Positions 1 through 64,000 of a DNA stretch of 64,000 nucleotides are shown piece after piece; positions within the stretch are counted from its first letter, which is position 1, and each line of letters opens with the position of its first letter. The translations under genes were made by a program, and so were the position numbers. Location of the stretch: the NCBI GenBank assembly GCA_964373505.1, contig CAYJVC010000003.1, positions 11,336 through 75,335 on the forward strand, read 5' to 3'. Source of the stretch: an uncultured Planctomycetia bacterium (lineage in GTDB: Bacteria; Omnitrophota; Gorgyraeia; 2-02-FULL-51-18). The notes under the pieces are model-generated. The model saw only the letters and a program-made list of their open reading frames with translations, was not told where the DNA came from and searched no databases.

Positions 1-735
1 GAGACGCTGATCACGGCCATCAAAACGGGCTCACCCTCCAAGCGCTGGCAAAAAGCGTTTGAGCTCTCGAATGAACTCAACCGCCGAAAAGAAAACATAC
101 GCTCGGAAGGCCTCCTGAACGAAATGATCCACATCCTCGGCGACGCCGGCCGCTACGACGCTAAAACGCGCGGTTACATTGCCATGGCGCTGGGCCATTT
201 TGACAATACGGTGTCTCGAAACGCGCTGACGGGCGCCCTCTCGGATCCCTCCGAGGACGTGCAGCTTTATGCGCTCTGGGCGCTCGGGGATGCGAAGGCC
301 GGGTCCGCAGTGCCCGCGATCCTTCCTTTTCTGAAAAATGAGAAAGAAAGTTTAAGAAAAACGGCAGCCTATGTCCTCGGAGCGATCGCAAGCGCAGAAG
401 CAGCGCCGGATTTAAGGCTTCTTTTGGATGACAAAGTTGCCGACGTACGATGGAACGCGGCGCTTGCCCTGGCGAGGCTTGACGACGGCTCCGGCCTCCC
501 GGTGCTTCTCGAAATGTTGGATAGAGAGGGCCTCGCGGCCGCTTGGCGCATGAACGATGCCGAGATCGAGACCGTGATGATCAACGCGATCCGGGGGATC
601 GCGTTCGTCGGCGACGGAGGATCCGCCCAGATTCTTAAAACGATCTCGCGCGAAGACAAGAGCTTAAAGGTGCGCCAAGCCGCGATCGAAGTTTACAACG
701 CTCTCGCCACAAGGCCTAGGCGAGTCCGTCCATAA
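1..735 (+). CDS. HEAT-repeat (PBS-lyase-like) protein, 5'-partial (the reading frame is open from window position 1)
   Basis: Repeated LxALGxxxxxxAVPALxxLLxD HEAT/PBS-lyase motifs (ALWALGDAKAGSAVPAILPFL, VRWNAALALARL). The frame is open back to the window edge and stops with TAA at 733-735. Confidence 0.6.
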   Translation, partial: ETLITAIKTGSPSKRWQKAFELSNELNRRKENIRSEGLLNEMIHILGDAGRYDAKTRGYIAMALGHFDNTVSRNALTGALSDPSEDVQLYALWALGDAKAGSAVPAILPFLKNEKESLRKTAAYVLGAIASAEAAPDLRLLLDDKVADVRWNAALALARLDDGSGLPVLLEMLDREGLAAAWRMNDAEIETVMINAIRGIAFVGDGGSAQILKTISREDKSLKVRQAAIEVYNALATRPRRVRP

Positions 736-792
736 AGCTTGACATACTTATCATGGACCTTGTGGACGAGTCCGACAAGCTTTATGGCGGAC
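703..792. repeat. Family-2 palindromic intergenic repeat, copy A (CTCGCCACAAGGCCTAGGCGAG ... CCATAAAGCTTG ... GTGGACGAGTCC ... CAAGCTTTATGGCGGAC)
   Basis: Colinear with copy C at 29690-29776, which has the same CTCGCCACAA-N6-GGCGAG hairpin, the same AAAGCTT/AAGCTTT arms and the same GTGGACGAGTCC core. It overlaps the last codons of the HEAT gene and lies upstream of the Rieske gene. Confidence 0.5.
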
Positions 793-854
793 TTGATATT
801 CCAAATTAACACCATTAGAATGTAAGGATTTAAATTTAGCAAAAGGATTTTTAA

Positions 855-1439
855 ATGCCGGATACTCCGCAACCGCCCACCATTCCTGCACCTGCGGCAC
901 AACCTGCGCCTAAACCGGCGGTCGGCCTGCCCGCCGGCCAGGCAGGAGCGCCCACAATGGACAGGCGGCGTTTTCTTTCCTGGGTGGGCATCGCCTGGGT
1001 GAGCTTCGCGGCCGCGACGGGGGGTGCCCTTTCCATCGTGCTTCGTTTTCTTTTTCCGAATGTCGTGTTCGAGCCTCCCACTTCATTCAAGGCCGGTTTT
1101 CCGAGCGATTATGAAGTCGGATTGGTGGACGAGCGCTGGAAGGAGAAATTCGGCGTCTGGATGGTCCGGACCCTCGAGGGGATCTACGCGCTTTCCACGA
1201 TCTGCACGCACCTGGGTTGCACGCCCAATTGGCTTTCCAACGAAAATAAATTCAAATGCCCCTGCCACGGCAGCGGATTTTACAAAACGGGCATTAATTT
1301 TGAAGGCCCGGCGCCGAGGCCTCTCGAACGGTACCGGATCGCGCTTGCGGACGACGGGCAGATCCTGATCGATAAAAGCAAAAAATTCCAGCAGGAAAAA
1401 GGGGAGTGGAACAACCCGGAGTCATTCCTTGTTTGCTGA
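855..1439 (+). CDS. Rieske [2Fe-2S] iron-sulfur protein of a cytochrome bc/b6f-type complex, with a twin-arginine signal
   Basis: Rieske boxes CTHLGC and CPCHGSGF are present. The N-terminus carries RRRFLSWVG (Tat motif) followed by a hydrophobic helix. The gene lies immediately upstream of cytochrome b. Confidence 0.85.
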   Translation: MPDTPQPPTIPAPAAQPAPKPAVGLPAGQAGAPTMDRRRFLSWVGIAWVSFAAATGGALSIVLRFLFPNVVFEPPTSFKAGFPSDYEVGLVDERWKEKFGVWMVRTLEGIYALSTICTHLGCTPNWLSNENKFKCPCHGSGFYKTGINFEGPAPRPLERYRIALADDGQILIDKSKKFQQEKGEWNNPESFLVC

Positions 1440-1477
1440 CATAACATTTGCCAGCATGGCTGCATCCGCGGGTCCTG

Positions 1478-1556
1478 CCCGCCACAAATCGCGTCGGGCT
1501 CGTCCACACGCGTCGGCGCGATTTGTGGACGGGCTCGCCGACGCTTTGTGGCGAGC
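1478..1556. repeat. Family-2 palindromic intergenic repeat, copy B (compound palindrome CGCCACAAATCGCG / CGCGATTTGTGG / TGTGGACGGGCTCG / GCTTTGTGGCGAGC)
   Basis: Shares the CGCCACAAAG and TTTGTGGACG(A/G)G motifs with copies A and C. It sits in the Rieske to cytochrome b spacer. Confidence 0.5.
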
Positions 1557-1664
1557 CGCTTCGACAGCCCCATTCGTTCTCGCGTCACTCAAGGAGCGCT
1601 GCGAGCGAATGGGGCGCCGCGCGTCTTGCGCGTCACCCGCGGATGCCACAATTGGAGGAAAACT

Positions 1665-2465
1665 ATGCCAGAACCTTCGTCAAAACTAAAATTTAATCTC
1701 GGTAAATTTATCACCGATTCGCAGATTTATAAGTCGATGTTCCGCCACGGTTACTCGACCTCCGACCGCGACCGGGCGCTTTCGGTGATGACCAATGTTT
1801 TCTTTCATTTGCATCCGGTCAAGGTGAGAAAATCCGGCGCGCGTTTCGGATTTACCTGGTGCGCAGGAGGGCTTTCATTCTTCGTGTTCCTGACGCTCGT
1901 CGTAAGCGGCATTCTTCTTATGTTCTACTACCGGCCGACCGTGGAATACGCCTACAACGACATCCTCGCACTCCGCGAGCACGTGCCGTTCGGGATCATG
2001 CGCGAGCTGCACCGTTGGGGCGCGCATGCGATGATCATCACGGTGTGGCTCCATATGTTCCGCGTGTTCATGACGGGCTCCTACAAGCCGCCGCGTGAAT
2101 TCAATTGGGTGATCGGCGTAATTCTTCTGGTCCTGACGATGCTATTAAGCTTCACCGGGTATCTCTTGCCATGGGACCAACTGGCGATGTGGGCGATCAC
2201 GGTGGGGAGCAACATGGCGCGCGCAACCCCGTTTCTGGGGCATGAGGGGCCGGGGGCGTCGCTTTTATCCCTGGGGGATATCCAACTTGTTCATTCCGGA
2301 AGCGACGTGCGTTTCGCGCTCCTGGGCGGCCGCTTCGTGGGCGCCGGGGCTCTTTTGAGGTTTTATATCCTGCATTGTGTGGCGATCCCGACGGTCGTCG
2401 TCCTCCTCATGTCCGTGCACTTCTGGAGGATCCGCAAGGACGGCGGCATTAGTGGACCTTTATAA
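1665..2465 (+). CDS. Cytochrome b, N-terminal (b6-like) half of a split cytochrome b
   Basis: GGAGG precedes the ATG at 1665. Cytochrome b/b6 heme-ligand helices are present ([31 protein letters not shown]). The ORF-track start at 1548 would add a 39-aa basic extension with no ribosome-binding site. Confidence 0.85.
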
Positions 2466-2487
2466 TGTGGATTACGCGGATTGAAGT

Positions 2488-2533
2488 AATGATTACGCAG
2501 ATTAACCGTTTTGATCAGCGTAATCATTTTTTT
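2488..2533 (+). terminator. Intrinsic-terminator-like hairpin between the two cytochrome b halves, embedded in alternative pairings
   Basis: AATGATTACGC (2488-2498) pairs perfectly with GCGTAATCATT (2518-2528) and is followed by seven T (2527-2533). The flanking segments GTGGATTACGCGGATT (2468-2483) and AATCTGCGAAATCCAC (2534-2549) can form competing helices. Confidence 0.45.
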
Positions 2534-2562
2534 AATCTGCGAAATCCACTTAGGTTTATAGG

Positions 2563-3645
2563 ATGATTGAGTCGTTTAAGCATTTCGTCAACGCCGTCTC
2601 GTCTCCCGTCACTATCTTCAGTTTCGCGACCGCGGTTTTTGTCCTGTTCGTGCTGTTCCCCAGACAGCTCACGGCCAAATGGGCCGGTCTCGGGATCCTG
2701 TTCCTCGTCTTGGCATTTTTCGGCATGGGCCTCACGGATGAGCATTTTCGAAAGATCGTAAGCACCCCCGACAACGTCCCGATCGTCGGCCTCATCTTCA
2801 TCTTCGGCTACTTCACCTGGTTCGCGATGAAAAAAGCGGTGGACAATGACCGCCGCATCGAAAAAGGGGAGCCGACGCTCGAGCAGAAGGAAACCAACGA
2901 CAAGGTGCTTGTGTTTCCTTACCTCATTTTCATTGAATTCGTGGTGGCGCTCGCCTATGGCGCGATGCTCGTGATCTGGTCCCTTTTCCTGAAAGCGCCG
3001 TTGGAGGAGCCGGCCAATCCGACCGTATCACCCAACCCGAGCAAGGCGCCCTGGTATTTTCTCGGGCTCCAGGAAATGCTTGTCTATTTTGACCCATGGA
3101 TCGCAGGCGTTCTTTTGCCGACCTTCATTATCATAGGCCTGTGCGCGATCCCTTACCTCGACCGCGACCCGGCCAATTCCGGTTTCTACTGTTACAAAGC
3201 GCGCAGGCCTATCATTATCACTTATCTTTTCGGCTTCTGGATCCTCTGGATCCTCCTCATCGTCATGGGAACCTTCCTGCGGGGCCCGAACTGGAACTTC
3301 TTCGCGCCGTTCGAGGTATGGGACGTGCATAAGGTCGTGCCGCTGGTGAATGTCAACCTGTCCGAGCTTATTTTCATTAAATGGCTGGGCGTGGGATTGC
3401 CCAAACAGTGGTTCATCCGGGAACTACCGGGTTTCGTTCTGGTCCTCCTGTATTTTGCGGTTCCTCCGCTCGTGCTTGCGCGGACTGCTTTCAAGGAGCT
3501 CTACAAAAAGCTGGAACCCGCGCGTTACTCGGTGCTCATGATCATCCTGCTCACGATGATCGCGTTGCCGATCAAGATGTACCTGCGGTGGGCGTTCAAC
3601 CTGAAATACCTCGTCGCGATCCCCGAATTTTTCTTCAACATCTAG
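2563..3645 (+). CDS. Cytochrome b C-terminal half (b6f subunit IV-like) with additional C-terminal transmembrane helices
   Basis: Carries the PWYFLGLQEMLVYFDPWIAGVLLP motif, which is the PEWY-type Qo-site region of subunit IV / cytochrome b C-terminus. The rest is multiple hydrophobic helices. Confidence 0.8.
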   Translation: MIESFKHFVNAVSSPVTIFSFATAVFVLFVLFPRQLTAKWAGLGILFLVLAFFGMGLTDEHFRKIVSTPDNVPIVGLIFIFGYFTWFAMKKAVDNDRRIEKGEPTLEQKETNDKVLVFPYLIFIEFVVALAYGAMLVIWSLFLKAPLEEPANPTVSPNPSKAPWYFLGLQEMLVYFDPWIAGVLLPTFIIIGLCAIPYLDRDPANSGFYCYKARRPIIITYLFGFWILWILLIVMGTFLRGPNWNFFAPFEVWDVHKVVPLVNVNLSELIFIKWLGVGLPKQWFIRELPGFVLVLLYFAVPPLVLARTAFKELYKKLEPARYSVLMIILLTMIALPIKMYLRWAFNLKYLVAIPEFFFNI

Positions 3646-3648
3646 CCC

Positions 3649-6465
3649 ATGGCCAAAGAGACTCCGACCCTCTACAGCGTTCACAAAACGTTCATTTGGT
3701 TCGCCGGGGTGAGCCTCGTGCTGACGTTCTCGCTCGTGGCGATCGTTTATGTCGATTATGCGCGCGAATGGAAAACCTATCAGAAAAAATTCATTCGGCT
3801 CAAAACCGAAATGACCAAAAAAGAGCTGAAAATCGTCGAGGCGGGGCTAGACAAAAAAAGATTGGAAGAGCTGGAAAAGCGATGGAAAGACGCCGACGCT
3901 GATCTTAAATCCCGGCAAGCCGACCGGAAGCCTCTGCAGGCCAAGATCAATCGTCTCGATACGGAAATTGCCAAGGCACTCGCTCAAACCCAGGACCTAA
4001 AGCAATTTCAGGACTCTTATAAGTACTATTTGGAGGAAACCCGCGCGCACCAGGATCCGCAGGCATCGGAGTACGAAAAAAAATTGAAAGCGCTGGCACC
4101 CAAGCTCTCGCAGGCAAAACTCGGCTTGGAGAGGCTCGAGAAGGAGAAGGAGGAAAACCAGGCTGCGCTGGACGCAATGGGGGCCAACGAGCGGTCGATC
4201 CAAAAAGAAATTGAAAAAACGCTGGAAGAAAAAACCCGCCTCGAGCGTAAACTCAAGAGCGTGGAACCGACGCTCGCCAAAGAGGTCCTGAACGCGCCGA
4301 TGGTCGATTTCATCGCGCCAAGCCTAAGGATCCAGCAGATCGTGCTGGAAGACTTGGAGGATGACTATCACTTCGCAAGGGTGCAGAAGGTGGACCGCTG
4401 TACCACCTGCCATCTCGGGATAGACCAAAAAGGGTTCTCCGCCGAAGGCGGAAACGTACCTCAGCCATTCAGGGCTCATCCAAATTTGGAACTTTACCTC
4501 GGCTCTCAATCACCTCACCCGATCGAGAAATTCGGCTGCACGACCTGTCACGGCGGCAACGGCCACTCCGTGAGCTTCAAGGATTCGGCGCACACGCCGC
4601 AAACCGAAGCCCAAAAAGAGACTTGGCAAAAAAAATATCACTGGGAAGAACTCGAAAAGTGGGAAGCGAAGATGCTGCCCCTCAACTTCACGCAAGCATC
4701 CTGCGCCAAATGCCACAACGGAGTTGTCGAAGTGCCCAAGGCCGATAAGCTGAACAGGGGAAGAAAGCTCGCGGAAACTCACGGCTGCTTCAACTGCCAT
4801 AAAGTCAGCGGCTTTGAGGACCGGTGGAAAGTCGGGCCTGATCTCTCGCGCGTTGCCGGCAAACTGGACGGCGCCTGGATCGAAAAATGGCTCGAAGACC
4901 CGAAGTCGTTCAGACCTTCCACGAAGATGCCCCAAGTGTTCCATCTTTCGAACACCGATTCACCCGAAGACCGGGAAAGAAACCGCGCAGCCATCAAGGC
5001 CATCGCGGCTTATTTGATCAAAAACTCCGAACCCCTCGAGCTCACAAAACCCGCGCTCGCCGGTAACGCCGAAAACGGCGAGAAGCTGGTGAAGGAGCTT
5101 GGGTGCCTAGGTTGTCATGCCGTAGGGGGCGTTTCGATCCCGCCGCTGGCGGACAGTGACCATGGCCCCGAACTTTCAAACCTCGGAAGCAAGGTGACCC
5201 CTGAGTGGCTCTTCACGTGGCTAAAGGACCCGAAGCACACTTCAACCTCCACGCGCATGCCCAACCTTAGGTTAAGCGACCAGGAAGCCTCGGACATCGC
5301 CGAATTTCTTTTGTCGCAAAAAAACGCCGAGTTTGAGAATAAACCTCCGGTGGAAGCCAAGCCCCAGGTGATGGATGAGCTGATTCTCGCATCACTTCAG
5401 GGCAGCCTGCGCCGCGTCGAAGCCGAGACGGAACTGTCAAAAATGACGCCGGAGGACAAGCTCCAGTTTCTGGGCAAGAAATCCATAAGCCAACAGGGCT
5501 GTTACACCTGTCACGCGATCAAAGGTTATGAGGACGTCAAGCCCATCGGCGCCGACTTGAGCAACGAGGGACGCAAGGACATCCACCAATTTGATTTTGG
5601 ATTTACCAAGATCGAACGCACACGCCAAGCGTTTATCGAACAAAAGTTGAAAGAACCCCGGCTATTCGATCAAGGCAAGGAGAAGACTTATTACGACAAG
5701 CTGCGCATGCCGCAGTTTAATTTCAATGAAGAGGAAGTGGAGGCGCTCACCACTTTTATCTTAAGTCTTTCCGAAGAACAAATCCCGCTTCAAATGCAGA
5801 AACGTCTCGACTTGAAAGAAGAGCAGGTCGAGAAAGGAAGGCTTTTAGTGTCCAAGCTTAATTGCGCAGGCTGTCACGCGCTCGACGGCAAACCCGGAGC
5901 GCTCAGGGAATCGATGGAAGACAAGGGCAATGCGCCGCCTGGTTTGAACGGGGAGGGCGCCAAGGTGCAGGAGAAATGGCTTCATGAATTTCTGAAAAGA
6001 CCGACCACGATCCGTCCATGGCTTCAGGTGCGCATGCCCACGTTTGGTCTCACCGAAGAGGAGACAAAAACGCTCGTGGAGTACTTTGCGAATCTGGCGC
6101 ACCAAGAGGTTTCCTACAAGGGCTATGAGATCCCGGTTCCCACTGCCGAAAAAATAGAAGCCGGCAGGACGCTCTTCAACAAACTCCAATGCGCGAAATG
6201 CCATGAGGTCAACGCCGCAAGCGTCGCCATGGGCAGCTCGTTCCTGGCGCCGGACCTTACGCTTTCCAAGCAACGCCTCAAGCCCGAGTGGGTCAAACAG
6301 TGGATCGCAGATCCGCAGGTCCTTGAAGAGGGGACCCTGATGCCCACGTTCTTCCCTGAGGGTCAGTCCCCGGTCGCCGACGTCCTGGAGGGGGATGCGA
6401 CAAAACAGATCGAGGCCATAAGAGATTATCTCTATTCATATGAAGCTCCCGCCAAATCTGAATAA
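3649..6465 (+). CDS. Octaheme c-type cytochrome with an N-terminal membrane anchor and a roughly 200-aa K/E-rich coiled coil
   Basis: Eight CxxCH motifs: CTTCH (twice), CAKCH, CFNCH, CLGCH, CYTCH, CAGCH and CAKCH. One N-terminal transmembrane helix (FIWFAGVSLVLTFSLVAIVYV). Residues about 40-230 are heptad-like and K/E-rich. Confidence 0.85.
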   Translation: MAKETPTLYSVHKTFIWFAGVSLVLTFSLVAIVYVDYAREWKTYQKKFIRLKTEMTKKELKIVEAGLDKKRLEELEKRWKDADADLKSRQADRKPLQAKINRLDTEIAKALAQTQDLKQFQDSYKYYLEETRAHQDPQASEYEKKLKALAPKLSQAKLGLERLEKEKEENQAALDAMGANERSIQKEIEKTLEEKTRLERKLKSVEPTLAKEVLNAPMVDFIAPSLRIQQIVLEDLEDDYHFARVQKVDRCTTCHLGIDQKGFSAEGGNVPQPFRAHPNLELYLGSQSPHPIEKFGCTTCHGGNGHSVSFKDSAHTPQTEAQKETWQKKYHWEELEKWEAKMLPLNFTQASCAKCHNGVVEVPKADKLNRGRKLAETHGCFNCHKVSGFEDRWKVGPDLSRVAGKLDGAWIEKWLEDPKSFRPSTKMPQVFHLSNTDSPEDRERNRAAIKAIAAYLIKNSEPLELTKPALAGNAENGEKLVKELGCLGCHAVGGVSIPPLADSDHGPELSNLGSKVTPEWLFTWLKDPKHTSTSTRMPNLRLSDQEASDIAEFLLSQKNAEFENKPPVEAKPQVMDELILASLQGSLRRVEAETELSKMTPEDKLQFLGKKSISQQGCYTCHAIKGYEDVKPIGADLSNEGRKDIHQFDFGFTKIERTRQAFIEQKLKEPRLFDQGKEKTYYDKLRMPQFNFNEEEVEALTTFILSLSEEQIPLQMQKRLDLKEEQVEKGRLLVSKLNCAGCHALDGKPGALRESMEDKGNAPPGLNGEGAKVQEKWLHEFLKRPTTIRPWLQVRMPTFGLTEEETKTLVEYFANLAHQEVSYKGYEIPVPTAEKIEAGRTLFNKLQCAKCHEVNAASVAMGSSFLAPDLTLSKQRLKPEWVKQWIADPQVLEEGTLMPTFFPEGQSPVADVLEGDATKQIEAIRDYLYSYEAPAKSE

Positions 6466-6542
6466 CGTCTACAGTAATTGCAATCCATGCCCAAAATAGA
6501 TACAATACAGTGAAAGTATAGAATTTTCAGGAGAGGGATCCC

Positions 6543-7250
6543 ATGAACAAAAAAGACTTTAAAAGGGTGTTTTTTTTCTTGTTTTTAACGGCTTTTATCG
6601 CGCTCCAGGCAAGCGCTGCGACTGTTACGGGCAAGATCGCGTTTGAAGGCCAGGCGCCAGAATCACAGGTCATTAAAATGGACGCCGACGCCACTTGCAA
6701 GCTCGCGCATCCAGAAGGCGCTAAGAGCGAAGAGGTGGTGGTCAACTCGAACGGCACGCTTAAGAACGTGTTCGTGTATGTGAAAGAGGGTCTCTCGAGT
6801 CAGAAATTTGACGCACCTAAGCAATCGGTCGTATTCGATCAAAAAGGCTGCCAGTATTCACCCCGAGTCCTTGGGATCCAAGTGGGGCAGCCGCTTGAAA
6901 TTCTGAACAGCGACCCCACGCTTCATAACGTCCACTCACTGGCCGCTAAATCCCAGCCGTTCAACCTCGGAATGCCCATCCAGGGCATGAAGCTGAAAAA
7001 AACGTTCACGGCCCCGGAAGTGATGGTGAAAGTAAAATGCGAGGTGCACCCGTGGATGGCGGGTTATATCGGTGTCCTGGATCACCCGTTTTTTTCGGTT
7101 TCAGGCGATGACGGGGGTTTTTCCATTAACAACCTTCCCCCGGGGGAATACGTGGTAGAAGCCTGGCATGAGAAATACGGCGCGCAAACCCAGAACGTAT
7201 CTATCGCCGCCGAAGGCGATTCGAAGGAATTGCAGTTCCAGTACTACTGA
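6543..7250 (+). CDS. Secreted cupredoxin-like (type-1 copper) protein
   Basis: Signal peptide (FFFLFLTAFIALQASAAT). Candidate Cu ligands are H in LHNVH followed by C-x2-H-x2-M (CEVHPWM). Sits between the cytochrome c gene and the heme A/O synthase genes. Confidence 0.5.
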   Translation: MNKKDFKRVFFFLFLTAFIALQASAATVTGKIAFEGQAPESQVIKMDADATCKLAHPEGAKSEEVVVNSNGTLKNVFVYVKEGLSSQKFDAPKQSVVFDQKGCQYSPRVLGIQVGQPLEILNSDPTLHNVHSLAAKSQPFNLGMPIQGMKLKKTFTAPEVMVKVKCEVHPWMAGYIGVLDHPFFSVSGDDGGFSINNLPPGEYVVEAWHEKYGAQTQNVSIAAEGDSKELQFQYY

Positions 7251-7327
7251 GTTACGTAAAACTGACCCACAACACCTCTAAAGTCCTCACGGCCGCAACG
7301 TTTCTTCTTATTATTGCCGGAGGGCTC

Positions 7328-8119
7328 GTGACAAGCACCGAATCGGGCCTTTCGGTGCCCGACTGGCCGCTTTCGTACGGCCAGTTTTTTCCACCGATGG
7401 TGGGAGGCATACGCTTTGAGCACACGCACCGCGTCATCGCCGGCGCCGTCGGGCTCCTCACGTTTATCTTTCTCGGCCTGCTTTTAAAAAATGAAAGAAG
7501 GGGATGGGTCAAGTGGCTGGGCGCGGTTTTGGCTGTTTCCGTCGTCCTGCAGGCCGTGCTCGGGGGAGTCACGGTTATTTATCTTTTGCCCACCGCGGTG
7601 TCCGTGGCCCACGCGTGCCTGGCGCAGGTATTTTTTGCGCTCGTCGCCTGCCTTATGCTTTTTACTTCGTCCGAATGGAAGAACCCCACTCAAATAGTTT
7701 CTGAAAATTCGAGGCCGCTCAAAAGTCTTTTGGCCACGACCGAGCTATTTGTCTTTTTTCAGCTTGTCGCCGGCGCGATCGTGAGACATACGCATGGCCA
7801 GGCTTTGGCGACCCACGTCATCCTGGCGTTCCTAATTGCGATCCACGCGCTTTTTATCGTCGTTCGTATCCTGAAGGACTCCGCGCTCATACCGTTCCTG
7901 AACCACGCTTTATTCCTCGCGAGTCTCGTAACGGCGCAGGTCTTTCTGGGGGCCGGTTCTTATATTCTTGCTCTCGTGATCGAAAAAGCGGCGTATCCGA
8001 GGACCTCGGAAGTGCTCATCACAACCGCCCATCAATCGATCGGAGCTTTGATACTCGCCACGACGACGATTCTTATGCTAAGATCTTTCAGGATTCTAAA
8101 ACCCGGATACTCGTCATGA
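7328..8119 (+). CDS. ctaA: Heme A synthase (CtaA/COX15 family, Cys-less type 2); the N-terminus probably extends upstream without a canonical start codon
   Basis: SGLSVPDWPLSYGQ and the conserved His-containing helices are present. The coordinates follow the GTG at 7328, but the frame is open from 7172 and encodes the expected first transmembrane helix (KVLTAATFLLIIAGGLV) with no in-frame ATG, GTG or TTG. Confidence 0.75.
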   Translation: MTSTESGLSVPDWPLSYGQFFPPMVGGIRFEHTHRVIAGAVGLLTFIFLGLLLKNERRGWVKWLGAVLAVSVVLQAVLGGVTVIYLLPTAVSVAHACLAQVFFALVACLMLFTSSEWKNPTQIVSENSRPLKSLLATTELFVFFQLVAGAIVRHTHGQALATHVILAFLIAIHALFIVVRILKDSALIPFLNHALFLASLVTAQVFLGAGSYILALVIEKAAYPRTSEVLITTAHQSIGALILATTTILMLRSFRILKPGYSS

Positions 8120-8964
8120 ACCCTACGATCTATTTCGAACTCACTAAACCGCGCTTGGTGTTGATGGCGCTTTTAGTGTGCGTTTCTTCATTCACCATGG
8201 CTTCCGAAGGCCGGTTCGACTGGGGGTTGCTGTTTCACACACTGGTCGGCTCCGCGCTCGTCGGGGGAGGGGCCAACAGCCTCAATCAGTTCGCGGAAAG
8301 AGAACTCGACGCCAAAATGACCCGAACCCAGCGTCGGCCTATTCCCAGCGGGCGGCTCGTCGGAAAAAATGCGCTTGTTTTCGGCTTTTTCTTGTCGCCC
8401 CTCGGTGTTTGTTATCTATTTTTCTTCGTCAACCCGCTCACCTCGTTCGTGGGTTTCTTGATCCTCGTGACTTACGTGCTCATGTATACGCCGCTTAAGC
8501 GGAGAACCCCCTTCAGCGCGTTTGTGGGAGCCATTCCCGGGGCCTTGCCCGTACTATTGGGCTGGACGGCCGCCAACCCTTCTCTGGGCAAAGAGGCCTT
8601 GATCTTGTTTTCCATCCTGTTCGCGTGGCAAATCCCTCATTTTTTGGCGATCGCGTGGCTCTACAGGGAGGACTATCTGAAAGGGGGCTTTAAGATGTTC
8701 GCGGCCAATGACCCCGACGGCAGGATCACCGGATGGCAAATTGTCGCGGCGAGCCTCATTTTGTTCGGGCTCAGCCTCGCCCCGAGCTTTTGGGGCATTA
8801 CGGGATTGACCTATCTTTTTATGGCAATCTTTATTGGGGTGAACCTCTGCGGTTTTGCCATTTATCTGGCCGCGCACCGCCTTTCCCATGCCAAACAGTT
8901 CGTAGTCGCATCCATCCTTTATCTTTTTGCGCTCAATGTCTCCATGGTGGTGGACAAAGCATGA
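8116..8964 (+). CDS. ctaB: Protoheme IX farnesyltransferase (heme O synthase, UbiA family)
   Basis: The N-terminus MNPTIYFELTKPRLVLMALL, the UbiA prenyltransferase helices and a 4-nt ATGA overlap with ctaA. Confidence 0.9.
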   Translation: MNPTIYFELTKPRLVLMALLVCVSSFTMASEGRFDWGLLFHTLVGSALVGGGANSLNQFAERELDAKMTRTQRRPIPSGRLVGKNALVFGFFLSPLGVCYLFFFVNPLTSFVGFLILVTYVLMYTPLKRRTPFSAFVGAIPGALPVLLGWTAANPSLGKEALILFSILFAWQIPHFLAIAWLYREDYLKGGFKMFAANDPDGRITGWQIVAASLILFGLSLAPSFWGITGLTYLFMAIFIGVNLCGFAIYLAAHRLSHAKQFVVASILYLFALNVSMVVDKA

Positions 8965-9035
8965 CCCCATCCCCTGATTTGTCCGCCGGAGGCGGACCGA
9001 TTGCACAGCAATCGAAGAAATTAGGGGATGGGGTG
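8962..9035 (+). repeat. Family-1 intercistronic palindromic element E7 (TGACCCCATCCCCTGATTT ... AAATTAGGGGATGGGGTG)
   Basis: The left arm begins with the ctaB stop codon TGA at 8962. The right arm ends with an in-frame GTG at 9033. An internal hairpin GTCCGCCGGAGGCGGAC is present. Confidence 0.6.
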
Positions 9036-9629
9036 GGCGCTAAACAGGAAAAAGGCTTAACGGCGGTGCTCTGGTGGCTGGGTTGGATCCTTTTGACCAT
9101 CCTCTCATTCTTTGCATCCTGCTACTTTTGGACCCTATTTATCGCCAAAAATGTGGGCGGCATGGACAAACCCGGTGTGCCCATTTTGTGGGTTACGGCG
9201 GTCTTTGGAAGCTGGATGGTGCTTCTGGTGCCTCTTATCATTCTCATGTACAGCAAAGTGGATAAGGCTTATGAAGACGCGAGGATCGCGCGCGAAACCG
9301 GAGCGCTCGATAAAGCTAAAACGGCCTTTCGGGTGAGAAGCGTGCTCATTGAGGTTGAAAAAAGGATGCTGGACAAGACGCTCTCCCGAAAACTCAAGAC
9401 ATTTCCCGAAACCTTAAAAAGGGCCCATCTTGTCACCGCGGTCTTGAATGATGGAAGAAAGATCGAAAATGTCTTTGTCGTAAACCGCCGGGAAGTGCTC
9501 GGAGTCTACGATAAAGACGCGCTGGATTTTGAGATAAAGGATATCGCGGACTTAAGCCCCACGGACCTTGACCGTTTGCCCGACTTTAGATCCGAAAAAT
9601 GGCTCAGGCTCGACGGGGTGGGAGCTTAG
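9033..9629 (+). CDS. Small membrane protein (two transmembrane helices plus a soluble C-terminal domain), hypothetical
   Basis: Two hydrophobic helices (LTAVLWWLGWILLTILSFF, VTAVFGSWMVLLVPLIILM). The start is ambiguous between the ATG at 8961, which overlaps the ctaB stop as ATGA, and the GTG at 9033 predicted by the family-1 pattern. Confidence 0.5.
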   Translation: MGAKQEKGLTAVLWWLGWILLTILSFFASCYFWTLFIAKNVGGMDKPGVPILWVTAVFGSWMVLLVPLIILMYSKVDKAYEDARIARETGALDKAKTAFRVRSVLIEVEKRMLDKTLSRKLKTFPETLKRAHLVTAVLNDGRKIENVFVVNRREVLGVYDKDALDFEIKDIADLSPTDLDRLPDFRSEKWLRLDGVGA

Positions 9630-9633
9630 TGAA

Positions 9634-9996
9634 ATGAACACGTCAGCGGAGCAGGCGGCGAATAAAGCCGCGCAGATCATGGCGGAGCGGGACCAGAAAC
9701 CTCCGCGTAAAAAAACTCCTCCCAAGCTCGCCGTCATTGAACAAAGCGGCTGCACCGGATGCGAAGCCTGTATCGTCTTTTGCCCCGTGGACTGTATTGA
9801 GATCGTGCCGGGAATAAATTTTCATCCGCAAGTACAGCAGGTCGTGGAAGTGGACCTTGCGCGGTGCATCGGCTGCGCGCTTTGCGCGAAAAACTGCCCC
9901 TGGGACACGATCGAGATGCTGCCCACCGAGCAGGCGCTTAAAGAGGCTCCTTCCTACACGCTCAAAAGCGTCTGCGGTCAGGGGACAGCAACCTAG
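9634..9996 (+). CDS. 2x[4Fe-4S] ferredoxin
   Basis: Two CxxCxxCxxxCP clusters (CTGCEACIVFCP and CIGCALCAKNCP). GGTGGGAG ribosome-binding site before the ATG at 9634. Confidence 0.8.
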   Translation: MNTSAEQAANKAAQIMAERDQKPPRKKTPPKLAVIEQSGCTGCEACIVFCPVDCIEIVPGINFHPQVQQVVEVDLARCIGCALCAKNCPWDTIEMLPTEQALKEAPSYTLKSVCGQGTAT

Positions 9997-10934
9997 GCGC
10001 CGAGGCGCTTTTCTATGAAGTCGGCGACTTTTGCTTCCGTCCGTGTTTTGTTGAGAAAATTGAGTTCCGGAATACCTGCGGGGCTCGTCACATTCACTTC
10101 GGTAAGATAGTCCCCGATCACGTCGATCCCCGTAAAATAAAGGCCGTGCTTCAATAAAAGCGGCGCTAGGTCATGCACGAGCTTCTTGTCGTGCACCGTC
10201 AAGGCGGCTTTGTGCATTGTCCCGCCGGTGGAGAGGTTGGCCCTGAAATCATGGCGCGGCGGTCGGCGCAAAAAAGCGCCGAGCGGCTCGCCATTCAATA
10301 GGACGATCCTCTTATCTCCGTACTTGTCCGCCGAAATAAATCGCTGGATCATCACTTTTTCATACCCCGCATGAGTGGCCGTATTAAGAAGGGAGGCCAG
10401 GTTCCGGTCGCCGCGGGCCGTGGTAAAAATTCCTTTGCCCCCTTTTTCATTCAAAGGCTTTACGACCACTTCAAACCGGGCCGCATCAACAAACGCCCTT
10501 GCGCGCAAAGGACTCTCGGTCACGAGAGTCTCCGGAGCATATTTTTTAAACCTTAAACTGAAAAGCTTCTCATTGGAAATGGCGATCCCTGAAGGGTCAT
10601 TTAGCACAAAAACCTTGTTATTAATGCTCTCCAAAAGCTGCAACGCATAGAGATAAGCGTTGTCAAACGGCGGTTCCTTGCGGATAAAAATGCAGTCCAA
10701 GCCCGCCAGATCCGACGGTTTCTTTGAAAGAGGGGAGGGGATGAAGCCCTTCCGAAGGCTTAGCCGTGCCGGGCGTGTGTAGGCCTTGGGCGAGCCCTCC
10801 AACCATAGAAGATCCTCGCTCTCAAAATAAGACACCTCATGCCCCCGCCTTTGAAGCTCACGCATGATCCAGAAGGAGGAATCCTCATTGGCCTTCACGT
10901 TCTGGGTCGGGTAAAGCAAAAAAGAGATTCTCAT
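9993..10934 (-). CDS. gshB: Glutathione synthetase (ATP-grasp, GshB-type)
   Basis: Matches the prokaryotic GshB/RimK ATP-grasp fold (GEPLGAFLRRP...NLSTGGT). Start taken at MRISFLL. Confidence 0.75.
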   Translation of the reverse strand: MRISFLLYPTQNVKANEDSSFWIMRELQRRGHEVSYFESEDLLWLEGSPKAYTRPARLSLRKGFIPSPLSKKPSDLAGLDCIFIRKEPPFDNAYLYALQLLESINNKVFVLNDPSGIAISNEKLFSLRFKKYAPETLVTESPLRARAFVDAARFEVVVKPLNEKGGKGIFTTARGDRNLASLLNTATHAGYEKVMIQRFISADKYGDKRIVLLNGEPLGAFLRRPPRHDFRANLSTGGTMHKAALTVHDKKLVHDLAPLLLKHGLYFTGIDVIGDYLTEVNVTSPAGIPELNFLNKTRTEAKVADFIEKRLGA

Positions 10935-10972
10935 GTCAGGGTTTTTATTATAGCATAGACAAGGAGGCAAGA

Positions 10973-12328
10973 ATGAGCCTGCAAACCACCGACATTCAAC
11001 TGACTATTGACGACCTCGAGCGCACTTTCACGGCGGGTTTTAAAAAACCGCGCGATTTCCAGGTCGGCGTCGAATGGGAAAAGATCGCTGTCTACAAGGA
11101 TTCCGGTAAAGCCATAAGCTACTCGGGCGCACGGGGTGTGACCGCAATTTTTAAAGCGCTTATCGGCCAATTCGGCTGGGAGCCGGTCACTTCCGATCAA
11201 AACATCATCGCGCTTAAAAAACAAAATTCCTCGATCACGCTGGAACCCGGCGGGCAGATCGAGCTGAGCGGCCAAAAAGCATTCTCGCTTGACGACAATG
11301 CGCTTGAGCTCTACGCGCACCTTGAGGAATTGAAGAAGGTTTCGGACCCATTGGGCATCGCCTGGCTTGGGCTGGGCGTCCAACCCATGAGCCGGCTCGA
11401 CGAGATCGAATGGGTGCCGAAGAAGCGCTACGACATCATGCGCGAGGCGCTCAAATATAACGGAGAGCTCACTTACCGCATGATGAAACAAACCGCGTCG
11501 ATCCAAGTTTCGCTCGACACTGCGGACGAAAAAGACGCCATCCAGAAATTGCGCCTGGGCCTGGCGCTTTCACCCGTGCTCACAGGAATTTTTGCGAACT
11601 CCCCGGTGCTGGAGGGCAATGTAAGCCCGTTTTTATCCGCACGCGCGCACATCTGGTCCCACACCGCCCCCGAGCGGACCGGCATTCTCGCGAAGATCTT
11701 CGACTCGGATTTTACGCTGAAAGATTATGTGGATCATGCGCTCGAGGTGCCGCTTCTTTTCATCGTGCGAGGTGAACAATGGATCCCCGGCGACGGTATT
11801 TCCTTCGGCACCTTTTTAAAGAAAGGCCACTATGCGCATACCGCGACCCTCGAGGATTGGAACTTGCACCTGACCACTCTATTCACGGAGGCAAGGCTTA
11901 AGCACTACGTGGAGATAAGAAGCGCCGACTGCCAGAACAAGGAGCTGGGCCTTTCGATCCCGGCGTTCCTGAAGGGGATTTTTTACAGTAAGCGTTCGAT
12001 GAATAAGGTCTGGGAAAAACTCGCACCCTACTCCATCAAAGAGCGGCTGGCGCTGGCCGTCCAAGCGTCAAAAAAAGGCCTGGAGACGTCCTTCGGGAAT
12101 CAAAAATTAGCAGACTTGGCGTGGGAATTCTTGGCGCTGGCCGAAGAAGGGCTAAAAGAGCTTTCACTTCAAAATCCGGCGTTGAGCAACGACTCCCAGT
12201 ACCTGGCGCCGCTTAAAAACCTGCTCCGCGGGAGCCTGACACCCGCCGAGATCCTGCTCCGTTGTTTTCGAAGCGCCTCGTCCCGACAGGAAAAGGTGGA
12301 AAAGATCCTCCGCTGTGCGGCTATCTGA
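10973..12328 (+). CDS. gshA: Glutamate--cysteine ligase (plant/cyanobacterial-type GCS2 family)
   Basis: Transcribed divergently from gshB. Length and motifs (EPGGQIELSG, HYVEIRSAD) fit GCS family 2. Confidence 0.65.
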   Translation: MSLQTTDIQLTIDDLERTFTAGFKKPRDFQVGVEWEKIAVYKDSGKAISYSGARGVTAIFKALIGQFGWEPVTSDQNIIALKKQNSSITLEPGGQIELSGQKAFSLDDNALELYAHLEELKKVSDPLGIAWLGLGVQPMSRLDEIEWVPKKRYDIMREALKYNGELTYRMMKQTASIQVSLDTADEKDAIQKLRLGLALSPVLTGIFANSPVLEGNVSPFLSARAHIWSHTAPERTGILAKIFDSDFTLKDYVDHALEVPLLFIVRGEQWIPGDGISFGTFLKKGHYAHTATLEDWNLHLTTLFTEARLKHYVEIRSADCQNKELGLSIPAFLKGIFYSKRSMNKVWEKLAPYSIKERLALAVQASKKGLETSFGNQKLADLAWEFLALAEEGLKELSLQNPALSNDSQYLAPLKNLLRGSLTPAEILLRCFRSASSRQEKVEKILRCAAI

Positions 12329-12331
12329 GCA

Positions 12332-13105
12332 CTAACTCCTTAACTTATAACCGCTCCTGAAGAGTTTTTCGACGGCAATGAAGAGCCCGACGGCCAGCGT
12401 CCCGGCCAGGCCCATGCTGAAAGCCACGTTCACATCCGAGATGCCCAACATCCCGTAGCGCAGGCCGTTCACAAGGTAGAAAATAGGGTTCAGCTTCGTG
12501 AAAGCCTGAAGAGGCGCCGGCACCATCTCGAGGCTGTGGAACACGCCGCCGAAGTAAATAAGCGGGGTGAGCACGAAAGTGCCCCAGAGGGACAGCTTTT
12601 CAAAGCCTTCGGCCCACAACCCCGCCATAAGCCCAAGGCATGAAAATATGACCGTCACCACCACGAAAAAGTAGATCACGATCCAGACGTTAAAGAATAC
12701 GAACCGCGTAAAAATAAGCGACACGAGGTAAACGCCGGAAGCGGCCAAAATTCCCCTCGAGACGCCGCCGACCAGGAGCCCCAACACCATTTCGAAATAG
12801 GAGAGCGGCGACAACAGCACTTCCTGAATGTGGTTGTGCCAGCGAGAGATGAAGAGGGAAGAGGAGGTATTTGTGTAGGAGCCTTCGATGAGGTGCATCA
12901 TCACAAGCCCCGGCACCATAAAGGAAATGTAGTTGACGCCGGCTACCGCGAGGTTCATATTGCGTCCTATCGAAAATCCGAACACAAAAATAAAAAGCGC
13001 CGAAGAAATGAGCGGCGGCACGATCGTCTGGGTGAACACGACGAAAAACCTCAACACTTCTCTTTTCACGAGCGTCCGAAAACCCACCGGATTGCTAAAC
13101 AACAT
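12332..13105 (-). CDS. ABC-2 type transporter permease
   Basis: Six hydrophobic helices. Translationally coupled to the upstream ATPase gene. Confidence 0.75.
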   Translation of the reverse strand: MLFSNPVGFRTLVKREVLRFFVVFTQTIVPPLISSALFIFVFGFSIGRNMNLAVAGVNYISFMVPGLVMMHLIEGSYTNTSSSLFISRWHNHIQEVLLSPLSYFEMVLGLLVGGVSRGILAASGVYLVSLIFTRFVFFNVWIVIYFFVVVTVIFSCLGLMAGLWAEGFEKLSLWGTFVLTPLIYFGGVFHSLEMVPAPLQAFTKLNPIFYLVNGLRYGMLGISDVNVAFSMGLAGTLAVGLFIAVEKLFRSGYKLRS

Positions 13106-13880
13106 CTCCGGCCTCCCGTTCCACTTCCTCCGTGAGCTGTAAAAACATCGTCTCGAGGCTTTGGTTCTGCGTCAGGGATTTCTTGTCGCCGTCATGGACA
13201 ATGCGGCCTTTGTGGATGATGATCACGTTCTTCGCGAGCCGCTCGGCTTCTTCCATGTAATGCGTGGTCAAAAAAATAGTTTTGCCGTTCTTATTGATCT
13301 CCTCGAGATACTGCCAAATATGGTGTTTAAGTTCCAGGTCGGCGCCGGCCGTCGGTTCGTCCAAAATAAGTATTTTTGGGTCATGGATGAGCGCCCGGCA
13401 GATCAGGAGCCGCCGTTTCATGCCGCCGGAGAGTTTCCGAAAATCCATGTCCTTTTTTTCGAATAACCGAAACCGCTCGAGAAGCGCGCGCGAACGTTTG
13501 ACAGCCTCGATCTCCGGGATCCCAAAATATCCCGCCTGATAAACGAGCACCTGCTCAAGGGTCAAAAAGGGGTCAAAATTGAACTCCTGGGGACAGAGTC
13601 CGATCAAAGGCCGTGTGCTTCGGTAATCGCGAACAACGTCGTTCCCAAACACACGCACGGAACCCTGTTGGAAATTGCAAAGACCGGTGATCGAATGAAT
13701 TGTCGTCGTCTTGCCGGCGCCGTTCGGTCCCAAGAACGCCACAAAGTCCCCGGGCTCCACTTGGAAGCTGATCCCGTCGACCGCCTTAAAATCGCGGTAG
13801 TACTTCACAAGACCCTGGATCTGGATAGCGGCTTCCGGCATAGAGCCTTTTATCATAAACAAAGAAAGCTTAACCGTCAA
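13095..13880 (-). CDS. ABC transporter ATP-binding protein
   Basis: Walker A GPNGAGKTT, signature LSGGMKRRL and Walker B ILILDEP. The true start may be an internal Met (MPEAAIQ). Confidence 0.85.
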   Translation of the reverse strand: MTVKLSLFMIKGSMPEAAIQIQGLVKYYRDFKAVDGISFQVEPGDFVAFLGPNGAGKTTTIHSITGLCNFQQGSVRVFGNDVVRDYRSTRPLIGLCPQEFNFDPFLTLEQVLVYQAGYFGIPEIEAVKRSRALLERFRLFEKKDMDFRKLSGGMKRRLLICRALIHDPKILILDEPTAGADLELKHHIWQYLEEINKNGKTIFLTTHYMEEAERLAKNVIIIHKGRIVHDGDKKSLTQNQSLETMFLQLTEEVEREAGDVV

Positions 13881-13903
13881 AAAAATTTGCTATAATACCC
13901 CGC

Positions 13904-14533
13904 ATGAAAAAACCTCCGCCCTCAAAAAAGATCAAGGCACTTTTGTTCGACCTGGGAAAAGTGATCCTTGATTTTGATTTTGAGCCGGCGTTCGAGCGCC
14001 TGGCGAAACACTGCCCGCTGCGGCGGGCCGAAATAAGGGCCTATTTCCTGCGCTCCGGCCTCGAAGTGCTTTACGACGGAGGCCGGCTTTCGTCGCTCGA
14101 GTTCCACCGGCAGGTGAAAAAAGGGCTGGATCACCGGCTTGACTTTAAACGCTTCAAAAAAATATGGAATGAGATATTTACGCCCAACCCCGAAGTGGCC
14201 GACATCATCCGGAGCGCCCGACAAGCTTACCGGCTCGTGCTTATTTCCAACACCAACGCGATGCATTTTGACTATATCCGCATGAAATACCCGCTGCTCA
14301 ATTATTTTGACCGCTTTGTTCTCTCCTACAAGGAAAAGACGCGCAAGCCGGACCCCAAAATCTATAAAAAGGCGATCCGAGCCTGCCGCGCCAGGCCCGA
14401 GGAGATCCTGTACATCGATGACCGCGAGGATCTGATCGAAGCCGCGGCGGCGCTCGGATTGCATACTTTCACTTTCAAGAGAAATCCGGCCGAGCTCCGT
14501 AAAAAAATGACGGCGTTGGGCATCCGGCCGTGA
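13904..14533 (+). CDS. HAD-superfamily hydrolase (subfamily IA)
   Basis: FDLGKV motif (DxG) at the N-terminus and YIDD near the C-terminus. TATAAT lies 16 nt upstream of the ATG, so the leader is short. Confidence 0.7.
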   Translation: MKKPPPSKKIKALLFDLGKVILDFDFEPAFERLAKHCPLRRAEIRAYFLRSGLEVLYDGGRLSSLEFHRQVKKGLDHRLDFKRFKKIWNEIFTPNPEVADIIRSARQAYRLVLISNTNAMHFDYIRMKYPLLNYFDRFVLSYKEKTRKPDPKIYKKAIRACRARPEEILYIDDREDLIEAAAALGLHTFTFKRNPAELRKKMTALGIRP

Positions 14534-15393
14534 GCGCTTCCTCCCGGGACCTCGCCCAAGTCGCCACGAAAGCCGCACGGCTCGCCGGGAGACTGCTCAT
14601 GGCTTCTTACGGAAAGTTAAAGAACTCCCAGATCAGCACAAAGTCAAAAAACGACTTCGTCACCGACCTGGACAAAAGATCCGAGGGGATCATCGTTTCC
14701 GTGATCAAGGAGCATTTTCCGAATCACGGGATCCTGGCTGAAGAAGGGGGCCTCGGAAAAGGGGACGGGACACTCTGGATCATCGACCCGCTCGACGGCA
14801 CCTCCAACTACATCCACCAGTTCCCTATGTTCTCAGTTTCCATCGGCGTGTTGCGGGAAAATACGCTCCGGGCCGGCGTGATCTACGACCCCCTTCACAA
14901 AGAAATGTTCACGGCCCAAAAAGGCAAAGGCGCATTCCTGAACGGTAAAAGGGTTCGTGTGACGCGCGTGAAACGGCTGGCCGACAGCCTCATGGCCACC
15001 GGCATCCCGTTCAGGGCGCGCGACCGTTTCGACGAGTATTTAAAATCATTCGAAAAGATATCCCTGGGCAGCGTGGGTTTAAGGCGCGGGGGTTCGGCGG
15101 CGCTGGACCTGGCCTATGTCGCCTGCGGACGATTCGACGGCTTCTGGGAGATCAACCTGTCACCCTGGGACATCGCGGCGGGCGCTTTGATCATTGAGGA
15201 AGCCGGAGGCCGGGTGACCGACCTATGGGGAAACCCGGATTACCTCAAAAGCGGGGATATCCTCGCATCCAACGGCCTTATCCACCATGAGCTTCGCAAG
15301 ATCACTTTAAGAACCTTCACCCAACTTCACCGGAACAAGTTATCCTCCTTCGCTAAAGCTTCGGAGGATGAGCAACATTGCATAAGGCTATAA
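14530..15393 (+). CDS. suhB: Inositol monophosphatase family protein
   Basis: WIIDPLDGTSNY and WDIAAG motifs. Confidence 0.85.
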   Translation: MSASSRDLAQVATKAARLAGRLLMASYGKLKNSQISTKSKNDFVTDLDKRSEGIIVSVIKEHFPNHGILAEEGGLGKGDGTLWIIDPLDGTSNYIHQFPMFSVSIGVLRENTLRAGVIYDPLHKEMFTAQKGKGAFLNGKRVRVTRVKRLADSLMATGIPFRARDRFDEYLKSFEKISLGSVGLRRGGSAALDLAYVACGRFDGFWEINLSPWDIAAGALIIEEAGGRVTDLWGNPDYLKSGDILASNGLIHHELRKITLRTFTQLHRNKLSSFAKASEDEQHCIRL

Positions 15394-15406
15394 TTTTGGA
15401 GCGCTC

Positions 15407-15847
15407 ATGCCTCTCTTCCTAGAAGACGATCATATGTGCTACGCCTGCGGCCCCGAGAACCCGCAGGGTCTTAAGATCAAGTTTGAGCATCCCGGCAAAG
15501 GAGTGCTCCGGGCAGCCGTCGTCTTTTCCAAGCACCACCAGGGTTTCAAGAACATCGTGCACGGGGGTATGATGGCACTGGTGCTGGATGAAATGATGGT
15601 CAATCTGGCCTGGAGAGAGGGTATCCCGGCCATTACAGGTGAACTCCGGGTCAGGCTGGTAAAAGCGGCTAAAATAGGCCAAAAAGTGCATTTGGAGGGT
15701 CGTTTGGAGGGCGGGGGGGAGGGCAAAAAGGTGTTCCATACCACCGCCACGGCCAAGGACGACTCCGGGGAGCTTTTGGCCGCCGCCAAAGCCACCTGCA
15801 TCCGGATCAAGGAGCACAACATCCGGCTTGAAAATAACGAACTATAA
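15407..15847 (+). CDS. PaaI/hotdog-fold thioesterase
   Basis: HGGMMALVLDE hotdog active-site region and an N-terminal C-x2-C motif. Confidence 0.6.
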   Translation: MPLFLEDDHMCYACGPENPQGLKIKFEHPGKGVLRAAVVFSKHHQGFKNIVHGGMMALVLDEMMVNLAWREGIPAITGELRVRLVKAAKIGQKVHLEGRLEGGGEGKKVFHTTATAKDDSGELLAAAKATCIRIKEHNIRLENNEL

Positions 15848-15958
15848 AACGAACTATAAAATCTTGAAGCGGCTTTGAAATCGAGTTAGACTGAATGGGC
15901 TTGGAAATATTGGGAAAAGCCCATTCATCCTGAGCGAAGCGAAGGATCTCTAAATAAC

Positions 15959-16138
15959 ATGCCGTACATTTCTCTAAGACTCATCGGAAAACTGTCCAAA
16001 GAACAAAAGACCCAGATCGCCAAAGAGTTCTGCGATACGCTTGAAAAGATCGCGGGCAAACCCAGGAATTCGACGTACCTGGTGTTCGACGAGGTCGATA
16101 AGGAAAACTGGGCGCACGGCGATAAGCTGTTCGGTTAA
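15959..16138 (+). CDS. 4-oxalocrotonate tautomerase family protein, 59 aa (absent from the ORF track because it is under 60 aa)
   Basis: Begins MPYISLRLIGKLSKEQKTQIAKEF, the Pro-1 tautomerase fold, and ends with TAA at 16136-16138. Confidence 0.5.
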   Translation: MPYISLRLIGKLSKEQKTQIAKEFCDTLEKIAGKPRNSTYLVFDEVDKENWAHGDKLFG

Positions 16139-16161
16139 AGCGCGATGCCAAGAACCATCCC

Positions 16162-16560
16162 ATGCCGATAGAAAAACAGCTTTCCGTGTTCATGGAAAAT
16201 AAGCCCGGCCACCTGTCAAAAATGTGCAGCACCTTGGCCGACGCGGGGATCAACATCCACGCGATGACCGTGCACGACACGGTGGACCACGCGATCGTGC
16301 GCCTCATCGTAGACGCCCCCACAAAAGCGCTTATCCTCCTGGAGGAAGAGGGCGACCATATCGTCGCGCAGGACGTCGTGGTGCTTGAAATTGAAAATAG
16401 GCCCGGCATCATCTCCCACGTCGCCAAAAAACTCTTTCGCGCGGACATCAATATCGAGTACGCGTACTGCACCGCCACGAAGAACCAGGATCTGGGGTGC
16501 CTCGTCATCAAAACCAAAGACGCCGAGCAGACCCTCGAAATTCTCGAAGGATCCCCTTAA
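16162..16560 (+). CDS. ACT-domain protein (tandem ACT)
   Basis: Two beta-alpha-beta-beta-alpha-beta ACT-like units (LSVFMENKPGHLSKM and VLEIENRPGIISHV). Confidence 0.6.
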   Translation: MPIEKQLSVFMENKPGHLSKMCSTLADAGINIHAMTVHDTVDHAIVRLIVDAPTKALILLEEEGDHIVAQDVVVLEIENRPGIISHVAKKLFRADINIEYAYCTATKNQDLGCLVIKTKDAEQTLEILEGSP

Positions 16561-16575
16561 AGAGAAACGCTTTTT

Positions 16576-17226
16576 GTGAAATTCTTACTTGCCTTTTTTC
16601 TCTTCTTTGCGTGCCTCACAAGCTGCGTCTGGGCGATCGACAAACAATCCGCGGTCGTTCGGGAAGTCCTGACCGGCGATTCCGTGCGTTTGCAGGGCGG
16701 CAAGATCCTGAAATACGCCGGCGTCCAGGCGCCGCCGCTGCAAAGTATTCTTCCGTTGGTCCGCCAGTACGGAGAGGCCTCGCGGGATTTCAACCGAAAT
16801 CTTGTCGAAAGCAAGAAGATCCTCATTGAGTGGGGTCCCCAGATCCGTGACAGCCAAAACAACCTCCTGGGCTATGTGTTCCTCGAGAACGGCACGTTCG
16901 TAAATAACGAGCTCTTGAGATTGGGCCACGCGCGCCTGCGCATGCTCCCGCCCAATACGCGATACTCGGGCACGTTCCGGCAAACGGAGATGGCCGCGCG
17001 GCGCCTGAAAAGCGGGTTGTGGAAGGAGGAGCCTGAAAACCCGTACCTAAAGAGCGAATACTTGGGGGAGAAGAACACCAAGATCTATTATTTCCCGACA
17101 TCGCCGGAGCTTGACCGCATCCCGCAGGCGCAATTGGTCATGTTCCGCTCAAGGGTCGAGGCGAAGGCCGCCGGCTACCGGCCATGCTCTACCTGCAAGG
17201 AGGACGAAAAGTCTTATTTTGAATGA
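16576..17226 (+). CDS. Secreted staphylococcal-nuclease-like (SNase) thermonuclease homologue with a C-terminal Cys-rich tail
   Basis: Signal peptide plus the SNase core (VREVLTGDSVRL, NRNLVE, GHARL). Confidence 0.6.
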   Translation: MKFLLAFFLFFACLTSCVWAIDKQSAVVREVLTGDSVRLQGGKILKYAGVQAPPLQSILPLVRQYGEASRDFNRNLVESKKILIEWGPQIRDSQNNLLGYVFLENGTFVNNELLRLGHARLRMLPPNTRYSGTFRQTEMAARRLKSGLWKEEPENPYLKSEYLGEKNTKIYYFPTSPELDRIPQAQLVMFRSRVEAKAAGYRPCSTCKEDEKSYFE

Positions 17227-17241
17227 TTTTTTTCTTATTTA

Positions 17242-17271
17242 TTGACACAATTCTGATAAATGACTTATAAT
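17242..17271 (+). promoter_or_regulatory. Sigma-70-type promoter of cspA
   Basis: TTGACA (17242-17247), an 18-bp spacer and TATAAT (17266-17271). AAGGAG ribosome-binding site at 17294-17299. Confidence 0.45.
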
Positions 17272-17308
17272 TTTTTCAACTGCCAATTACTCAAGGAGAA
17301 ATACTGAC

Positions 17309-17521
17309 ATGTCCAAAGGTGTCGTCAAGTGGTTCAGCAATCAAAAAGGTTATGGTTTTATTACCCCGGAAGGGGGAGGGAAGGACGTTTTTGTCCACCA
17401 CAGCGCCATCCAGGGCGACGGCTACAAAACTCTGGATGAGGGCCAGCCGGTGGAGTTTGAAGTTACTCAAGGCCCCAAGGGCGAGCAGGCGGCTAACGTC
17501 AAAAAGGAGCCTCAAAAATAA
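17309..17521 (+). CDS. cspA: Cold-shock protein (CspA family)
   Basis: [14 protein letters not shown] and [11 protein letters not shown] motifs. Confidence 0.9.
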
Positions 17522-17614
17522 TAAAATAGTTTTTGGATACAGCTTCTGTTGAATTTCTTATTATTTGTGTTATACTTTGCTGGTGTTTGATCAGAAAATC
17601 TTACGGAGGCGGGC

Positions 17615-18025
17615 GTGATCGACAGTGGTAAACCCAATTTACAGGATCGCCGGGAGTACTTTAGAATAAATTTCAAGACCGCGGTGGAATTCAGGGTTTA
17701 TCCGTCCAAGTCACCGCAAGTGCAAAATGGGTCCTGCCAAAATATCAGCCAGTCCGGCATTCTTTTTCAAACGGAAAATAAGCCGCCGCAGCTCTCGAGC
17801 CTCGTATGGATGGGCTTGGATATCCGTACCTTGAGTATTTGTAAGGAAATTGAAAAGAAAGCGCTTATTCTGAACAATGGCTTGGTCGGGAAAGTGGTTC
17901 GCGTCGAGGAAGATGCGGATAACGAGAAACTATACGAGGTGGGCATTTGCTTCCTGACCCAGGACCAAAAAGACTCGCGAGAGGTTAAAGAGATCCTCAC
18001 GGAGCTCGCCAAGACCGCTCGATAA
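17615..18025 (+). CDS. PilZ-domain protein (c-di-GMP receptor)
   Basis: DRREYFRIN (RxxxR) and NISQSGILF (D/NxSxxG) motifs. Starts with GTG after GGAGG. Confidence 0.65.
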   Translation: MIDSGKPNLQDRREYFRINFKTAVEFRVYPSKSPQVQNGSCQNISQSGILFQTENKPPQLSSLVWMGLDIRTLSICKEIEKKALILNNGLVGKVVRVEEDADNEKLYEVGICFLTQDQKDSREVKEILTELAKTAR

Positions 18026-18161
18026 GACCTGTTTGACAAATCCTCAAAACCTCCACAAGCGCCTGGTTTCCTTTCTCTCTTAATGTCTTATAATGTATGT
18101 TATGTTAAGTATTATATACAGGGAGATCCGTCCGCCAGGTAAAAACAACTACAGCAATAAG

Positions 18162-18208
18162 AAACCCTTGCCCCGGCGCCTTTCTGGGCGTCGAAGCAAG
18201 GGTTTTTG
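18162..18208. terminator. GC-rich hairpin with a T tract between the convergent PilZ and porin genes
   Basis: AAACCCTTGC...GCAAGGGTTTTT. The opposite strand shows TTCTTATT after the stem, so it may terminate either gene. Confidence 0.4.
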
Positions 18209-18238
18209 AATGCTTTATACTAACTTTTTACCGCTTCT

Positions 18239-19672
18239 TTAGAAAACCACCGTTACTCGGCTGATATATTCGCTGGCCGTTTCATCGTTCGGCGAGCTGT
18301 ACAACTCTCCGGGTATGAACCAATTCGCCATGACTTGGAACGTGACGTCCTCGGTGTAGGCGTACGTGATCGCCGTGTCGATCTCCCACCCGATCTCGTC
18401 GCTTAACACGGATGAGGTTGGGCTGGTGGTCGTCGTGTGCATGTCTTCGTCGGCCCAGTAGTAATAGAAAACTCCTGACAACTGTAGGTCTTCCAAGGGC
18501 TTCAGAGACCCCAACAAGCTGACAAACTGCAGATTCTGCCCTGCGGCCTGGTCATTGGCTTGAGCTGTCCCATAGAAGGTCTCAAGGTACTCGTGGATCC
18601 AACCGTAGGTCGGCCCGCGGAACGGCGCGTTCCAAGAGCTGAAGTCATCTGTTGTGGCGCTAAGATCCGACTCACCCGACAGATGCACATACTCAACCGT
18701 GACTTCGGGTTTCCAGGTATAATCCCAACGATAGGTACCGAAGAGATCCACAGCCAAAGCCGAACGGTCACGATCCGGATTAGCCAACATGGAGCGGTAA
18801 TTGCCGAACTGATAGGCAATTTCACCGCCCAGCGTGATCTGCGAGATCGGGTCAAATTGGACACGGCCGCCGATCGTGTAGGTTTTATTGCTCTCCTGCG
18901 AGACAGTCGCGGTCGGAGCATTCGTCGCCCGGTCAATCTCACTGACAAAATAACCTTCGGCGACAGCGTTGTACTCCGCGAACGCATAGTTCACGTTGGC
19001 GATATACAAATCCCGGTCGTCCTCGGGATTGTGCGCATTCTCGTCGATCTTGGAATACACAAAATCGAGCGTCCAGGGACTGAAATCAAGCGTCGCGCGG
19101 ATCGCGTCAAACGACTGGATCTGCGTGAATTCATCCGCCTGTGTCACTCCTTGGGGATCCTGGGGATTCCAACCGATGATAAACCCGCGGCCGAACAACA
19201 GATCCTGACGGCCGATGGTTAAAGTTAAAGGAGAATAGAAAATCTCCTTCATCTGCACATAAGCCAGGTCAAGAATGATGTCGAACTCGTTGGCCCCAAG
19301 GCTGCCGGCAGCGGCGGCACCATCGGACGCATCGGTGAACGTATTGGCGTTCCAGTCCCTCTGGTTAATAAGATTGATCACTGTTGAGACGTTGTCCGTC
19401 AAGTCCGCGGCCACTTGGATCTGGGTGATGGTCATGAAATACTCATCTCCCCCAGACTTATAGTTGGCATCACCTGACCCGCCATGGTCATAATCCGTCG
19501 TCGTGACGGGAGCAACACCGATGTCATTGTTGTCGCGCAGATCAAAATCACTGCGGTAAAACCAGTAAGCGTCGATCGAGCCGCTCACCTTCACGTTCTG
19601 GGTTTCGGCATAAACAGGCGCCGCCACGGCCAGAACGAGCGCCAAAACAAATAACGCTCTTAAAAGTTTCAT
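18239..19672 (-). CDS. Outer-membrane beta-barrel protein (porin-like)
   Basis: Signal peptide (LALVLAVAAPVYA), alternating amphipathic strands and a C-terminal aromatic residue (VTVVF). Confidence 0.55.
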   Translation of the reverse strand: MKLLRALFVLALVLAVAAPVYAETQNVKVSGSIDAYWFYRSDFDLRDNNDIGVAPVTTTDYDHGGSGDANYKSGGDEYFMTITQIQVAADLTDNVSTVINLINQRDWNANTFTDASDGAAAAGSLGANEFDIILDLAYVQMKEIFYSPLTLTIGRQDLLFGRGFIIGWNPQDPQGVTQADEFTQIQSFDAIRATLDFSPWTLDFVYSKIDENAHNPEDDRDLYIANVNYAFAEYNAVAEGYFVSEIDRATNAPTATVSQESNKTYTIGGRVQFDPISQITLGGEIAYQFGNYRSMLANPDRDRSALAVDLFGTYRWDYTWKPEVTVEYVHLSGESDLSATTDDFSSWNAPFRGPTYGWIHEYLETFYGTAQANDQAAGQNLQFVSLLGSLKPLEDLQLSGVFYYYWADEDMHTTTTSPTSSVLSDEIGWEIDTAITYAYTEDVTFQVMANWFIPGELYSSPNDETASEYISRVTVVF

Positions 19673-19868
19673 TGAATTTCTCCTTGAGGATACTCTTTTA
19701 TTTTCTACGTTAGGTTGATTCTCATGATAACCTTAAAGCCTTTTAGTTGCCTCCCCCCTTTCTGCGGCGTAGTGTAGGTTATCTTTATACAGCTTTTACT
19801 TTAATGAGGCCAGTTTACTGTTTCATTGTTAAATCGATGTAACGGACGTATTAAACTTGGTTTTTGGC

Positions 19869-21491
19869 CTATCCGGCAAAACGGTTCGTGATCGGCATCC
19901 GCCGGTCGCGGCCGAATGCCTTGGGGGTGATCTTAACGCCGGGAGGAGCTTGGCGGCGCTTGTACTCGTTATGGTCCACCATCCGTTTGATCTGATGGGC
20001 GACACCCCGGACTATTCCCCTTTTTAGAATGCGGCTAATCGGCATGTCCTTTTCGACATAAAGCTCCAGGAAACGATCGAGCAGCTTATAAGGCGGCAGT
20101 GAATCCTCGTCCTTTTGGTTCGGCCGAAGTTCCGCAGTGGGAGGGCGTCTCAAGATGCTTTGCGGGATGGAATTTATCGGAGCAAGCGTGTTCCGGTGCC
20201 GCGCGAGCCTGAAAACCAGCGTCTTCGGTACGTCCTTGATCACGGCAAAGCCGCCGGCCATGTCCCCATACAATGTGCAATAACCGGTCGCCATCTCGCT
20301 TTTGTTGCCGGTGGTCAGCACCAGATACCCGCATTGATTGGACAAGGCCATCAAAAGATTGCCGCGGATGCGCGCCTGCAGATTCTCCTCCGTGATCCCT
20401 TGAGCAGGCGCTCCCATCCCTTTCTTGAGGGTGTTCAAATAGCCCTCCAAAATGTCCCCGATCGGGAATTCAAGGCATTGAATGCCCAAGTTTTTTGCCA
20501 GAAGTTTCGCGTCCGAAAAAGTTTCCCGGGAGGTGTAAGAGGAAGGCATCGTGACGCCAACCACATTCTCCGCGCCAAGCGCATCCACGGCGATCGCCGC
20601 CACGAGCGCCGAGTCAATGCCGCCGCTTAATCCGACGAGCGCTTTCTTAAAACCGTTCTTCTGAATGTAATCTCTCGTGCCCAAGACGAGCGCCTGGTAG
20701 ACCTCGGCCTCGTAGCTTAAGCTGCTTGGTTTGGGGCCGCGACGTCTCGAAACCGGGCCCGGCGGAATATCCGCGGCTAGAAGCTGTTCCTCAAAACGCC
20801 CGGCCTCGGCCAGGATATTCCCGGAACGGTCCATGACGAAGCTCCCCCCGTCAAACACAAGTTCATCCTGCCCTCCCACAAGATTCAGATAAATCACGGG
20901 CGCCTTCACATGAGAAACCACTTTTTTCAGCAAGGTGATCCGCTCTTTCTGTTTCCCCGCGTGGAACGGGGACGCCGAGAGATTCACAAGAAGCGAGGCA
21001 GAGCCGCGATACGCCTTGGAATAAATAAATGAATTCTTCTGCCAGATATCCTCGCAAATGGTCACGCCGAGCCTTACGCCCGGGCTCAGTCCGATGACCC
21101 CAGAGCCCGAACCCGGCGTAAAATAGCGTCTTTCGTCAAAAACACCGTAATTGGGCAATTCCGCCTTGTGATAGACGCCAAGGATCTTTTTACCGGCAAG
21201 GACAGCGGCCGCATTGAAAAGATCCCCCCGGGAGTTACGGTCCACGAACCCCACGACCGCGGCGAGGCCCCCCGTCAAGGGCACAAGCGATCTGAGCGCT
21301 TTTAGGTTATTCGCAATAAAGGCTTCACGGAACAGCAGGTCTTCCGGCGGGTAGCCGGTCAGCGTAAGTTCCGGGAAAACTACAAGCTCCGATTTTTCGC
21401 GCCGCGCCCGGTCAAGGCCCCCTAGCACCTTGGCTTTGTTATTTTCGATATCGCCGACCGTCGTATTGATCTGGGCAAGCAAAATTCTCAT
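19869..21491 (-). CDS. nadE: Glutamine-dependent NAD+ synthetase (nitrilase domain plus NadE domain)
   Basis: N-terminal CN-hydrolase domain and C-terminal PP-loop SGGIDS. Confidence 0.9.
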   Translation of the reverse strand: MRILLAQINTTVGDIENNKAKVLGGLDRARREKSELVVFPELTLTGYPPEDLLFREAFIANNLKALRSLVPLTGGLAAVVGFVDRNSRGDLFNAAAVLAGKKILGVYHKAELPNYGVFDERRYFTPGSGSGVIGLSPGVRLGVTICEDIWQKNSFIYSKAYRGSASLLVNLSASPFHAGKQKERITLLKKVVSHVKAPVIYLNLVGGQDELVFDGGSFVMDRSGNILAEAGRFEEQLLAADIPPGPVSRRRGPKPSSLSYEAEVYQALVLGTRDYIQKNGFKKALVGLSGGIDSALVAAIAVDALGAENVVGVTMPSSYTSRETFSDAKLLAKNLGIQCLEFPIGDILEGYLNTLKKGMGAPAQGITEENLQARIRGNLLMALSNQCGYLVLTTGNKSEMATGYCTLYGDMAGGFAVIKDVPKTLVFRLARHRNTLAPINSIPQSILRRPPTAELRPNQKDEDSLPPYKLLDRFLELYVEKDMPISRILKRGIVRGVAHQIKRMVDHNEYKRRQAPPGVKITPKAFGRDRRMPITNRFAG

Positions 21492-21823
21492 AAATGCAGG
21501 TTCACCCGGGTATTTTTATCCCTCTCCAGAGACAGGGAGATGAGCTTTAGAGGCAGGATTTCTTTGGACAACAGCTTCCGGAAAGCACTCAGCAAATTCG
21601 CCTCCGTCAGATCAGCGTTTTTAAGAAAATCAACGTGCAAACCAAGGTCATGGGAATCGAGCTTGGCAATGAGGCAATTGCGGACCTTCTTCTCAAGGAT
21701 GAGTTCGGATGCTTCATCGACAGGGTCCGTCACAATTTCCAGGACGTAATTATGCGCGTGGATCTTTCCGTCTCTTTCGAAGCTGGCGCTGAAATGGAAC
21801 CTCTTCTGGAAAGAAAACTTCAC
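21488..21823 (-). CDS. queD: 6-carboxytetrahydropterin / 6-pyruvoyl-tetrahydropterin synthase family protein (QueD/PTPS)
   Basis: [11 protein letters not shown] motif. The GTG start overlaps the folE stop codon as GTGA. The ORF-track version (to 21907) runs into folE. Confidence 0.6.
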
Positions 21824-22383
21824 GAGGGCTTTTTGATAAGTTCCATGAATTCCATGCGCGTGGCGCGGTCCGTCCGGAACACCCCCAGCATCGTGCTCGT
21901 CACGCACACCGAACTTTGTTTTTCAACCCCCCGCATCGCCATGCAAAGATGCAGCGCCTCGATGATCACGGCTACGCCGAGCGGCTCGAGCGCGTCCTTC
22001 AGGCAATTGGCGATCTGGCTTGTGAGACGTTCCTGCACTTGGAGGCGCCGCGCGAACATATTCACGATCCGGGGAATTTTACTCAAACCCACGATCTTCC
22101 CGCTTGGGATATAGGCCACATGGCACTTCCCGTAAAATGGCAGGAGATGGTGTTCACAGAGGCTAAAAAGGTCTATGTCCCTCACCACCACCATCTCATC
22201 GTACTCTTCGTTAAAGACGGCCTTATTCAACACGTCCTTAGGGCTGAGTTTGTAGCCGCTGGTTAGGAATTGGTACGAGGCCTCGACACGCTTCGGGGTT
22301 TTTATAAGGCCCTGGCGTTTCGGATCTTCCCCCAGGAGAATGAGAAGACGGCGCGTCAATGCGCTGATTTCGGCCTTTTTCAC
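21820..22383 (-). CDS. folE: GTP cyclohydrolase I
   Basis: CEHHLLPF...GKCHVAYIP motif. GTG start at 22383, preceded by the family-1 arm. Confidence 0.9.
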
Positions 22384-22486
22384 CCCACCACCTCCTTCCG
22401 AGATAGCTTAAAGGCTGTCTCGATGCGTAAATTTTCTTTAATTTGCGCATCGCACAACAAAGTTGTAGAAGGAGGTGGTGGGGTCA
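22380..22486 (-). repeat. Family-1 intercistronic palindromic element E1 (variant arms TCACCCCACCACCTCCTT / AAGGAGGTGGTGGGGTCA)
   Basis: 17-18 bp perfect inverted arms. The left arm ends at the folE GTG start codon. Includes an internal AAATTTTCTTTAATTT module. Confidence 0.65.
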
Positions 22487-22517
22487 TAGTGGGGAGATTA
22501 TACGATAACGCGGGAGC

Positions 22518-22576
22518 TTTTAAAATAAAAAACCCCGTCCTCTCTCAAGGTTCATTGACCTTAAGAGAAGACGGGG
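22518..22576 (-). terminator. Rho-independent terminator downstream of the 22596-22949 gene
   Basis: Stem CCCCGTCTTCTCTTAAGG...CCTTGAGAGAGGACGGGG followed on the - strand by TTTTTTATTTTAAAA. Confidence 0.55.
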
Positions 22577-22595
22577 CTCTGATTAAACCAGACCG

Positions 22596-22949
22596 TTACT
22601 CCAATCGAGCCTTTTCAGGATTGATCAGCGGCTGTTTTTTGGGGATCCAAAACGTGATAAGGTCTATCACGCCCGCACCCGTCCTATGAAGCGCCCTACG
22701 GGCCCCGATCGCGCCACCGGCCACAACACCCGTGAGCTGTTCGCCCGTGCTCTTCCCCTTGGAAGCTTCGGCATGGGTGCTGTCCAGTACTTCCACCCAA
22801 CCGGTGCCGACATTCCTTGAACCAACCTGCACATTTTTTACCTGTGCCTTGCCGTCATTGGCTGACATCGAAGCGTCATCCGCAAAAGCGGGAATTCCCA
22901 TCGCGACCGCAACGAACAGCAGTAAAGCTAACGCAACTGATTTCTTCAC
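22596..22949 (-). CDS. Small secreted Gly-rich hypothetical protein
   Basis: Signal peptide MKKSVALALLLFVAVAMGIPAFA. Has its own terminator and an AT-rich upstream region. Confidence 0.45.
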   Translation of the reverse strand: MKKSVALALLLFVAVAMGIPAFADDASMSANDGKAQVKNVQVGSRNVGTGWVEVLDSTHAEASKGKSTGEQLTGVVAGGAIGARRALHRTGAGVIDLITFWIPKKQPLINPEKARLE

Positions 22950-23070
22950 TCTTTTCCTCCTTATTATATAGAAATACTAACGTTGATATTCTATTACACA
23001 ACACTCTTTTTATGCAAGTTCAATTTTATTTCTAAAATTTCTATCTATTTACTAGTATTTTTAAGTGATA

Positions 23071-23574
23071 TTAACGAAGATTAACAAATTGTAGATCAAC
23101 CCCAAAATCCTGTTTCCTTAAATAGACGATGACGGCTTGCAGATCATCGATCTTGACCGCCTGCACCCGCACCTGGTCGGATTGGATCGTGGCTTGAACC
23201 TTCATTTTGATCTCTTTGATGCTTTTGACTATTTCCTTGGCCTTGTCGGAAGGGATGCCGTTCTGCACCGTGACGACCTGCTTCACGGAGCCGCCGACCA
23301 TGCCCGTTTCCAGCTTTCCAAACTGCAGCGCCTTGAGCGATACGCCGCGCTTCACGCATTTGGTTTGAAGCATGTCCACGAGCGTTTTCAACCGGTATTC
23401 ATTTTCAGTTTTAAACGTGATCGTTTTCTGAGTTTTGTCGAGCTCCAGGGTGCTCATCGAGCCTTTGAAATCAAAGCGGTTCTCAAGCTCCTTTTTGGCC
23501 TGCTGCACGGCATTGTCCAGCTCCTGCATATTGACCTCCGACACCACGTCGAACGAATGATCCTTAGCGCCCAT
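23071..23574 (-). CDS. yajQ: YajQ-family nucleotide-binding protein (UPF0234)
   Basis: [19 protein letters not shown]...ENRFDFKG signature. Start taken at the ATG at 23574. Confidence 0.75.
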
Positions 23575-24430
23575 GGCCCACAACACTCCCGATCCGGCTC
23601 AAATTCCGTATCACGTGCACTCCTTTTTTTTCGAGCGAGGAAATTTTCTCCTGCGCCGTGCCCGAGGAGCCGGAAATAATAGCGCCCGCGTGGCCCATGC
23701 GTTTGCCCGGCGGCGCCGTTATGCCGGCAATAAACGCGAAAACCTCTTTCTTCATATTTTCCTGAATGAAATGGGCGGCCTCTTCTTCCTGACTGCCTCC
23801 GATCTCCCCGATGAGAAGCACCGCCCGGGTCTGGGGATCTTTCTCAAACATCTCCAAGAGCTCAATGAAGCCCGTGCCGATCACAGGGTCCCCGCCGATA
23901 CCGATGCAGGTCGTCTGGCCAAGTCCCGCCGAGCTCAATTGCCACACCGCCTCATAGGTCAAGGTGCCGCTTCGCGAGATCACGCCGATATCGCCTTTTT
24001 TATGGATATAACCCGGCATGATGCCGATCTTGCACGTTTCGGAGGTGATAATTCCGGGGCAGTTGGGCCCGATAATTCGGGCGCCCCGGGCCTTGGCATA
24101 TTCCACCGCCTTCACCATGTCCAGCGTAGGAATACCCTCCGTGATGCAGACGAGAAGTTCTATCCCGCCGTCCACGGCCTCTATGATCGCCGATAAGGCA
24201 AACGGCGCCGGGACATAAAGCATCGAAGCGATCGCGCCTGTTTTCTCGACGGCCTCCCGGACCGTATTGAACACGGGGATCGTTCCGACAAAACTGCCCC
24301 CTTTCCCGGGGGTCACTCCCCCCACAAGCTTTGTGCCGTACTCCAGGCATTTCTGGGAATGAAAACTGCCGGCCTTTCCGGTGATCCCCTGGCAAATGAC
24401 TCGTGTGTTCTTATCAACGAGTATCGGCAT
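23564..24430 (-). CDS. sucD: Succinyl-CoA synthetase alpha subunit
   Basis: VICQGITG and CoA-binding motifs. Overlaps the sucC stop. The ORF-track start at 24493 has a spurious basic extension. Confidence 0.9.
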
Positions 24431-25604
24431 GGGCTTGGGAATATTGTTTGGCCTTCTTGACGGCCGTTTCGGCGGCTTCCTGGATCGTCGCACAAGACAG
24501 GATAGGTAAGCCGGAGTCTTTCAGAAGCCTCCTCCCCTCTTCGACCTGCGTGCCTTCCAGGCGGACCACGAGCGGCACCTGGGATCGAACCTCCTTCGAG
24601 GCCTCGATCACGCCCTGAGCGATCACATCGCACCTCATAATACCGCCGAAAATGTTCACCAGGATAGCCTGCACGCGTTTATCTTCCAGAATGATCTTAA
24701 AACCTTCCCTCACCTGATCGGCCGTGGCGCCCCCTCCGACGTCTAAAAAATTGGCGGGTTCCCCGCCGGCCAACTTGATCGTGTCCATCGTCGCCATCGC
24801 AAGCCCCGCGCCGTTCACGAGACAGCCGACGTCACCGCTCATTGAAATATAGCTTAAACCGAACCCTTTGGCCTTCCTTTCGCGCTCGTCTTCCTCATCG
24901 GGGTCCTTCAAGGCCTGGTTCTCGGGGTGCCGGAACAACGCATTGTCATCAAACACCATTTTGGCGTCCAGCGCCATCACCCGGCCGCCTTCCACCAGCG
25001 CCAGTGGGTTGATCTCACAGGTCGAAGCGTCCTTTTCTACAAAAAGCCTCGCCAGCTTCTCGGCGATAGCTGCAATTTGTTCGGGGGTCGCCCGATCGGA
25101 ATAGATCGGTTTTATCAAGGAAATGATCTGCGCGGCCGTGGGAAGCGACTCGGGTGAAAAGTGCATTCGGTGGATCGCCGAAGGGTTCTTCGCAGCCACC
25201 TCCTCGATCTCGACGCCGCCCTCTTTTGAGAACAGGATCACGGGCTTATTTTTTGTGCGGTCCACCACAAGGCCCAAATAATATTCCTCACGGATGGGTT
25301 TGTCTTCGGTGATCAGAACGGATTTAACGGTCTTCGCCTCGCCGCCCGACTGGGGGGTGGAAAAAGGCTTGCACAGGAATTTTTCGGCGAACGCCACGGC
25401 CTCGGCGGCCGTCCGAACTTTTTGAACGCCGCCCGCTTTCCCGCGGCCTCCCATCAACACCTGAACCTTCGTGATGCAAGAGGGGCCGGCGTAACGGCCA
25501 AAGGCGGCTTGGATATCCTTGGAATTAAAGACAGCTTCACCTCGGGGGATGGGGATGCCGTAACTTTCCAGAAGGTTTCTGGCCTGATATTCGTGGAGTT
25601 TCAC
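24414..25604 (-). CDS. sucC: Succinyl-CoA synthetase beta subunit
   Basis: ATP-grasp domain with N-terminus [15 protein letters not shown] start at 25604 inside the family-1 arm. Confidence 0.9.
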
Positions 25605-25719
25605 CCCATCCCCTGTTTCTTTGTTTTAAGAACAAACAAATTCGCCTCCGGCGTATTTGAACGCCGCTTTTCGTAGTTTTTTTGCCGCCACAGCGGCGTT
25701 GAAACAGGGGATGGGGTCA
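25601..25719 (-). repeat. Family-1 intercistronic palindromic element E2 (TCACCCCATCCCCTGTTTC ... GAAACAGGGGATGGGGTCA)
   Basis: The right arm ends with TCA, which is the mdh TGA stop codon (25717-25719). The left arm ends at the sucC GTG start (25602-25604). Internal hairpins GGCGTATTTGAACGCC and GCCGCCACAGCGGCG. Confidence 0.65.
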
Positions 25720-26664
25720 TAATAGCCCGAGCCGCGTAAGCTCACCGACGCCCTGCTTGACTTTGCGAGCCGAAAGCTCCAAAGCCTTTTTTTCTTCGGC
25801 CGTCATTTCGATCGTCACTACTTTCTCTACGCCGTTTTTGCCCAGTTCAACCGGAACTCCGAAGTACATGTCCTTCAAGCCGTATTCACCGTTTAAATAA
25901 GCGCATACGGGCAGCACCTTTTTTTCATTCTTTAGTATCGCCTTGACCATCTCGGCAATGGAGCTGGCCGGTGCATAGAACGCACTCCCCGTTTTTAAGA
26001 GTGCCACGATCTCGGCTCCGCCGTCGCGGGTCCTCTGCTCGATCCGGGCCAGTTCTTCGGGTGGAATGAGCTCCTCCACGGGCTTATTCTTGACAGCCGA
26101 ATGGCTGGATAGCGGCACCATCAGATCTCCGTGCCCGCCCAAAACGACCGCAACCACATCACGCGGCAAAACCTCTAACCGCTCCGCGATGAAGGCGCGC
26201 ATGCGCGCGGTATCCAATACGCCCGCCATCCCGAAAACCCTCTGCGACGGAAAAGCCGCCGTTTTAAACGCCAAATAAGTCATGACGTCCAAAGGGTTCG
26301 TCACGATCATGATCTTGGAATCGGGCGCGTATTGCTTGACGTTCGCGCATACCTCCTTCACGATCTTCGCATTGAGCGCCAGGAGGTCCTCGCGCGTCAT
26401 GCCGGGTTTGCGCGGCAGCCCCGCCGTCACCACCACGAGTTCGGCGCCCGCAATATCCTTGTAGTCGTTGGTCCCGACGATCCGCTTGTCATGCCCCTCG
26501 ATCGGCGCCGACTCCATGAGATCCAGCGCCTTGCCCTGCGGCAGGCCCTGAACAATGTCGAACAATACGACGTCCGAGAGGCCTTTCTCCAAGATCCGCT
26601 GGGCCGCAGTGGCCCCCACTTGTCCCGCGCCGATCACGGCCACGAACGGTTTTCGGATCTTCAT
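25717..26664 (-). CDS. mdh: Malate dehydrogenase (LDH-like family)
   Basis: AVIGAGQVGAT Rossmann motif and MTRDDL-like catalytic loop (GMTREDL). Confidence 0.9.
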   Translation of the reverse strand: MKIRKPFVAVIGAGQVGATAAQRILEKGLSDVVLFDIVQGLPQGKALDLMESAPIEGHDKRIVGTNDYKDIAGAELVVVTAGLPRKPGMTREDLLALNAKIVKEVCANVKQYAPDSKIMIVTNPLDVMTYLAFKTAAFPSQRVFGMAGVLDTARMRAFIAERLEVLPRDVVAVVLGGHGDLMVPLSSHSAVKNKPVEELIPPEELARIEQRTRDGGAEIVALLKTGSAFYAPASSIAEMVKAILKNEKKVLPVCAYLNGEYGLKDMYFGVPVELGKNGVEKVVTIEMTAEEKKALELSARKVKQGVGELTRLGLL

Positions 26665-27107
26665 TTGAGGATCTTTCCCAAAAAATCGCTGATGCGCCTG
26701 GCTTCCGCCTGACCGGCCAGCTTTTCCGTCAGAAGCTTCATCAGGCGCCCGAAGTCTTTTTTGGAAACGACGCCCGCGGCTTGTACCTGGCTTTGAATAA
26801 ATCTCTCAAGATCGGCGTCCGGCATCTGTTTCGGCAGGTAAGTTTCAAGCAGGGCGACCTCTTTCTTCTCCTTCTCCGCCAGATCCGCACGGCCTCCCTT
26901 CATGAACTGATCGATCGACTCACGTCTCTGCTTGATCTGTTTCTGGATCACCGACTGCACATCGGAGTCGCTTAAAACCCCACCTTTTTTTTCAATGGCC
27001 ACATACTGGATCGCGGACTTCAAGAACCTCAAGGCGCCCAGCTTTTGAGAGTCTTTGGAAATCATCGCCTGCTTTACGTCGGAATCGATTTTTTCCACCA
27101 AAGACAT
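26661..27107 (-). CDS. GatB/YqeY domain protein
   Basis: YqeY family N-terminus (SLVEKIDSDVKQAMISKD). ATGA overlap with mdh. Confidence 0.7.
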   Translation of the reverse strand: MSLVEKIDSDVKQAMISKDSQKLGALRFLKSAIQYVAIEKKGGVLSDSDVQSVIQKQIKQRRESIDQFMKGGRADLAEKEKKEVALLETYLPKQMPDADLERFIQSQVQAAGVVSKKDFGRLMKLLTEKLAGQAEARRISDFLGKILK

Positions 27108-27219
27108 GCCTTATCTCCTGTTACTCGGTAAACTAAAGGGGAGTCGCCGCGCGACGCACCGGCTAACTCCCCTTAAGAAATAGGACTAGTGAACTTTTTC
27201 GTATCGAAAGCTTGAGAAC

Positions 27220-27573
27220 TTACTGATTTTCTTCCGCTGCTTTTACCGGGATCTGAACCGTTTCGGACACTGTCTGACCCGTCGTTTCAAGCGTTCCGAC
27301 GACCGGTTGCGCCACAACCCCGCCCAGATCACCCCCGGCAATGGCCCCACCCGTGTTGGACAGGACCTTTTCTCCGGTGTTGTTAAGCGTATTGGCGGTC
27401 ATTTCGCCGGTTTCTTGAGTTGCTTTCACCGGATAGTTGAAAAGCCTTCTGAAAAAACCCGTGACGCTATTTTCCGAGTCACTGGCTGCCGCAAAAGCCG
27501 TTGAAATAAGAGACAACGAAAAAAGCCCGATCAAGGACGCTACGAGCACTTTCTTTGAAAAATGAGACATCAA
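27220..27573 (-). CDS. Small secreted hypothetical protein
   Basis: Signal peptide (LVASLIGLFSLSLISTAFA) followed by a Gly/Thr-rich mature region. Confidence 0.4.
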   Translation of the reverse strand: MMSHFSKKVLVASLIGLFSLSLISTAFAAASDSENSVTGFFRRLFNYPVKATQETGEMTANTLNNTGEKVLSNTGGAIAGGDLGGVVAQPVVGTLETTGQTVSETVQIPVKAAEENQ

Positions 27574-27622
27574 AACCTCCTGTTAATTTAAGAAGACATT
27601 ATAAAAATTGCGGGAGGGCAAG

Positions 27623-29455
27623 TCAAGCAAATTGGGAGGTCTGGATCTTATAGGGAACGGTATTTTGAGAATCCGCGTTGGTGATCAAAAGGTATACCTT
27701 TCGGATATCCTTCGCTTGAAGCCCTTCCTTTTTAATTTCCTCTTCAAGCGATAGTCGATTGCCTGGATTCCGTCTGATAACCAAACCGCCCTTCGTCACC
27801 AAGATGGCCTGCACGGTGAGCGGCTTGTCCAACGATCCCGTGGAGACAGCCAGTTCGGGTAAAGAAGCCGTGCCCTTGGCAATGTTTATTTCGTAATAAT
27901 CTGTCGCCCATCCTGAAACATCGCTCCGGTCCGAGCTGTCCCCCGCGACAGACGACTCCCCGTGCCTGGCCCGGCGATCTCCCCAGCCTCCGATCCAGTC
28001 GGTCTCGCAGACCGCCCCCAAGAGCCTTTCCGAGCCATAACCGTCCTTTAAATAAAACGCGCGCTTGCGGTATACGAGCTTCGTTTTGGCGACGTCCTTT
28101 AAAAAGACGACGTCATCTTTGAGTTCAAAGTCTTTCAGGAGGATGGCCAGCGCAAATTCTTTAAGAAGGCCCGCGAAAGGGGTGCCGGTGACCCTTTCAA
28201 GCGCCGGCTTAAAATTCTCCGGATCGACGCCTCGAAATTCGCGGCTTAAGCGTTCGATCGAAGACATGCCGTAGCGAGTATCGATAAAGCGCCAAAAAAG
28301 CGCATTCTCGTACCGCAACTCCATGAACGACTGGTCCGGATAGCACATGAAATAATTAGCGCCGCCGCGGGAGAATCGTATCTTATCGGGCAGCACCTGT
28401 TTGAACCCTTGCGAATAAAAATCATGCCGTGCGCCCGCAAAGGTCTCAAAATATCGGGCGAGCCCCTCCACGTACCAATCCAATTTTTTGACGGGTGCCT
28501 GTTGCTTGGAGCCGTCAAATTCCTTGTTGAGGTTGCGGTTGTAATAAAACAAGACCACGTGGAGCATCTCGTGAATCAGCGTGCCGCGAAGGTCCACGTC
28601 GATATTCCGGGCCCCGAGCGGCGACGGATTGATGAGCTCCCAATTCCGGATAAAATCGCTGTAGTTCGCGGGCAATAGGATCACCGCGTTAAAGCCTGTC
28701 TTAGAAACGCGGGTCGTGTCAAAACAGGGCGCGTCCTTGAATGAGGCGGCGTTGAATCCGTGAGTGGGGAAGTTCTGGGTTTGATCGGGATTTCCTAAAT
28801 AAATGTCGATAGTCTTGTCCGGGTCGTACGCGTATTTTCTACGCGGCGACACGAATGAAAAACCGTCCGTGTTGAATCCCTGGGACTGGGTGATGATCTG
28901 ATAGGCGGATACGGCGGCGTCCAGCACCTCTTTTGGGAAAGTTGGCCCCTGGCGGCTCTCCTCCAAGAGCTGGTCCGTGAAATAAACCCTGATGGATGCG
29001 CCGTCCGGAAACCGGTGTTCATAAACCTTTTCAAGGGTGCGGTGTGCGGCCAGCGTTTTGCCGTTGCCTTTGATCACAAGCCGGCCTGTGAAACTCTCTT
29101 TGGCGGGGGTGACCGTCAGCCGTCCCTGCCTGAGCGAATTCAAGTGCACATTCCAAACTCTTTTGCCCTTGGTGTCTTTCAAAGCCTCCAGGTGGCCATC
29201 CGCGCGCTGCACGTAGCCCCACACCCTCACACTTTGCCAGGGTTTCCAATGGCAGGCGATACTTTGAGCGCGTTCGATCGAAATGATCAGGGGGGTGCTT
29301 TTTTCAGGATCGCTTAGGTTGATCTGGGAATAGGAATGGCTTTGGGATCTTTCTTGAGCGGCTGAGACTTCGCGGCAACTCAGGCCTAAAACAACCATGA
29401 GGGCCGCCATGAGAAAACGAACCTTGCAAGATCGCCGCATGTCCTTATCCTTCAT
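27623..29455 (-). CDS. Large secreted protein with an HEXXH...E motif (putative gluzincin-like metallopeptidase)
   Basis: Signal peptide, HEMLH at the Zn site and a downstream EGLARYFE. Start uncertain: it could be 29440, 29455 or 29515. Confidence 0.45.
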   Translation of the reverse strand: MKDKDMRRSCKVRFLMAALMVVLGLSCREVSAAQERSQSHSYSQINLSDPEKSTPLIISIERAQSIACHWKPWQSVRVWGYVQRADGHLEALKDTKGKRVWNVHLNSLRQGRLTVTPAKESFTGRLVIKGNGKTLAAHRTLEKVYEHRFPDGASIRVYFTDQLLEESRQGPTFPKEVLDAAVSAYQIITQSQGFNTDGFSFVSPRRKYAYDPDKTIDIYLGNPDQTQNFPTHGFNAASFKDAPCFDTTRVSKTGFNAVILLPANYSDFIRNWELINPSPLGARNIDVDLRGTLIHEMLHVVLFYYNRNLNKEFDGSKQQAPVKKLDWYVEGLARYFETFAGARHDFYSQGFKQVLPDKIRFSRGGANYFMCYPDQSFMELRYENALFWRFIDTRYGMSSIERLSREFRGVDPENFKPALERVTGTPFAGLLKEFALAILLKDFELKDDVVFLKDVAKTKLVYRKRAFYLKDGYGSERLLGAVCETDWIGGWGDRRARHGESSVAGDSSDRSDVSGWATDYYEINIAKGTASLPELAVSTGSLDKPLTVQAILVTKGGLVIRRNPGNRLSLEEEIKKEGLQAKDIRKVYLLITNADSQNTVPYKIQTSQFA

Positions 29456-29594
29456 TCTGGTTAACCCAGACGTTCGGCAAACTTCGAAAACCGGACAAGG
29501 ACACTGATCCGCCAAAGGACATTCGTCCTTCGGCGAATTGTCAGCAACCCAGCCGCCCTATTCCCCCTTGATGGGGCCGAATGTAGGCCTGTCG

Positions 29595-29776
29595 GCTTTG
29601 CCCGCCAAACAGCGCGGCGGCTCGTGACCCGCCAATCTTTTTGGTGGGCCTCTCGGCTCGCTATGCTTTTTGACGAGTCCGCCTTCCTCGCCACAAAGCG
29701 CCGGCGAGTCCCTCCACTAAAGCTTTGTGGACGAGTCCACCGAAGCTTTAGTGGCGGATTTATGGCGGACGTCCCC
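29595..29776. repeat. Family-2 palindromic repeat cluster, copy C, including the perfect 14-bp palindrome GTGGACGAGTCCAC (29727-29740) flanked by CCACTAAAGCTTT / AAGCTTTAGTGG
   Basis: Contains CTCGCCACAAAGCGCCGGCGAG, repeated CCCGCCAA motifs and a TTATGGCGGAC tail, as in copies A and B. Confidence 0.5.
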
Positions 29777-29912
29777 CCGTTTCCAGAGGTTTGCCTTTTA
29801 TAACTATCTAAAATTAAATTATCAAACTAACTACTTACTAAACTCCTATATAAAGTATACAGTAAAAACCACCTTTTTCAAGGTGTAATATAACCCATTC
29901 AATTTAAATGAC

Positions 29913-30443
29913 TTAGTAACGTCTTCTAGAGGAACTACGTGCATCCCTGGCCCCGTCTACCTGAATCTCTATCTGCAGGTGTCCTTCGGCATTCATCTTG
30001 GAAGAAAGCTGTGTCCCTTTTCCCACATAAACGATCGCCAGTTCAGCTCGCGAACCGTCCAAAAATACATAAGGAATATTGTTATCGTCTGAGAGCGTAT
30101 TTTGGATCTTCTGCCGCCAGCTATCCTCCGTTACCGGCTCTTCCTCGCGGCCGCCCGGCGCATCTATCACAACGATGTGGTCGCCGTCTTTTCTTCTTGG
30201 GTATAAAAAGTTGCCGCCGCCGGAGTTGAAAATAAGCGCATCTGAAAACCGCCCGTGCATCGCATCCCGTCGTGAGCGTGACAAGCTCTCATAGGTGTAT
30301 TTGCCTGCCAGCACATGTCGTTTGATGTCGCCGATGTGTTCTTCAGCCTCTCGGCCCTTCAACACGACGAGCGCGTGCGCCTCGGTCGAGAGAAAAAGAA
30401 CGAGCCAAAACACCCAAAGAACTTCTTTGATGCGGCCAAGCAT
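29913..30443 (-). CDS. Secreted hypothetical protein
   Basis: N-terminal signal/anchor (LWVFWLVLFLSTEAHA). No recognisable motif. Confidence 0.4.
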   Translation of the reverse strand: MLGRIKEVLWVFWLVLFLSTEAHALVVLKGREAEEHIGDIKRHVLAGKYTYESLSRSRRDAMHGRFSDALIFNSGGGNFLYPRRKDGDHIVVIDAPGGREEEPVTEDSWRQKIQNTLSDDNNIPYVFLDGSRAELAIVYVGKGTQLSSKMNAEGHLQIEIQVDGARDARSSSRRRY

Positions 30444-30465
30444 GAAAACTCCTTTCGTAAGAAAA

Positions 30466-31038
30466 TCAGCGGACGACGATGGACGGATCTATCAGGCCGG
30501 CCGTGGGATTTAGGGGTATTTCCCGGTCCCTTATTTCAAAATGAAGATGAGGGGCTATGCGGGGATTCGCGGCATTGCCTGTTTTCCCGCTCTTGCCTAG
30601 CCTCGCTTCCTTAGAAACCCACTGTCCTGTCCTTACCTCCAGCGAAGACAAATGGGCATAACGCGTTAAAAGGCCGTCGGGATGCAGGATATCCACGGAA
30701 AGACCGTAGCCTTTCGCGTCCTGCGCAAATGCCACTCGCCCGCTTTTAGCGGCCAAAACCGGCTGGCCTACTTGCGTGATAAGGTCGATCCCCCTATGGA
30801 CCCGCCTTCCGTTGCGAGAAGCCCCGAAATGACCCTTGCCATAACCGTCGTTACGAATATGGATCGTGTTGAGCGATGCAGCCACCGGCGCGCCGAAGAA
30901 AGGCTCGCGCTCCCGATAGTACTGCCGGTAATAGTTCGTGATCACGGGGCAGGCGGCAACGCAAAGGCATCCCGCAAGGAAGGCAAATAACCACGTGTTT
31001 TGGGAACGCGTTACCAATGAAGAAGAACCCTCGCGCAC
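30466..31038 (-). CDS. M23-family metallopeptidase (lipoprotein)
   Basis: HRGIDL...HLHFE motifs (HxxxD and HxH). Lipobox-like LAGC. Confidence 0.75.
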   Translation of the reverse strand: MREGSSSLVTRSQNTWLFAFLAGCLCVAACPVITNYYRQYYREREPFFGAPVAASLNTIHIRNDGYGKGHFGASRNGRRVHRGIDLITQVGQPVLAAKSGRVAFAQDAKGYGLSVDILHPDGLLTRYAHLSSLEVRTGQWVSKEARLGKSGKTGNAANPRIAPHLHFEIRDREIPLNPTAGLIDPSIVVR

Positions 31039-31164
31039 GCGCCTAAAAAGACGCCCGCGACGATGCCGATAAACGTGGTGCGATTCGGCTTGAAATTTAA
31101 AAACGAAGGAAACATGCGGATGATTCTATTACGTGGGGCGGCGCGAATCAAGAAAAAACGCTTG

Positions 31165-31208
31165 AAAAAAAGGGCCCCGTCCGCCATTTGCGGCGGGCGG
31201 GGCTTTGA
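31165..31208 (-). terminator. GC-rich hairpin with a U tract downstream of the small transmembrane ORF
   Basis: GGCCCCGTCCGCC...GGCGGGCGGGGC, followed on the - strand by TTTTTTTCAAGC. Confidence 0.4.
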
Positions 31209-31228
31209 TCCTTCAAGGCTTGTTACGG

Positions 31229-31366
31229 TTACTTCCGGTCAATCATTTTGGTGCCGAATAAAACCGCCAAAACGACCACCGCTGCCAGATACGGAGCAAG
31301 CTCAGCAGTGAATACGAGACCTAGAGTTATGCCGATCAACAGGCCCGTCAATATATCCGCTCTAAA
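31229..31366 (-). CDS. Small (45 aa) single-transmembrane protein, hypothetical
   Basis: GGGAGGTGATTCCC ribosome-binding site before the ATG (MFRADILTGLLIGITLGLVF...). It has its own terminator. The longer 31229-31456 ORF-track version has no ribosome-binding site. Confidence 0.3.
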   Translation of the reverse strand, partial: FRADILTGLLIGITLGLVFTAELAPYLAAVVVLAVLFGTKMIDRK

Positions 31367-31523
31367 CATGGGAATCACCTCCCAATCAGGAACACAGACT
31401 GTTCGTGTCCCGACCGACCCATCCTTACAGGCTCGATAGGCGTTCCTCCTTTCCAATCTGTCCCTCTACTCATAGTTTACCCTGGGCTACAACCGATTCA
31501 AGCGGAGCTTAAATTTGATTAAT

Positions 31524-32402
31524 TTATAAGCTTAATGTTATGAATGAGTTAGTGGGAAGTCTACGCCGAAGCCAGGTGCCTATGCGGTCGAGCACAAGAG
31601 CGCGATCTATTTCATTCAACACTTCATGGTAAAATCCGTCAAATATTTCAATTTCTTTCGGTTGATCCCCAAGCCTCTCATAGAATGAAAGCGCGTCTTT
31701 CTTGGATACTATGAGATCATCGCCCGCCTGGACGAGCAGAACCGGGCAATCAATGCGAACGGCGATCTCTCCGGCTTTACGGCATAGGCGCTTTATTTCA
31801 TGATAGAGCCGGGCGCTGATGCCGCGGTAAACAAGCGGGTCCTGCAGGTAACGCTCGACGATCGCTCGGTCGTGAGTCAGGTATTTAGGGTTTAATCCGG
31901 TCGCTTGGGTAAAATTGGGGAAAAGACAGGAGGCTAAAATGCCCAGGCCCCGTCTCCAAAACGGCACTTTCACCCTAATACCAAAGCAGGGAGAGCTCAA
32001 GACGAGTCCGGCAAGCCCAGGATGCGGAACGAACGCAGCATAAGAAGAAGCTATCAATCCGCCCAGACTATGGCCCAATAAAAAAATGGGCGTGTTTTTC
32101 TGCTCGCACAGCGCCACGCGGTGCAGGGCTAACAGGTCCTCATGGTAATCTGAAAAAGCCCGGACACACGCGCGCCGTCCGCCGCTTCTCCCAAAACCGC
32201 GCAGATCCGGAACGAATACCTGCACACCCCATTGGGCCAGTGTTTCAGCCACAAAACAGTACCGGCCGCCGTGCTCGCTCAAGCCATGAACAAGGATGAA
32301 CGTCGCACTAGGCTTTGAGGAGGGGGTTAGACGTTGATAAAAAATAGCCGTTTTATCGAAAGACAAAAACCGGTGCTCGCTCCAAGCCGGGAGACCCCCC
32401 AC
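31524..32402 (-). CDS. Alpha/beta-hydrolase (lysophospholipase / monoacylglycerol-lipase-like)
   Basis: HGLSEHGGRY and the GHSLGG nucleophile elbow. Confidence 0.7.
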   Translation of the reverse strand: MGGLPAWSEHRFLSFDKTAIFYQRLTPSSKPSATFILVHGLSEHGGRYCFVAETLAQWGVQVFVPDLRGFGRSGGRRACVRAFSDYHEDLLALHRVALCEQKNTPIFLLGHSLGGLIASSYAAFVPHPGLAGLVLSSPCFGIRVKVPFWRRGLGILASCLFPNFTQATGLNPKYLTHDRAIVERYLQDPLVYRGISARLYHEIKRLCRKAGEIAVRIDCPVLLVQAGDDLIVSKKDALSFYERLGDQPKEIEIFDGFYHEVLNEIDRALVLDRIGTWLRRRLPTNSFITLSL

Positions 32403-32407
32403 GGTCT

Positions 32408-34117
32408 TTAGACTCCCTCTTTCTCATAAAAAGGGAGCAATCTGTCCCGGTAACGGGAGAGCACCGTATCGCGCTTCACCTTAAGCGTCGGCGTAAGCTC
32501 GCCTGCGGATTGGCTGAAATCATGCTCCAAGAGCGCAAAGTATTTTATCCGCTCGAAACTAGCCAAGTCCTGGCAAAGCGCCTGGATCTTTTGATCCATC
32601 CACCCGTAGACCCTTGGGTTCCTCAAAAGATCTCCCAGGTCACGATAGGCGATCTTGTCAGCGTCGGCGTATGCCATGACCTTTTCTGCGCGGGGAACGA
32701 TGAGCGCACTGATGAATTTCTTGCCCTCGCCGAAAAGCACACACCGCAGGATACAGGGGTCATTTTCGATCATTTCCTCGATCGCGCGGGGCGCTATCTT
32801 TTTTCCGCCGGAGGTGACGATCAGCTCTTTTTTCCGCCCGGTGATCACGAGGAAGCCTTCCTTGTCGATCAAACCCAGATCGCCCGTGTAAAACCACCCT
32901 TCCTTTAAGACTTCGCGCGTCTCCTCCGGCTTATTCCAGTAGCCCTTCATCACGCATTCGCTTTTTGTGACGATCTCGCCCTCCCCGGTGATCCGTACCT
33001 CGACGCCGTCGAGCGGAAGGCCCACGCTCCCGAACTTGTAGCGCTCCTGGCGGTTCGCGCTTATCACCGGCGCTGTTTCGCTCAAACCGTAGCCTTCCAG
33101 TATCACAACGCCCAGGTCCGCAAAAAACTCGGCGGTTTCTTTCGGAAGCGCGGCGCCCCCCGAAACGCAGAAGCGCACCCGACCGCCCAGGCGCATCCTG
33201 AATTTCCATCGGATAAACCAAAAAAGAAGTCGTTTTTTAAACGGGCTCAGTTTCTCGAGGGTCTCCGATACCCGTGCCTTTATTTTTTCATAAAACCTCG
33301 GCACGCCCAGGATAAATGTGGGCCGCACTTCCAGAAGATCCCGGGCGACACTGTCCATATTTTCGGCATAAGAGATCCGGGCGCCGATCATGATCATTAA
33401 GTAATGGCCCGCGAGCCTTTCGAAAACGTGCGAGAGCGGCAGGAATGACAAGTGCACGTCCGATTCGCTCATTTGGAGAGCCTTTTTACAAAAAAATGCG
33501 TTATGAATAAAGTTAGAGTGCGTCAGCATCACCCCTTTCGGGAAACCGGTCGTGCCGGAAGTATAAATAAGGCTCGCGACCGCGTCGGCGGGGATCGTGC
33601 GGATCCTTTGGTCCAGGTCCGCCGCGTCCGAAACCTCGCTTTCAAGCTCCTTCAAGAGCTCGAAATTCACGCTCAAATTTTCTTTCGACAAAGAAAGCGA
33701 CGCGTCAAAACCCACGACCGTTCTCAGCATCGGCAGAGAGCGGTGGATAGGCACCAGTTTTTCGAACAGCTCTTTGCTGGATACCGCCACGAGCGCCGCG
33801 CCGCAGTCGGACAAGATGTATCGGATCTCATTCGGGGTGAGCGACGTATAGACCGGCACCGTGATGACTCCCACGCATTGCGCCGCCAGATCCACGCAGG
33901 CCCACTCAGGCCTGTTCTCCGACAGGATCGCGATCCGGTCACCGGGAGCCAAACCTCTTTTAAGAAGCGCGGATGCCACCGAGTCCACTTTTTTTGAAAG
34001 CTCAAGCCACGTGAGCGACTCTATGCGGCCGCCCCGCTTTGAGGATAAAGCGGTTTTATCAGGAAATCGCCGGACGGTTTCTTTGAAGACAGAAGCGAGA
34101 TTCTGGGGGATCATCAA
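32408..34117 (-). CDS. Long-chain fatty-acid--CoA ligase (AMP-binding)
   Basis: AMP-binding motif IYTSGTTGFPKGV and the C-terminal GWFYTGDLG box. Confidence 0.85.
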   Translation of the reverse strand: MMIPQNLASVFKETVRRFPDKTALSSKRGGRIESLTWLELSKKVDSVASALLKRGLAPGDRIAILSENRPEWACVDLAAQCVGVITVPVYTSLTPNEIRYILSDCGAALVAVSSKELFEKLVPIHRSLPMLRTVVGFDASLSLSKENLSVNFELLKELESEVSDAADLDQRIRTIPADAVASLIYTSGTTGFPKGVMLTHSNFIHNAFFCKKALQMSESDVHLSFLPLSHVFERLAGHYLMIMIGARISYAENMDSVARDLLEVRPTFILGVPRFYEKIKARVSETLEKLSPFKKRLLFWFIRWKFRMRLGGRVRFCVSGGAALPKETAEFFADLGVVILEGYGLSETAPVISANRQERYKFGSVGLPLDGVEVRITGEGEIVTKSECVMKGYWNKPEETREVLKEGWFYTGDLGLIDKEGFLVITGRKKELIVTSGGKKIAPRAIEEMIENDPCILRCVLFGEGKKFISALIVPRAEKVMAYADADKIAYRDLGDLLRNPRVYGWMDQKIQALCQDLASFERIKYFALLEHDFSQSAGELTPTLKVKRDTVLSRYRDRLLPFYEKEGV

Positions 34118-34899
34118 CTATCGGTAAACTTGGGTTGCCGTTTCTCGAGAAACGCGCGGATACCCTCTTTCATGTCGTTCGTGGATGCGATGGCCTTAAA
34201 TTCGTTTTGCTCTATTTTCAGGCCTTCCTCCAGAGAAACATCCAGGCCCCGCGCGATGGCACGCATCGAAGCCCGGATCGCGGGCAGGCCGTGACGCGCG
34301 ATTTTTTTGGCGATCTCTCCGGCGGTTTTTAAAAGCGCACCGTCCGACACGACGCGATTCACCAGGCCGATCCGGAATGCTTCCTGCGGCGTGATGAGAT
34401 CTCCGGTCAAAATGAGCTCAGCCGCGCGGCTTGGGCCCACCATCCTCGGAAGGCGCTGCGTGCCGCCAAAACCCGGAATGATGCCCAGGGTGATCTCAGG
34501 CTGCGCGAAGCGCGTTCGGTCGGAAGCGATCCGGAGGTGGCAGGCCATCACAAGCTCCTGGCCGCCGCCGACGCAGGCGCCCTGGATCGCCGCGATCACG
34601 GGCTTCTCGGATCGCTCGATCTTATTGAATACGTCCTGCCCCCGGCGCACCACTTGTAGGATCTCCTCCTCGCTACGGAGCTGAGCCATCTCTTTTAGGT
34701 CCACGCCGGCTATAAAGACGTTCTGTATCGCACTGGCTAGGATGATGACTTTGATCTTAGGGTCCCGCTCGAATTGATCTAGGGCCTCTTCCAGCTCGTC
34801 AAGAAGCCGGCGGCCAAGCGCGTTGACCGGCGGTCGGTTGATCTTTACGTTCGCCACGCCTCCTTCGGTCGCGATTTGAATGAACTGAAAATCAGACAT
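34114..34899 (-). CDS. Enoyl-CoA hydratase (crotonase family)
   Basis: Crotonase fold (AAIQGACVGGGQELVMACHLRIAS). Confidence 0.85.
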   Translation of the reverse strand: MSDFQFIQIATEGGVANVKINRPPVNALGRRLLDELEEALDQFERDPKIKVIILASAIQNVFIAGVDLKEMAQLRSEEEILQVVRRGQDVFNKIERSEKPVIAAIQGACVGGGQELVMACHLRIASDRTRFAQPEITLGIIPGFGGTQRLPRMVGPSRAAELILTGDLITPQEAFRIGLVNRVVSDGALLKTAGEIAKKIARHGLPAIRASMRAIARGLDVSLEEGLKIEQNEFKAIASTNDMKEGIRAFLEKRQPKFTDS

Positions 34900-34907
34900 G
34901 GCTCACC

Positions 34908-36134
34908 TCACGCATATTCGATAAACCCGCGGTTTGTCTTTTTGCCCAAAAAGCCGCCGCCCGCCATCCTTTTGATCAAGGGCGCCGGGAAAAACCTTTC
35001 CCCGTAAGCGTCATACAGCTTCTTAAGCTCGCTCAATACCCGATCGATCCCGAGCGAATCGGCGTACTGCAAAAGCCCTCCTTTGCTTTGAGGAAATCCG
35101 ATGCCGGCAATCACGGCAATATCGATATCGCCCGGCGAAGCGATGCGCTCCTGGATGCAAAAAGCCGCTTCATTGATCATCGAAAGCACAAGGCGCTCCG
35201 GGGAGAACGGGAGTTTCTTCGACGACACGTAGGATTTCTTAAGCCCCGTTAGGAGCTCCTCCACCGTTTTATCGTCGGCGGGTGCCGAGGCGTTGTAATT
35301 GTAGAACCCCGCCCCGCTTTTAACGCCGTATCGTTTTCGCTGGTGGATCTCGTCCCACAAAAGCGCGGGCCGCATGCGGTTCCCGTATTCCTCCAAAAGG
35401 ACCCCGACAACGTCGTGACAGATATCGAGACCGATCGTGTCGACGAGCGTGAAGGGCCCCATCGGAAAACCGAAATCCACCATGGCTTTGTCGATCTGGG
35501 TGAGCGTCGCGCCGCCTTCTTCGGCCGAGAACGCGGCTTCATTCAAATAAGGCATGAGGAGTCTGTTGACGAGAAACCCCGCGCACTCATTTACGCGCAC
35601 CGGAATTTTTCTCAGGCCCTCCGAAAAAGCGATCGCATCCTGCACGGTCTCCTCGGAAGTCGCAAGGCCCGGGATCACCTCCACGAGCTTCATGACATTG
35701 GCCGGATAAAAAAAATGAAGGCCTACGACCTTATCGGGACGCTTGGTCGCCGATCCCAAAGCGCTGATGGAGAGCGCGGAGGTGTTCGTGGCAATAATGG
35801 CCCCGGGCGCCAGCAGGCCGTCAAGTTCCTGGAACACCTTCTTTTTAAGCTCCGCTTTTTCGGGAACCGCTTCTATCGCGATATCTACTTCTTTTAAGTC
35901 TTCAAAACGCGTCGTGACGCTCACGAGCGCCATCTTCGAACCCATTACCTCGGCGGTCATCTTGCCCTTATCCACCCGCGACTGATAGACCTTGCGGATA
36001 TTGGACAGCGCCTTCTGCGCCAGTTCGTCATTTACTTCCTTCAAGATCACCGGAAGCCCCGAGAAACTGATGACTTGAGCGATCCCGGAGCCCATGGCGC
36101 CCCCACCCACTACGGCCGCTTTATAAATGAACAT
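34908..36134 (-). CDS. 3-hydroxyacyl-CoA dehydrogenase
   Basis: VVGGGAMGSGIAQV Rossmann motif and a C-terminal 3HCDH domain. Start taken at MFIYKAAVVG. Confidence 0.8.
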   Translation of the reverse strand: MFIYKAAVVGGGAMGSGIAQVISFSGLPVILKEVNDELAQKALSNIRKVYQSRVDKGKMTAEVMGSKMALVSVTTRFEDLKEVDIAIEAVPEKAELKKKVFQELDGLLAPGAIIATNTSALSISALGSATKRPDKVVGLHFFYPANVMKLVEVIPGLATSEETVQDAIAFSEGLRKIPVRVNECAGFLVNRLLMPYLNEAAFSAEEGGATLTQIDKAMVDFGFPMGPFTLVDTIGLDICHDVVGVLLEEYGNRMRPALLWDEIHQRKRYGVKSGAGFYNYNASAPADDKTVEELLTGLKKSYVSSKKLPFSPERLVLSMINEAAFCIQERIASPGDIDIAVIAGIGFPQSKGGLLQYADSLGIDRVLSELKKLYDAYGERFFPAPLIKRMAGGGFLGKKTNRGFIEYA

Positions 36135-36138
36135 GGGT

Positions 36139-37344
36139 CTAGTTCCTCTCCAGCACCACCGCCGCGCCCTGGCCGCCGCCGACGCAGAGCGATGCAAGCC
36201 CGTAGCGCAATTTCCTTTTTTTCATCTCATTCAGGAGCGTCAGCACGATCCGCGTTCCCGTGGTGCCCACCGGATGGCCGACGGCGATCGCGCCTCCGTT
36301 CACATTCATGAGTTTCCGGTCGAGCCCCAGTACCTTCTCGCAGGCGATCACCTGCACCGCGAACGCCTCGTTGAGTTCGATGAGCTGAATATCCTTTAAG
36401 CCCAAACCCGCTTTCTTAAGCGCCAAAGGAATGGCCACGGTAGGGCCGATCCCCATCCGCTCCGGCTCGACGCCTCCGAACGCGTAGGCCTTGACCGTGC
36501 CCAGTATTTCCTTGAAGCCAAGCGCCGCCGCTTTTTTGCGCGTCATGATCAAAAGCGCCGCCGCGCCGTCGGAGATCGTGCATGAATTGCCGGGCGTTAC
36601 GGTGCCATTTTCCATGAAGGTGGTGGGATACAGCGCCAAGGCTTGCTCATTCAAGGCAGGGTTCGGGCCCTCGTCCTGCATGACGATATCGGGCGGCATC
36701 GGGCGTCCGGCCGCTTTTTTCTGCACCGTGACGGGTGTGATCTCGTCCTTAAACTTGCCTTCGCGCGTGGCGCGGAAAGAGCGCTGGTGGCTTTGAACCG
36801 CGTATTGGTCCTGTTCGGCGCGGCCAATCCTGAATTCGCGCGCCAAATTCTCGGCCGTGCGGCCCATGAGCTGGCCGCAGATCGGGTCCGTGAGCCCTTC
36901 CCACAAAGAATCCACCATCTCGGAATTGCGCAGACGCTTCCCGAAGCGGAGGTCGCGGCTCACGTAGGGTTGGCTGGACATCGATTCCGTGCCACCCACG
37001 ATCTGTACGTCCGCATCGCCGGATAAAATGTTCTGGCAGCCGTTCACAAGCGACTGGATGCCGGAAGCGCAATTCCGGGCCACCGTGTATCCAGGCACCG
37101 TTTTCGGAACGCCCGCCAAGAGCGATATGACTCTGGCGATGTTCGGCGCATCGCTGGCCTGCCCCACGCAGCCGAAGATCACCTCATCCACTTGCGCGGG
37201 ATCAAGCTTCGTTCTGTCCAGAAGCGCGCGCACGGCGATCTCGCCCAGTTTCTGGGCCGTAAAGTCCCGGAACGCGCCTCCCAGAAGCCCCTGCGGGGTG
37301 CGCACGCCGTTCACGATCACAATTTCATTTTCATTCATAGCCAC
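36139..37344 (-). CDS. Acetyl-CoA acetyltransferase (thiolase)
   Basis: Thiolase signatures NCASGIQS, NVNGGAIAVGHPVGTTG and CVGGGQG. Confidence 0.9.
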   Translation of the reverse strand: MAMNENEIVIVNGVRTPQGLLGGAFRDFTAQKLGEIAVRALLDRTKLDPAQVDEVIFGCVGQASDAPNIARVISLLAGVPKTVPGYTVARNCASGIQSLVNGCQNILSGDADVQIVGGTESMSSQPYVSRDLRFGKRLRNSEMVDSLWEGLTDPICGQLMGRTAENLAREFRIGRAEQDQYAVQSHQRSFRATREGKFKDEITPVTVQKKAAGRPMPPDIVMQDEGPNPALNEQALALYPTTFMENGTVTPGNSCTISDGAAALLIMTRKKAAALGFKEILGTVKAYAFGGVEPERMGIGPTVAIPLALKKAGLGLKDIQLIELNEAFAVQVIACEKVLGLDRKLMNVNGGAIAVGHPVGTTGTRIVLTLLNEMKKRKLRYGLASLCVGGGQGAAVVLERN

Positions 37345-37359
37345 CTCGCTGAGCTTATT

Positions 37360-39453
37360 CTATGCCATGTTCTGCTGCGAAACCAGCGCTTTGATCTTCG
37401 GAAGCATTTTGACGGTTTCTTCCTCGCCCTTTTTGATGAACGGTTGAGGTTTGAAAAACTCGACCCAACTGGCATTCGCCATGACGGGACGGATCACGAG
37501 GTCCGCGGCCTCGCTTTCGATCTCGGAGATCTGGGCCTCCATCGACTGGATCGTGTTCATCAATATATCGAACACGTTCGGGAAAAAAGCTTTGGAGCAT
37601 AATTTTTTCAACTGATGGGCAGACCTGAACAGGAAATTTTTACGACGAATAGTGCGAGCTTCCTTCTCTTCCTCCTCTTCGCGCATGAGGCGGCGTTCCA
37701 GAATATCTTTGGAGGTCGGGAACACATTCACGGCGATGATTTTGTTGGCGCCGGCCTGCTGCAGCGCCCCGATCGGGAGCGGGCTTAAGATCCCCCCGTC
37801 CACGATCATCTGTTTGTTCAGAAAAACCGGCTTAAAGATTGCGGGGATCGCGATCGAGCCGCGCACGGCCTCCGCGATATAACCGGAATCGTAAATATGC
37901 GCCTGGCGCGTCGAGAGATTGGCGCCCGTGACCTTCAGCGGGATCTTCGCTTCTTCGAACGTCTTGTTGCCCAGGTAGGAACTAAAATGTTTGACGACGA
38001 GCTTCCCGTGCAGAAGACCGCGCACCGGGAACAGGTTGAAATCCAAAAGCCGTATCATGCCGAGTTGGGTGTTGATCTTGAGCGCGATCTTTTCCACTTC
38101 GGCGGCCGTCTTCCCCACCGCATACAGAGACCCGATCAACGCACCGATGCTGGAGCCGGCAATAATATCGATCGGAATATTCTCGCGCTCCAACACTTTC
38201 AGGACCCCGACGTGCGCCAACCCCAGCGCCGCGCCGCTGCCGAACGCCACGCCCACCAGATTGTTGCTGATCCGCCTGGCGATGTGGCGCACGACGCGCG
38301 AATACTCGGCTAGCGGGTCATCCACGACGAACGGCGCCGAATGGCGCTCCTCGTATTCTTTCAATTCCGGGGTGGCCGGAAGCGAATAACTCATTTTGCT
38401 TCCGAAAAGCTCCCGCCGCACTGCGTGCGTCGTGCGCATCCCGAGAAAAACTTCGCTGATCACGATCGAGATCTTGCTTTCCGGGAACGAGAGATCCTTT
38501 TCAATATCCTGGATCAGCTCCTTGGTTTCCGTGATATTGTTGAGATTGCTGTCGGTCACAAAATAAATGGAGTCCGACTGGCTGAGCGCGCGGTGCACCC
38601 CCTCGTCCATTTCGGAAGGCAGGTCGATCAGGATAAAACGGTACTCGATCGCGAGATGATTCAGAAGCGAAATAATGATTTTTTCTCCGGCCGAGTCCTC
38701 CCCTTCGTGAGCGACATTCAAAATATCGAATCCGGCCGGATGTTTCAAAATTAGGTCGTTCAGAACACCGGCGGATTCGTTTTCGATATTGTGGAATCGC
38801 GTGATCGGCACGCGCTCGGCCATATGAAGCTTGGAGGAGATCTCGGTGCCGGACGGGCTCATGTCCAGAAGGATTATTTTTTGGCGTGTTTCCTGAAAAA
38901 GACTCGCGGCCAGATTGATGGAGAATTCGGTCCGCCCGATGCGGTGCTGCTGGCTGAAAATGGATATCACATCGCTTCTTAAAAGGAGCCTCGATCGCGT
39001 CTCCACGCCGCGCAAGCGCGAGCTCAACCGCCGACTGATCTCGAGAGAAACCGTGGCGTTGTGCTCGATCGTCCTTTCAAAATCCTCTTTTTTAAGTTCC
39101 AGCACCAGCGAGTCCGAGAGAGCGCACAACGTGGCTGAATGGGGTTCGCTCGTCAGGAGCGACATTTCTCCGAAATAATCTCCGCGGCGCAAATACGCGA
39201 GCACCTTTTTCTTTCCCTGAGAAACGGTGAAGGCCTCGAAACGCCCCGAGATCACCACGCGAAAGCGGTCCGCCTGCTCCCCCTCGCGGTAGATCACTTC
39301 GTCCTTGTGGTATTCCACCAGCCGCATCAGCTGGCCGATCGATTTCAATTCCCACGGGCTCAAGCCCGAAAAGAGCGGACAGAGGGACAAGAGCGCCATC
39401 TTGTCGAGTTTCTGATAGCGGGGATTGTTTTCGGAACCGAGGGAGGGATCCAT
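37360..39453 (-). CDS. Three-domain protein: cyclic-nucleotide-binding (CAP-type) domain, a degenerate ParA/MinD-like domain and a patatin-like phospholipase
   Basis: cNMP domain GEQADRFRVVISGRFE...GDYFGEMSLL. Central ILLDMSP...FILIDLPSE resembles a ParA fold without a P-loop. Patatin GVAFGSGAALGLAHVG (G-G-x-R-like), GSSIG (GxSxG) and DGG. Confidence 0.8.
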   Translation of the reverse strand: MDPSLGSENNPRYQKLDKMALLSLCPLFSGLSPWELKSIGQLMRLVEYHKDEVIYREGEQADRFRVVISGRFEAFTVSQGKKKVLAYLRRGDYFGEMSLLTSEPHSATLCALSDSLVLELKKEDFERTIEHNATVSLEISRRLSSRLRGVETRSRLLLRSDVISIFSQQHRIGRTEFSINLAASLFQETRQKIILLDMSPSGTEISSKLHMAERVPITRFHNIENESAGVLNDLILKHPAGFDILNVAHEGEDSAGEKIIISLLNHLAIEYRFILIDLPSEMDEGVHRALSQSDSIYFVTDSNLNNITETKELIQDIEKDLSFPESKISIVISEVFLGMRTTHAVRRELFGSKMSYSLPATPELKEYEERHSAPFVVDDPLAEYSRVVRHIARRISNNLVGVAFGSGAALGLAHVGVLKVLERENIPIDIIAGSSIGALIGSLYAVGKTAAEVEKIALKINTQLGMIRLLDFNLFPVRGLLHGKLVVKHFSSYLGNKTFEEAKIPLKVTGANLSTRQAHIYDSGYIAEAVRGSIAIPAIFKPVFLNKQMIVDGGILSPLPIGALQQAGANKIIAVNVFPTSKDILERRLMREEEEEKEARTIRRKNFLFRSAHQLKKLCSKAFFPNVFDILMNTIQSMEAQISEIESEAADLVIRPVMANASWVEFFKPQPFIKKGEEETVKMLPKIKALVSQQNMA

Positions 39454-39460
39454 CTATTGA

Positions 39461-39817
39461 TTAACGATGTTCGATATAGTCCTTAAGTATCCCCTGGTCT
39501 TTTTCGCTTATATCCGGAAAGTAAACCGCGACGTTATATTTTTTGGTGGCTGGATCGTGTTCCTTGCGGACCACGACCCCTTTCAAGCGCAGCGTGTGTT
39601 CTTGCGGCCGAGCGGAACCCATCGCGGGCACCCGCAGCCCGATCTTAAGCTGCGTCATGAGCGGGATGTCCCGCTCTAGGGCACACATTGCGCCATGCGT
39701 GGATACATTCAGCGTTCGGGCCTCGATCTCGTAGCCCTCATGGCCGATGTTAAAGGGCAGGCCTGCATCGATACGAACCGAGCGGCGGCGCTCAAGGATC
39801 GGTTTGGGTGTTCTCAC
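39461..39817 (-). CDS. PilZ-domain protein
   Basis: ERRRSVRID (RxxxR) and NVSTHGAM (D/NxSxxG). The short version starts at a GTG that overlaps the upstream stop as GTGA. The ORF-track version (to 39922) adds a low-complexity basic tail. Confidence 0.5.
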   Translation of the reverse strand: MRTPKPILERRRSVRIDAGLPFNIGHEGYEIEARTLNVSTHGAMCALERDIPLMTQLKIGLRVPAMGSARPQEHTLRLKGVVVRKEHDPATKKYNVAVYFPDISEKDQGILKDYIEHR

Positions 39818-40074
39818 GCGGGTTTTTGCTCTGGGCTTTGGGCGGCGGACGCCTTGGCGGCGGCTTCCTCGGCGGCCTTCACGGCTTTTTCCGCTTCCTG
39901 TTTCACCCAGAGTTTGAAGCACTGCTTATTCGCAAAATATTTGCCGTTCCGGTAATACCAGTCCTTGCGGCGAATGCGTTTATTGGACTGGGCACAATTG
40001 GTCGGCCTGGATTTCTGCGCCTCCACGTTCCCGCTCGCGGGCTTTGGATCCTGTTTCACTGCTGCATCTTCCAT
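39814..40074 (-). CDS. Small hypothetical protein (86 aa, KDWYYRNGKYFANKQCFKLW core, Ala/Glu/Lys-rich tail)
   Basis: Non-repetitive core sequence. Its TGA stop overlaps the PilZ GTG start. Confidence 0.35.
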   Translation of the reverse strand: MEDAAVKQDPKPASGNVEAQKSRPTNCAQSNKRIRRKDWYYRNGKYFANKQCFKLWVKQEAEKAVKAAEEAAAKASAAQSPEQKPA

Positions 40075-40148
40075 GTTATTTTTTCTCCTCCCCGACCATC
40101 TTAAACGCTATCGCGCCAAAATCAAGACTATTTTGATGCCACGCCCCC

Positions 40149-40517
40149 TCAGCCGATCCCGACGGCGTGCACGTACTCAAGAATGTGACGCAATTCCATG
40201 GGTTTGATATCCCTGAAACGCAAGCCCGCTTCGCGTAATTCGCGGTCCGTGCCTTTCGTGCGCACAAACCAGACGACCTCCCCTACGGCCGTCACGGGCT
40301 CTACCAGATGAGGGATCTGTATCCCCAATTCCAGCAAGTCTCCGGCCCGCAGATCCTCATAGACCACGAGGCTGATACCGCCTCCGCCGACATCCTTGAC
40401 AAGCGTCTTATGTGGGCGCGGCCGTTTATGCTTTTTTAGAATATGATAGGTGACACCCAGGGGTGCTTTCAAGCGGATGTATTTGCGTTTTTCTGCTGCG
40501 CCTGCGCTCATGTTCAA
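40149..40517 (-). CDS. PilZ-domain protein
   Basis: EKRKYIRLK and DVGGGGIS motifs. Confidence 0.65.
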   Translation of the reverse strand: MNMSAGAAEKRKYIRLKAPLGVTYHILKKHKRPRPHKTLVKDVGGGGISLVVYEDLRAGDLLELGIQIPHLVEPVTAVGEVVWFVRTKGTDRELREAGLRFRDIKPMELRHILEYVHAVGIG

Positions 40518-40930
40518 TGCTCGGGGCCTGATTCCCCCGTTCTTAGGGCGCTATGCTTCAGCCATTCCTTGTAAACATGCTCCAGGACCCGGGCGCGGTC
40601 CTTCAGGTTGATCTTTGTCAGTTTAAGACCCGCTTCCAGACCGTCGGCCCAAGCCACTTTCCCTGTCGCGAATACAGGCAGATTGTCGCCGGGAACGCTC
40701 ATAGAAAGCTCGAGCGTCGTGCCCACCGGCAATTTCTGCTTGGTTTTGACGCATAACCCCTCGCGGCTCAAGTCCTTCGCCAGCGCCTTTCCGAAAATGG
40801 GATTCAGTGTTAACGTCTTGTATTCGACGTCCATCGGCGTGTTGAAGCGCATGTATTTCCGCCGTTCCAGAATTTTTCGTTTGGCCGCCTCGTAAGCGTG
40901 CGTCAATGGGTCCCCCTCCGGATTAGTCAT
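40514..40930 (-). CDS. PilZ-domain protein
   Basis: ERRKYMRFN and DLSREGLCV motifs. ATGA overlap with the downstream PilZ gene. Confidence 0.65.
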   Translation of the reverse strand: MTNPEGDPLTHAYEAAKRKILERRKYMRFNTPMDVEYKTLTLNPIFGKALAKDLSREGLCVKTKQKLPVGTTLELSMSVPGDNLPVFATGKVAWADGLEAGLKLTKINLKDRARVLEHVYKEWLKHSALRTGESGPEH

Positions 40931-41132
40931 TCTTAAAATAACGGATTAAATCGCTTTTCAAAAAACGGTAATTGTCCCCCACTTTGCGTCCCGGAATTTT
41001 CTTCGATTTCACCAGCTTGTAAAGCGTCTGACGGCTGATGCTGAGGAATTGACAGGCGTCCTCCGTGGTCAGCGCCTTGTCCTCTTCCCTCTCTTCGACC
41101 ATCCATTTTTTATTCATGTCTTGCTCCTCCAA
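40923..41132 (-). CDS. Helix-turn-helix DNA-binding protein (excisionase / MerR-like HTH_17)
   Basis: ACQFLSISRQTLYKLVKSKKIPGRKVG helix-turn-helix. Confidence 0.55.
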   Translation of the reverse strand: MEEQDMNKKWMVEEREEDKALTTEDACQFLSISRQTLYKLVKSKKIPGRKVGDNYRFLKSDLIRYFKND

Positions 41133-41234
41133 AAATACTGCCCCGTGGGGATTTTCATTTAAACAAAACGGTCGAATCTTGTCAAGTAAATACCAATTCA
41201 GTTAATAGCTGTTAATCTTAGACGCGGCTATGTA

Positions 41235-41280
41235 AAATCCCCCTAAAAACAAAAATCCCCCTGGTATTATCAGGGGGATT
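41235..41280 (-). terminator. Rho-independent terminator downstream of the 41310-41654 gene
   Basis: AATCCCCCTG...CAGGGGGATT stem followed on the - strand by TTTTTGTTTTT. Confidence 0.55.
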
Positions 41281-41309
41281 CCAATTCAAAGGTCTATGGT
41301 TGACTTTTT

Positions 41310-41636
41310 TTAAAAAACGTATTCAGGCTCCAGGATAGGCTTGTAATCCTGAGGCAGCGGAAACGGGAACGTTGCTATCTCATAGATACCGGCGCCCGTG
41401 CGCACAATGGTCATCCCGGCGCCCTTCGCGAGGCCGAGCGTCACTCCCGCGAACGCATTTTCCTCAACGCTCACGCTGTAAATATTCTTCGGAAGCTCCA
41501 CCCAGCCGGTCAGCGCATTCGCCACCCCGCGACCTAGCTTGGTGAAAGCGTCATTCGCGAAACAAACGGTTGCGCCGGCTATCATGGCGACGAAAATCAC
41601 GCCCATAACAACACCCTTCAAGGCGCCTCTTTTCAT
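41310..41636 (-). CDS. Exosortase-system-associated small secreted protein (TIGR04073-like)
   Basis: Signal peptide plus KLGRGVANALTGWVELPKNIY, the hallmark of that family as I recall it. Not verified. Confidence 0.5.
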   Translation of the reverse strand: MKRGALKGVVMGVIFVAMIAGATVCFANDAFTKLGRGVANALTGWVELPKNIYSVSVEENAFAGVTLGLAKGAGMTIVRTGAGIYEIATFPFPLPQDYKPILEPEYVF

Positions 41637-41800
41637 CCATCCCTCCTCACACAAGAATTGCTTAGAATTAAATAGAAGCTTATACTTTTTGTACTGCGAT
41701 CATCTTAACAGAATTCAGGGCCCTGTCAACACTTATTTTCGATTTTACCACTTTACAATGCGACCGGCCGGAGTTAGAATGGCGTTATTCTACCAAAAAT

Positions 41801-42619
41801 ATGTACGAATCTTTCTACTCCCTCAAGCAAAAACCGTTCGCGATCACGAGCAATCCCGCTTTTTTGTATTTAAGCCAAAGACACCGAGAGGCCTTGTCCT
41901 CTCTGAGCTACGGGATCAGGGAGCGTGTCGGATTTATCGAGATCACCGGCGAGATCGGAACCGGAAAAACCACGATCTGCCGAGCGCTCTTGAACCAACT
42001 CGACGAAAAAACTAAGACCGCGTTTATTTTCAATTCGAGCCTCAGCGAACTGCAGCTTTTACAAACCATCATCGAAGATCTGGGGATCAAGACCGGCAAA
42101 AAAAGCCGCGGCGAGCTGTTCTCGGAACTTAACCGCTTTCTGATCGAGCAATTGGCCCACAACAACAACGTCGTGGTGATCATCGACGAGGCCCAGAACT
42201 TGAGCCTGCGGCTCTTGGAGCAGATACGCATGCTCTCGAACCTGGAGGCGGAAAATAAAAAACTGCTGCAAATCGTCCTCGTGGGCCAACCGGAGCTCCG
42301 GGAAAAACTGAAATCCCCGAAACTGCGACAGCTTCGGCAAAGGATCTCGGTGCGTTATCACATCAAGGCGCTGGACAAGGAAGAAGTGCCGCGTTATATC
42401 GAGCATCGCTTGAAATTGGCCGGGGCCAATGGCGCGGCGCCTGTTTTCGAGGAAAAAGCGGTGGATGATATCTTTCGATATTCGGGAGGCGTCCCGCGAC
42501 TCATCAACATCGTGTGTGACAAAGCGCTGCTGACGGGATTTGTGTTGGAAAAACGGGTGATCGGGCCGTCGATCATCAGACAATGCATCAACGAAATTGA
42601 AGGAGAAAACACCTCATGA
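41801..42619 (+). CDS. ExeA/GspA/MshM-like AAA ATPase (PEP-CTERM / T2SS-accessory type)
   Basis: N-terminus FITGEIGTGKTT and the conserved FYSLKQKPF motif. Confidence 0.75.
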   Translation: MYESFYSLKQKPFAITSNPAFLYLSQRHREALSSLSYGIRERVGFIEITGEIGTGKTTICRALLNQLDEKTKTAFIFNSSLSELQLLQTIIEDLGIKTGKKSRGELFSELNRFLIEQLAHNNNVVVIIDEAQNLSLRLLEQIRMLSNLEAENKKLLQIVLVGQPELREKLKSPKLRQLRQRISVRYHIKALDKEEVPRYIEHRLKLAGANGAAPVFEEKAVDDIFRYSGGVPRLINIVCDKALLTGFVLEKRVIGPSIIRQCINEIEGENTS

Positions 42620-43191
42620 GCATTATCAACGAAGCGCTGAAAAAAGCGGAAGGCGCGAAAGGTTTCAAGCCGCTCCATGGCGGGGATAAATCAAGGCAGA
42701 ATATTGAGCTCGAAGTCCACAAACGATCCAAGCAGATAAACTGGGGGCCGATATTTGTGCTTTTGGTTTTGTTCTTGATCACGGGCCCCCTCGTTGCGCC
42801 GGTTTTTACGACGACATTCAAGCCTTCGGGCCATGGCATTACTTCGATGCCCCCCACGACGAAGGCTTCGTATCTTGTGCCGGCCCAAACCGACGCTCCC
42901 CTGGCTGCTTTGCCTCCCGGCGTCGGACCGGAAACCCGAAAAGCCCAGTTCGGGCTTGAGGAGATGCCGCGTGAAAACACCGCCGGTCCCAAGCTATTTC
43001 TCCCCGCGACGGCTCCCAAACTGAACCTCACCGGTGTCATGTACTCGCAGGAAGATTCCTACGGCATCATCAATGGAAAAGTCGTCAAAGTCGGCGAGGA
43101 AACAAGCGGTGCAAAACTGCTGAGTGTCAAACCCCACGAAGTGAAACTTCTGTATCAGGGCGAAGAAATTACGCTCGCGATCCCCGAATAA
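42616..43191 (+). CDS. GspB/MshN-like partner of the ExeA-like ATPase (single transmembrane helix)
   Basis: MSIINEALKKAE N-terminus, one transmembrane helix and ATGA coupling to the ExeA-like gene. Confidence 0.4.
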   Translation: MSIINEALKKAEGAKGFKPLHGGDKSRQNIELEVHKRSKQINWGPIFVLLVLFLITGPLVAPVFTTTFKPSGHGITSMPPTTKASYLVPAQTDAPLAALPPGVGPETRKAQFGLEEMPRENTAGPKLFLPATAPKLNLTGVMYSQEDSYGIINGKVVKVGEETSGAKLLSVKPHEVKLLYQGEEITLAIPE

Positions 43192-43196
43192 AGCCT

Positions 43197-44309
43197 TCAG
43201 CCTCTCCGGTTCATAACGCAATTTGAAATGACGGGCAACGGCACGTTTTTTACGACCGTGGTTTTCCCCAGAGAAACCGGCAACACGAATCGGTTCGAGC
43301 CCAGTTCGCTTTTTTTGTCATAGCCCATCGCTTTTAAAACGGCCTCGGCAGAAAGCGCGTGATAAAAAAGAGGCAGGCCGAATTTGATCAGCACTCCTTC
43401 AATCCTTCCGGGAAGCGCCGGATCTCTTAAGGTTCCCAAGGCCTTGGCCAAGTCACAGGCGATCAGCATCCCGATGCTCACCGCTTCTCCATGCGTGTAA
43501 CGGCCCGAATAACCCGAAGCTCCCTCGATTGCGTGACCGGCCGTATGGCCAAAATTCAGCATGACGCGGATATCCTTTTTATCCTGCTCGTCCTGCGCCA
43601 CGAGTCTGGCTTTTATTTTCACACAGCGCTGTATTACTTTTTCGAGGCGCCGGTTTTTTTTTCGAACGCCGTCCATCCCCTCTTTTTCCAAGATGGAAAA
43701 AAGTCGCCCGTCCCGGATCACCGCGTATTTGATCACCTCCGCAAACCCGTCGCTCCAATGCCTGTCCGGCAGTGTGTCGAGCACCGCCGTGTCGGATATC
43801 ACGAGTTGCGGTTGATAGATGGCGCCTAAAAGATTCTTGCCTTCGGGGAGATCGATCGCCGACTTGCCCCCGATCGCCGAGTCGACCTGGGCCGTCAACG
43901 TTGTCGGGATCTGGATATAGGGAATACCCCTTCGGTAAACCGCGGCGGTAAATCCGGCCAGGTCCCCTACGACCCCCCCGCCGAGCGCGATCAGAAAAAC
44001 GGATTTGCCTCTGCCGTCCGTAGACGCCACGGCTTTGATCAGCTTAGAAAAAACAGCTTGTGACTTAGCGGCTTCCGAACTTTTGGAGCGGGGCGGCATG
44101 AAAAATACCGGGTCAACCCCTTCGCGAAGCAGCGAATTTACAAGGGGATCCCCGTACAGATCCACGATCGGCTTCTGTGAAACGATAATGGCGTTTCGGT
44201 GCAGAATGCGCTTATTTTTTAAAATCCGTCCCGTTTCCGAGAGGATCCCCCTCCCGATCAGCACCGGGTAGGATCTCTCTTTAAGGCCGACGCGGACGGA
44301 AAGCATCAC
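43197..44309 (-). CDS. aroB: 3-dehydroquinate synthase
   Basis: GGGVVGDLAGF, DTLPDRH and HTAGHAIE motifs. Start set at the GTG/ATG (44309/44306) inside the family-1 arm. The ORF-track Met at 44327 has no ribosome-binding site. Confidence 0.85.
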   Translation of the reverse strand: MMLSVRVGLKERSYPVLIGRGILSETGRILKNKRILHRNAIIVSQKPIVDLYGDPLVNSLLREGVDPVFFMPPRSKSSEAAKSQAVFSKLIKAVASTDGRGKSVFLIALGGGVVGDLAGFTAAVYRRGIPYIQIPTTLTAQVDSAIGGKSAIDLPEGKNLLGAIYQPQLVISDTAVLDTLPDRHWSDGFAEVIKYAVIRDGRLFSILEKEGMDGVRKKNRRLEKVIQRCVKIKARLVAQDEQDKKDIRVMLNFGHTAGHAIEGASGYSGRYTHGEAVSIGMLIACDLAKALGTLRDPALPGRIEGVLIKFGLPLFYHALSAEAVLKAMGYDKKSELGSNRFVLPVSLGKTTVVKNVPLPVISNCVMNRRG

Positions 44310-44424
44310 CCCACCTCCTTTTTCCACGCCGCAAACACAGTAAAAAATACTGCAGAGGCGGCGTTCCTATTCGCCGACGGCGAATAGATTTGTTTTTTGA
44401 ACGAAGAAAAAGGGGGTGGGGTCA
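44306..44424 (-). repeat. Family-1 intercistronic palindromic element E6 (TCACCCCACCTCCTTTTT ... AAAAAGGGGGTGGGGTCA)
   Basis: The right arm ends with TCA, the TGA stop of the CsaA-like gene (44422-44424). The left arm carries the aroB GTG. Internal hairpin TTCGCCGACGGCGAA. Confidence 0.65.
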
Positions 44425-44748
44425 ACTCACGATACTTCCAGGAGGGAGTTCTTTGTCAAGCGCCAGGAGCGTGAGTTCCGGGCCGTTTTTGGCCGCCAGG
44501 ATCATGCCGCGGGATTCAACGCCGCGGATCGTTGCGGGCGCGAGGTTATTCACGACGATCACGGACTTGCCGAGGAGGGACTCTCGGGGGTACATCGCCT
44601 TCACTCCAGCCACCACCTCTTTTTTTTCGGAGCCGACGTCGATCACGAGCCGCCAGATCCTGTCCGCACCCGGCACTTCCTGGACGTCGAGGATCTTGGC
44701 CACCTTCAGCTCAAGCCGCCTAAAATCCTCCAGAGAGATTTCCGTCAT
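44422..44748 (-). CDS. tRNA-binding protein (CsaA / Trbp111 / EMAP-like OB fold)
   Basis: LKVAKILDVQEVPGADRIW...VVNNL...GVESRGMIL, typical of the MetRS C-terminal-like tRNA-binding domain. Confidence 0.7.
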   Translation of the reverse strand: MTEISLEDFRRLELKVAKILDVQEVPGADRIWRLVIDVGSEKKEVVAGVKAMYPRESLLGKSVIVVNNLAPATIRGVESRGMILAAKNGPELTLLALDKELPPGSIVS

Positions 44749-45023
44749 TTTTTGTCGGCCGGTTTCGCGGGGGTTTGAACCGCTGCGACCGCCGGTTTCT
44801 CCGCAGTCCCCGAGGCGGGTGGGCCGGAGGCGCCTTCCGCAGCGACCGCTTTCTCTTTCTTGACCTTCAGTCTTTGCATTTTAACTTTCGGGATACCGAG
44901 TACCGAGCGTTCCTCGGTCCAAAGGTTCTTGTCCTTGAGAACCCTGAGGCGCTCGTATCGTTTTAAAACGGAGCGGTGTTTCTTCCCCTTCCCGCCGCCT
45001 CTCAAACTTGAATGAATAGACAT
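44745..45023 (-). CDS. Small Lys/Arg-rich protein, hypothetical (ribosome-associated-like composition)
   Basis: Basic N-terminal half and an Ala/Pro-rich tail. AGGAGGAGTGGGATG ribosome-binding site context. Confidence 0.4.
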   Translation of the reverse strand: MSIHSSLRGGGKGKKHRSVLKRYERLRVLKDKNLWTEERSVLGIPKVKMQRLKVKKEKAVAAEGASGPPASGTAEKPAVAAVQTPAKPADKK

Positions 45024-45061
45024 CCCACTCCTCCTAAACCCATTGGGTTGTGACTTTTTCG

Positions 45062-45643
45062 CTATCGCCTTCTAATAAAGCAATCTTTGTATCGGGCGGA
45101 AAAAAGCTTCTTATCGCGTCCTGCGTCCTCTTTAGACACATACTGGCCGGAACACACTTCATAGTAATCGCCGCTGGCAATAATAAAGGCCTGAAACCCC
45201 TTTTTACGAATGGTGTCGACTTCTCTTTCGGCCATATCCTGCTTCTTGAAAGTCGCCAGCTGGATCGTATAAGGCTTGCCCAGATCCCACGCAGGATCTT
45301 TGGGAGTCGCTGTCTTTACCGTGGAGGTCCCGAGGCCGGCCCTGGGAGCCGCCCGCGGCGGCAACACTTGTGTGGTCTTGCGAGGCAGCGGCTGAGTCGA
45401 CATCGGGACAACTCCCCCGGTCGCGGCCATGGACTTGCCTCTCAAAATACCCAGGAAAAACACGACGCACGCCGCCAGGATCAGCAGGATCGAAACCAGC
45501 AATATTTGCTCGAGCGAGGTGCTCAAGAGAACCGGCTTCTGCGCCTTATGAAGCGAAGGAAAGCGGGGTTTCTGTTTTGACGCTTGGGAGCCAAACTCTC
45601 CGAACAGCTCCTGCTGCATCTCCTCTTGTTTAATGTCTGTCAT
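45062..45643 (-). CDS. SPOR-domain peptidoglycan-binding protein
   Basis: One transmembrane helix and a C-terminal SPOR fold (YTIQLATFKKQDMAEREVDTIRKKGFQAFI). Confidence 0.65.
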   Translation of the reverse strand: MTDIKQEEMQQELFGEFGSQASKQKPRFPSLHKAQKPVLLSTSLEQILLVSILLILAACVVFFLGILRGKSMAATGGVVPMSTQPLPRKTTQVLPPRAAPRAGLGTSTVKTATPKDPAWDLGKPYTIQLATFKKQDMAEREVDTIRKKGFQAFIIASGDYYEVCSGQYVSKEDAGRDKKLFSARYKDCFIRRR

Positions 45644-45724
45644 GACTGGCGAACTGCCCGTAGTATAACAAATTCACCCAGCCCTTCCAATCTTATCTTT
45701 GCTCGCTCTAAGGAAAGGTTGGGT

Positions 45725-46384
45725 TCACCGCCAATCCGCCTCAAAAAACGGGCCTTGGCCGCCGAGGGCAGTGAGCTTGTGAGCGTGATACTGGACTCTG
45801 ACGCCCAGCCAACCCTGGCTCCGCTGGATGAGACGAGACCTAAGCTGCCGGGAAACCCCTTCTAACAACGGGTCGGAAATGAAAATGAGCGCATGGAGCT
45901 TCAGGATCCCGGACGAACCGAGCGTCAAACCTCCTTTAAGGTTAAGCTCCGAGGAAGCACATTCCAAGAGATGATAACCGAGGCGGCCGGGTTTTTGCGT
46001 GACACTGACCTTGAACCGCTCCATGCTGAGCGGTCGGTTCAGAAAGTCCGCTTTTGAAAGAAACGGCACAGAGCCTGAGGGGATGAAACCCGCGGGAAAT
46101 ACGAGATCCTCAAGCTGCAGGACGAGCTCTCCTTTGCCCAGCTTGACGAGGCCGGGCCCAGAGACTACCGGACCCGGGTGAGCGTCGGTGAATATCTCCA
46201 AAGAATCGAAGCGTACCCGATTCCAATGCTTGACGCTGGCGCGGCGAAACCGAAGCGTCAGGCCCGAGCGCTTGGAAAAAAAGGCGGAAACGGCAGAATC
46301 GACCCATCCGCCCTCCCAAGTGACCCGAGTGCTCAGCGCAAGGGCGATCACGACGAGAAGAAGCGCTGTGAAAAGTTTCCTCAC
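45725..46384 (-). CDS. Hypothetical exported protein
   Basis: N-terminal signal/anchor. No recognisable motif. Confidence 0.4.
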   Translation of the reverse strand: MRKLFTALLLVVIALALSTRVTWEGGWVDSAVSAFFSKRSGLTLRFRRASVKHWNRVRFDSLEIFTDAHPGPVVSGPGLVKLGKGELVLQLEDLVFPAGFIPSGSVPFLSKADFLNRPLSMERFKVSVTQKPGRLGYHLLECASSELNLKGGLTLGSSGILKLHALIFISDPLLEGVSRQLRSRLIQRSQGWLGVRVQYHAHKLTALGGQGPFFEADWR

Positions 46385-47895
46385 AGGCTTTTTTTAGGTT
46401 TTCGGACAAAGATAGACTTGTAATAACCTTCTTTCTGCACACTATGGACAAACACGTCTACTACCTTTGGGTCGAATTGTGTGCCGCTGTTCTTCACGAT
46501 CTCATCCAGCGCCTCTCGGAGGCTCGCGCGGTCGCGGTAAGGCCGTCCTGTGATGATGGCCTCAAACGCGTTGATCACGGAAAGGATCCTCGCGCCGATG
46601 GGGATCTTGTCCCCTTTGAGCCCTCGGGGGTAGCCGGTCCCGTCGTATTTTTCCCTCGAATAAAGGATGATCGGCACGACCGTTTTAAGGCTTTCAAATG
46701 ACTGCACGATCTTCGCGCCCTTGATCGGATGCTCGCGGATGATCTGATATTCTTCGCCGGTCAATTTCGTGGGCTTTCTCAATATTTCTTCGGGGATCCC
46801 AATCTTCGCGGTGTCCTTGAGGAGCGTCGCATAATGAAGCGCCTGCGAGTCTTCCTCGCTCAAGTGAAGCTGTTCGGCCATCCGGAGCGCGATCCTTAAA
46901 AAGATCTCCGGCGAAGCCATGTTGGGGATACGGGTCCCCAAGATCACGGCCAGCGACTGGATCGTTCCGAGCGTGACTTTCTTTTGTTCCTCGTAAAGCT
47001 GTGCGTTCTTGATCGCGATCACCGCTTCCTCGGCCAGCGTGGTCAGGATCTCCAAGTCAAAATAAGTGAATCCTTTCTTCTCCTTTTTATGGACCACCGT
47101 GAGGACGCCGATCACGTCCTCATCGATCAGGGGAATGCAGATCATGGATTTTCTTAGTACGGATTTAGCCGTCCTGACCACGCGTCCCTCCGCGGTCCCG
47201 AAAAGGGGACGGGCCTTTCCGCCTTTCGCCTTCGTCTTGGGATAGCCCACCCGCGCTTTGCATACCAATTGTTTTTTTGGTTTTTCAAAAAGATAGATGG
47301 CGCAGCGACTGGACCTCAACACCTGCGCGGTTAGGTGCGCGAGGCGTGAGATCAACTCGTCGAGATTCAGCGTGGAATTAATGATGCGGTGGACCGTGTG
47401 GACCGTGGAAAGCGCGATGGCGCGCGGGCGTATCGTGGCGGATAGACGGCTGATCTCCTCTTTCTTCGCGCAGTTGTCCAGCGTCAACGTGATGTATTCG
47501 GAAAGCATGTTCAATACTTCCTGGCGCACGCCGGCTTTCACGCCGACCAGTCCAAAGAGACCGATCGGCTGGTCTCCGACCGCCAGCGGCACACAAAAAT
47601 TCACAATATTTTTTTCGATCGTGAAAAGATAAGGCCTTTTCTCCTTCGAGCGCCGTTTGAGCACGGAGAATATCGTTTTCGCAAGGCGCGGATTTTTGAC
47701 CCTTGGGTCATGCCAGATCTCATAAGAGCGTTCGAGGGACTTCTTGAACGGCTTCGCCTGGCCGTTCAATTTGAAGGAAACCCACCACACCGGGCGGCCC
47801 AGCAAAAAATCGTAAGACATGCGAAGTTTTCTCAGGCCCTCATGGGAACTGAAAGAATCGAATATTTCCCTGTCGTTCGCGAGCGAAATCTTCAT
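46381..47895 (-). CDS. GAF-domain HD-GYP phosphodiesterase (c-di-GMP hydrolase family)
   Basis: HD motif region HATLLKD...IREHP and GYP motif YDGTGYPRGL. The central region is GAF-like. Confidence 0.75.
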   Translation of the reverse strand: MKISLANDREIFDSFSSHEGLRKLRMSYDFLLGRPVWWVSFKLNGQAKPFKKSLERSYEIWHDPRVKNPRLAKTIFSVLKRRSKEKRPYLFTIEKNIVNFCVPLAVGDQPIGLFGLVGVKAGVRQEVLNMLSEYITLTLDNCAKKEEISRLSATIRPRAIALSTVHTVHRIINSTLNLDELISRLAHLTAQVLRSSRCAIYLFEKPKKQLVCKARVGYPKTKAKGGKARPLFGTAEGRVVRTAKSVLRKSMICIPLIDEDVIGVLTVVHKKEKKGFTYFDLEILTTLAEEAVIAIKNAQLYEEQKKVTLGTIQSLAVILGTRIPNMASPEIFLRIALRMAEQLHLSEEDSQALHYATLLKDTAKIGIPEEILRKPTKLTGEEYQIIREHPIKGAKIVQSFESLKTVVPIILYSREKYDGTGYPRGLKGDKIPIGARILSVINAFEAIITGRPYRDRASLREALDEIVKNSGTQFDPKVVDVFVHSVQKEGYYKSIFVRKPKKSL

Positions 47896-47901
47896 ATTCG
47901 G

Positions 47902-49074
47902 CTAAACCTTCTCATAAGGCTCAAAAAACTTGCGGTACTCATCCTGCGCGTAACGATCCGTCATGCCGGCGATGTAATCGCAGATCACGCGATGTGCGCC
48001 TTCGACCTTCAACCTTTTTTGGCTGCCGGGCGGCAGTTGCTCGGGCCTCGAAAGATACACCTGGAAAAGCGCGCGGATAAAGCGCCCCGCCTTGTCGCTC
48101 ATGCGGACCACGCGGTAGTGTTTATAAAGCTTTTCTTTGAGGAATTTTCTTAAAGCCTCCCTTTCTTTGGAAAGTTCAGGACTGAACGAGATCATAAAAT
48201 GCAGGCACTGAAGCGCCTGTTCGGGTTTTCGGATTTTGGCTTTTTGGATATTCCGCGCCGACTGATTCAAGAGATCCGTCACCTCGAGATCAATAAGGCC
48301 TCGGATCACCTGATAACGCCGGACTTCCGGATCGGAGATCGGCCGCGCCAGCACCTTGCGCTTGACGCGTTTCCAAAACCCCGTCTTATCGAGTTCGGAT
48401 TCCAAGATAAGCCCGGAGGTCAGTCCGTCATCGATATCGTGATTGTCGTAAGCGATCTCATCGGCCAGGTCCACGACCTGGGATTCCAACGACGGCGAGC
48501 GAAAGGGGTCGAACGGACCCATGCCTCTCTGATTGGCTTCCGCGATAAGCTCCGGGTGCTTGAAAAGGCCCATTCGGGACTCATAGGTAAGATTGAGGCC
48601 CCGGAAATCGGGGTAGCGCTCCTCCAGATAATCCACGATCCTCAAGCTCTGCAGGTTATGGTCAAAGCCCTTATGCTCCTTCATGAGCTCTTTCAACTCA
48701 TCCTCGCCGGCATGCCCAAACGGCGTATGGCCCAAGTCGTGGGCAAGCGTGATGGTTTCCACGAGGTCGCCGTTGAGACCCAGACTCTTTGCGATGACTC
48801 GCGCAATTTGACTCGCTTCGAGTGAATGCGTCAGCCTTGTGCGGTAGTAATCACCCTCATGATTCACAAAAACCTGGGTCTTGTATTCCAGGCGGCGGAA
48901 AGCCGTGCTGTGAACAATGCGGGCCCGGTCCCTCTGGAACGCCGTGCGGTAGGGGTGCTCTTTTTCCGGGTGGATCCGTCCGCGGCTCCGGGCGCTTTGC
49001 GCCGCGTAAGGAGCCAGGGTCTTCTGTTCCCACTTTTCCATCTCCTGACGCGTGACCAGATGCAATGGCCGCAT
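47902..49074 (-). CDS. dgt: dGTP triphosphohydrolase-like HD phosphohydrolase
   Basis: RTAFQRDRARIVHSTAFRRLEYKTQVF and HDLGHTPFGH signatures. Confidence 0.85.
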   Translation of the reverse strand: MRPLHLVTRQEMEKWEQKTLAPYAAQSARSRGRIHPEKEHPYRTAFQRDRARIVHSTAFRRLEYKTQVFVNHEGDYYRTRLTHSLEASQIARVIAKSLGLNGDLVETITLAHDLGHTPFGHAGEDELKELMKEHKGFDHNLQSLRIVDYLEERYPDFRGLNLTYESRMGLFKHPELIAEANQRGMGPFDPFRSPSLESQVVDLADEIAYDNHDIDDGLTSGLILESELDKTGFWKRVKRKVLARPISDPEVRRYQVIRGLIDLEVTDLLNQSARNIQKAKIRKPEQALQCLHFMISFSPELSKEREALRKFLKEKLYKHYRVVRMSDKAGRFIRALFQVYLSRPEQLPPGSQKRLKVEGAHRVICDYIAGMTDRYAQDEYRKFFEPYEKV

Positions 49075-49078
49075 GAGG

Positions 49079-50749
49079 TTATTGGACGATCGGGGGGGCT
49101 TTTTCTGTCACGATGAGGGGGGCCGCGCCGTACACATCCATCAGCGCATTGATCCTGGAGAGTCCGAGCGTGAGGATCTTTTTTTCTTTCGCGAGCAATT
49201 TTGCGTTGTCGTCCACGCCGCGGAGCGCCACGAGCACCTTCATGGAAGCTTCCTTTTTGTCATGGGAAGCACTTTGGACAAGCTCAAGAACCTCCTTCTC
49301 AGTGGCCTTTTGCTCCACGATCTTGCAGACCCAGCAAGTGCCGTGACCCTGCGCGATGAAATCGCGGGAGCCTCGCTCCGTGATCCGCTCGGCGCTTGGG
49401 GGCTTGATGATCTCGGTAAAATGCGGGAGCTTTCTCTTTTTTTCGCCAAACTCGATCAGGTCATTGCGGAACGAGGAGAATAGCTCATGCACGCGGTCGG
49501 CGACGTCGAGTTTCAGAAGCTCTTCGTACTCGACCATGATTCGCTCGATCCGCGCGCCGAATGCTTCGGCTTTGCAGACCGCGCCCAGGAGCGATAGTTC
49601 CTTGTTCTCATAAACTTCCTTGAGCCAGAATTTGAACATCTTGTTATGGAGCCGGTAAAACACACCCGTTTTAATGACCAGTTCATGCCCCATCAATTCC
49701 TGTAACTGCCTGGAAATCTCCGATTGACCACGGTTCAAGGCTCGAGCGAGTTCCTTCAGCCGGTTGGTGCCGTTCGCCAAGAGCGTCAGCACCAAAACCG
49801 GAAGGCCGCGTGAACCCACCTGGGTCCAGGGAGAAATAAGCTTCAGGAAATACTGGTTCAGGATCCCCTGGGATTCATATAAAAGTCTGAGAAAAACCTC
49901 TCCGATCGTCGCCCGTGACAACTCGCGCTCCGATTTTGCGAGCGCCCTCTCTCGCAAGTGGCCCGTGATCGTCTGCAGAAAGAACGGGTGGCCGTCGGTG
50001 AATGCCACGAGAAAGTTCTTGAGGCTTTCGGGCACGGGCACCGGCGAAAGTTTCGCCTCGATGAACCGCGAAGTGGTCTCAAAATCAAACGGCTCCAAAT
50101 AAACGCGCTCAAAATTCCCGAAAAGAAGCGAAAGCTTCTCCGCGAGGATCCTGCGGCTTGCGGAAAATGAAGAGCTTGCCAGAAGGTACATCGTGTCCTT
50201 CTGCACCATGATGCGCTTTCCAAAGTCTGAAAAAGCGCTCCGGACGCCGAAATCGCCCAAACGGTGAAACTCATCGAGGATCACGATGCAGTGCTTGCCC
50301 GTCTCCTGTTTCACGATCGTCGTAAGCTCAAAAAGTTTGGAATGGGCTTCTTCGCGGTGGCGGCGCTTCAACAGAGAAACGATCTCTCCGATCTTCGAGA
50401 CCGTTCGGGGAATGATCGTTTCGGCCTTTTTGGAAAGCTCTGCCAGGGATTCGGTGGAGCCCACATCGCCGCGGCTCGCCACGCACTCGTAAAGGAGCGA
50501 GCGGATGAATTGCTCGACAAAATGATCAAGCGCCTGGATCTTTATCTCAACGTAGATCGCGAGAATTTCCGGGTCCTTGAAGACATGAAGGAATTGGCGC
50601 AGGAGCGAGGTCTTGCCCAATTGCTGGTGGCCGATGATCGCGACGTTCTGGCGGTAACCGGATTTGAGCGCGCGGGCGCGCTTGACGACGAGCTCGAGTA
50701 TGTCCTGGCGGCCGAAGAAATCGCTGCCGACGACAGGGTCACTGAACAT
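49079..50749 (-). CDS. AAA-type ATPase of the PF01637 ('archaeal ATPase') family with a DUF234-like C-terminal region
   Basis: Walker A GHQQLGKTSLL and Walker B ILDEFH. Confidence 0.6.
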   Translation of the reverse strand: MFSDPVVGSDFFGRQDILELVVKRARALKSGYRQNVAIIGHQQLGKTSLLRQFLHVFKDPEILAIYVEIKIQALDHFVEQFIRSLLYECVASRGDVGSTESLAELSKKAETIIPRTVSKIGEIVSLLKRRHREEAHSKLFELTTIVKQETGKHCIVILDEFHRLGDFGVRSAFSDFGKRIMVQKDTMYLLASSSFSASRRILAEKLSLLFGNFERVYLEPFDFETTSRFIEAKLSPVPVPESLKNFLVAFTDGHPFFLQTITGHLRERALAKSERELSRATIGEVFLRLLYESQGILNQYFLKLISPWTQVGSRGLPVLVLTLLANGTNRLKELARALNRGQSEISRQLQELMGHELVIKTGVFYRLHNKMFKFWLKEVYENKELSLLGAVCKAEAFGARIERIMVEYEELLKLDVADRVHELFSSFRNDLIEFGEKKRKLPHFTEIIKPPSAERITERGSRDFIAQGHGTCWVCKIVEQKATEKEVLELVQSASHDKKEASMKVLVALRGVDDNAKLLAKEKKILTLGLSRINALMDVYGAAPLIVTEKAPPIVQ

Positions 50750-51008
50750 GACAGTAAACCTTGATCATTTGAATTAAAATTTTATATGAGCGCGTTGAAA
50801 GTATTGCCAGATCTCTACGGCGCCCATGGTACCCCGACGCGCACCATGCGTCAAAAGAAATGTCAACCGGCCCTAAAAATTGTTTGTTTTTTTCTTGACA
50901 AAGTATACAGTTTTGTCCTGCTTCGCCAAGGCTTCGCAGGACACTCCTTCGCTCGTATTGTAAGCTATGAAATGCTCGCACTCCGAAGCTCGCGAAGCGA
51001 GCGAAGGA

Positions 51009-51029
51009 GTGGAGCGGGTGATGGGAATC
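51009..51029. repeat. 21-bp direct duplicate of the tRNA-Gly 3' end (TGGAGCGGGTGATGGGAATCG), att-like
   Basis: Identical to 51219-51239 and lies 210 bp from it. A further inverted partial copy (TTCGATTCCCATCCGCTC) is at 51176-51193. Confidence 0.5.
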
Positions 51030-51218
51030 GGCGCCTCCGTCTCGCTAGTCATGATCGCTCCGCGCGATGCGCTCCGCAATCTAACCGGCTCGACTTCGGT
51101 CGGCCATTCGCCGCCTCGATGGTCGTCGACGCTCCTAAGGGTCGCGTCGACTTTTATCTTGGCTCGGCGGCTCTATTCGATTCCCATCCGCTCTACGAAT
51201 ATTCATTGCAAAAAACAA

Positions 51219-51292
51219 TGGAGCGGGTGATGGGAATCGAACCCACATCTAAAGCTTGGGAAGCTTTCATTCTACCACTGAACTACACCCGC
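51219..51292 (-). tRNA. tRNA-Gly (anticodon CCC), 74 nt including the encoded CCA
   Basis: The reverse complement reads GCGGGTGTAGTTCAGTGGTAGAATGAAAGCTTCCCAAGCTTTAGATGTGGGTTCGATTCCCATCACCCGCTCCA: acceptor, D, anticodon (loop TTCCCAA) and T arms all form. Confidence 0.85.
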
Positions 51293-51407
51293 AAAAAATT
51301 TTCAATGAAAATTTTTTCCATAGGGGAAACGAAGTTTCCCCTCCATGGCGGTCGCCTTCGGCGACCTGTCATCCCTTCCTTAGATGAATAAAAGATTCTT
51401 TAGAAGG

Positions 51408-51432
51408 AAAAGGGGGAATTTTGTCCCCCTTT
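51408..51432 (-). terminator. Hairpin AAAGGGGGA-N7-TCCCCCTTT downstream of the PfkB-family kinase gene
   Basis: 8-bp GC stem. U-rich flanks on both strands (TTTTCCTTT on +, TTTCCTTCT on -). Confidence 0.35.
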
Positions 51433-51492
51433 TCCTTTGGTATCCATATCCCCCTAAATTGGAAGGATAAATTATAATCTCTACTACATTAT

Positions 51493-52398
51493 TTAAAACT
51501 TTGTCATGCGTTTAAAATGGTCATAGCGGTGCTGGATCTCGGAACGACGGAGTTTGACCAGCCGGTCCAGGCTGAAACTCTCCACGTTATAAGAGGCCAA
51601 GACGCTCCCGTAGATCACGGCCTGGCGTACGACGGCTTCATTGAGCCGCGGGGATCTTGTCAGATACCCGATGAAACCGCCCGCGAAGGAGTCCCCGGCT
51701 CCTGTCGGGTCGAACACTTTTTCCAAAAGATAGGCGGGCGCCAGGAACGTAAAGTTCCTGGAGAAGCAGATCACCCCATGCTCGCCTTTTTTGATCAAGA
51801 GCAGTTTCGGCCCGAACCCAAGGATGCGCTTGGAGGCCTGGATCAAATTGTATTCGCCGGAAAGCTCGCGCGCTTCGGCATCGTTGCAAAGAAAGATGTC
51901 CACCCGTTTTAAAAGGCGGCTAAGGCTCTTTCGTTTGTTTTTGATCCAGAAATTCATCGTATCGCACGCCACAAGCCATGGGTCCAAGACCTGGTTCAAC
52001 ACATTCGCCTGCAGGTCCGGGTCGATATTGGCCAGAAAAACTAAACGGCTTCTTCTTAATTCCATCGAAACTTTGGGTCGAAAATGCCTGAACACGTTGA
52101 GCTCTGTCTTCTGCGTGCAGGCGGTGTTGAGGTCAAAATCATAGAAACCGGACCAACGGAACGTCTTGCCTTTTTGCACCTCAAGGCCGCCGGTATCCAC
52201 GCCGAGCTTCCGGATAAGCTCGAGGTGCTTCTTCGGGAAATCATCGCCGACCACGGCCACCAGTGAAACCGGCGAAAAAAAGCGTGCGGCGGCGCTGAAA
52301 TAGGTCGCGGAGCCGCCGAGCGCTTCTTTCACTTTGCCGAACGGCGTCCGGACGCTGTCGAGCGCCACCGAGCCTACCGCCAGAATTCTCTCTTTCAT
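51493..52398 (-). CDS. PfkB-family (ribokinase-like) carbohydrate kinase
   Basis: DPTGAGDSFAGGFIGYL signature and an N-terminal GG motif. Confidence 0.75.
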   Translation of the reverse strand: MKERILAVGSVALDSVRTPFGKVKEALGGSATYFSAAARFFSPVSLVAVVGDDFPKKHLELIRKLGVDTGGLEVQKGKTFRWSGFYDFDLNTACTQKTELNVFRHFRPKVSMELRRSRLVFLANIDPDLQANVLNQVLDPWLVACDTMNFWIKNKRKSLSRLLKRVDIFLCNDAEARELSGEYNLIQASKRILGFGPKLLLIKKGEHGVICFSRNFTFLAPAYLLEKVFDPTGAGDSFAGGFIGYLTRSPRLNEAVVRQAVIYGSVLASYNVESFSLDRLVKLRRSEIQHRYDHFKRMTKF

Positions 52399-53030
52399 GA
52401 AAAATTCCTCAACAGTTCTTGGGCGGAAAGCCTTGGGTTTTTGCTGCTCATCACGGCCCTCACCACCGCCACGGCCTTGGCGCCGGCCCGTAGCACTTCG
52501 TGGATATTTGTCCTATCGATCCCGCCTATCGCGACGAACGGTACCGTGATGTTCCCCGCCGCAAAATGCACAAGTTCCAGCCCTACCGGAAGCGTTGTGG
52601 GTTTGGTGGGTGTGCCGAAGACCGGCCCTACCCCGATGTAATCAAAGCCTTCCTCTTGGGCGTCTAGCGCTTGCTCGCGGCTGTGCGTGGAACGACCGAT
52701 GATCGCCTCTTCCCCCAAAAGCTCGCGCACAGAGGCCAGTGAACCGTCGTCCTGGCCGAGATGCACGCCGTCGGCTGAAACTTTTTTTGCGACTTCTGCG
52801 CGGTCATTGATGATGAGCGGCACGTTCTTAGTCCGCGTCACCTCAAGGAGTTTTTTTGCGATACGGACAAGCTCTTCATCCGAAGCCGTTTTGTCGCGCA
52901 GTTGCACGACATCGGCGCCGCCCTCAACGGCTTCTTTGACGAGCTCCGGCAGAGCTTTTTTTCCGGCCGCCGAAGGATCCGTGATCACGTAGAGCCTCCA
53001 GCTTCGGCAGCGTTCTTTTCTCAATCGCAT
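52395..53030 (-). CDS. thiE: Thiamine-phosphate synthase
   Basis: LYVITD...LQLRDK...IINDR...GVHLGQDD...IGVGPVFGTPTK. Start taken at MRLRKE. The ORF-track start at 53099 overlaps the upstream gene by 175 nt. Confidence 0.75.
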   Translation of the reverse strand: MRLRKERCRSWRLYVITDPSAAGKKALPELVKEAVEGGADVVQLRDKTASDEELVRIAKKLLEVTRTKNVPLIINDRAEVAKKVSADGVHLGQDDGSLASVRELLGEEAIIGRSTHSREQALDAQEEGFDYIGVGPVFGTPTKPTTLPVGLELVHFAAGNITVPFVAIGGIDRTNIHEVLRAGAKAVAVVRAVMSSKNPRLSAQELLRNFS

Positions 53031-53409
53031 AAACATGAAATCTTGCCTTCTTAAACCTATCGGAGAGGGTCGGGTCGACCAGCTTGGAAACTTCCTCAAG
53101 CACCCTCAGGGATTCCTTCACGCGCTCACTGTTGGCCGAGAAAATATCAAGCGCATCCTTGCGCGGCTTCTCGAGCGTGGAAGGCCCTCTTCCGACGTCC
53201 GCCCTCACATTCCGCGCGGACATAAGCCGCGCGATCGGCACCGGCGCATTTTGAACGCACCGGCTGATGGCGTGCCGGACCTTTTTCAGATCGCTCGTGA
53301 GCGAAGCATCCCCGAGCACAAAACGCGTGATCTCTTCGCAGACCCGCAAACCCTCGCGCGAGCGGTTAAAATTCGCATCCAAGATCCTTAAGATCTGCCT
53401 TGGGGTCAC
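52924..53409 (-). CDS. Hypothetical protein (ILDANFNRSREGLRV motif), encoded upstream of and overlapping thiE
   Basis: GTG start at 53409 within the family-1 arm. Its 3' end overlaps thiE by at least 106 nt, so a frameshift or fusion is possible. Confidence 0.45.
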   Translation of the reverse strand: MTPRQILRILDANFNRSREGLRVCEEITRFVLGDASLTSDLKKVRHAISRCVQNAPVPIARLMSARNVRADVGRGPSTLEKPRKDALDIFSANSERVKESLRVLEEVSKLVDPTLSDRFKKARFHVYAIEKRTLPKLEALRDHGSFGGRKKSSAGARQRSR

Positions 53410-53491
53410 CCCACCCCCTCTTATTGAGGCGACGTTGTCGCCTCGGCACTTCGCGTCAAAATTAAAAATTTAAAAAGAGGGGATGGGGTCA
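53406..53491 (-). repeat. Family-1 intercistronic palindromic element E3 (TCACCCCACCCCCTCTT ... AAGAGGGGATGGGGTCA)
   Basis: The right-arm TCA is the rfaE2 TGA stop (53489-53491). The left arm carries the GTG start of the downstream gene (53407-53409). Internal hairpin GAGGCGACGTTGTCGCCTC plus an AAAATTAAAAATTT module shared with E4. Confidence 0.65.
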
Positions 53492-54001
53492 CAAACTGCG
53501 CTTGATCTTCCCGATAAGTCCCGTTGTGGAAAAGCCTTTCACGGTCGGCAGCGACGAAACCTTGCCGCCGTAAGACTCCACAAACCCGCTGCCGACGATG
53601 TCTTTTTTCTTCCAGTCGCCGCCCTTCACGAGAAAATCGGGTCGGACCGCCTGAATGAGCTTGAGCGGAGTCGGCTCCGAAAAAAGCACCAGGCAATCGA
53701 CGGCCGAAAGGGCACCCAGGATCTCCGCCCTCTGCGCCTCGGGTGTCACGGGCCTTTCAGGGCCTTTCAAGCGCCTGACCGACGCGTCGCTATTCAAGCC
53801 GACCACCAGCACGTCTCCTAATGAACGGGCCCTTTGCAGAGTGCGCACGTGGCCCAAATGGAGGATGTCGAAGCAACCGTTGGTAAATACAATGCGCTTT
53901 TTTTTCTTTTTTAATTGCTTAACGCGGGAGATGAGATCTTTCAGCGAGAGAACCTTCGACCTTCGACCTTCAACCTTCGACCTTTTTTTAGAGGAGCTCA
54001 T
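53489..54001 (-). CDS. D-glycero-beta-D-manno-heptose-1-phosphate adenylyltransferase (RfaE domain II / cytidylyltransferase-like)
   Basis: [14 protein letters not shown] nucleotidyltransferase motif. Confidence 0.8.
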
Positions 54002-54554
54002 CCACGCGCTCGCAGAGTATGTGGCCGATCATGATATGAGACTCTTGGATCCTCGCGGTTTTTCGCGAGTCGACCACGATCGACAGATCCACGAGCGAAT
54101 GAAGCTTACCGCCGTCGCGGCCGGACAGGCCGATCGTGAAAAGGCCGAGCGCTTTCGCTTTCTGAATGCCCAAAAGCACGTTCTGGGAATTGCCGCTCGT
54201 GGATATCCCGTACGCCACATCGCCTTTTCGGCCGAGCGCCTCCACCTGGCGTTCAAAGATCCGGTTGAAACCGTAATCATTGCCCACAGCCGTCAGGATC
54301 GAGGTGTCCGTCGTAAGCGCTATGGCCGGGAGGCCTTGCCTTTCTTTTTCATAACGGCCCACGAACTCCGCGGCCAGGTGCTGGCTGTCGCTCGCGGAGC
54401 CTCCGTTGCCGAAAAAAAGGACTTTGTTCCCTTTTTTCAGGGCCTCATAAATAGCGCGTGCTGCCTTCTCTATCAGAGGCACATGCGTCTTAAGAAGCGC
54501 CTGCTTGACTTGGATACTGTCTTGAATATCTCGCGTGATCTTGTCGATCATCAT
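53988..54554 (-). CDS. gmhA: Phosphoheptose isomerase (SIS domain)
   Basis: [19 protein letters not shown] motif. Confidence 0.85.
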
Positions 54555-54559
54555 GTCCT

Positions 54560-55582
54560 TTAACCGAAAAACGCCTTGGCCATCTCGTAGAATGAAGGAT
54601 CCACCGTCTTAAGCTTGCCGACGGCCACTTCAATCGGCACCGAGACTATCTCGTTGGCCTTCAAAGCGACCATCTGGCCGAACTGGCCGGCTCTCACAAG
54701 CTCAACGGCCTTTGCGCCAAATCGCGTACCGAGCACGCGGTCGTAAGCGCTGGCGCTGCCGCCCCGCTGGATGTGGCCAAGCACGGTGACACGGGTTTCA
54801 CAACGCGCACTTTCCTCTATCTTCTTGGCCAGCACTTCGCCGATTCCGCCCAAGCGCGCATGGCCGAAATCATCCCGTCTTTTCTCCAGGAGCACCTCGT
54901 TGCCCTCGAACTTGGCGCCCTCGGCAACCACGATGATACTGAAATGCTTTCCGCGTTTTTGCCTTTTTTTGATCACCTCCAGCACTTCGTTCATCTTGAT
55001 CGCTATCTCGGGGATCAGGATCAGGTCCGCGCCCCCGGCGATGCCTGAATGAAGCGCGATCCATCCTGCGTGACGCCCCATCACCTCGACAACCATGATG
55101 CGGTGATGGCTTTCGGCCGTTGAATGGAGGCGATCAATGGCCTCCATGGCGGTATTCACGGCAGTGTCAAATCCGAACGTAAAATCAGTGCCCGAAAGAT
55201 CGTTGTCGATGGTCTTCGGCACTCCGACGACGTTGAAACCGTCCTTATAGAGGCGGGCGGCCACCCCCAACGTATCTTCGCCGCCGATCGCGATCAGCGC
55301 GTCGAGCCCAAGCGATTTAAAATGTTTCTTGGCTTTTTCCAGTTTGACGGGCTCTTTATAAAGATTCGTGCGGCTCGTGCCTAAGATCGTGCCGCCGCGG
55401 TGGATGATCCCCGATACCGCCGGCACATCCAGCGGTCGCACCGTGTTGTCCACCAGGCCTTTCCAACCGTTTTCAATTCCCACCACTTTGTAGCCGTAAT
55501 GGTGCGCGGTGCGGACACTGGCGCGGATGACCGGATTAAGGCCCGGGCAATCACCGCCTCCCGTCAGGACCCCTATTTTCAT
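54560..55582 (-). CDS. pfkA: 6-phosphofructokinase
   Basis: [16 protein letters not shown] and GGDGS-like motifs. Confidence 0.85.
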
Positions 55583-55591
55583 CGGATGCTC

Positions 55592-56992
55592 CTATTTTTT
55601 CTGAACGGCCTCTTCAAGCTTACCCCCCTCTGAATCCTTGTCGCCCCATTCGCCCAACACGCGCTGGATAAAATCCGTGTACATCTGGCCGCGGCGGAAA
55701 ACAGGGTTCTTCAGTATTTCCTTATGAAGAGGGATCGTCGTTTTAATGGGTTCGATGATAAATTCATCGAGCGCGCGCTGCATCATGCTGATCGCCTCGC
55801 CGCGGTTCCGGCCGTGAGACATGAGTTTCCCGATCATCGAATCGTAATGCGGTAACACCGTGTAACCGGCGTACACATGGCTGTCGAGCCGGATCCCGGG
55901 ACCGCCCGGCGCGTTGTAGCGCTCTATTTTCCCCGGCGACGGGATAAATTGATTGGAGGGATCTTCCGCGTTGATGCGGCATTCGATCGCGTGTCCTTTG
56001 AGCGGGATCTTATCCTGCCGGGTGATCGTGAGCTTCTCGCCGGAGGCGATACGGATCTGCTCTTTCACGATATCGATCCCGGTCACCAGTTCGCTGATCC
56101 CGTGCTCAACCTGTATACGCGTGTTCATCTCCAGAAAATAAAACTTGCCGTCCGTGTCAAGCAAGAATTCCACGGTGCCCGCGTTCACGTAATTCACCGA
56201 GCGTGCCACCTTCACGGCCACGTCACCCATCTTCTTTCGGAGCTTCCAATCCACCGACGGCGAAGGCGCCTCTTCCAGAAGTTTTTGGTGGCGTCTTTGG
56301 ATCGTGCATTCCCTTTCATAAAGGTGAAGGATGTGCCCATAGGAGTCCGCAAGGATTTGGATCTCGATGTGCTTTGGTTTTTCGATATATTTTTCGATAT
56401 AAACGGAAGAATTGCCGAACGCGGCCTCCGCCTCATGCTGCGCGGTCATGATGGAGCTGACAAGGCGTACTTCATTGTGACAGACACGCATGCCGCGCCC
56501 GCCGCCGCCGGCGGCCGCCTTGATGATCACGGGGTATTTAATGCGTTTGGCGACTTTCAGCGCCGCCTCTTTGTCCTTGATGGGTTCCTGAGCGCCGGGG
56601 ACGATCGGCACGCCGACTTTCCGGACCGTCTCGCGAGCCGCCATCTTGTCGCCCATCGAGCGGATGGCCTGCGGACCGGGGCCGATGAACTTGATCTGAC
56701 AGGACTCGCAGATCTCGGCAAAATGAGCGTTTTCGGACAGAAAACCGTAACCCGGATGGATGGCATCTACATCGGTGATCTCGGCCGCACTTATGATCGC
56801 GGGAATATTGAGGTAGCTTTGGGACACCACGGCGCCGCCGATGCACACGGCCTCATCGGCCAGGTGCACGTGGGGCGAGTTCGCGTCCGGTTCTGAGTAA
56901 ACCGCGACGGTCCGCACCCCCATCTCTTTGCAGGCGCGGATCACTCTTAAAGCGATTTCGCCGCGGTTGGCGACCAGGATCTTTGAAAACAT
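55592..56992 (-). CDS. accC: Acetyl-CoA carboxylase biotin carboxylase subunit
   Basis: [18 protein letters not shown]-terminus, ATP-grasp domain and biotin carboxylase C-terminal domain. Confidence 0.9.
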
Positions 56993-57010
56993 CAGGGAAC
57001 CCTTGCGGAA

Positions 57011-57469
57011 CTACTCAAGAGAGAATAGAGGTTGGCCGAATTCCACCGGGTCGCCGTTATTGACGAGCACTTCCACGACCTTGCCTTTGATCTCCGATTT
57101 TATTTCATTCATGAGCTTCATGGCCTCGATGACGCAAACCACTTGCCCGGTCTCCACCGCTGACCCGACCTGCACGAACACAGGCGCATCGGGAGCAGGC
57201 GCCGCGTAAAAAGTGCCGACCATCGGGGACTTGATGAGGTTTCGCGCGGGCGGGGTCGGGGACTTAGCGGCTTCTTGAGCCTGGGCCTTGTCCCGCGCGG
57301 AGGGTTCAAGCGCTTTGGGCGGACGATCCTCCGACAGGATGGATTGTTCGATAAAACCCGCCTGGTTTTTTTTGAGACGGATCTTGACGCCGTCCTCTTC
57401 GAGGTCCAACTCCGTGAGATTATTCTCGTTCATGAGCTGGATCATTTCCTTGATCTCTTTTAAATTCAC
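57011..57469 (-). CDS. accB: Biotin carboxyl carrier protein
   Basis: Biotinyl domain EAMKLMNEI (AMKM). GTG start at 57469 within the family-1 arm. Confidence 0.85.
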   Translation of the reverse strand: MNLKEIKEMIQLMNENNLTELDLEEDGVKIRLKKNQAGFIEQSILSEDRPPKALEPSARDKAQAQEAAKSPTPPARNLIKSPMVGTFYAAPAPDAPVFVQVGSAVETGQVVCVIEAMKLMNEIKSEIKGKVVEVLVNNGDPVEFGQPLFSLE

Positions 57470-57551
57470 CCCATCCCCTCCTTTTGAGATGGCGGAGCCA
57501 TCTCAGCGCTAAGCGCTAAAATTAAAAATTTCAAAGGAGGGGATGGGGTCA
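57466..57551 (-). repeat. Family-1 intercistronic palindromic element E4 (TCACCCCATCCCCTCCTT ... AAGGAGGGGATGGGGTCA)
   Basis: Perfect 18-bp arms. Internal hairpins GAGATGGCGGAGCCATCTC and AGCGCTAAGCGCT, plus an AAAATTAAAAATTT module. Sits between the efp stop and the accB GTG start. Confidence 0.65.
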
Positions 57552-57559
57552 TGGAATGT

Positions 57560-58117
57560 TCAGGCCCTTTCCAGGTACTGGCCGGTGCGTGTGTCTACGC
57601 GGATCTTGTCGCCCGTGCCTACGAACAGAGGCACTTTGACCGTGGCGCCGGTTTCAACTTTCGCGGGCTTAGTGCCGCTTTTGGCCGTGTCCCCCCGGAC
57701 TCCCGGTTCGGTTTCCTTGACTTCCAGGACCACCGAGGAGGGCAGTTCGACCAATAAAAGCGCTTCGCCGTTGAAACGGCCGACAGCCTCTGAATCGTCC
57801 TTTAAGAAAGCGACACTTTCTCCCAGAAGCGAGGCGTCGACGACGATCTCATGATAACTCTCGTTGTCCATGAAGTGGTAATGCTTGCCTTCACGGTACA
57901 AGTATTGGATCGGGCGGTTCTCAAGGTAGATCTCTTCAAACTTGTCGCCGGACCGAAACGCCTGCTCCAATACGTTGCCGGTCTTGATATTGCGCAGCTT
58001 GGTGCGCACAATGGGCTGGCGCTGCTGCATCTTGACAAGCTGAAAATCCAAGATTTCGCAGAGCGCGTTGTCAAACTTGATCACGACTCCGGACCTGAAT
58101 TCACTTGTCGAGATCAC
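57560..58117 (-). CDS. efp: Elongation factor P
   Basis: N-terminus [28 protein letters not shown] with the KPGKG-like loop region. Confidence 0.9.
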   Translation of the reverse strand: MISTSEFRSGVVIKFDNALCEILDFQLVKMQQRQPIVRTKLRNIKTGNVLEQAFRSGDKFEEIYLENRPIQYLYREGKHYHFMDNESYHEIVVDASLLGESVAFLKDDSEAVGRFNGEALLLVELPSSVVLEVKETEPGVRGDTAKSGTKPAKVETGATVKVPLFVGTGDKIRVDTRTGQYLERA

Positions 58118-59159
58118 GTGTCAACACCTCATGCCCGTTCTTAGTGATAAGCACCATGTCCTCTATCCGCACTCCGAATTTGCCCGGCAGATAAATACCG
58201 GGCTCCACCGTGATCACCATTCCGGGCTCCAGAATGGTTTCGCTCCTTGAAGACACCGTGGGAGCCTCGTGGACCTCAAGTCCCACCCCGTGCCCCGTGC
58301 CATGGCCGAAATAGCGCCCGTAACCGCTCTTTTCGATGGCCTTCCGGCAGGCGGCATCCACTTCCTTGGCCGACACGCCCGGGCCCGCTTTTTGAATGCC
58401 CAGGCGCTGGGCATTCCAGACGATCCTATATATTTTTCGCAATAAACTGTTCATTTTACCTAAAAAAATAGGGCGGGTCAAATCCGAATAATAACCTTCA
58501 TACACCACACCCATGTCGACCAGCAAAATGCCATTGTCCTTGATCGGGGTCTGGTTTGTCTGGCAGTGCGGCATGGAGGATCGGGCGCCTGCGGCAATAA
58601 TAATGTCAAATGCCGGTTTTTCGGACCCCAAGGATTTGGTATAAAATTCGAGCCTCCCCTGCACTTCGCGCTCTGTCATTCCCGCTCGCGCTATGGTTTT
58701 CACGTAATGGAACCCCTTCACGGCTATCTCAACTGATTTACGGATCTGGTGGATCTCAAAGGCGTCTTTTTTCTCTCTTAATTTCTCAACGATCCCCTGT
58801 GTAGGCTTAAGCCTGTCGCGGCCTACCTTGCGACTAAGCAGCTCATAAAAACTATGGCTCACGATCGCAGACTCAAAACCCACAGCGTCCAGCCGGTGTT
58901 TCCTCGAAAGCTCAGCCACCATTTCGGAAACACCCCGCTTGTCTCTCAAAAGCACTTTGAAACCCTTGGTCTCCTCTTTAGCCTGTTCGGCATAGCGCGA
59001 ATCGGTAATAAAATAGAGCCCCTTGGGCGAAACAAAAAGCCAGGACTCGGTGCCCTTGAAACCGCTCAAGTAAGTCACGTTCGGCCAGGAGCTCACGAGA
59101 AGCGAATCCAGTGAATGCTTCCTCAGGCGCTTGAAAAGATCGCGGATCCTCGAGTTCAC
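58101..59159 (-). CDS. Xaa-Pro aminopeptidase (M24 family)
   Basis: M24 metal ligands (D, D, H, E, E) in a pita-bread fold ([13 protein letters not shown]). Confidence 0.8.
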
Positions 59160-59620
59160 CCCGCCCTCCGCTTCCCGGTCTTTCGGCCTTCGACGATCCC
59201 AAGCGCAGCCATGAGCCCGAGCTCGTAGCTTTTCTGGCCGAATCCCGAGATCTGGCCCACTGCCACCGGCGCCACCAGCGACTCGTGCCTGAAGGCCTCA
59301 CGGCTGTATATATTGGAAAGGTGCACTTCTACCGTCGGTACTTCCACGGCCGAGATCGCGTCCCGTATCGCGACCGAAGTGTGTGTATAGGCGGCCGGGT
59401 TTATCACGATCGCATCGAACACGCCTTTCGCATCGCCTATTTTGGATACAATTTCGCCTTCGTGGTTGGATTGAAAGAACTCTACCTTCGCGCCGCGCGC
59501 CGCCGCGAGCTTCGTCAAAGACTCATTGATCTTTTTTATCGTGACACTTCCGTAAACTTCGGGTTCCCGCTTACCCAAGAGATTTAGGTTAGGCCCGTGA
59601 ATGACAAGTATTTTTTTCAT
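59156..59620 (-). CDS. aroQ: 3-dehydroquinate dehydratase, type II
   Basis: N-terminus [24 protein letters not shown] and HLSNI motif. Confidence 0.9.
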
Positions 59621-59639
59621 GCAGACTCCCTTGAAATGA

Positions 59640-60608
59640 TCACAACACCACTTGACCCGGTTTGCGCCTAAAACTCACGTGGTACTTGCGGCCCAACGCG
59701 TACACGACGCCGCCGATAATGCTCATCAAAAATAAGACCGCAAGCCACAGGACACCCAGCGCCGCTGCGTTGTGCGCGCCTATATGGGGCGCCAGGAAAT
59801 ACACGTACGCGCCTTCGCGTATCCCCAAGCCGTTGAGCGACGGCAGCATGCTGATGAGATGCACGACGGGCACCAAAAGATAAAAATAAATGACCGAGCT
59901 CTTGGCGCCGAGCGCGACCGCCATGAGATACAGCGCCCAAATACTCACGGCCTGACCGATGAGCGACAAAAGAATTGCCTGAGCCACGACCGCCTTGTGA
60001 TTTTTAAAATTGTGAAGCCCATTATAAATTTTCCTGAGCTTTTCCCCCCAATGAAAACGGTTCAAGACTCGCTCAATAAACCCGAAGCGGCGGGCGACGC
60101 TCCGGTTAAAGATGAGAAAAAAACTGAACAGCGCCATGCCCAGAAATGAGTAGATCACGACCGGGACGGCCGGGTTCTCAATGTTCTTCAGAAAGAAAAT
60201 AAAAGTCACGCTCGGGATGGCGATGAATGTAAAAAGGCCGAATAGTCTGTCCATCAGCACGGAAGTCACGGACTTCATGGGGTGACTGGTGATGCGGGCC
60301 GCGCACATGGCTTTCACAATGTCCCCTCCCACCGATGTCGGCAAAAAATTATTAAAGAAGTAGCCTATGAACGTAAGGTTCAGCGACTCCCTAAGGCGCA
60401 TGGGAATATCTTCCGCGATGAAAATAAGTTGAAGGCGTCGGGCCAAAATGACGATCGTGGCCAAGAACACGGCAACGGACAACCCCAGGAGATTCCGGTC
60501 AACCCCTTTAAGCGCCGCGAGTATCTGAGGCAGGCTGCCGCGCATCAGATAGAACAGGAGAAAAAGAAAACCGATACTGACCCCGGTTCTCAGCAGAAAA
60601 CTTTTCAC
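59640..60608 (-). CDS. UPF0104 / MprF-flippase-domain-like integral membrane protein
   Basis: Eight hydrophobic helices. GTG start at 60608 within the family-1 arm. Confidence 0.6.
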
Positions 60609-60720
60609 CCCATCCCCTCCTTCCGCGCCGTTTCGGCACCCATCATCCGGGAAACGGCGCTTGGATCCGCCAAAGGCGGATCCATTGATTCTTCGAACAA
60701 ATAAGGAGGGGATGGGGTCA
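60605..60720 (-). repeat. Family-1 intercistronic palindromic element E5 (TCACCCCATCCCCTCCTT ... AAGGAGGGGATGGGGTCA)
   Basis: Perfect 18-bp arms. Internal hairpins CCGTTTC...GAAACGG and GGATCCGCCAAAGGCGGATCC. Confidence 0.65.
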
Positions 60721-60766
60721 TAAGTTAGTCATTATAACAAACTTACAAAAAATCTTCTTCTATTTT

Positions 60767-61765
60767 TTAGACGGATTGCCTGTTCAGGATATCGGCGGCG
60801 GTCTCGGGCAGCGTGGGGTTGAGATAAAAACCGGTCCCCAGTTCAAATCCGGCCACGCGCGTCAGCTGCGGGATGATTTCCATGTGCCAATGATAACTCT
60901 CGAACTGCTTGGAGTGAAGCGGCGAGGTGTGAATCATGAAGTTGAATGAGGGGTCTTTGAGCGCTTTTTTAAGCTTGAGGAGCGTCACCTTCAGCACCTC
61001 GGCCAGCGCGTGCAGATCGGGATCCGGCGTTGTCTCAAAACCAGGCCCGTGTTCCTTCGGCAGAATGCACATCTCGAAAGGAAAACGTGAAGCGAAGGGG
61101 CAAAGCGAGATGAAGCCGCCGCTTTCAAACACGGTGAGCTTCTTTTCAGAACGTTCCTGGCTCAGGATGTCGCAATAAATGCATCGGTCCGACGCTTGGT
61201 AATAGGAAGCCGAGCCCTTCATTTCCCCGAGCACGCGCGAGGGCACGATCGGTAGGCCAATGAGTTGCGAATGCGGGTGCTCCAAGCTCGCGCCGGCCAA
61301 GGAGCCGTAATTTTTGAAAATGAGGACGTATTGGAAACGGGCGTCTTTCTTCAAGTCCACGCAGCGATCCCGGTAGGCCCTGAGCACCAGCTCCACCTGG
61401 TCCAGCGGCAGGCCCGAGAGCTGCTTGTCATGATCCGGATTCTCGATGATCACCTCATGCGCACCGAAACCCCCGACCTTTTCATAGAGGCCGCTGCCGG
61501 ATTTTTCCGTGGGCTCCTCGATCCGGAGCGCGGGGAATTTGTTCGGAACAACGCGCACGAGCCAGCTCGAGGAATTCTTTGCGCCGCCGCGGCGCCCGTA
61601 AGCGGCGATCTCCGGAGGCGTCATTATTTCATTGCCCGGACAAAAGGGACAAATCTTGGTGGATTTGGGGTCGGCCTTCACGTAGAAAGCTTCGGGCCTT
61701 TTCGGTTTCTCGGCATTCACGATAATCCAGCGACTCGTGATGGGATCCTTCCGAAGCTGCGGCAT
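60767..61765 (-). CDS. Galactose-1-phosphate uridylyltransferase-like (GalT/HIT superfamily) protein, copy 1
   Basis: CPFCPGNE Zn motif and HPHSQ catalytic motif. Start taken at MPQLRKDPITSRWIIV, which overlaps the upstream paralog's stop as TAATG. Confidence 0.7.
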   Translation of the reverse strand: MPQLRKDPITSRWIIVNAEKPKRPEAFYVKADPKSTKICPFCPGNEIMTPPEIAAYGRRGGAKNSSSWLVRVVPNKFPALRIEEPTEKSGSGLYEKVGGFGAHEVIIENPDHDKQLSGLPLDQVELVLRAYRDRCVDLKKDARFQYVLIFKNYGSLAGASLEHPHSQLIGLPIVPSRVLGEMKGSASYYQASDRCIYCDILSQERSEKKLTVFESGGFISLCPFASRFPFEMCILPKEHGPGFETTPDPDLHALAEVLKVTLLKLKKALKDPSFNFMIHTSPLHSKQFESYHWHMEIIPQLTRVAGFELGTGFYLNPTLPETAADILNRQSV

Positions 61766-62808
61766 TACCATACCTCCCCGGGGATCTCGACTTCCTTCAG
61801 CAGGTAAGCCGCATCCTCCGGCGGCGTGGGATTGATGTAAATGCCCGTTCCCCATTCAAAACCCGCGTCGTGCGTCAAACGCGGCGAGATCTGAAAGTAC
61901 CAGTGGTAATCTTCCTCGAGGGTCTTCCAGTAGATCGTCTTCTTTTTGTGACGGTAGGGAGCCGTGTGAAGGATAAAATTATACGGGGGGTCGTTCAAAA
62001 GAGTTTTGACTCGGACCAAACACTCTTTCAAAACAGCGGCAAACGCGGGAAACTGGCCGGCGTTCAGCTTTCCGAAATCGGCGCAGTGAGTTTTCGGTAG
62101 GATCCAGATCTCGAATGGAGAACGGGACGCGAACGGACAAAAAGCCAGGAACGCGTCGTTCTCCGAGACGATCCTTGACCGATCCCGCTGCTCCTGTCTC
62201 AACACATCGCAAAAAACACAGCGTTCCCTTCTTTCAAAATAATTTTTAGCGGCTTGAAGCTCTTCTTTCACGCGTTTTGGGGTGATCGGCGTCGCGATGA
62301 GCTGCGAGCGCGAGTGCCGGATCACGTCGTTCGCGGAACCCGAGATCAGTCCGTGATTTTTGAATAAAAGCGCGTACTTGAGCCGAGGGTCCTTCTCAAG
62401 CGCGTTGATCCGATTCACGTAGACCTGGATCACTTTTTCGATCTCCACCACGCCGAGCTCGTCGAGATCGTGCTTGTGTTTTGGGCTTTCGATGATCAGC
62501 TCGTGCGTTCCCACGCCCTCCATGACGTCATAGATCCCCTGGCCGTAACGGTCGAAGGGCTGGTCGAGCGATAAGATCGGAAGCTTGCTCGGAATGGCCC
62601 GTACGGACCAGCCCGGACCGTTGGGCGACGAACCCGGCTCGCGGACCGCCATGACCTCTCCGGGAGTTTCGCGCTCTTTTCCCTCGCAAAAGGGGCACGC
62701 GCGTATTTCGCTGATTTCGCCTCTCCTGAACTCCGTCGGACGCCTCGAGCGTTCCGTCGAAATGATCGTCCAATACCCCACGACGGGATCGCGTCTAAGC
62801 TCCGGCAT
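61765..62808 (-). CDS. GalT-like protein, copy 2 (degenerate HxHxQ: RHSRSQ)
   Basis: CPFCEGKE motif. Paralogous to copy 1 (MPELRRDPVVGYWTII against MPQLRKDPITSRWIIV). Confidence 0.65.
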   Translation of the reverse strand: MPELRRDPVVGYWTIISTERSRRPTEFRRGEISEIRACPFCEGKERETPGEVMAVREPGSSPNGPGWSVRAIPSKLPILSLDQPFDRYGQGIYDVMEGVGTHELIIESPKHKHDLDELGVVEIEKVIQVYVNRINALEKDPRLKYALLFKNHGLISGSANDVIRHSRSQLIATPITPKRVKEELQAAKNYFERRERCVFCDVLRQEQRDRSRIVSENDAFLAFCPFASRSPFEIWILPKTHCADFGKLNAGQFPAFAAVLKECLVRVKTLLNDPPYNFILHTAPYRHKKKTIYWKTLEEDYHWYFQISPRLTHDAGFEWGTGIYINPTPPEDAAYLLKEVEIPGEVW

Positions 62809-63949
62809 TGGGAACTCCGTGCCCGTCCAGAAAATGTAGAAGGTCCGCGGGCGTGATCGTGCCCACCACCTTGCCGTTCTTGTCCTGTAAAATAAGGACC
62901 TCGCACTTTGTTTCTTTGAATTTTTTCACGACATCCGCGACCGTCGCGTCTTTCAAGATCACCGAGAAGTCTTTTTTCGCGATCTCGGCGATCGGGCGGT
63001 CAAGCTCTTTCACGGTCAGATTCGGCACCGCAAGTTTTTCAAGCTTGCGGACATTGATGAGCCGGCGGTTGATAAACTCATAAAATTGGGTCGAGAGGAT
63101 GCGTTTGAAACTGACCGGCAACAACGCCACCGGGCGCCCCTCGATGAAATCCAGATGCGTTCGAAAGGCGCACGACTGCGAGCGCTGGTCCAGCGACAAA
63201 AGATAGCGGAGCGAACTGTCGGGTACCATGAATTCCTCCGCCTCGGGGATCGACGACAGCGATACAAGCTCATAGACGTCCTCCATAGAGATGCTGAGAT
63301 CCTTGAAACCGCGCGCGATCTGAAAAGAAAGGCTGCCGTCCTGGTCCTTATAAACGGGCGCGTATTTTTCGAGCGTGTCGATGGCGTCCGCCAGGAACAC
63401 TCCGAGTGCCACGTCCGCATTGTAAAGAATACCGGCCATCACGAAAGCCGCATCGTCCGATTGGCCGGGTCCGAGCCGATAGCGGATGTAGAAATAACGC
63501 TGGGTGCGGGGATCCAAGATCCCTTCCGGCGCGACGATCAGCCCGTGTTTTTTGTAATCGTCGATCTCGTGTTCGTGCGCTTCGTGAGCGAGGATCTCGC
63601 CGTCCAGGCCCATGTCCAGCATAGTCTTGACATCGATGATGTAACAGCGGCCGCCGCCTATCTTCGTCTGATAGAGCCGCTCGGCTTCTTTGCGGATGTC
63701 CGGGTTGTCCCTCAGACCTCCGAGGTAAAGACCCCTCAAGACGTCCCTTGCATTCACGCGCCGGTCCTTGAAGATGGGGATCCCGAGGATCGGGTTCCCC
63801 TCGCGGTTTACGAGCTTTTCTCTTTTTTCGCTGTCCATCGCGGAGAGCGCGAAGTCGATGACGTCGTCAATGAGGGTCTGGCGACGCGCCTGGATATCCT
63901 GCGGGTCGCGTTTAAGCGCCTTCACGACATCATCGACGGTTGTATTCAC
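62795..63949 (-). CDS. Hypothetical protein with a C-terminal CBS domain
   Basis: CBS-like C-terminus (VLILQDKNGKVVGTITPADLLHFL). GTG start at 63949. A probable terminator hairpin of the next upstream gene lies at 63957-63990. Confidence 0.45.
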   Translation of the reverse strand: MNTTVDDVVKALKRDPQDIQARRQTLIDDVIDFALSAMDSEKREKLVNREGNPILGIPIFKDRRVNARDVLRGLYLGGLRDNPDIRKEAERLYQTKIGGGRCYIIDVKTMLDMGLDGEILAHEAHEHEIDDYKKHGLIVAPEGILDPRTQRYFYIRYRLGPGQSDDAAFVMAGILYNADVALGVFLADAIDTLEKYAPVYKDQDGSLSFQIARGFKDLSISMEDVYELVSLSSIPEAEEFMVPDSSLRYLLSLDQRSQSCAFRTHLDFIEGRPVALLPVSFKRILSTQFYEFINRRLINVRKLEKLAVPNLTVKELDRPIAEIAKKDFSVILKDATVADVVKKFKETKCEVLILQDKNGKVVGTITPADLLHFLDGHGVPNAGA

Positions 63950-64000
63950 ATAGTTTCGTTTGTTAAAAACGCCGGCGCCGTTGTGGGCGCGGCCTTCGAG

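Follow-up and report, generated by a model that had tools for sequence, protein, structure and literature searches.

Correia elements (CREE) of Neisseria duplicate a TA target, have 26-bp repeats, carry a promoter as well as IHF sites, and are not known to be linked to start codons. To our knowledge, MIRUs are found only in mycobacteria, as direct and often tandem repeats (VNTR loci) that have no terminal inverted repeats, closing stem or TGA duplication. As far as the description in PMC12548453 goes, MIRUs insert at start codons and carry an open reading frame (ORF) coupled at −4 spacing (Supply et al., 1997; PMC12548453). Rickettsia palindromic elements (RPE) are presented, in the account given in PMC3184786, as palindromic selfish repeats (Ogata et al., 2000, cited in PMC3184786). 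Essential genes in compact operons are expected to be free of mobile DNA, yet the family described here occupies the starts of accB, sucC, folE, aroB and thiD2 in an uncultured Omnitrophota bacterium.

The window, that is, the whole 64-kb stretch of DNA that was analysed, contains, among other copies of the family, E3 and E4, for which a common internal module and a common hairpin layout had been claimed from the sequence alone. The features concerned are the following.

53406–53491, minus strand: E3 with a TGA on each side (arms 53408–53489), between a cytidylyltransferase-like gene and thiD2
57466–57551, minus strand: E4 with a TGA on each side (arms 57468–57549), between efp and accB
53426–53444, strand not applicable: internal GC hairpin of E3, GAGGCGAC-GTT-GTCGCCTC, with an 8-bp stem and a 3-nt loop
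57486–57504, strand not applicable: internal GC hairpin of E4, GAGATGGC-GGA-GCCATCTC, at the same offset as that of E3
53458–53471, strand not applicable: AT-rich module of E3, AAAATTAAAAATTT, folding as a weak A-U hairpin
57518–57531, strand not applicable: AT-rich module of E4, AAAATTAAAAATTT, at the same offset as that of E3

E3 lies between the cytidylyltransferase-like gene (53489–54001) and thiD2 (52924–53409), and E4 between efp (57560–58117) and accB (57011–57469). Both elements are 82 nt long (86 nt counting flanks), and in an ungapped alignment 63 of the 82 positions are identical (77% over the whole element), including 40 of 58 in the interior (69%). Sequence comparison of the two hairpin stems reveals three differing positions, each compensated on the opposite side, and the 14-mer AAAATTAAAAATTT, which stands at an equal offset in E3 and E4, has no third occurrence in the 64-kb window. 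The common module and hairpin layout were thereby confirmed, and the boundaries given for the two copies were recovered exactly by a sequence-blind search for TGA, inverted repeat and TGA. The proposal that AAATTTTCTTTAATTT in a further copy, E1, is a relative of the module found no support, because the interior of E1 is less than 55% identical to those of E3 and E4 in either orientation. Taken with the evidence below, E3 and E4 probably belong to a single subfamily, as diverged copies of a MITE-like, non-autonomous transposable element that inserts at start codons and relays ribosomes.

The family is represented in the window by seven full copies and a truncated one, and seven elements were returned by a pairing-based script. 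Besides E3 and E4, the copies are as follows.

8964–9034, plus strand: 71-nt copy between a UbiA-family gene and the gene for a 198-aa membrane protein
22382–22484, minus strand: E1, a 103-nt copy at the folE start, with arms ACCCCACCACCT / AGGTGGTGGGGT
25603–25717, minus strand: 115-nt copy between mdh and sucC, with flanks ATGA...GTGA
44308–44422, minus strand: 115-nt copy between a tRNA-binding-domain gene and aroB
60607–60718, minus strand: 112-nt copy at the start of an LPG_synthase_TM gene, directly after a conserved TGTTATAAT-N9-ATG
45676–45724, minus strand: truncated 49-nt copy of a second subfamily, with arms ACCCAACCTTTCC / GGAAGGGCTGGGT and flanks TGA...TGA

Members of the family are 68–115 nt long and have terminal inverted repeats (CCCCATCCCCT(C/G)YTT...), with a 3-bp duplication of TGA; the complementary ends extend over 11–20 bp in all copies, 17 of 17 bp being paired in E4, and in the arms of E1 the changes are present on both sides. 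Allowing at most one mismatch, the 11-mer GGGGATGGGGT occurs 12 times in the 64-kb window against 1.3 expected, a number reached in none of 100 shuffles, the paired-arm pattern gives five matches against none expected, and all arm matches within the window belong to short-range pairs. Interiors at unrelated loci are 89–93% identical among L013, L014 and L016 and 77–88% identical among L002, L003 and L007, and the 3′ half of the truncated copy is homologous to the efp–accB element in L008. About 12 subfamilies can be distinguished which have their arms in common and interiors that are largely unrelated, a situation seldom seen in MITEs that descend from a single parent insertion sequence. All of the copies occur singly, each enclosed by inverted repeats, with no tandem direct-repeat units, and the sole frame that they contain is a pass-through ORF of 23–39 codons, leaving no coding capacity for a transposase.

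The copy-paste spread of a miniature element, proposed in the sequence-only reading, is supported by empty sites, by the TGA repeat, by near-identical interiors at dispersed positions and by expansion in the lineage. Nucleotide-exact empty sites in relatives correspond to the E3, E4 and 60607 junctions, related Omnitrophota contigs reading ATGAAA... where filled sites read ATGA[CCCC...GGGG TGA]AAA.... The empty site of E3 is found in L011 (CGGCTATGACCCGTCGG) and L009, that of E4 in L009, L011, L033 and L035, and that of the 60607 copy in L008 (CTTATGAAAAGTTTT, compared with CTTATGA[CCCC..GGGGTGA]AAAGTTTT in the window), and at these three sites the TGA is single and unduplicated. The TGA that flanks the inverted repeats as a 3-bp direct repeat is present on both sides in 16 of the 17 clear copies and in both element orientations, which can occur within one subfamily (the 25603 and 44308 copies, opposite in orientation and 71% identical; L006 and L022, 72%). 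Since TGA...TGA flanks accompany both orientations, the TGA belongs to a duplicated target rather than to the repeat. Seven copies in 64 kb compare with none in 117 kb of relatives (a total in which some duplicate contigs are counted twice), besides one copy of another subfamily, an excess that marks the expansion of the family in this lineage of Omnitrophota. Inverted repeats, target duplication, small size, dispersed similar copies and presence/absence differences are thus all found, as in MITEs.

Every copy is predicted to fold into a closing stem with two to three hairpins (MFE −43 to −71 kcal/mol, z −5.6 to −10.7), and a hairpin is maintained between L014 and L013 through compensatory changes. 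Such very stable folds, the compensatory changes in the E3/E4 and L014/L013 hairpins, and a right arm that holds the Shine-Dalgarno (SD) sequence and start codon while the left arm is its exact complement could also be read as locally evolved regulatory RNAs (SD-sequestering hairpins, thermosensors or riboswitch-like leaders) that arose independently at each junction, with convergent SD/anti-SD arms. This origin, already contradicted by the empty sites, which show ordinary ATGA starts in relatives, is very unlikely: the TGA is duplicated, the same subfamily is used in both orientations, copies at unrelated genes are similar over their whole length, no Rfam match was obtained, and a thermosensor would not have stems as stable as −43 to −71 kcal/mol. 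With Rfam 15 at the gathering threshold, a tRNA alone was matched in the window and none of the elements, and below threshold the E3–E4 region gave a single spurious match to a miRNA precursor (21.6 bits vs 70). The coding strand is not favoured by folding energy, and an RNA-level role of the elements is for this reason no more than possible.

As to the mobilizing enzyme, no transposase of any kind was found among the 30 window ORFs tested, nor was a long element with the same ends found in the 64-kb window and the short contigs. IS200/IS605 elements typically use a fixed short target. Mobilization of single-stranded DNA by an HUH/Y1 enzyme (IS200/IS605-type PATE or REP/RAYT-type), with insertion 3′ of a TGA and the element's own terminal TGA mimicking a duplication, would accord with TGA as such a target, and the compensated internal hairpins suggest that folded single strands are recognized. 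We regard this explanation, to which the sequence-only reading had pointed, as improbable, since the ends consist of genuine terminal inverted repeats (11–20 bp) instead of subterminal hairpins, related interiors are found in either orientation to the TGA-bearing strand, which strand-specific insertion would not yield, the arm is not palindromic and has no GTAG-type REP head, and no Y1 or RAYT gene is present among the 30 window ORFs tested. The suggested IS200/IS605-type link thus finds no support, given terminal inverted repeats with a duplicated target in both orientations and 30 tested ORFs that include no transposase. An IS200/IS605-derived PATE is likewise at odds with the presence of inverted repeats, of TGA flanks and of either orientation with respect to the TGA strand, and assignment to REP, BIME or REPIN (RAYT-associated) repeats with an arm, ACCCCATCCCCT, that is not self-complementary and with the lack of a Y1 transposase in the tested ORFs.

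The insertion of a MITE-like element, as favoured here, is confined to a particular kind of site. All 17 clear copies lie on a start codon with an A directly after it (NTGA, where N is A in 10, G in 5, T in 2 and C in none), the 3′ flank is GTGA in 16 of them, and in 11 the TGA overlapping the 5′ arm is the stop codon of the upstream gene. In the window, where 7/7 full copies are at starts, such sites make up about 15% of the TGA sites at which an insertion would presumably be tolerated (38 NTGA starts, vs about 200 intergenic TGA/TCA and 30 TGA stops). Recognition of TGA only by a transposase cannot account for this exclusive use of start codons, and the restriction raises a concrete question of transposon target selection. 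After insertion the old start is retained at the 5′ edge of the element, the last G of the element and the duplicated TGA give GTGA and with it a new start, GTG, that keeps to the original frame, and the right arm places GGAGG 7 nt upstream of this GTG. The interrupted gene can still be made because the element comes with a ribosome-binding site and a start codon of its own, and the ORFs downstream of the copies are real housekeeping genes starting at the GTG. At E3 and E4 the starts and the short frame are placed as follows.

53490–53492, minus strand: old thiD2 start GTG, remaining at the 5′ edge of E3
53407–53409, minus strand: new thiD2 start GTG, made of the last G of the element and the TG of the duplicated TGA
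57550–57552, minus strand: old accB start ATG at the 5′ edge of E4, 9 nt past the efp stop
57467–57469, minus strand: new accB start GTG, with GGAGG in the right arm 7 nt upstream
57466–57552, minus strand: pass-through short frame of E4 (ATG...TGA), 28 codons, with the presumed translation MTPSPPLKFLILALSAEMAPPSQKEGMG

The old thiD2 GTG overlaps the TGA stop of the upstream gene (53489–53491) as GTGA, GAGGGGG from the E3 arm precedes the new GTG, and in the product read from the latter the Pfam ThiD2 match begins at residue 8. Excision in silico of E4 together with one TGA gives CCATGAATTTAAAAGAG (MNLKEIK), matching ATGAACATCAAAGAG of the orthologues.

The frame opened by the old start runs through the element and either ends where a TGA overlaps the new GTG, as in E4, whose short-frame stop overlaps the new accB GTG as GTGA, or enters the gene in frame, as in the 8964 copy, where the 3′ flank is TGG and not TGA. 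This pass-through frame is open in 16 of 17 copies, among them the 25603 copy with its 39 codons, and in E3 it is interrupted by a TAA four codons before its end. The exclusive start-codon location, the rebuilt GTG with its Shine-Dalgarno sequence, and a pass-through frame kept free of stops are new here, and all three had been missed in the sequence-only reading. They point to a translationally "transparent" MITE that would relay ribosomes from the old to the new start, although we infer translation of the short frame solely from the depletion of stop codons and the phase of the element lengths. Paired in the mRNA, the arms would form a 16–20-bp stem hiding the Shine-Dalgarno sequence and the GTG, and this stem, which starts 1 nt past the old start codon, might block initiation there. 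Ribosomes from the old start, or those terminating at the overlapping upstream TGA, would read or melt through the stop-free frame of the element; with a length of 1 mod 3 the ribosome would terminate at the TGA with which the new GTG overlaps (−4 coupling), and with 2 mod 3 it would proceed in frame into the gene. By such a relay the original translational control of the gene would be preserved and the insertion would be nearly harmless.

A mobile insertion could also be envisaged in which the pass-through frame is irrelevant, the gene being translated from the SD and GTG of the element, or after an upstream ribosome has melted the 5′ arm, and the open frame being a by-product. GGAGG is ideally spaced to the GTG, E3 has been retained despite its premature TAA, and the upstream stop abuts the 5′ arm in 11/17 copies, so that a terminating ribosome would open the stem. 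What makes this reading rather unlikely is that stops are depleted solely in the old-start frame (1, compared with 18 and 22 for the remaining frames; the frame is open in 11 of 12 subfamily representatives vs 5.6 expected from shuffled interiors, P = 5e-4), that element lengths avoid 0 mod 3, which was never seen, and that the diverged L008 copy retains its frame (87 nt, GTG...TGA) though its arms have decayed. In addition, two copies follow leaderless-type promoters, at which only the old ATG can recruit ribosomes before the stem forms: E1 has a TATAAT box with the old ATG 9 nt later, and the promoter spacing TGTTATAAT-N9-ATG at the 60607 copy is kept in L011, L033 and L035. Open frames with conserved N- and C-terminal residues might alternatively reflect selection for functional micro-peptides (MTPSP...KEGMG), which is hardly credible when the conserved residues are the translated arms, the interiors are unrelated across subfamilies, one and the same DNA gives unrelated peptides in its two orientations, one third of the copies fuse to the downstream protein instead, and the extension peptide has no match in a protein database search.

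Ribosome relay at a rebuilt start remains the favoured reading, and the family appears built for harmlessness at starts, replacing the start codon and ribosome-binding site and leaving the path of the ribosome open. We tentatively propose a distinct class of start-codon-homing, "translation-transparent" MITEs, which would be guided by more than TGA, have ends that provide the SD and the first base of GTG and an interior free of stops in the host frame, colonise essential operons of streamlined genomes without polar effects, and leave remnants that become permanent ribosome-binding sites of housekeeping genes. The GTG + CAGGG footprints observed in L030 and L031 would then be decayed remnants of the element. 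If confirmed, the elements would represent a natural translational-coupling cassette, some strong-SD GTG starts would be explained as transposon footprints, and the annotation of Omnitrophota would have to consider that start sites and small ORFs can be element-derived.

Among known systems, Correia elements resemble the present ones in their size of about 100 nt, terminal inverted repeats, short target duplication and lack of a transposase gene, as well as in being dispersed at gene junctions, co-transcribed, so that the repeats form a stem in the mRNA, and present or absent in different relatives. Unlike Correia elements, those described here have a TGA target on the start codon, an SD inside the repeat and interiors that vary by subfamily. 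Neisseria REP2, according to the part of its description considered here, is a dispersed repeat directly upstream of genes that likewise provides them with a start codon and a ribosome-binding site, includes internal stem-loops and an open frame able to fuse with neighbouring ORFs, and is said to carry a promoter too; in that part, a long closing stem, a target duplication and a retained old start with −4 coupling are not mentioned for REP2 (PMC3184786). RPE, in the account cited above, survive in translated sequence by keeping the frame open, as the present 2 mod 3 copies do in the form of N-terminal extensions, whereas they insert within coding regions and supply neither SD and start nor a coupled stop/start overlap. 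MIRUs, as far as their description goes, are, like the present elements, short repeats (about 40–115 nt) inside operons, described as mobile, with a short ORF that overlaps the flanking stop and start (−4) and passes translation on with little downstream effect. MIRU-like in our elements are the NTGA 5′ flank, the GTGA 3′ flank, the start-codon site, the −4 overlap and the frame open in 16/17 copies, while direct, often tandem units without terminal inverted repeats are not found. Omnitrophota elements are instead single-copy, inverted-repeat-flanked and strongly folded, with their own SD and a rebuilt GTG, and a relationship to MIRUs in sequence is not expected. The relay logic appears to be that proposed for mycobacterial MIRUs, realized in a different structure and phylum, and if confirmed it would be a second, structurally independent case of this strategy, which suggests convergent evolution.

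Reading both stretches bore out the layout of arms, GC hairpin and shared module that the sequence-only reading had described for E3 and E4, two look-alike elements at the starts of thiD2 and accB. Both are bounded on the left by ACCCCA(T/C)CCCCT and on the right by AGGGGATGGGGT, both contain a GC hairpin capped by a 3-nt loop (E3, 53426-53444; E4, 57486-57504), and the 14-mer AAAATTAAAAATTT is identical in the two and lies at the same offset. Ungapped alignment gives identity at 63 of 82 positions, and at 40 of 58 outside the arms, while the three stem positions that differ between the hairpins are all compensated on the opposite side. A promoter and terminator scan found neither inside E3 or E4, and the AT-rich module was dropped as a candidate promoter.

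The arm 11-mer occurs 12 times in the window against 1.3 expected, and the paired-arm pattern has five matches against 0 expected, so the arms are not due to chance. A pairing-based script run on the window returned seven elements, and the ends take the general form TGACCCCATCCCCT ... AGGGGATGGGGTGA.

Family copies in the window (full copies other than E3 and E4 as delimited by the pairing-based script)
8964-9034, full copy
22382-22484, full copy E1, at folE
25603-25717, full copy
44308-44422, full copy
53408-53489, minus strand, E3 from arm to arm, 82 nt
57468-57549, minus strand, E4 from arm to arm, 82 nt
60607-60718, full copy
45676-45724, minus strand, truncated 49-nt copy of a second subfamily, arms ACCCAACCTTTCC / GGAAGGGCTGGGT, TGA flanks

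The window also holds a 39-nt imperfect inverted repeat with GATTACGC(G/A)GATT units (2467-2549), which is unrelated to the start-codon family and occupies the space separating the cytochrome b-type genes at 1548-2465 and 2563-3645. Its sole tRNA gene, a tRNA-Gly with anticodon CCC, adjoins a 34-nt inverted repeat (sites 50942-51011 and 51219-51292, minus strand); the 201-aa ORF beside it (50786-51391) had no Pfam match.

The same operon was compared in relatives with 77-87% EF-P identity to the window, and three junctions yielded nucleotide-exact pairs of filled and empty sites.

Filled and empty sites (element and duplicated TGA in brackets; L008, L009, L011, L033 and L035 are loci of relatives)
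efp-accB: empty in L011, GGGCCTGAAATGAACATCAAAGAG, and likewise in L009, L033 and L035; window, CCATGA[CCCC...82 nt...GGGG TGA]ATTTAAAAGAG
galT-like gene / LPG synthase gene: empty in L008, CGGCTTATGAAAAGTTTTACC; window, TAACTTATGA[CCCC...GGGG TGA]AAAGTTTTCTG
cytidylyltransferase-thiD2: empty in L011, CGGCTATGACCCGTCGG; window, AGTTTGTGA[CCCC...GGGG TGA]CCCCAAGG

These pairs identify the element as an insertion at a TGA that becomes duplicated, and they show that its 5' edge retains the old start codon. Copies with related interiors also occur in opposite orientations (25603 and 44308 are 71% identical, and the metagenomic or genomic loci L006 and L022 72%), and the flanks read TGA...TGA whichever way the element is oriented to the gene, as expected if genuine terminal inverted repeats are flanked by a duplicated target. 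The proposal that E3 and E4 arose by copy-paste spread is thus supported by exact empty sites, TGA duplication and dispersed copies. As something to look for, the sequence-only reading had named a cognate transposase or an IS200/IS605-type TnpA. The inverted repeats, the TGA duplication and the occurrence of related interiors in both orientations within TGA...TGA flanks argue against strand-specific insertion of a single strand as in IS200/IS605, as does the lack of any transposase by Pfam among the 30 window ORFs tested. No transposase domain is present in the AAA_22 protein (41801-42616), and no long-range arm pairs were found in the window.

The strict two-arm pattern matched six loci in a genome collection, whose representative set lacks the source genome, and 14 in metagenomes. 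These scans revealed further members with TGA-type flanks, as in the window, at other gene starts: 109-nt copies at the unrelated loci L013, L014 and L016 (89-93% identical), three 80-nt copies (L002, L003, L007), 68-nt copies (L006/L024, L022) and other members (L004, L023). Between L013 and L014 there is a compensated hairpin change, GAAACC..GGTTTC to AAAACC..GGTTTT. About 12 subfamilies have the arms in common and share little of their interiors, and such varied interiors under constant arms are unusual for MITEs. In 117 kb from relatives, in which some duplicate contigs are counted twice, there is no TGA-inverted repeat-TGA element, against seven in the 64-kb window, so the family has expanded in this lineage. 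Eight metagenome matches and one genome-scan match were set aside. Six contigs were rejected as members and assigned to a different family, sharing the 12-nt arms; L015, L019 (odd) and L021 (ambiguous) were also set aside.

Copies of the different family with the same arms
L005 3017-3125
L017 1874-1977
L020 325-425
L026 4049-4156
L025 470-548
L018 1128-1213

In these six contigs the arms ACCCCATCCCCT/AGGGGATGGGGT are identical to those of the window family and most have CCCTCCCCTTGAAGGGGAGGG internal hairpins, but no copy has TGA flanks or is associated with a gene start. The contigs are probably not from Omnitrophota, the phylum in which EF-P homologues place the organism studied here.

The genes around the family's copies are housekeeping genes (efp, accB, accC, pfkA, gmhA, thiD2, thiE, mdh, sucC, folE, aroB, a cytidylyltransferase-like gene and a UbiA-family gene). 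A position between divergent genes was considered for the 8964 copy and rejected, as Pfam makes the upstream ORF a co-oriented UbiA gene. All copies share one coding-strand layout, NTG-A CCCCATCCCCT ... AGGGGATGGG-GTG-A; the downstream gene starts at the 3'-edge GTG (AccB as MNLKEIK..., SucC as MKLHEYQ...), and the right arm holds GGAGG or GGGGA at normal Shine-Dalgarno (SD) spacing. The 5'-edge TGA is the stop of the upstream gene in 11 of 17 clear copies, and the base preceding it (A 10, G 5, T 2, C 0 in 17 copies) follows the pattern of a start codon, not of a fixed element end. All seven full window copies and all 17 clear copies overall lie at starts, although besides its 38 NTGA starts the window offers about 200 TGA/TCA sites between genes and 30 TGA stops; the TGA target alone therefore does not explain the restriction, which reflects either targeting narrower than TGA or survival only of those copies that turned into the gene's ribosome-binding site. 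The native aroQ/pepP junction (59156-59170, minus strand; CGGAGGGCGGGGTGA), where the SD lies within the upstream gene and stop and start overlap as GTGA, is very like the element's right end, GGAGGGGATGGGGTGA; the element terminus mimics the coupled junctions native to its host genome.

A TATAAT box lies 9 nt before two window copies, those at folE and the LPG synthase gene. The LPG_synthase_TM gene has an extended -10, TGnTATAAT-N9-ATG (TGTTATAAT-N9-ATG), which is conserved in five genomes, the window (60721-60750, minus strand) and four relatives (L008 7480-7512, L011, L033, L035); folE has TTTAAA-16-TATAAT (22485-22524, minus strand), with the same 9 nt from box to ATG. This suggests that both mRNAs are leaderless or nearly so, in which case the old ATG would be the natural point of ribosome entry. 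Just before the promoter-like site preceding E1 stands a terminator-like 20-bp hairpin with a T-run (22531-22578, minus strand), which ends a small secreted-protein gene upstream of folE.

The pass-through frame, opened by the old start and running through the element, contains one stop in 17 copies, against 18 and 22 in the other two frames, E3 being the sole copy with such a stop. With one representative per subfamily, E3 included, 11 of 12 frames are open, where shuffled interiors would give 5.6 (P = 5e-4). Element length is 1 mod 3 in 11 copies, the frame terminating at a TGA that overlaps the new GTG (GTGA), 2 mod 3 in six, where the frame enters the gene in phase, and 0 mod 3 in none of the 17. 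The N-terminal extension peptide, searched in doubled form against a protein database to reach the minimum length, gave no candidate.

The truncated copy lies after the stop of gene 45725-46384; a TAG closes its pass-through frame, and the SPOR-domain gene downstream has its own ATGA start 36 nt further on. The 3' half of this copy (GCAAAGA..AGATTGGAAGGGC.GGGTGAAT) is homologous to that of an 87-nt element at efp-accB in L008 (L008 10559-10645), which was consequently assigned to another subfamily and rejected as a decayed orthologue of E4; the arms of this diverged copy have decayed, and its 87-nt GTG...TGA frame is still open. In L030 (645-665) and L031 (720-745), from relatives with 85-86% EF-P identity to the window, accB starts at a GTG after ...CAGGGTGAAT, the 3' terminus of the L008 element; nothing else of that element is present, and efp is extended by four codons in L031. 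These remnants look like deletion footprints of an L008-type element, retained as what would now be a permanent start and ribosome-binding site. The L008 element belongs to another subfamily, and the accB start must therefore have taken at least two independent hits.

Every copy folds into a 16-20-bp closing stem, formed by the arms, with two or three internal hairpins (MFE -43 to -71 kcal/mol; z -5.6 to -10.7 against dinucleotide shuffles), and in RNA the closing stem would be predicted to bury the SD and GTG. The folding energies of sense and antisense, compared for strand asymmetry as a test of RNA-level selection, are equal, so the fold alone cannot separate selection on RNA from selection on DNA. 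From sequence we infer a ribosome relay through the element, with translation of the short frame: ribosomes would either start at the old codon or melt the 5' arm by terminating on the overlapping TGA of the upstream gene; they would then cross the stop-free frame, opening the stem, and either begin again at the GTG that overlaps its stop or continue into the gene with an N-terminal extension, and the native translational control of the gene would be kept.

The analysis thus shows a non-autonomous element whose ends are inverted repeats and which is flanked by a duplicated TGA; it occupies start codons and restores both an SD and a GTG start. Rfam gave no relevant family at gathering or permissive thresholds, and literature searches returned only unrelated primers for the arm sequence, only general reviews for MITEs linked with start codons or SD, and no family assignment for 3-bp TGA duplications. 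The nearest parallels are the mycobacterial MIRUs, which "insert themselves at start codons" and, according to a 2025 review (PMC12548453), follow the same translational logic, and the Neisseria REP2 repeats, which likewise bring a start codon and a site for ribosome binding (PMC3184786). Unlike either, the Omnitrophota elements have inverted-repeat ends, a closing stem and TGA duplication, and their host belongs to another phylum; the description that suits the element best is that of a MITE, new in structure, that has MIRU-like translational transparency.
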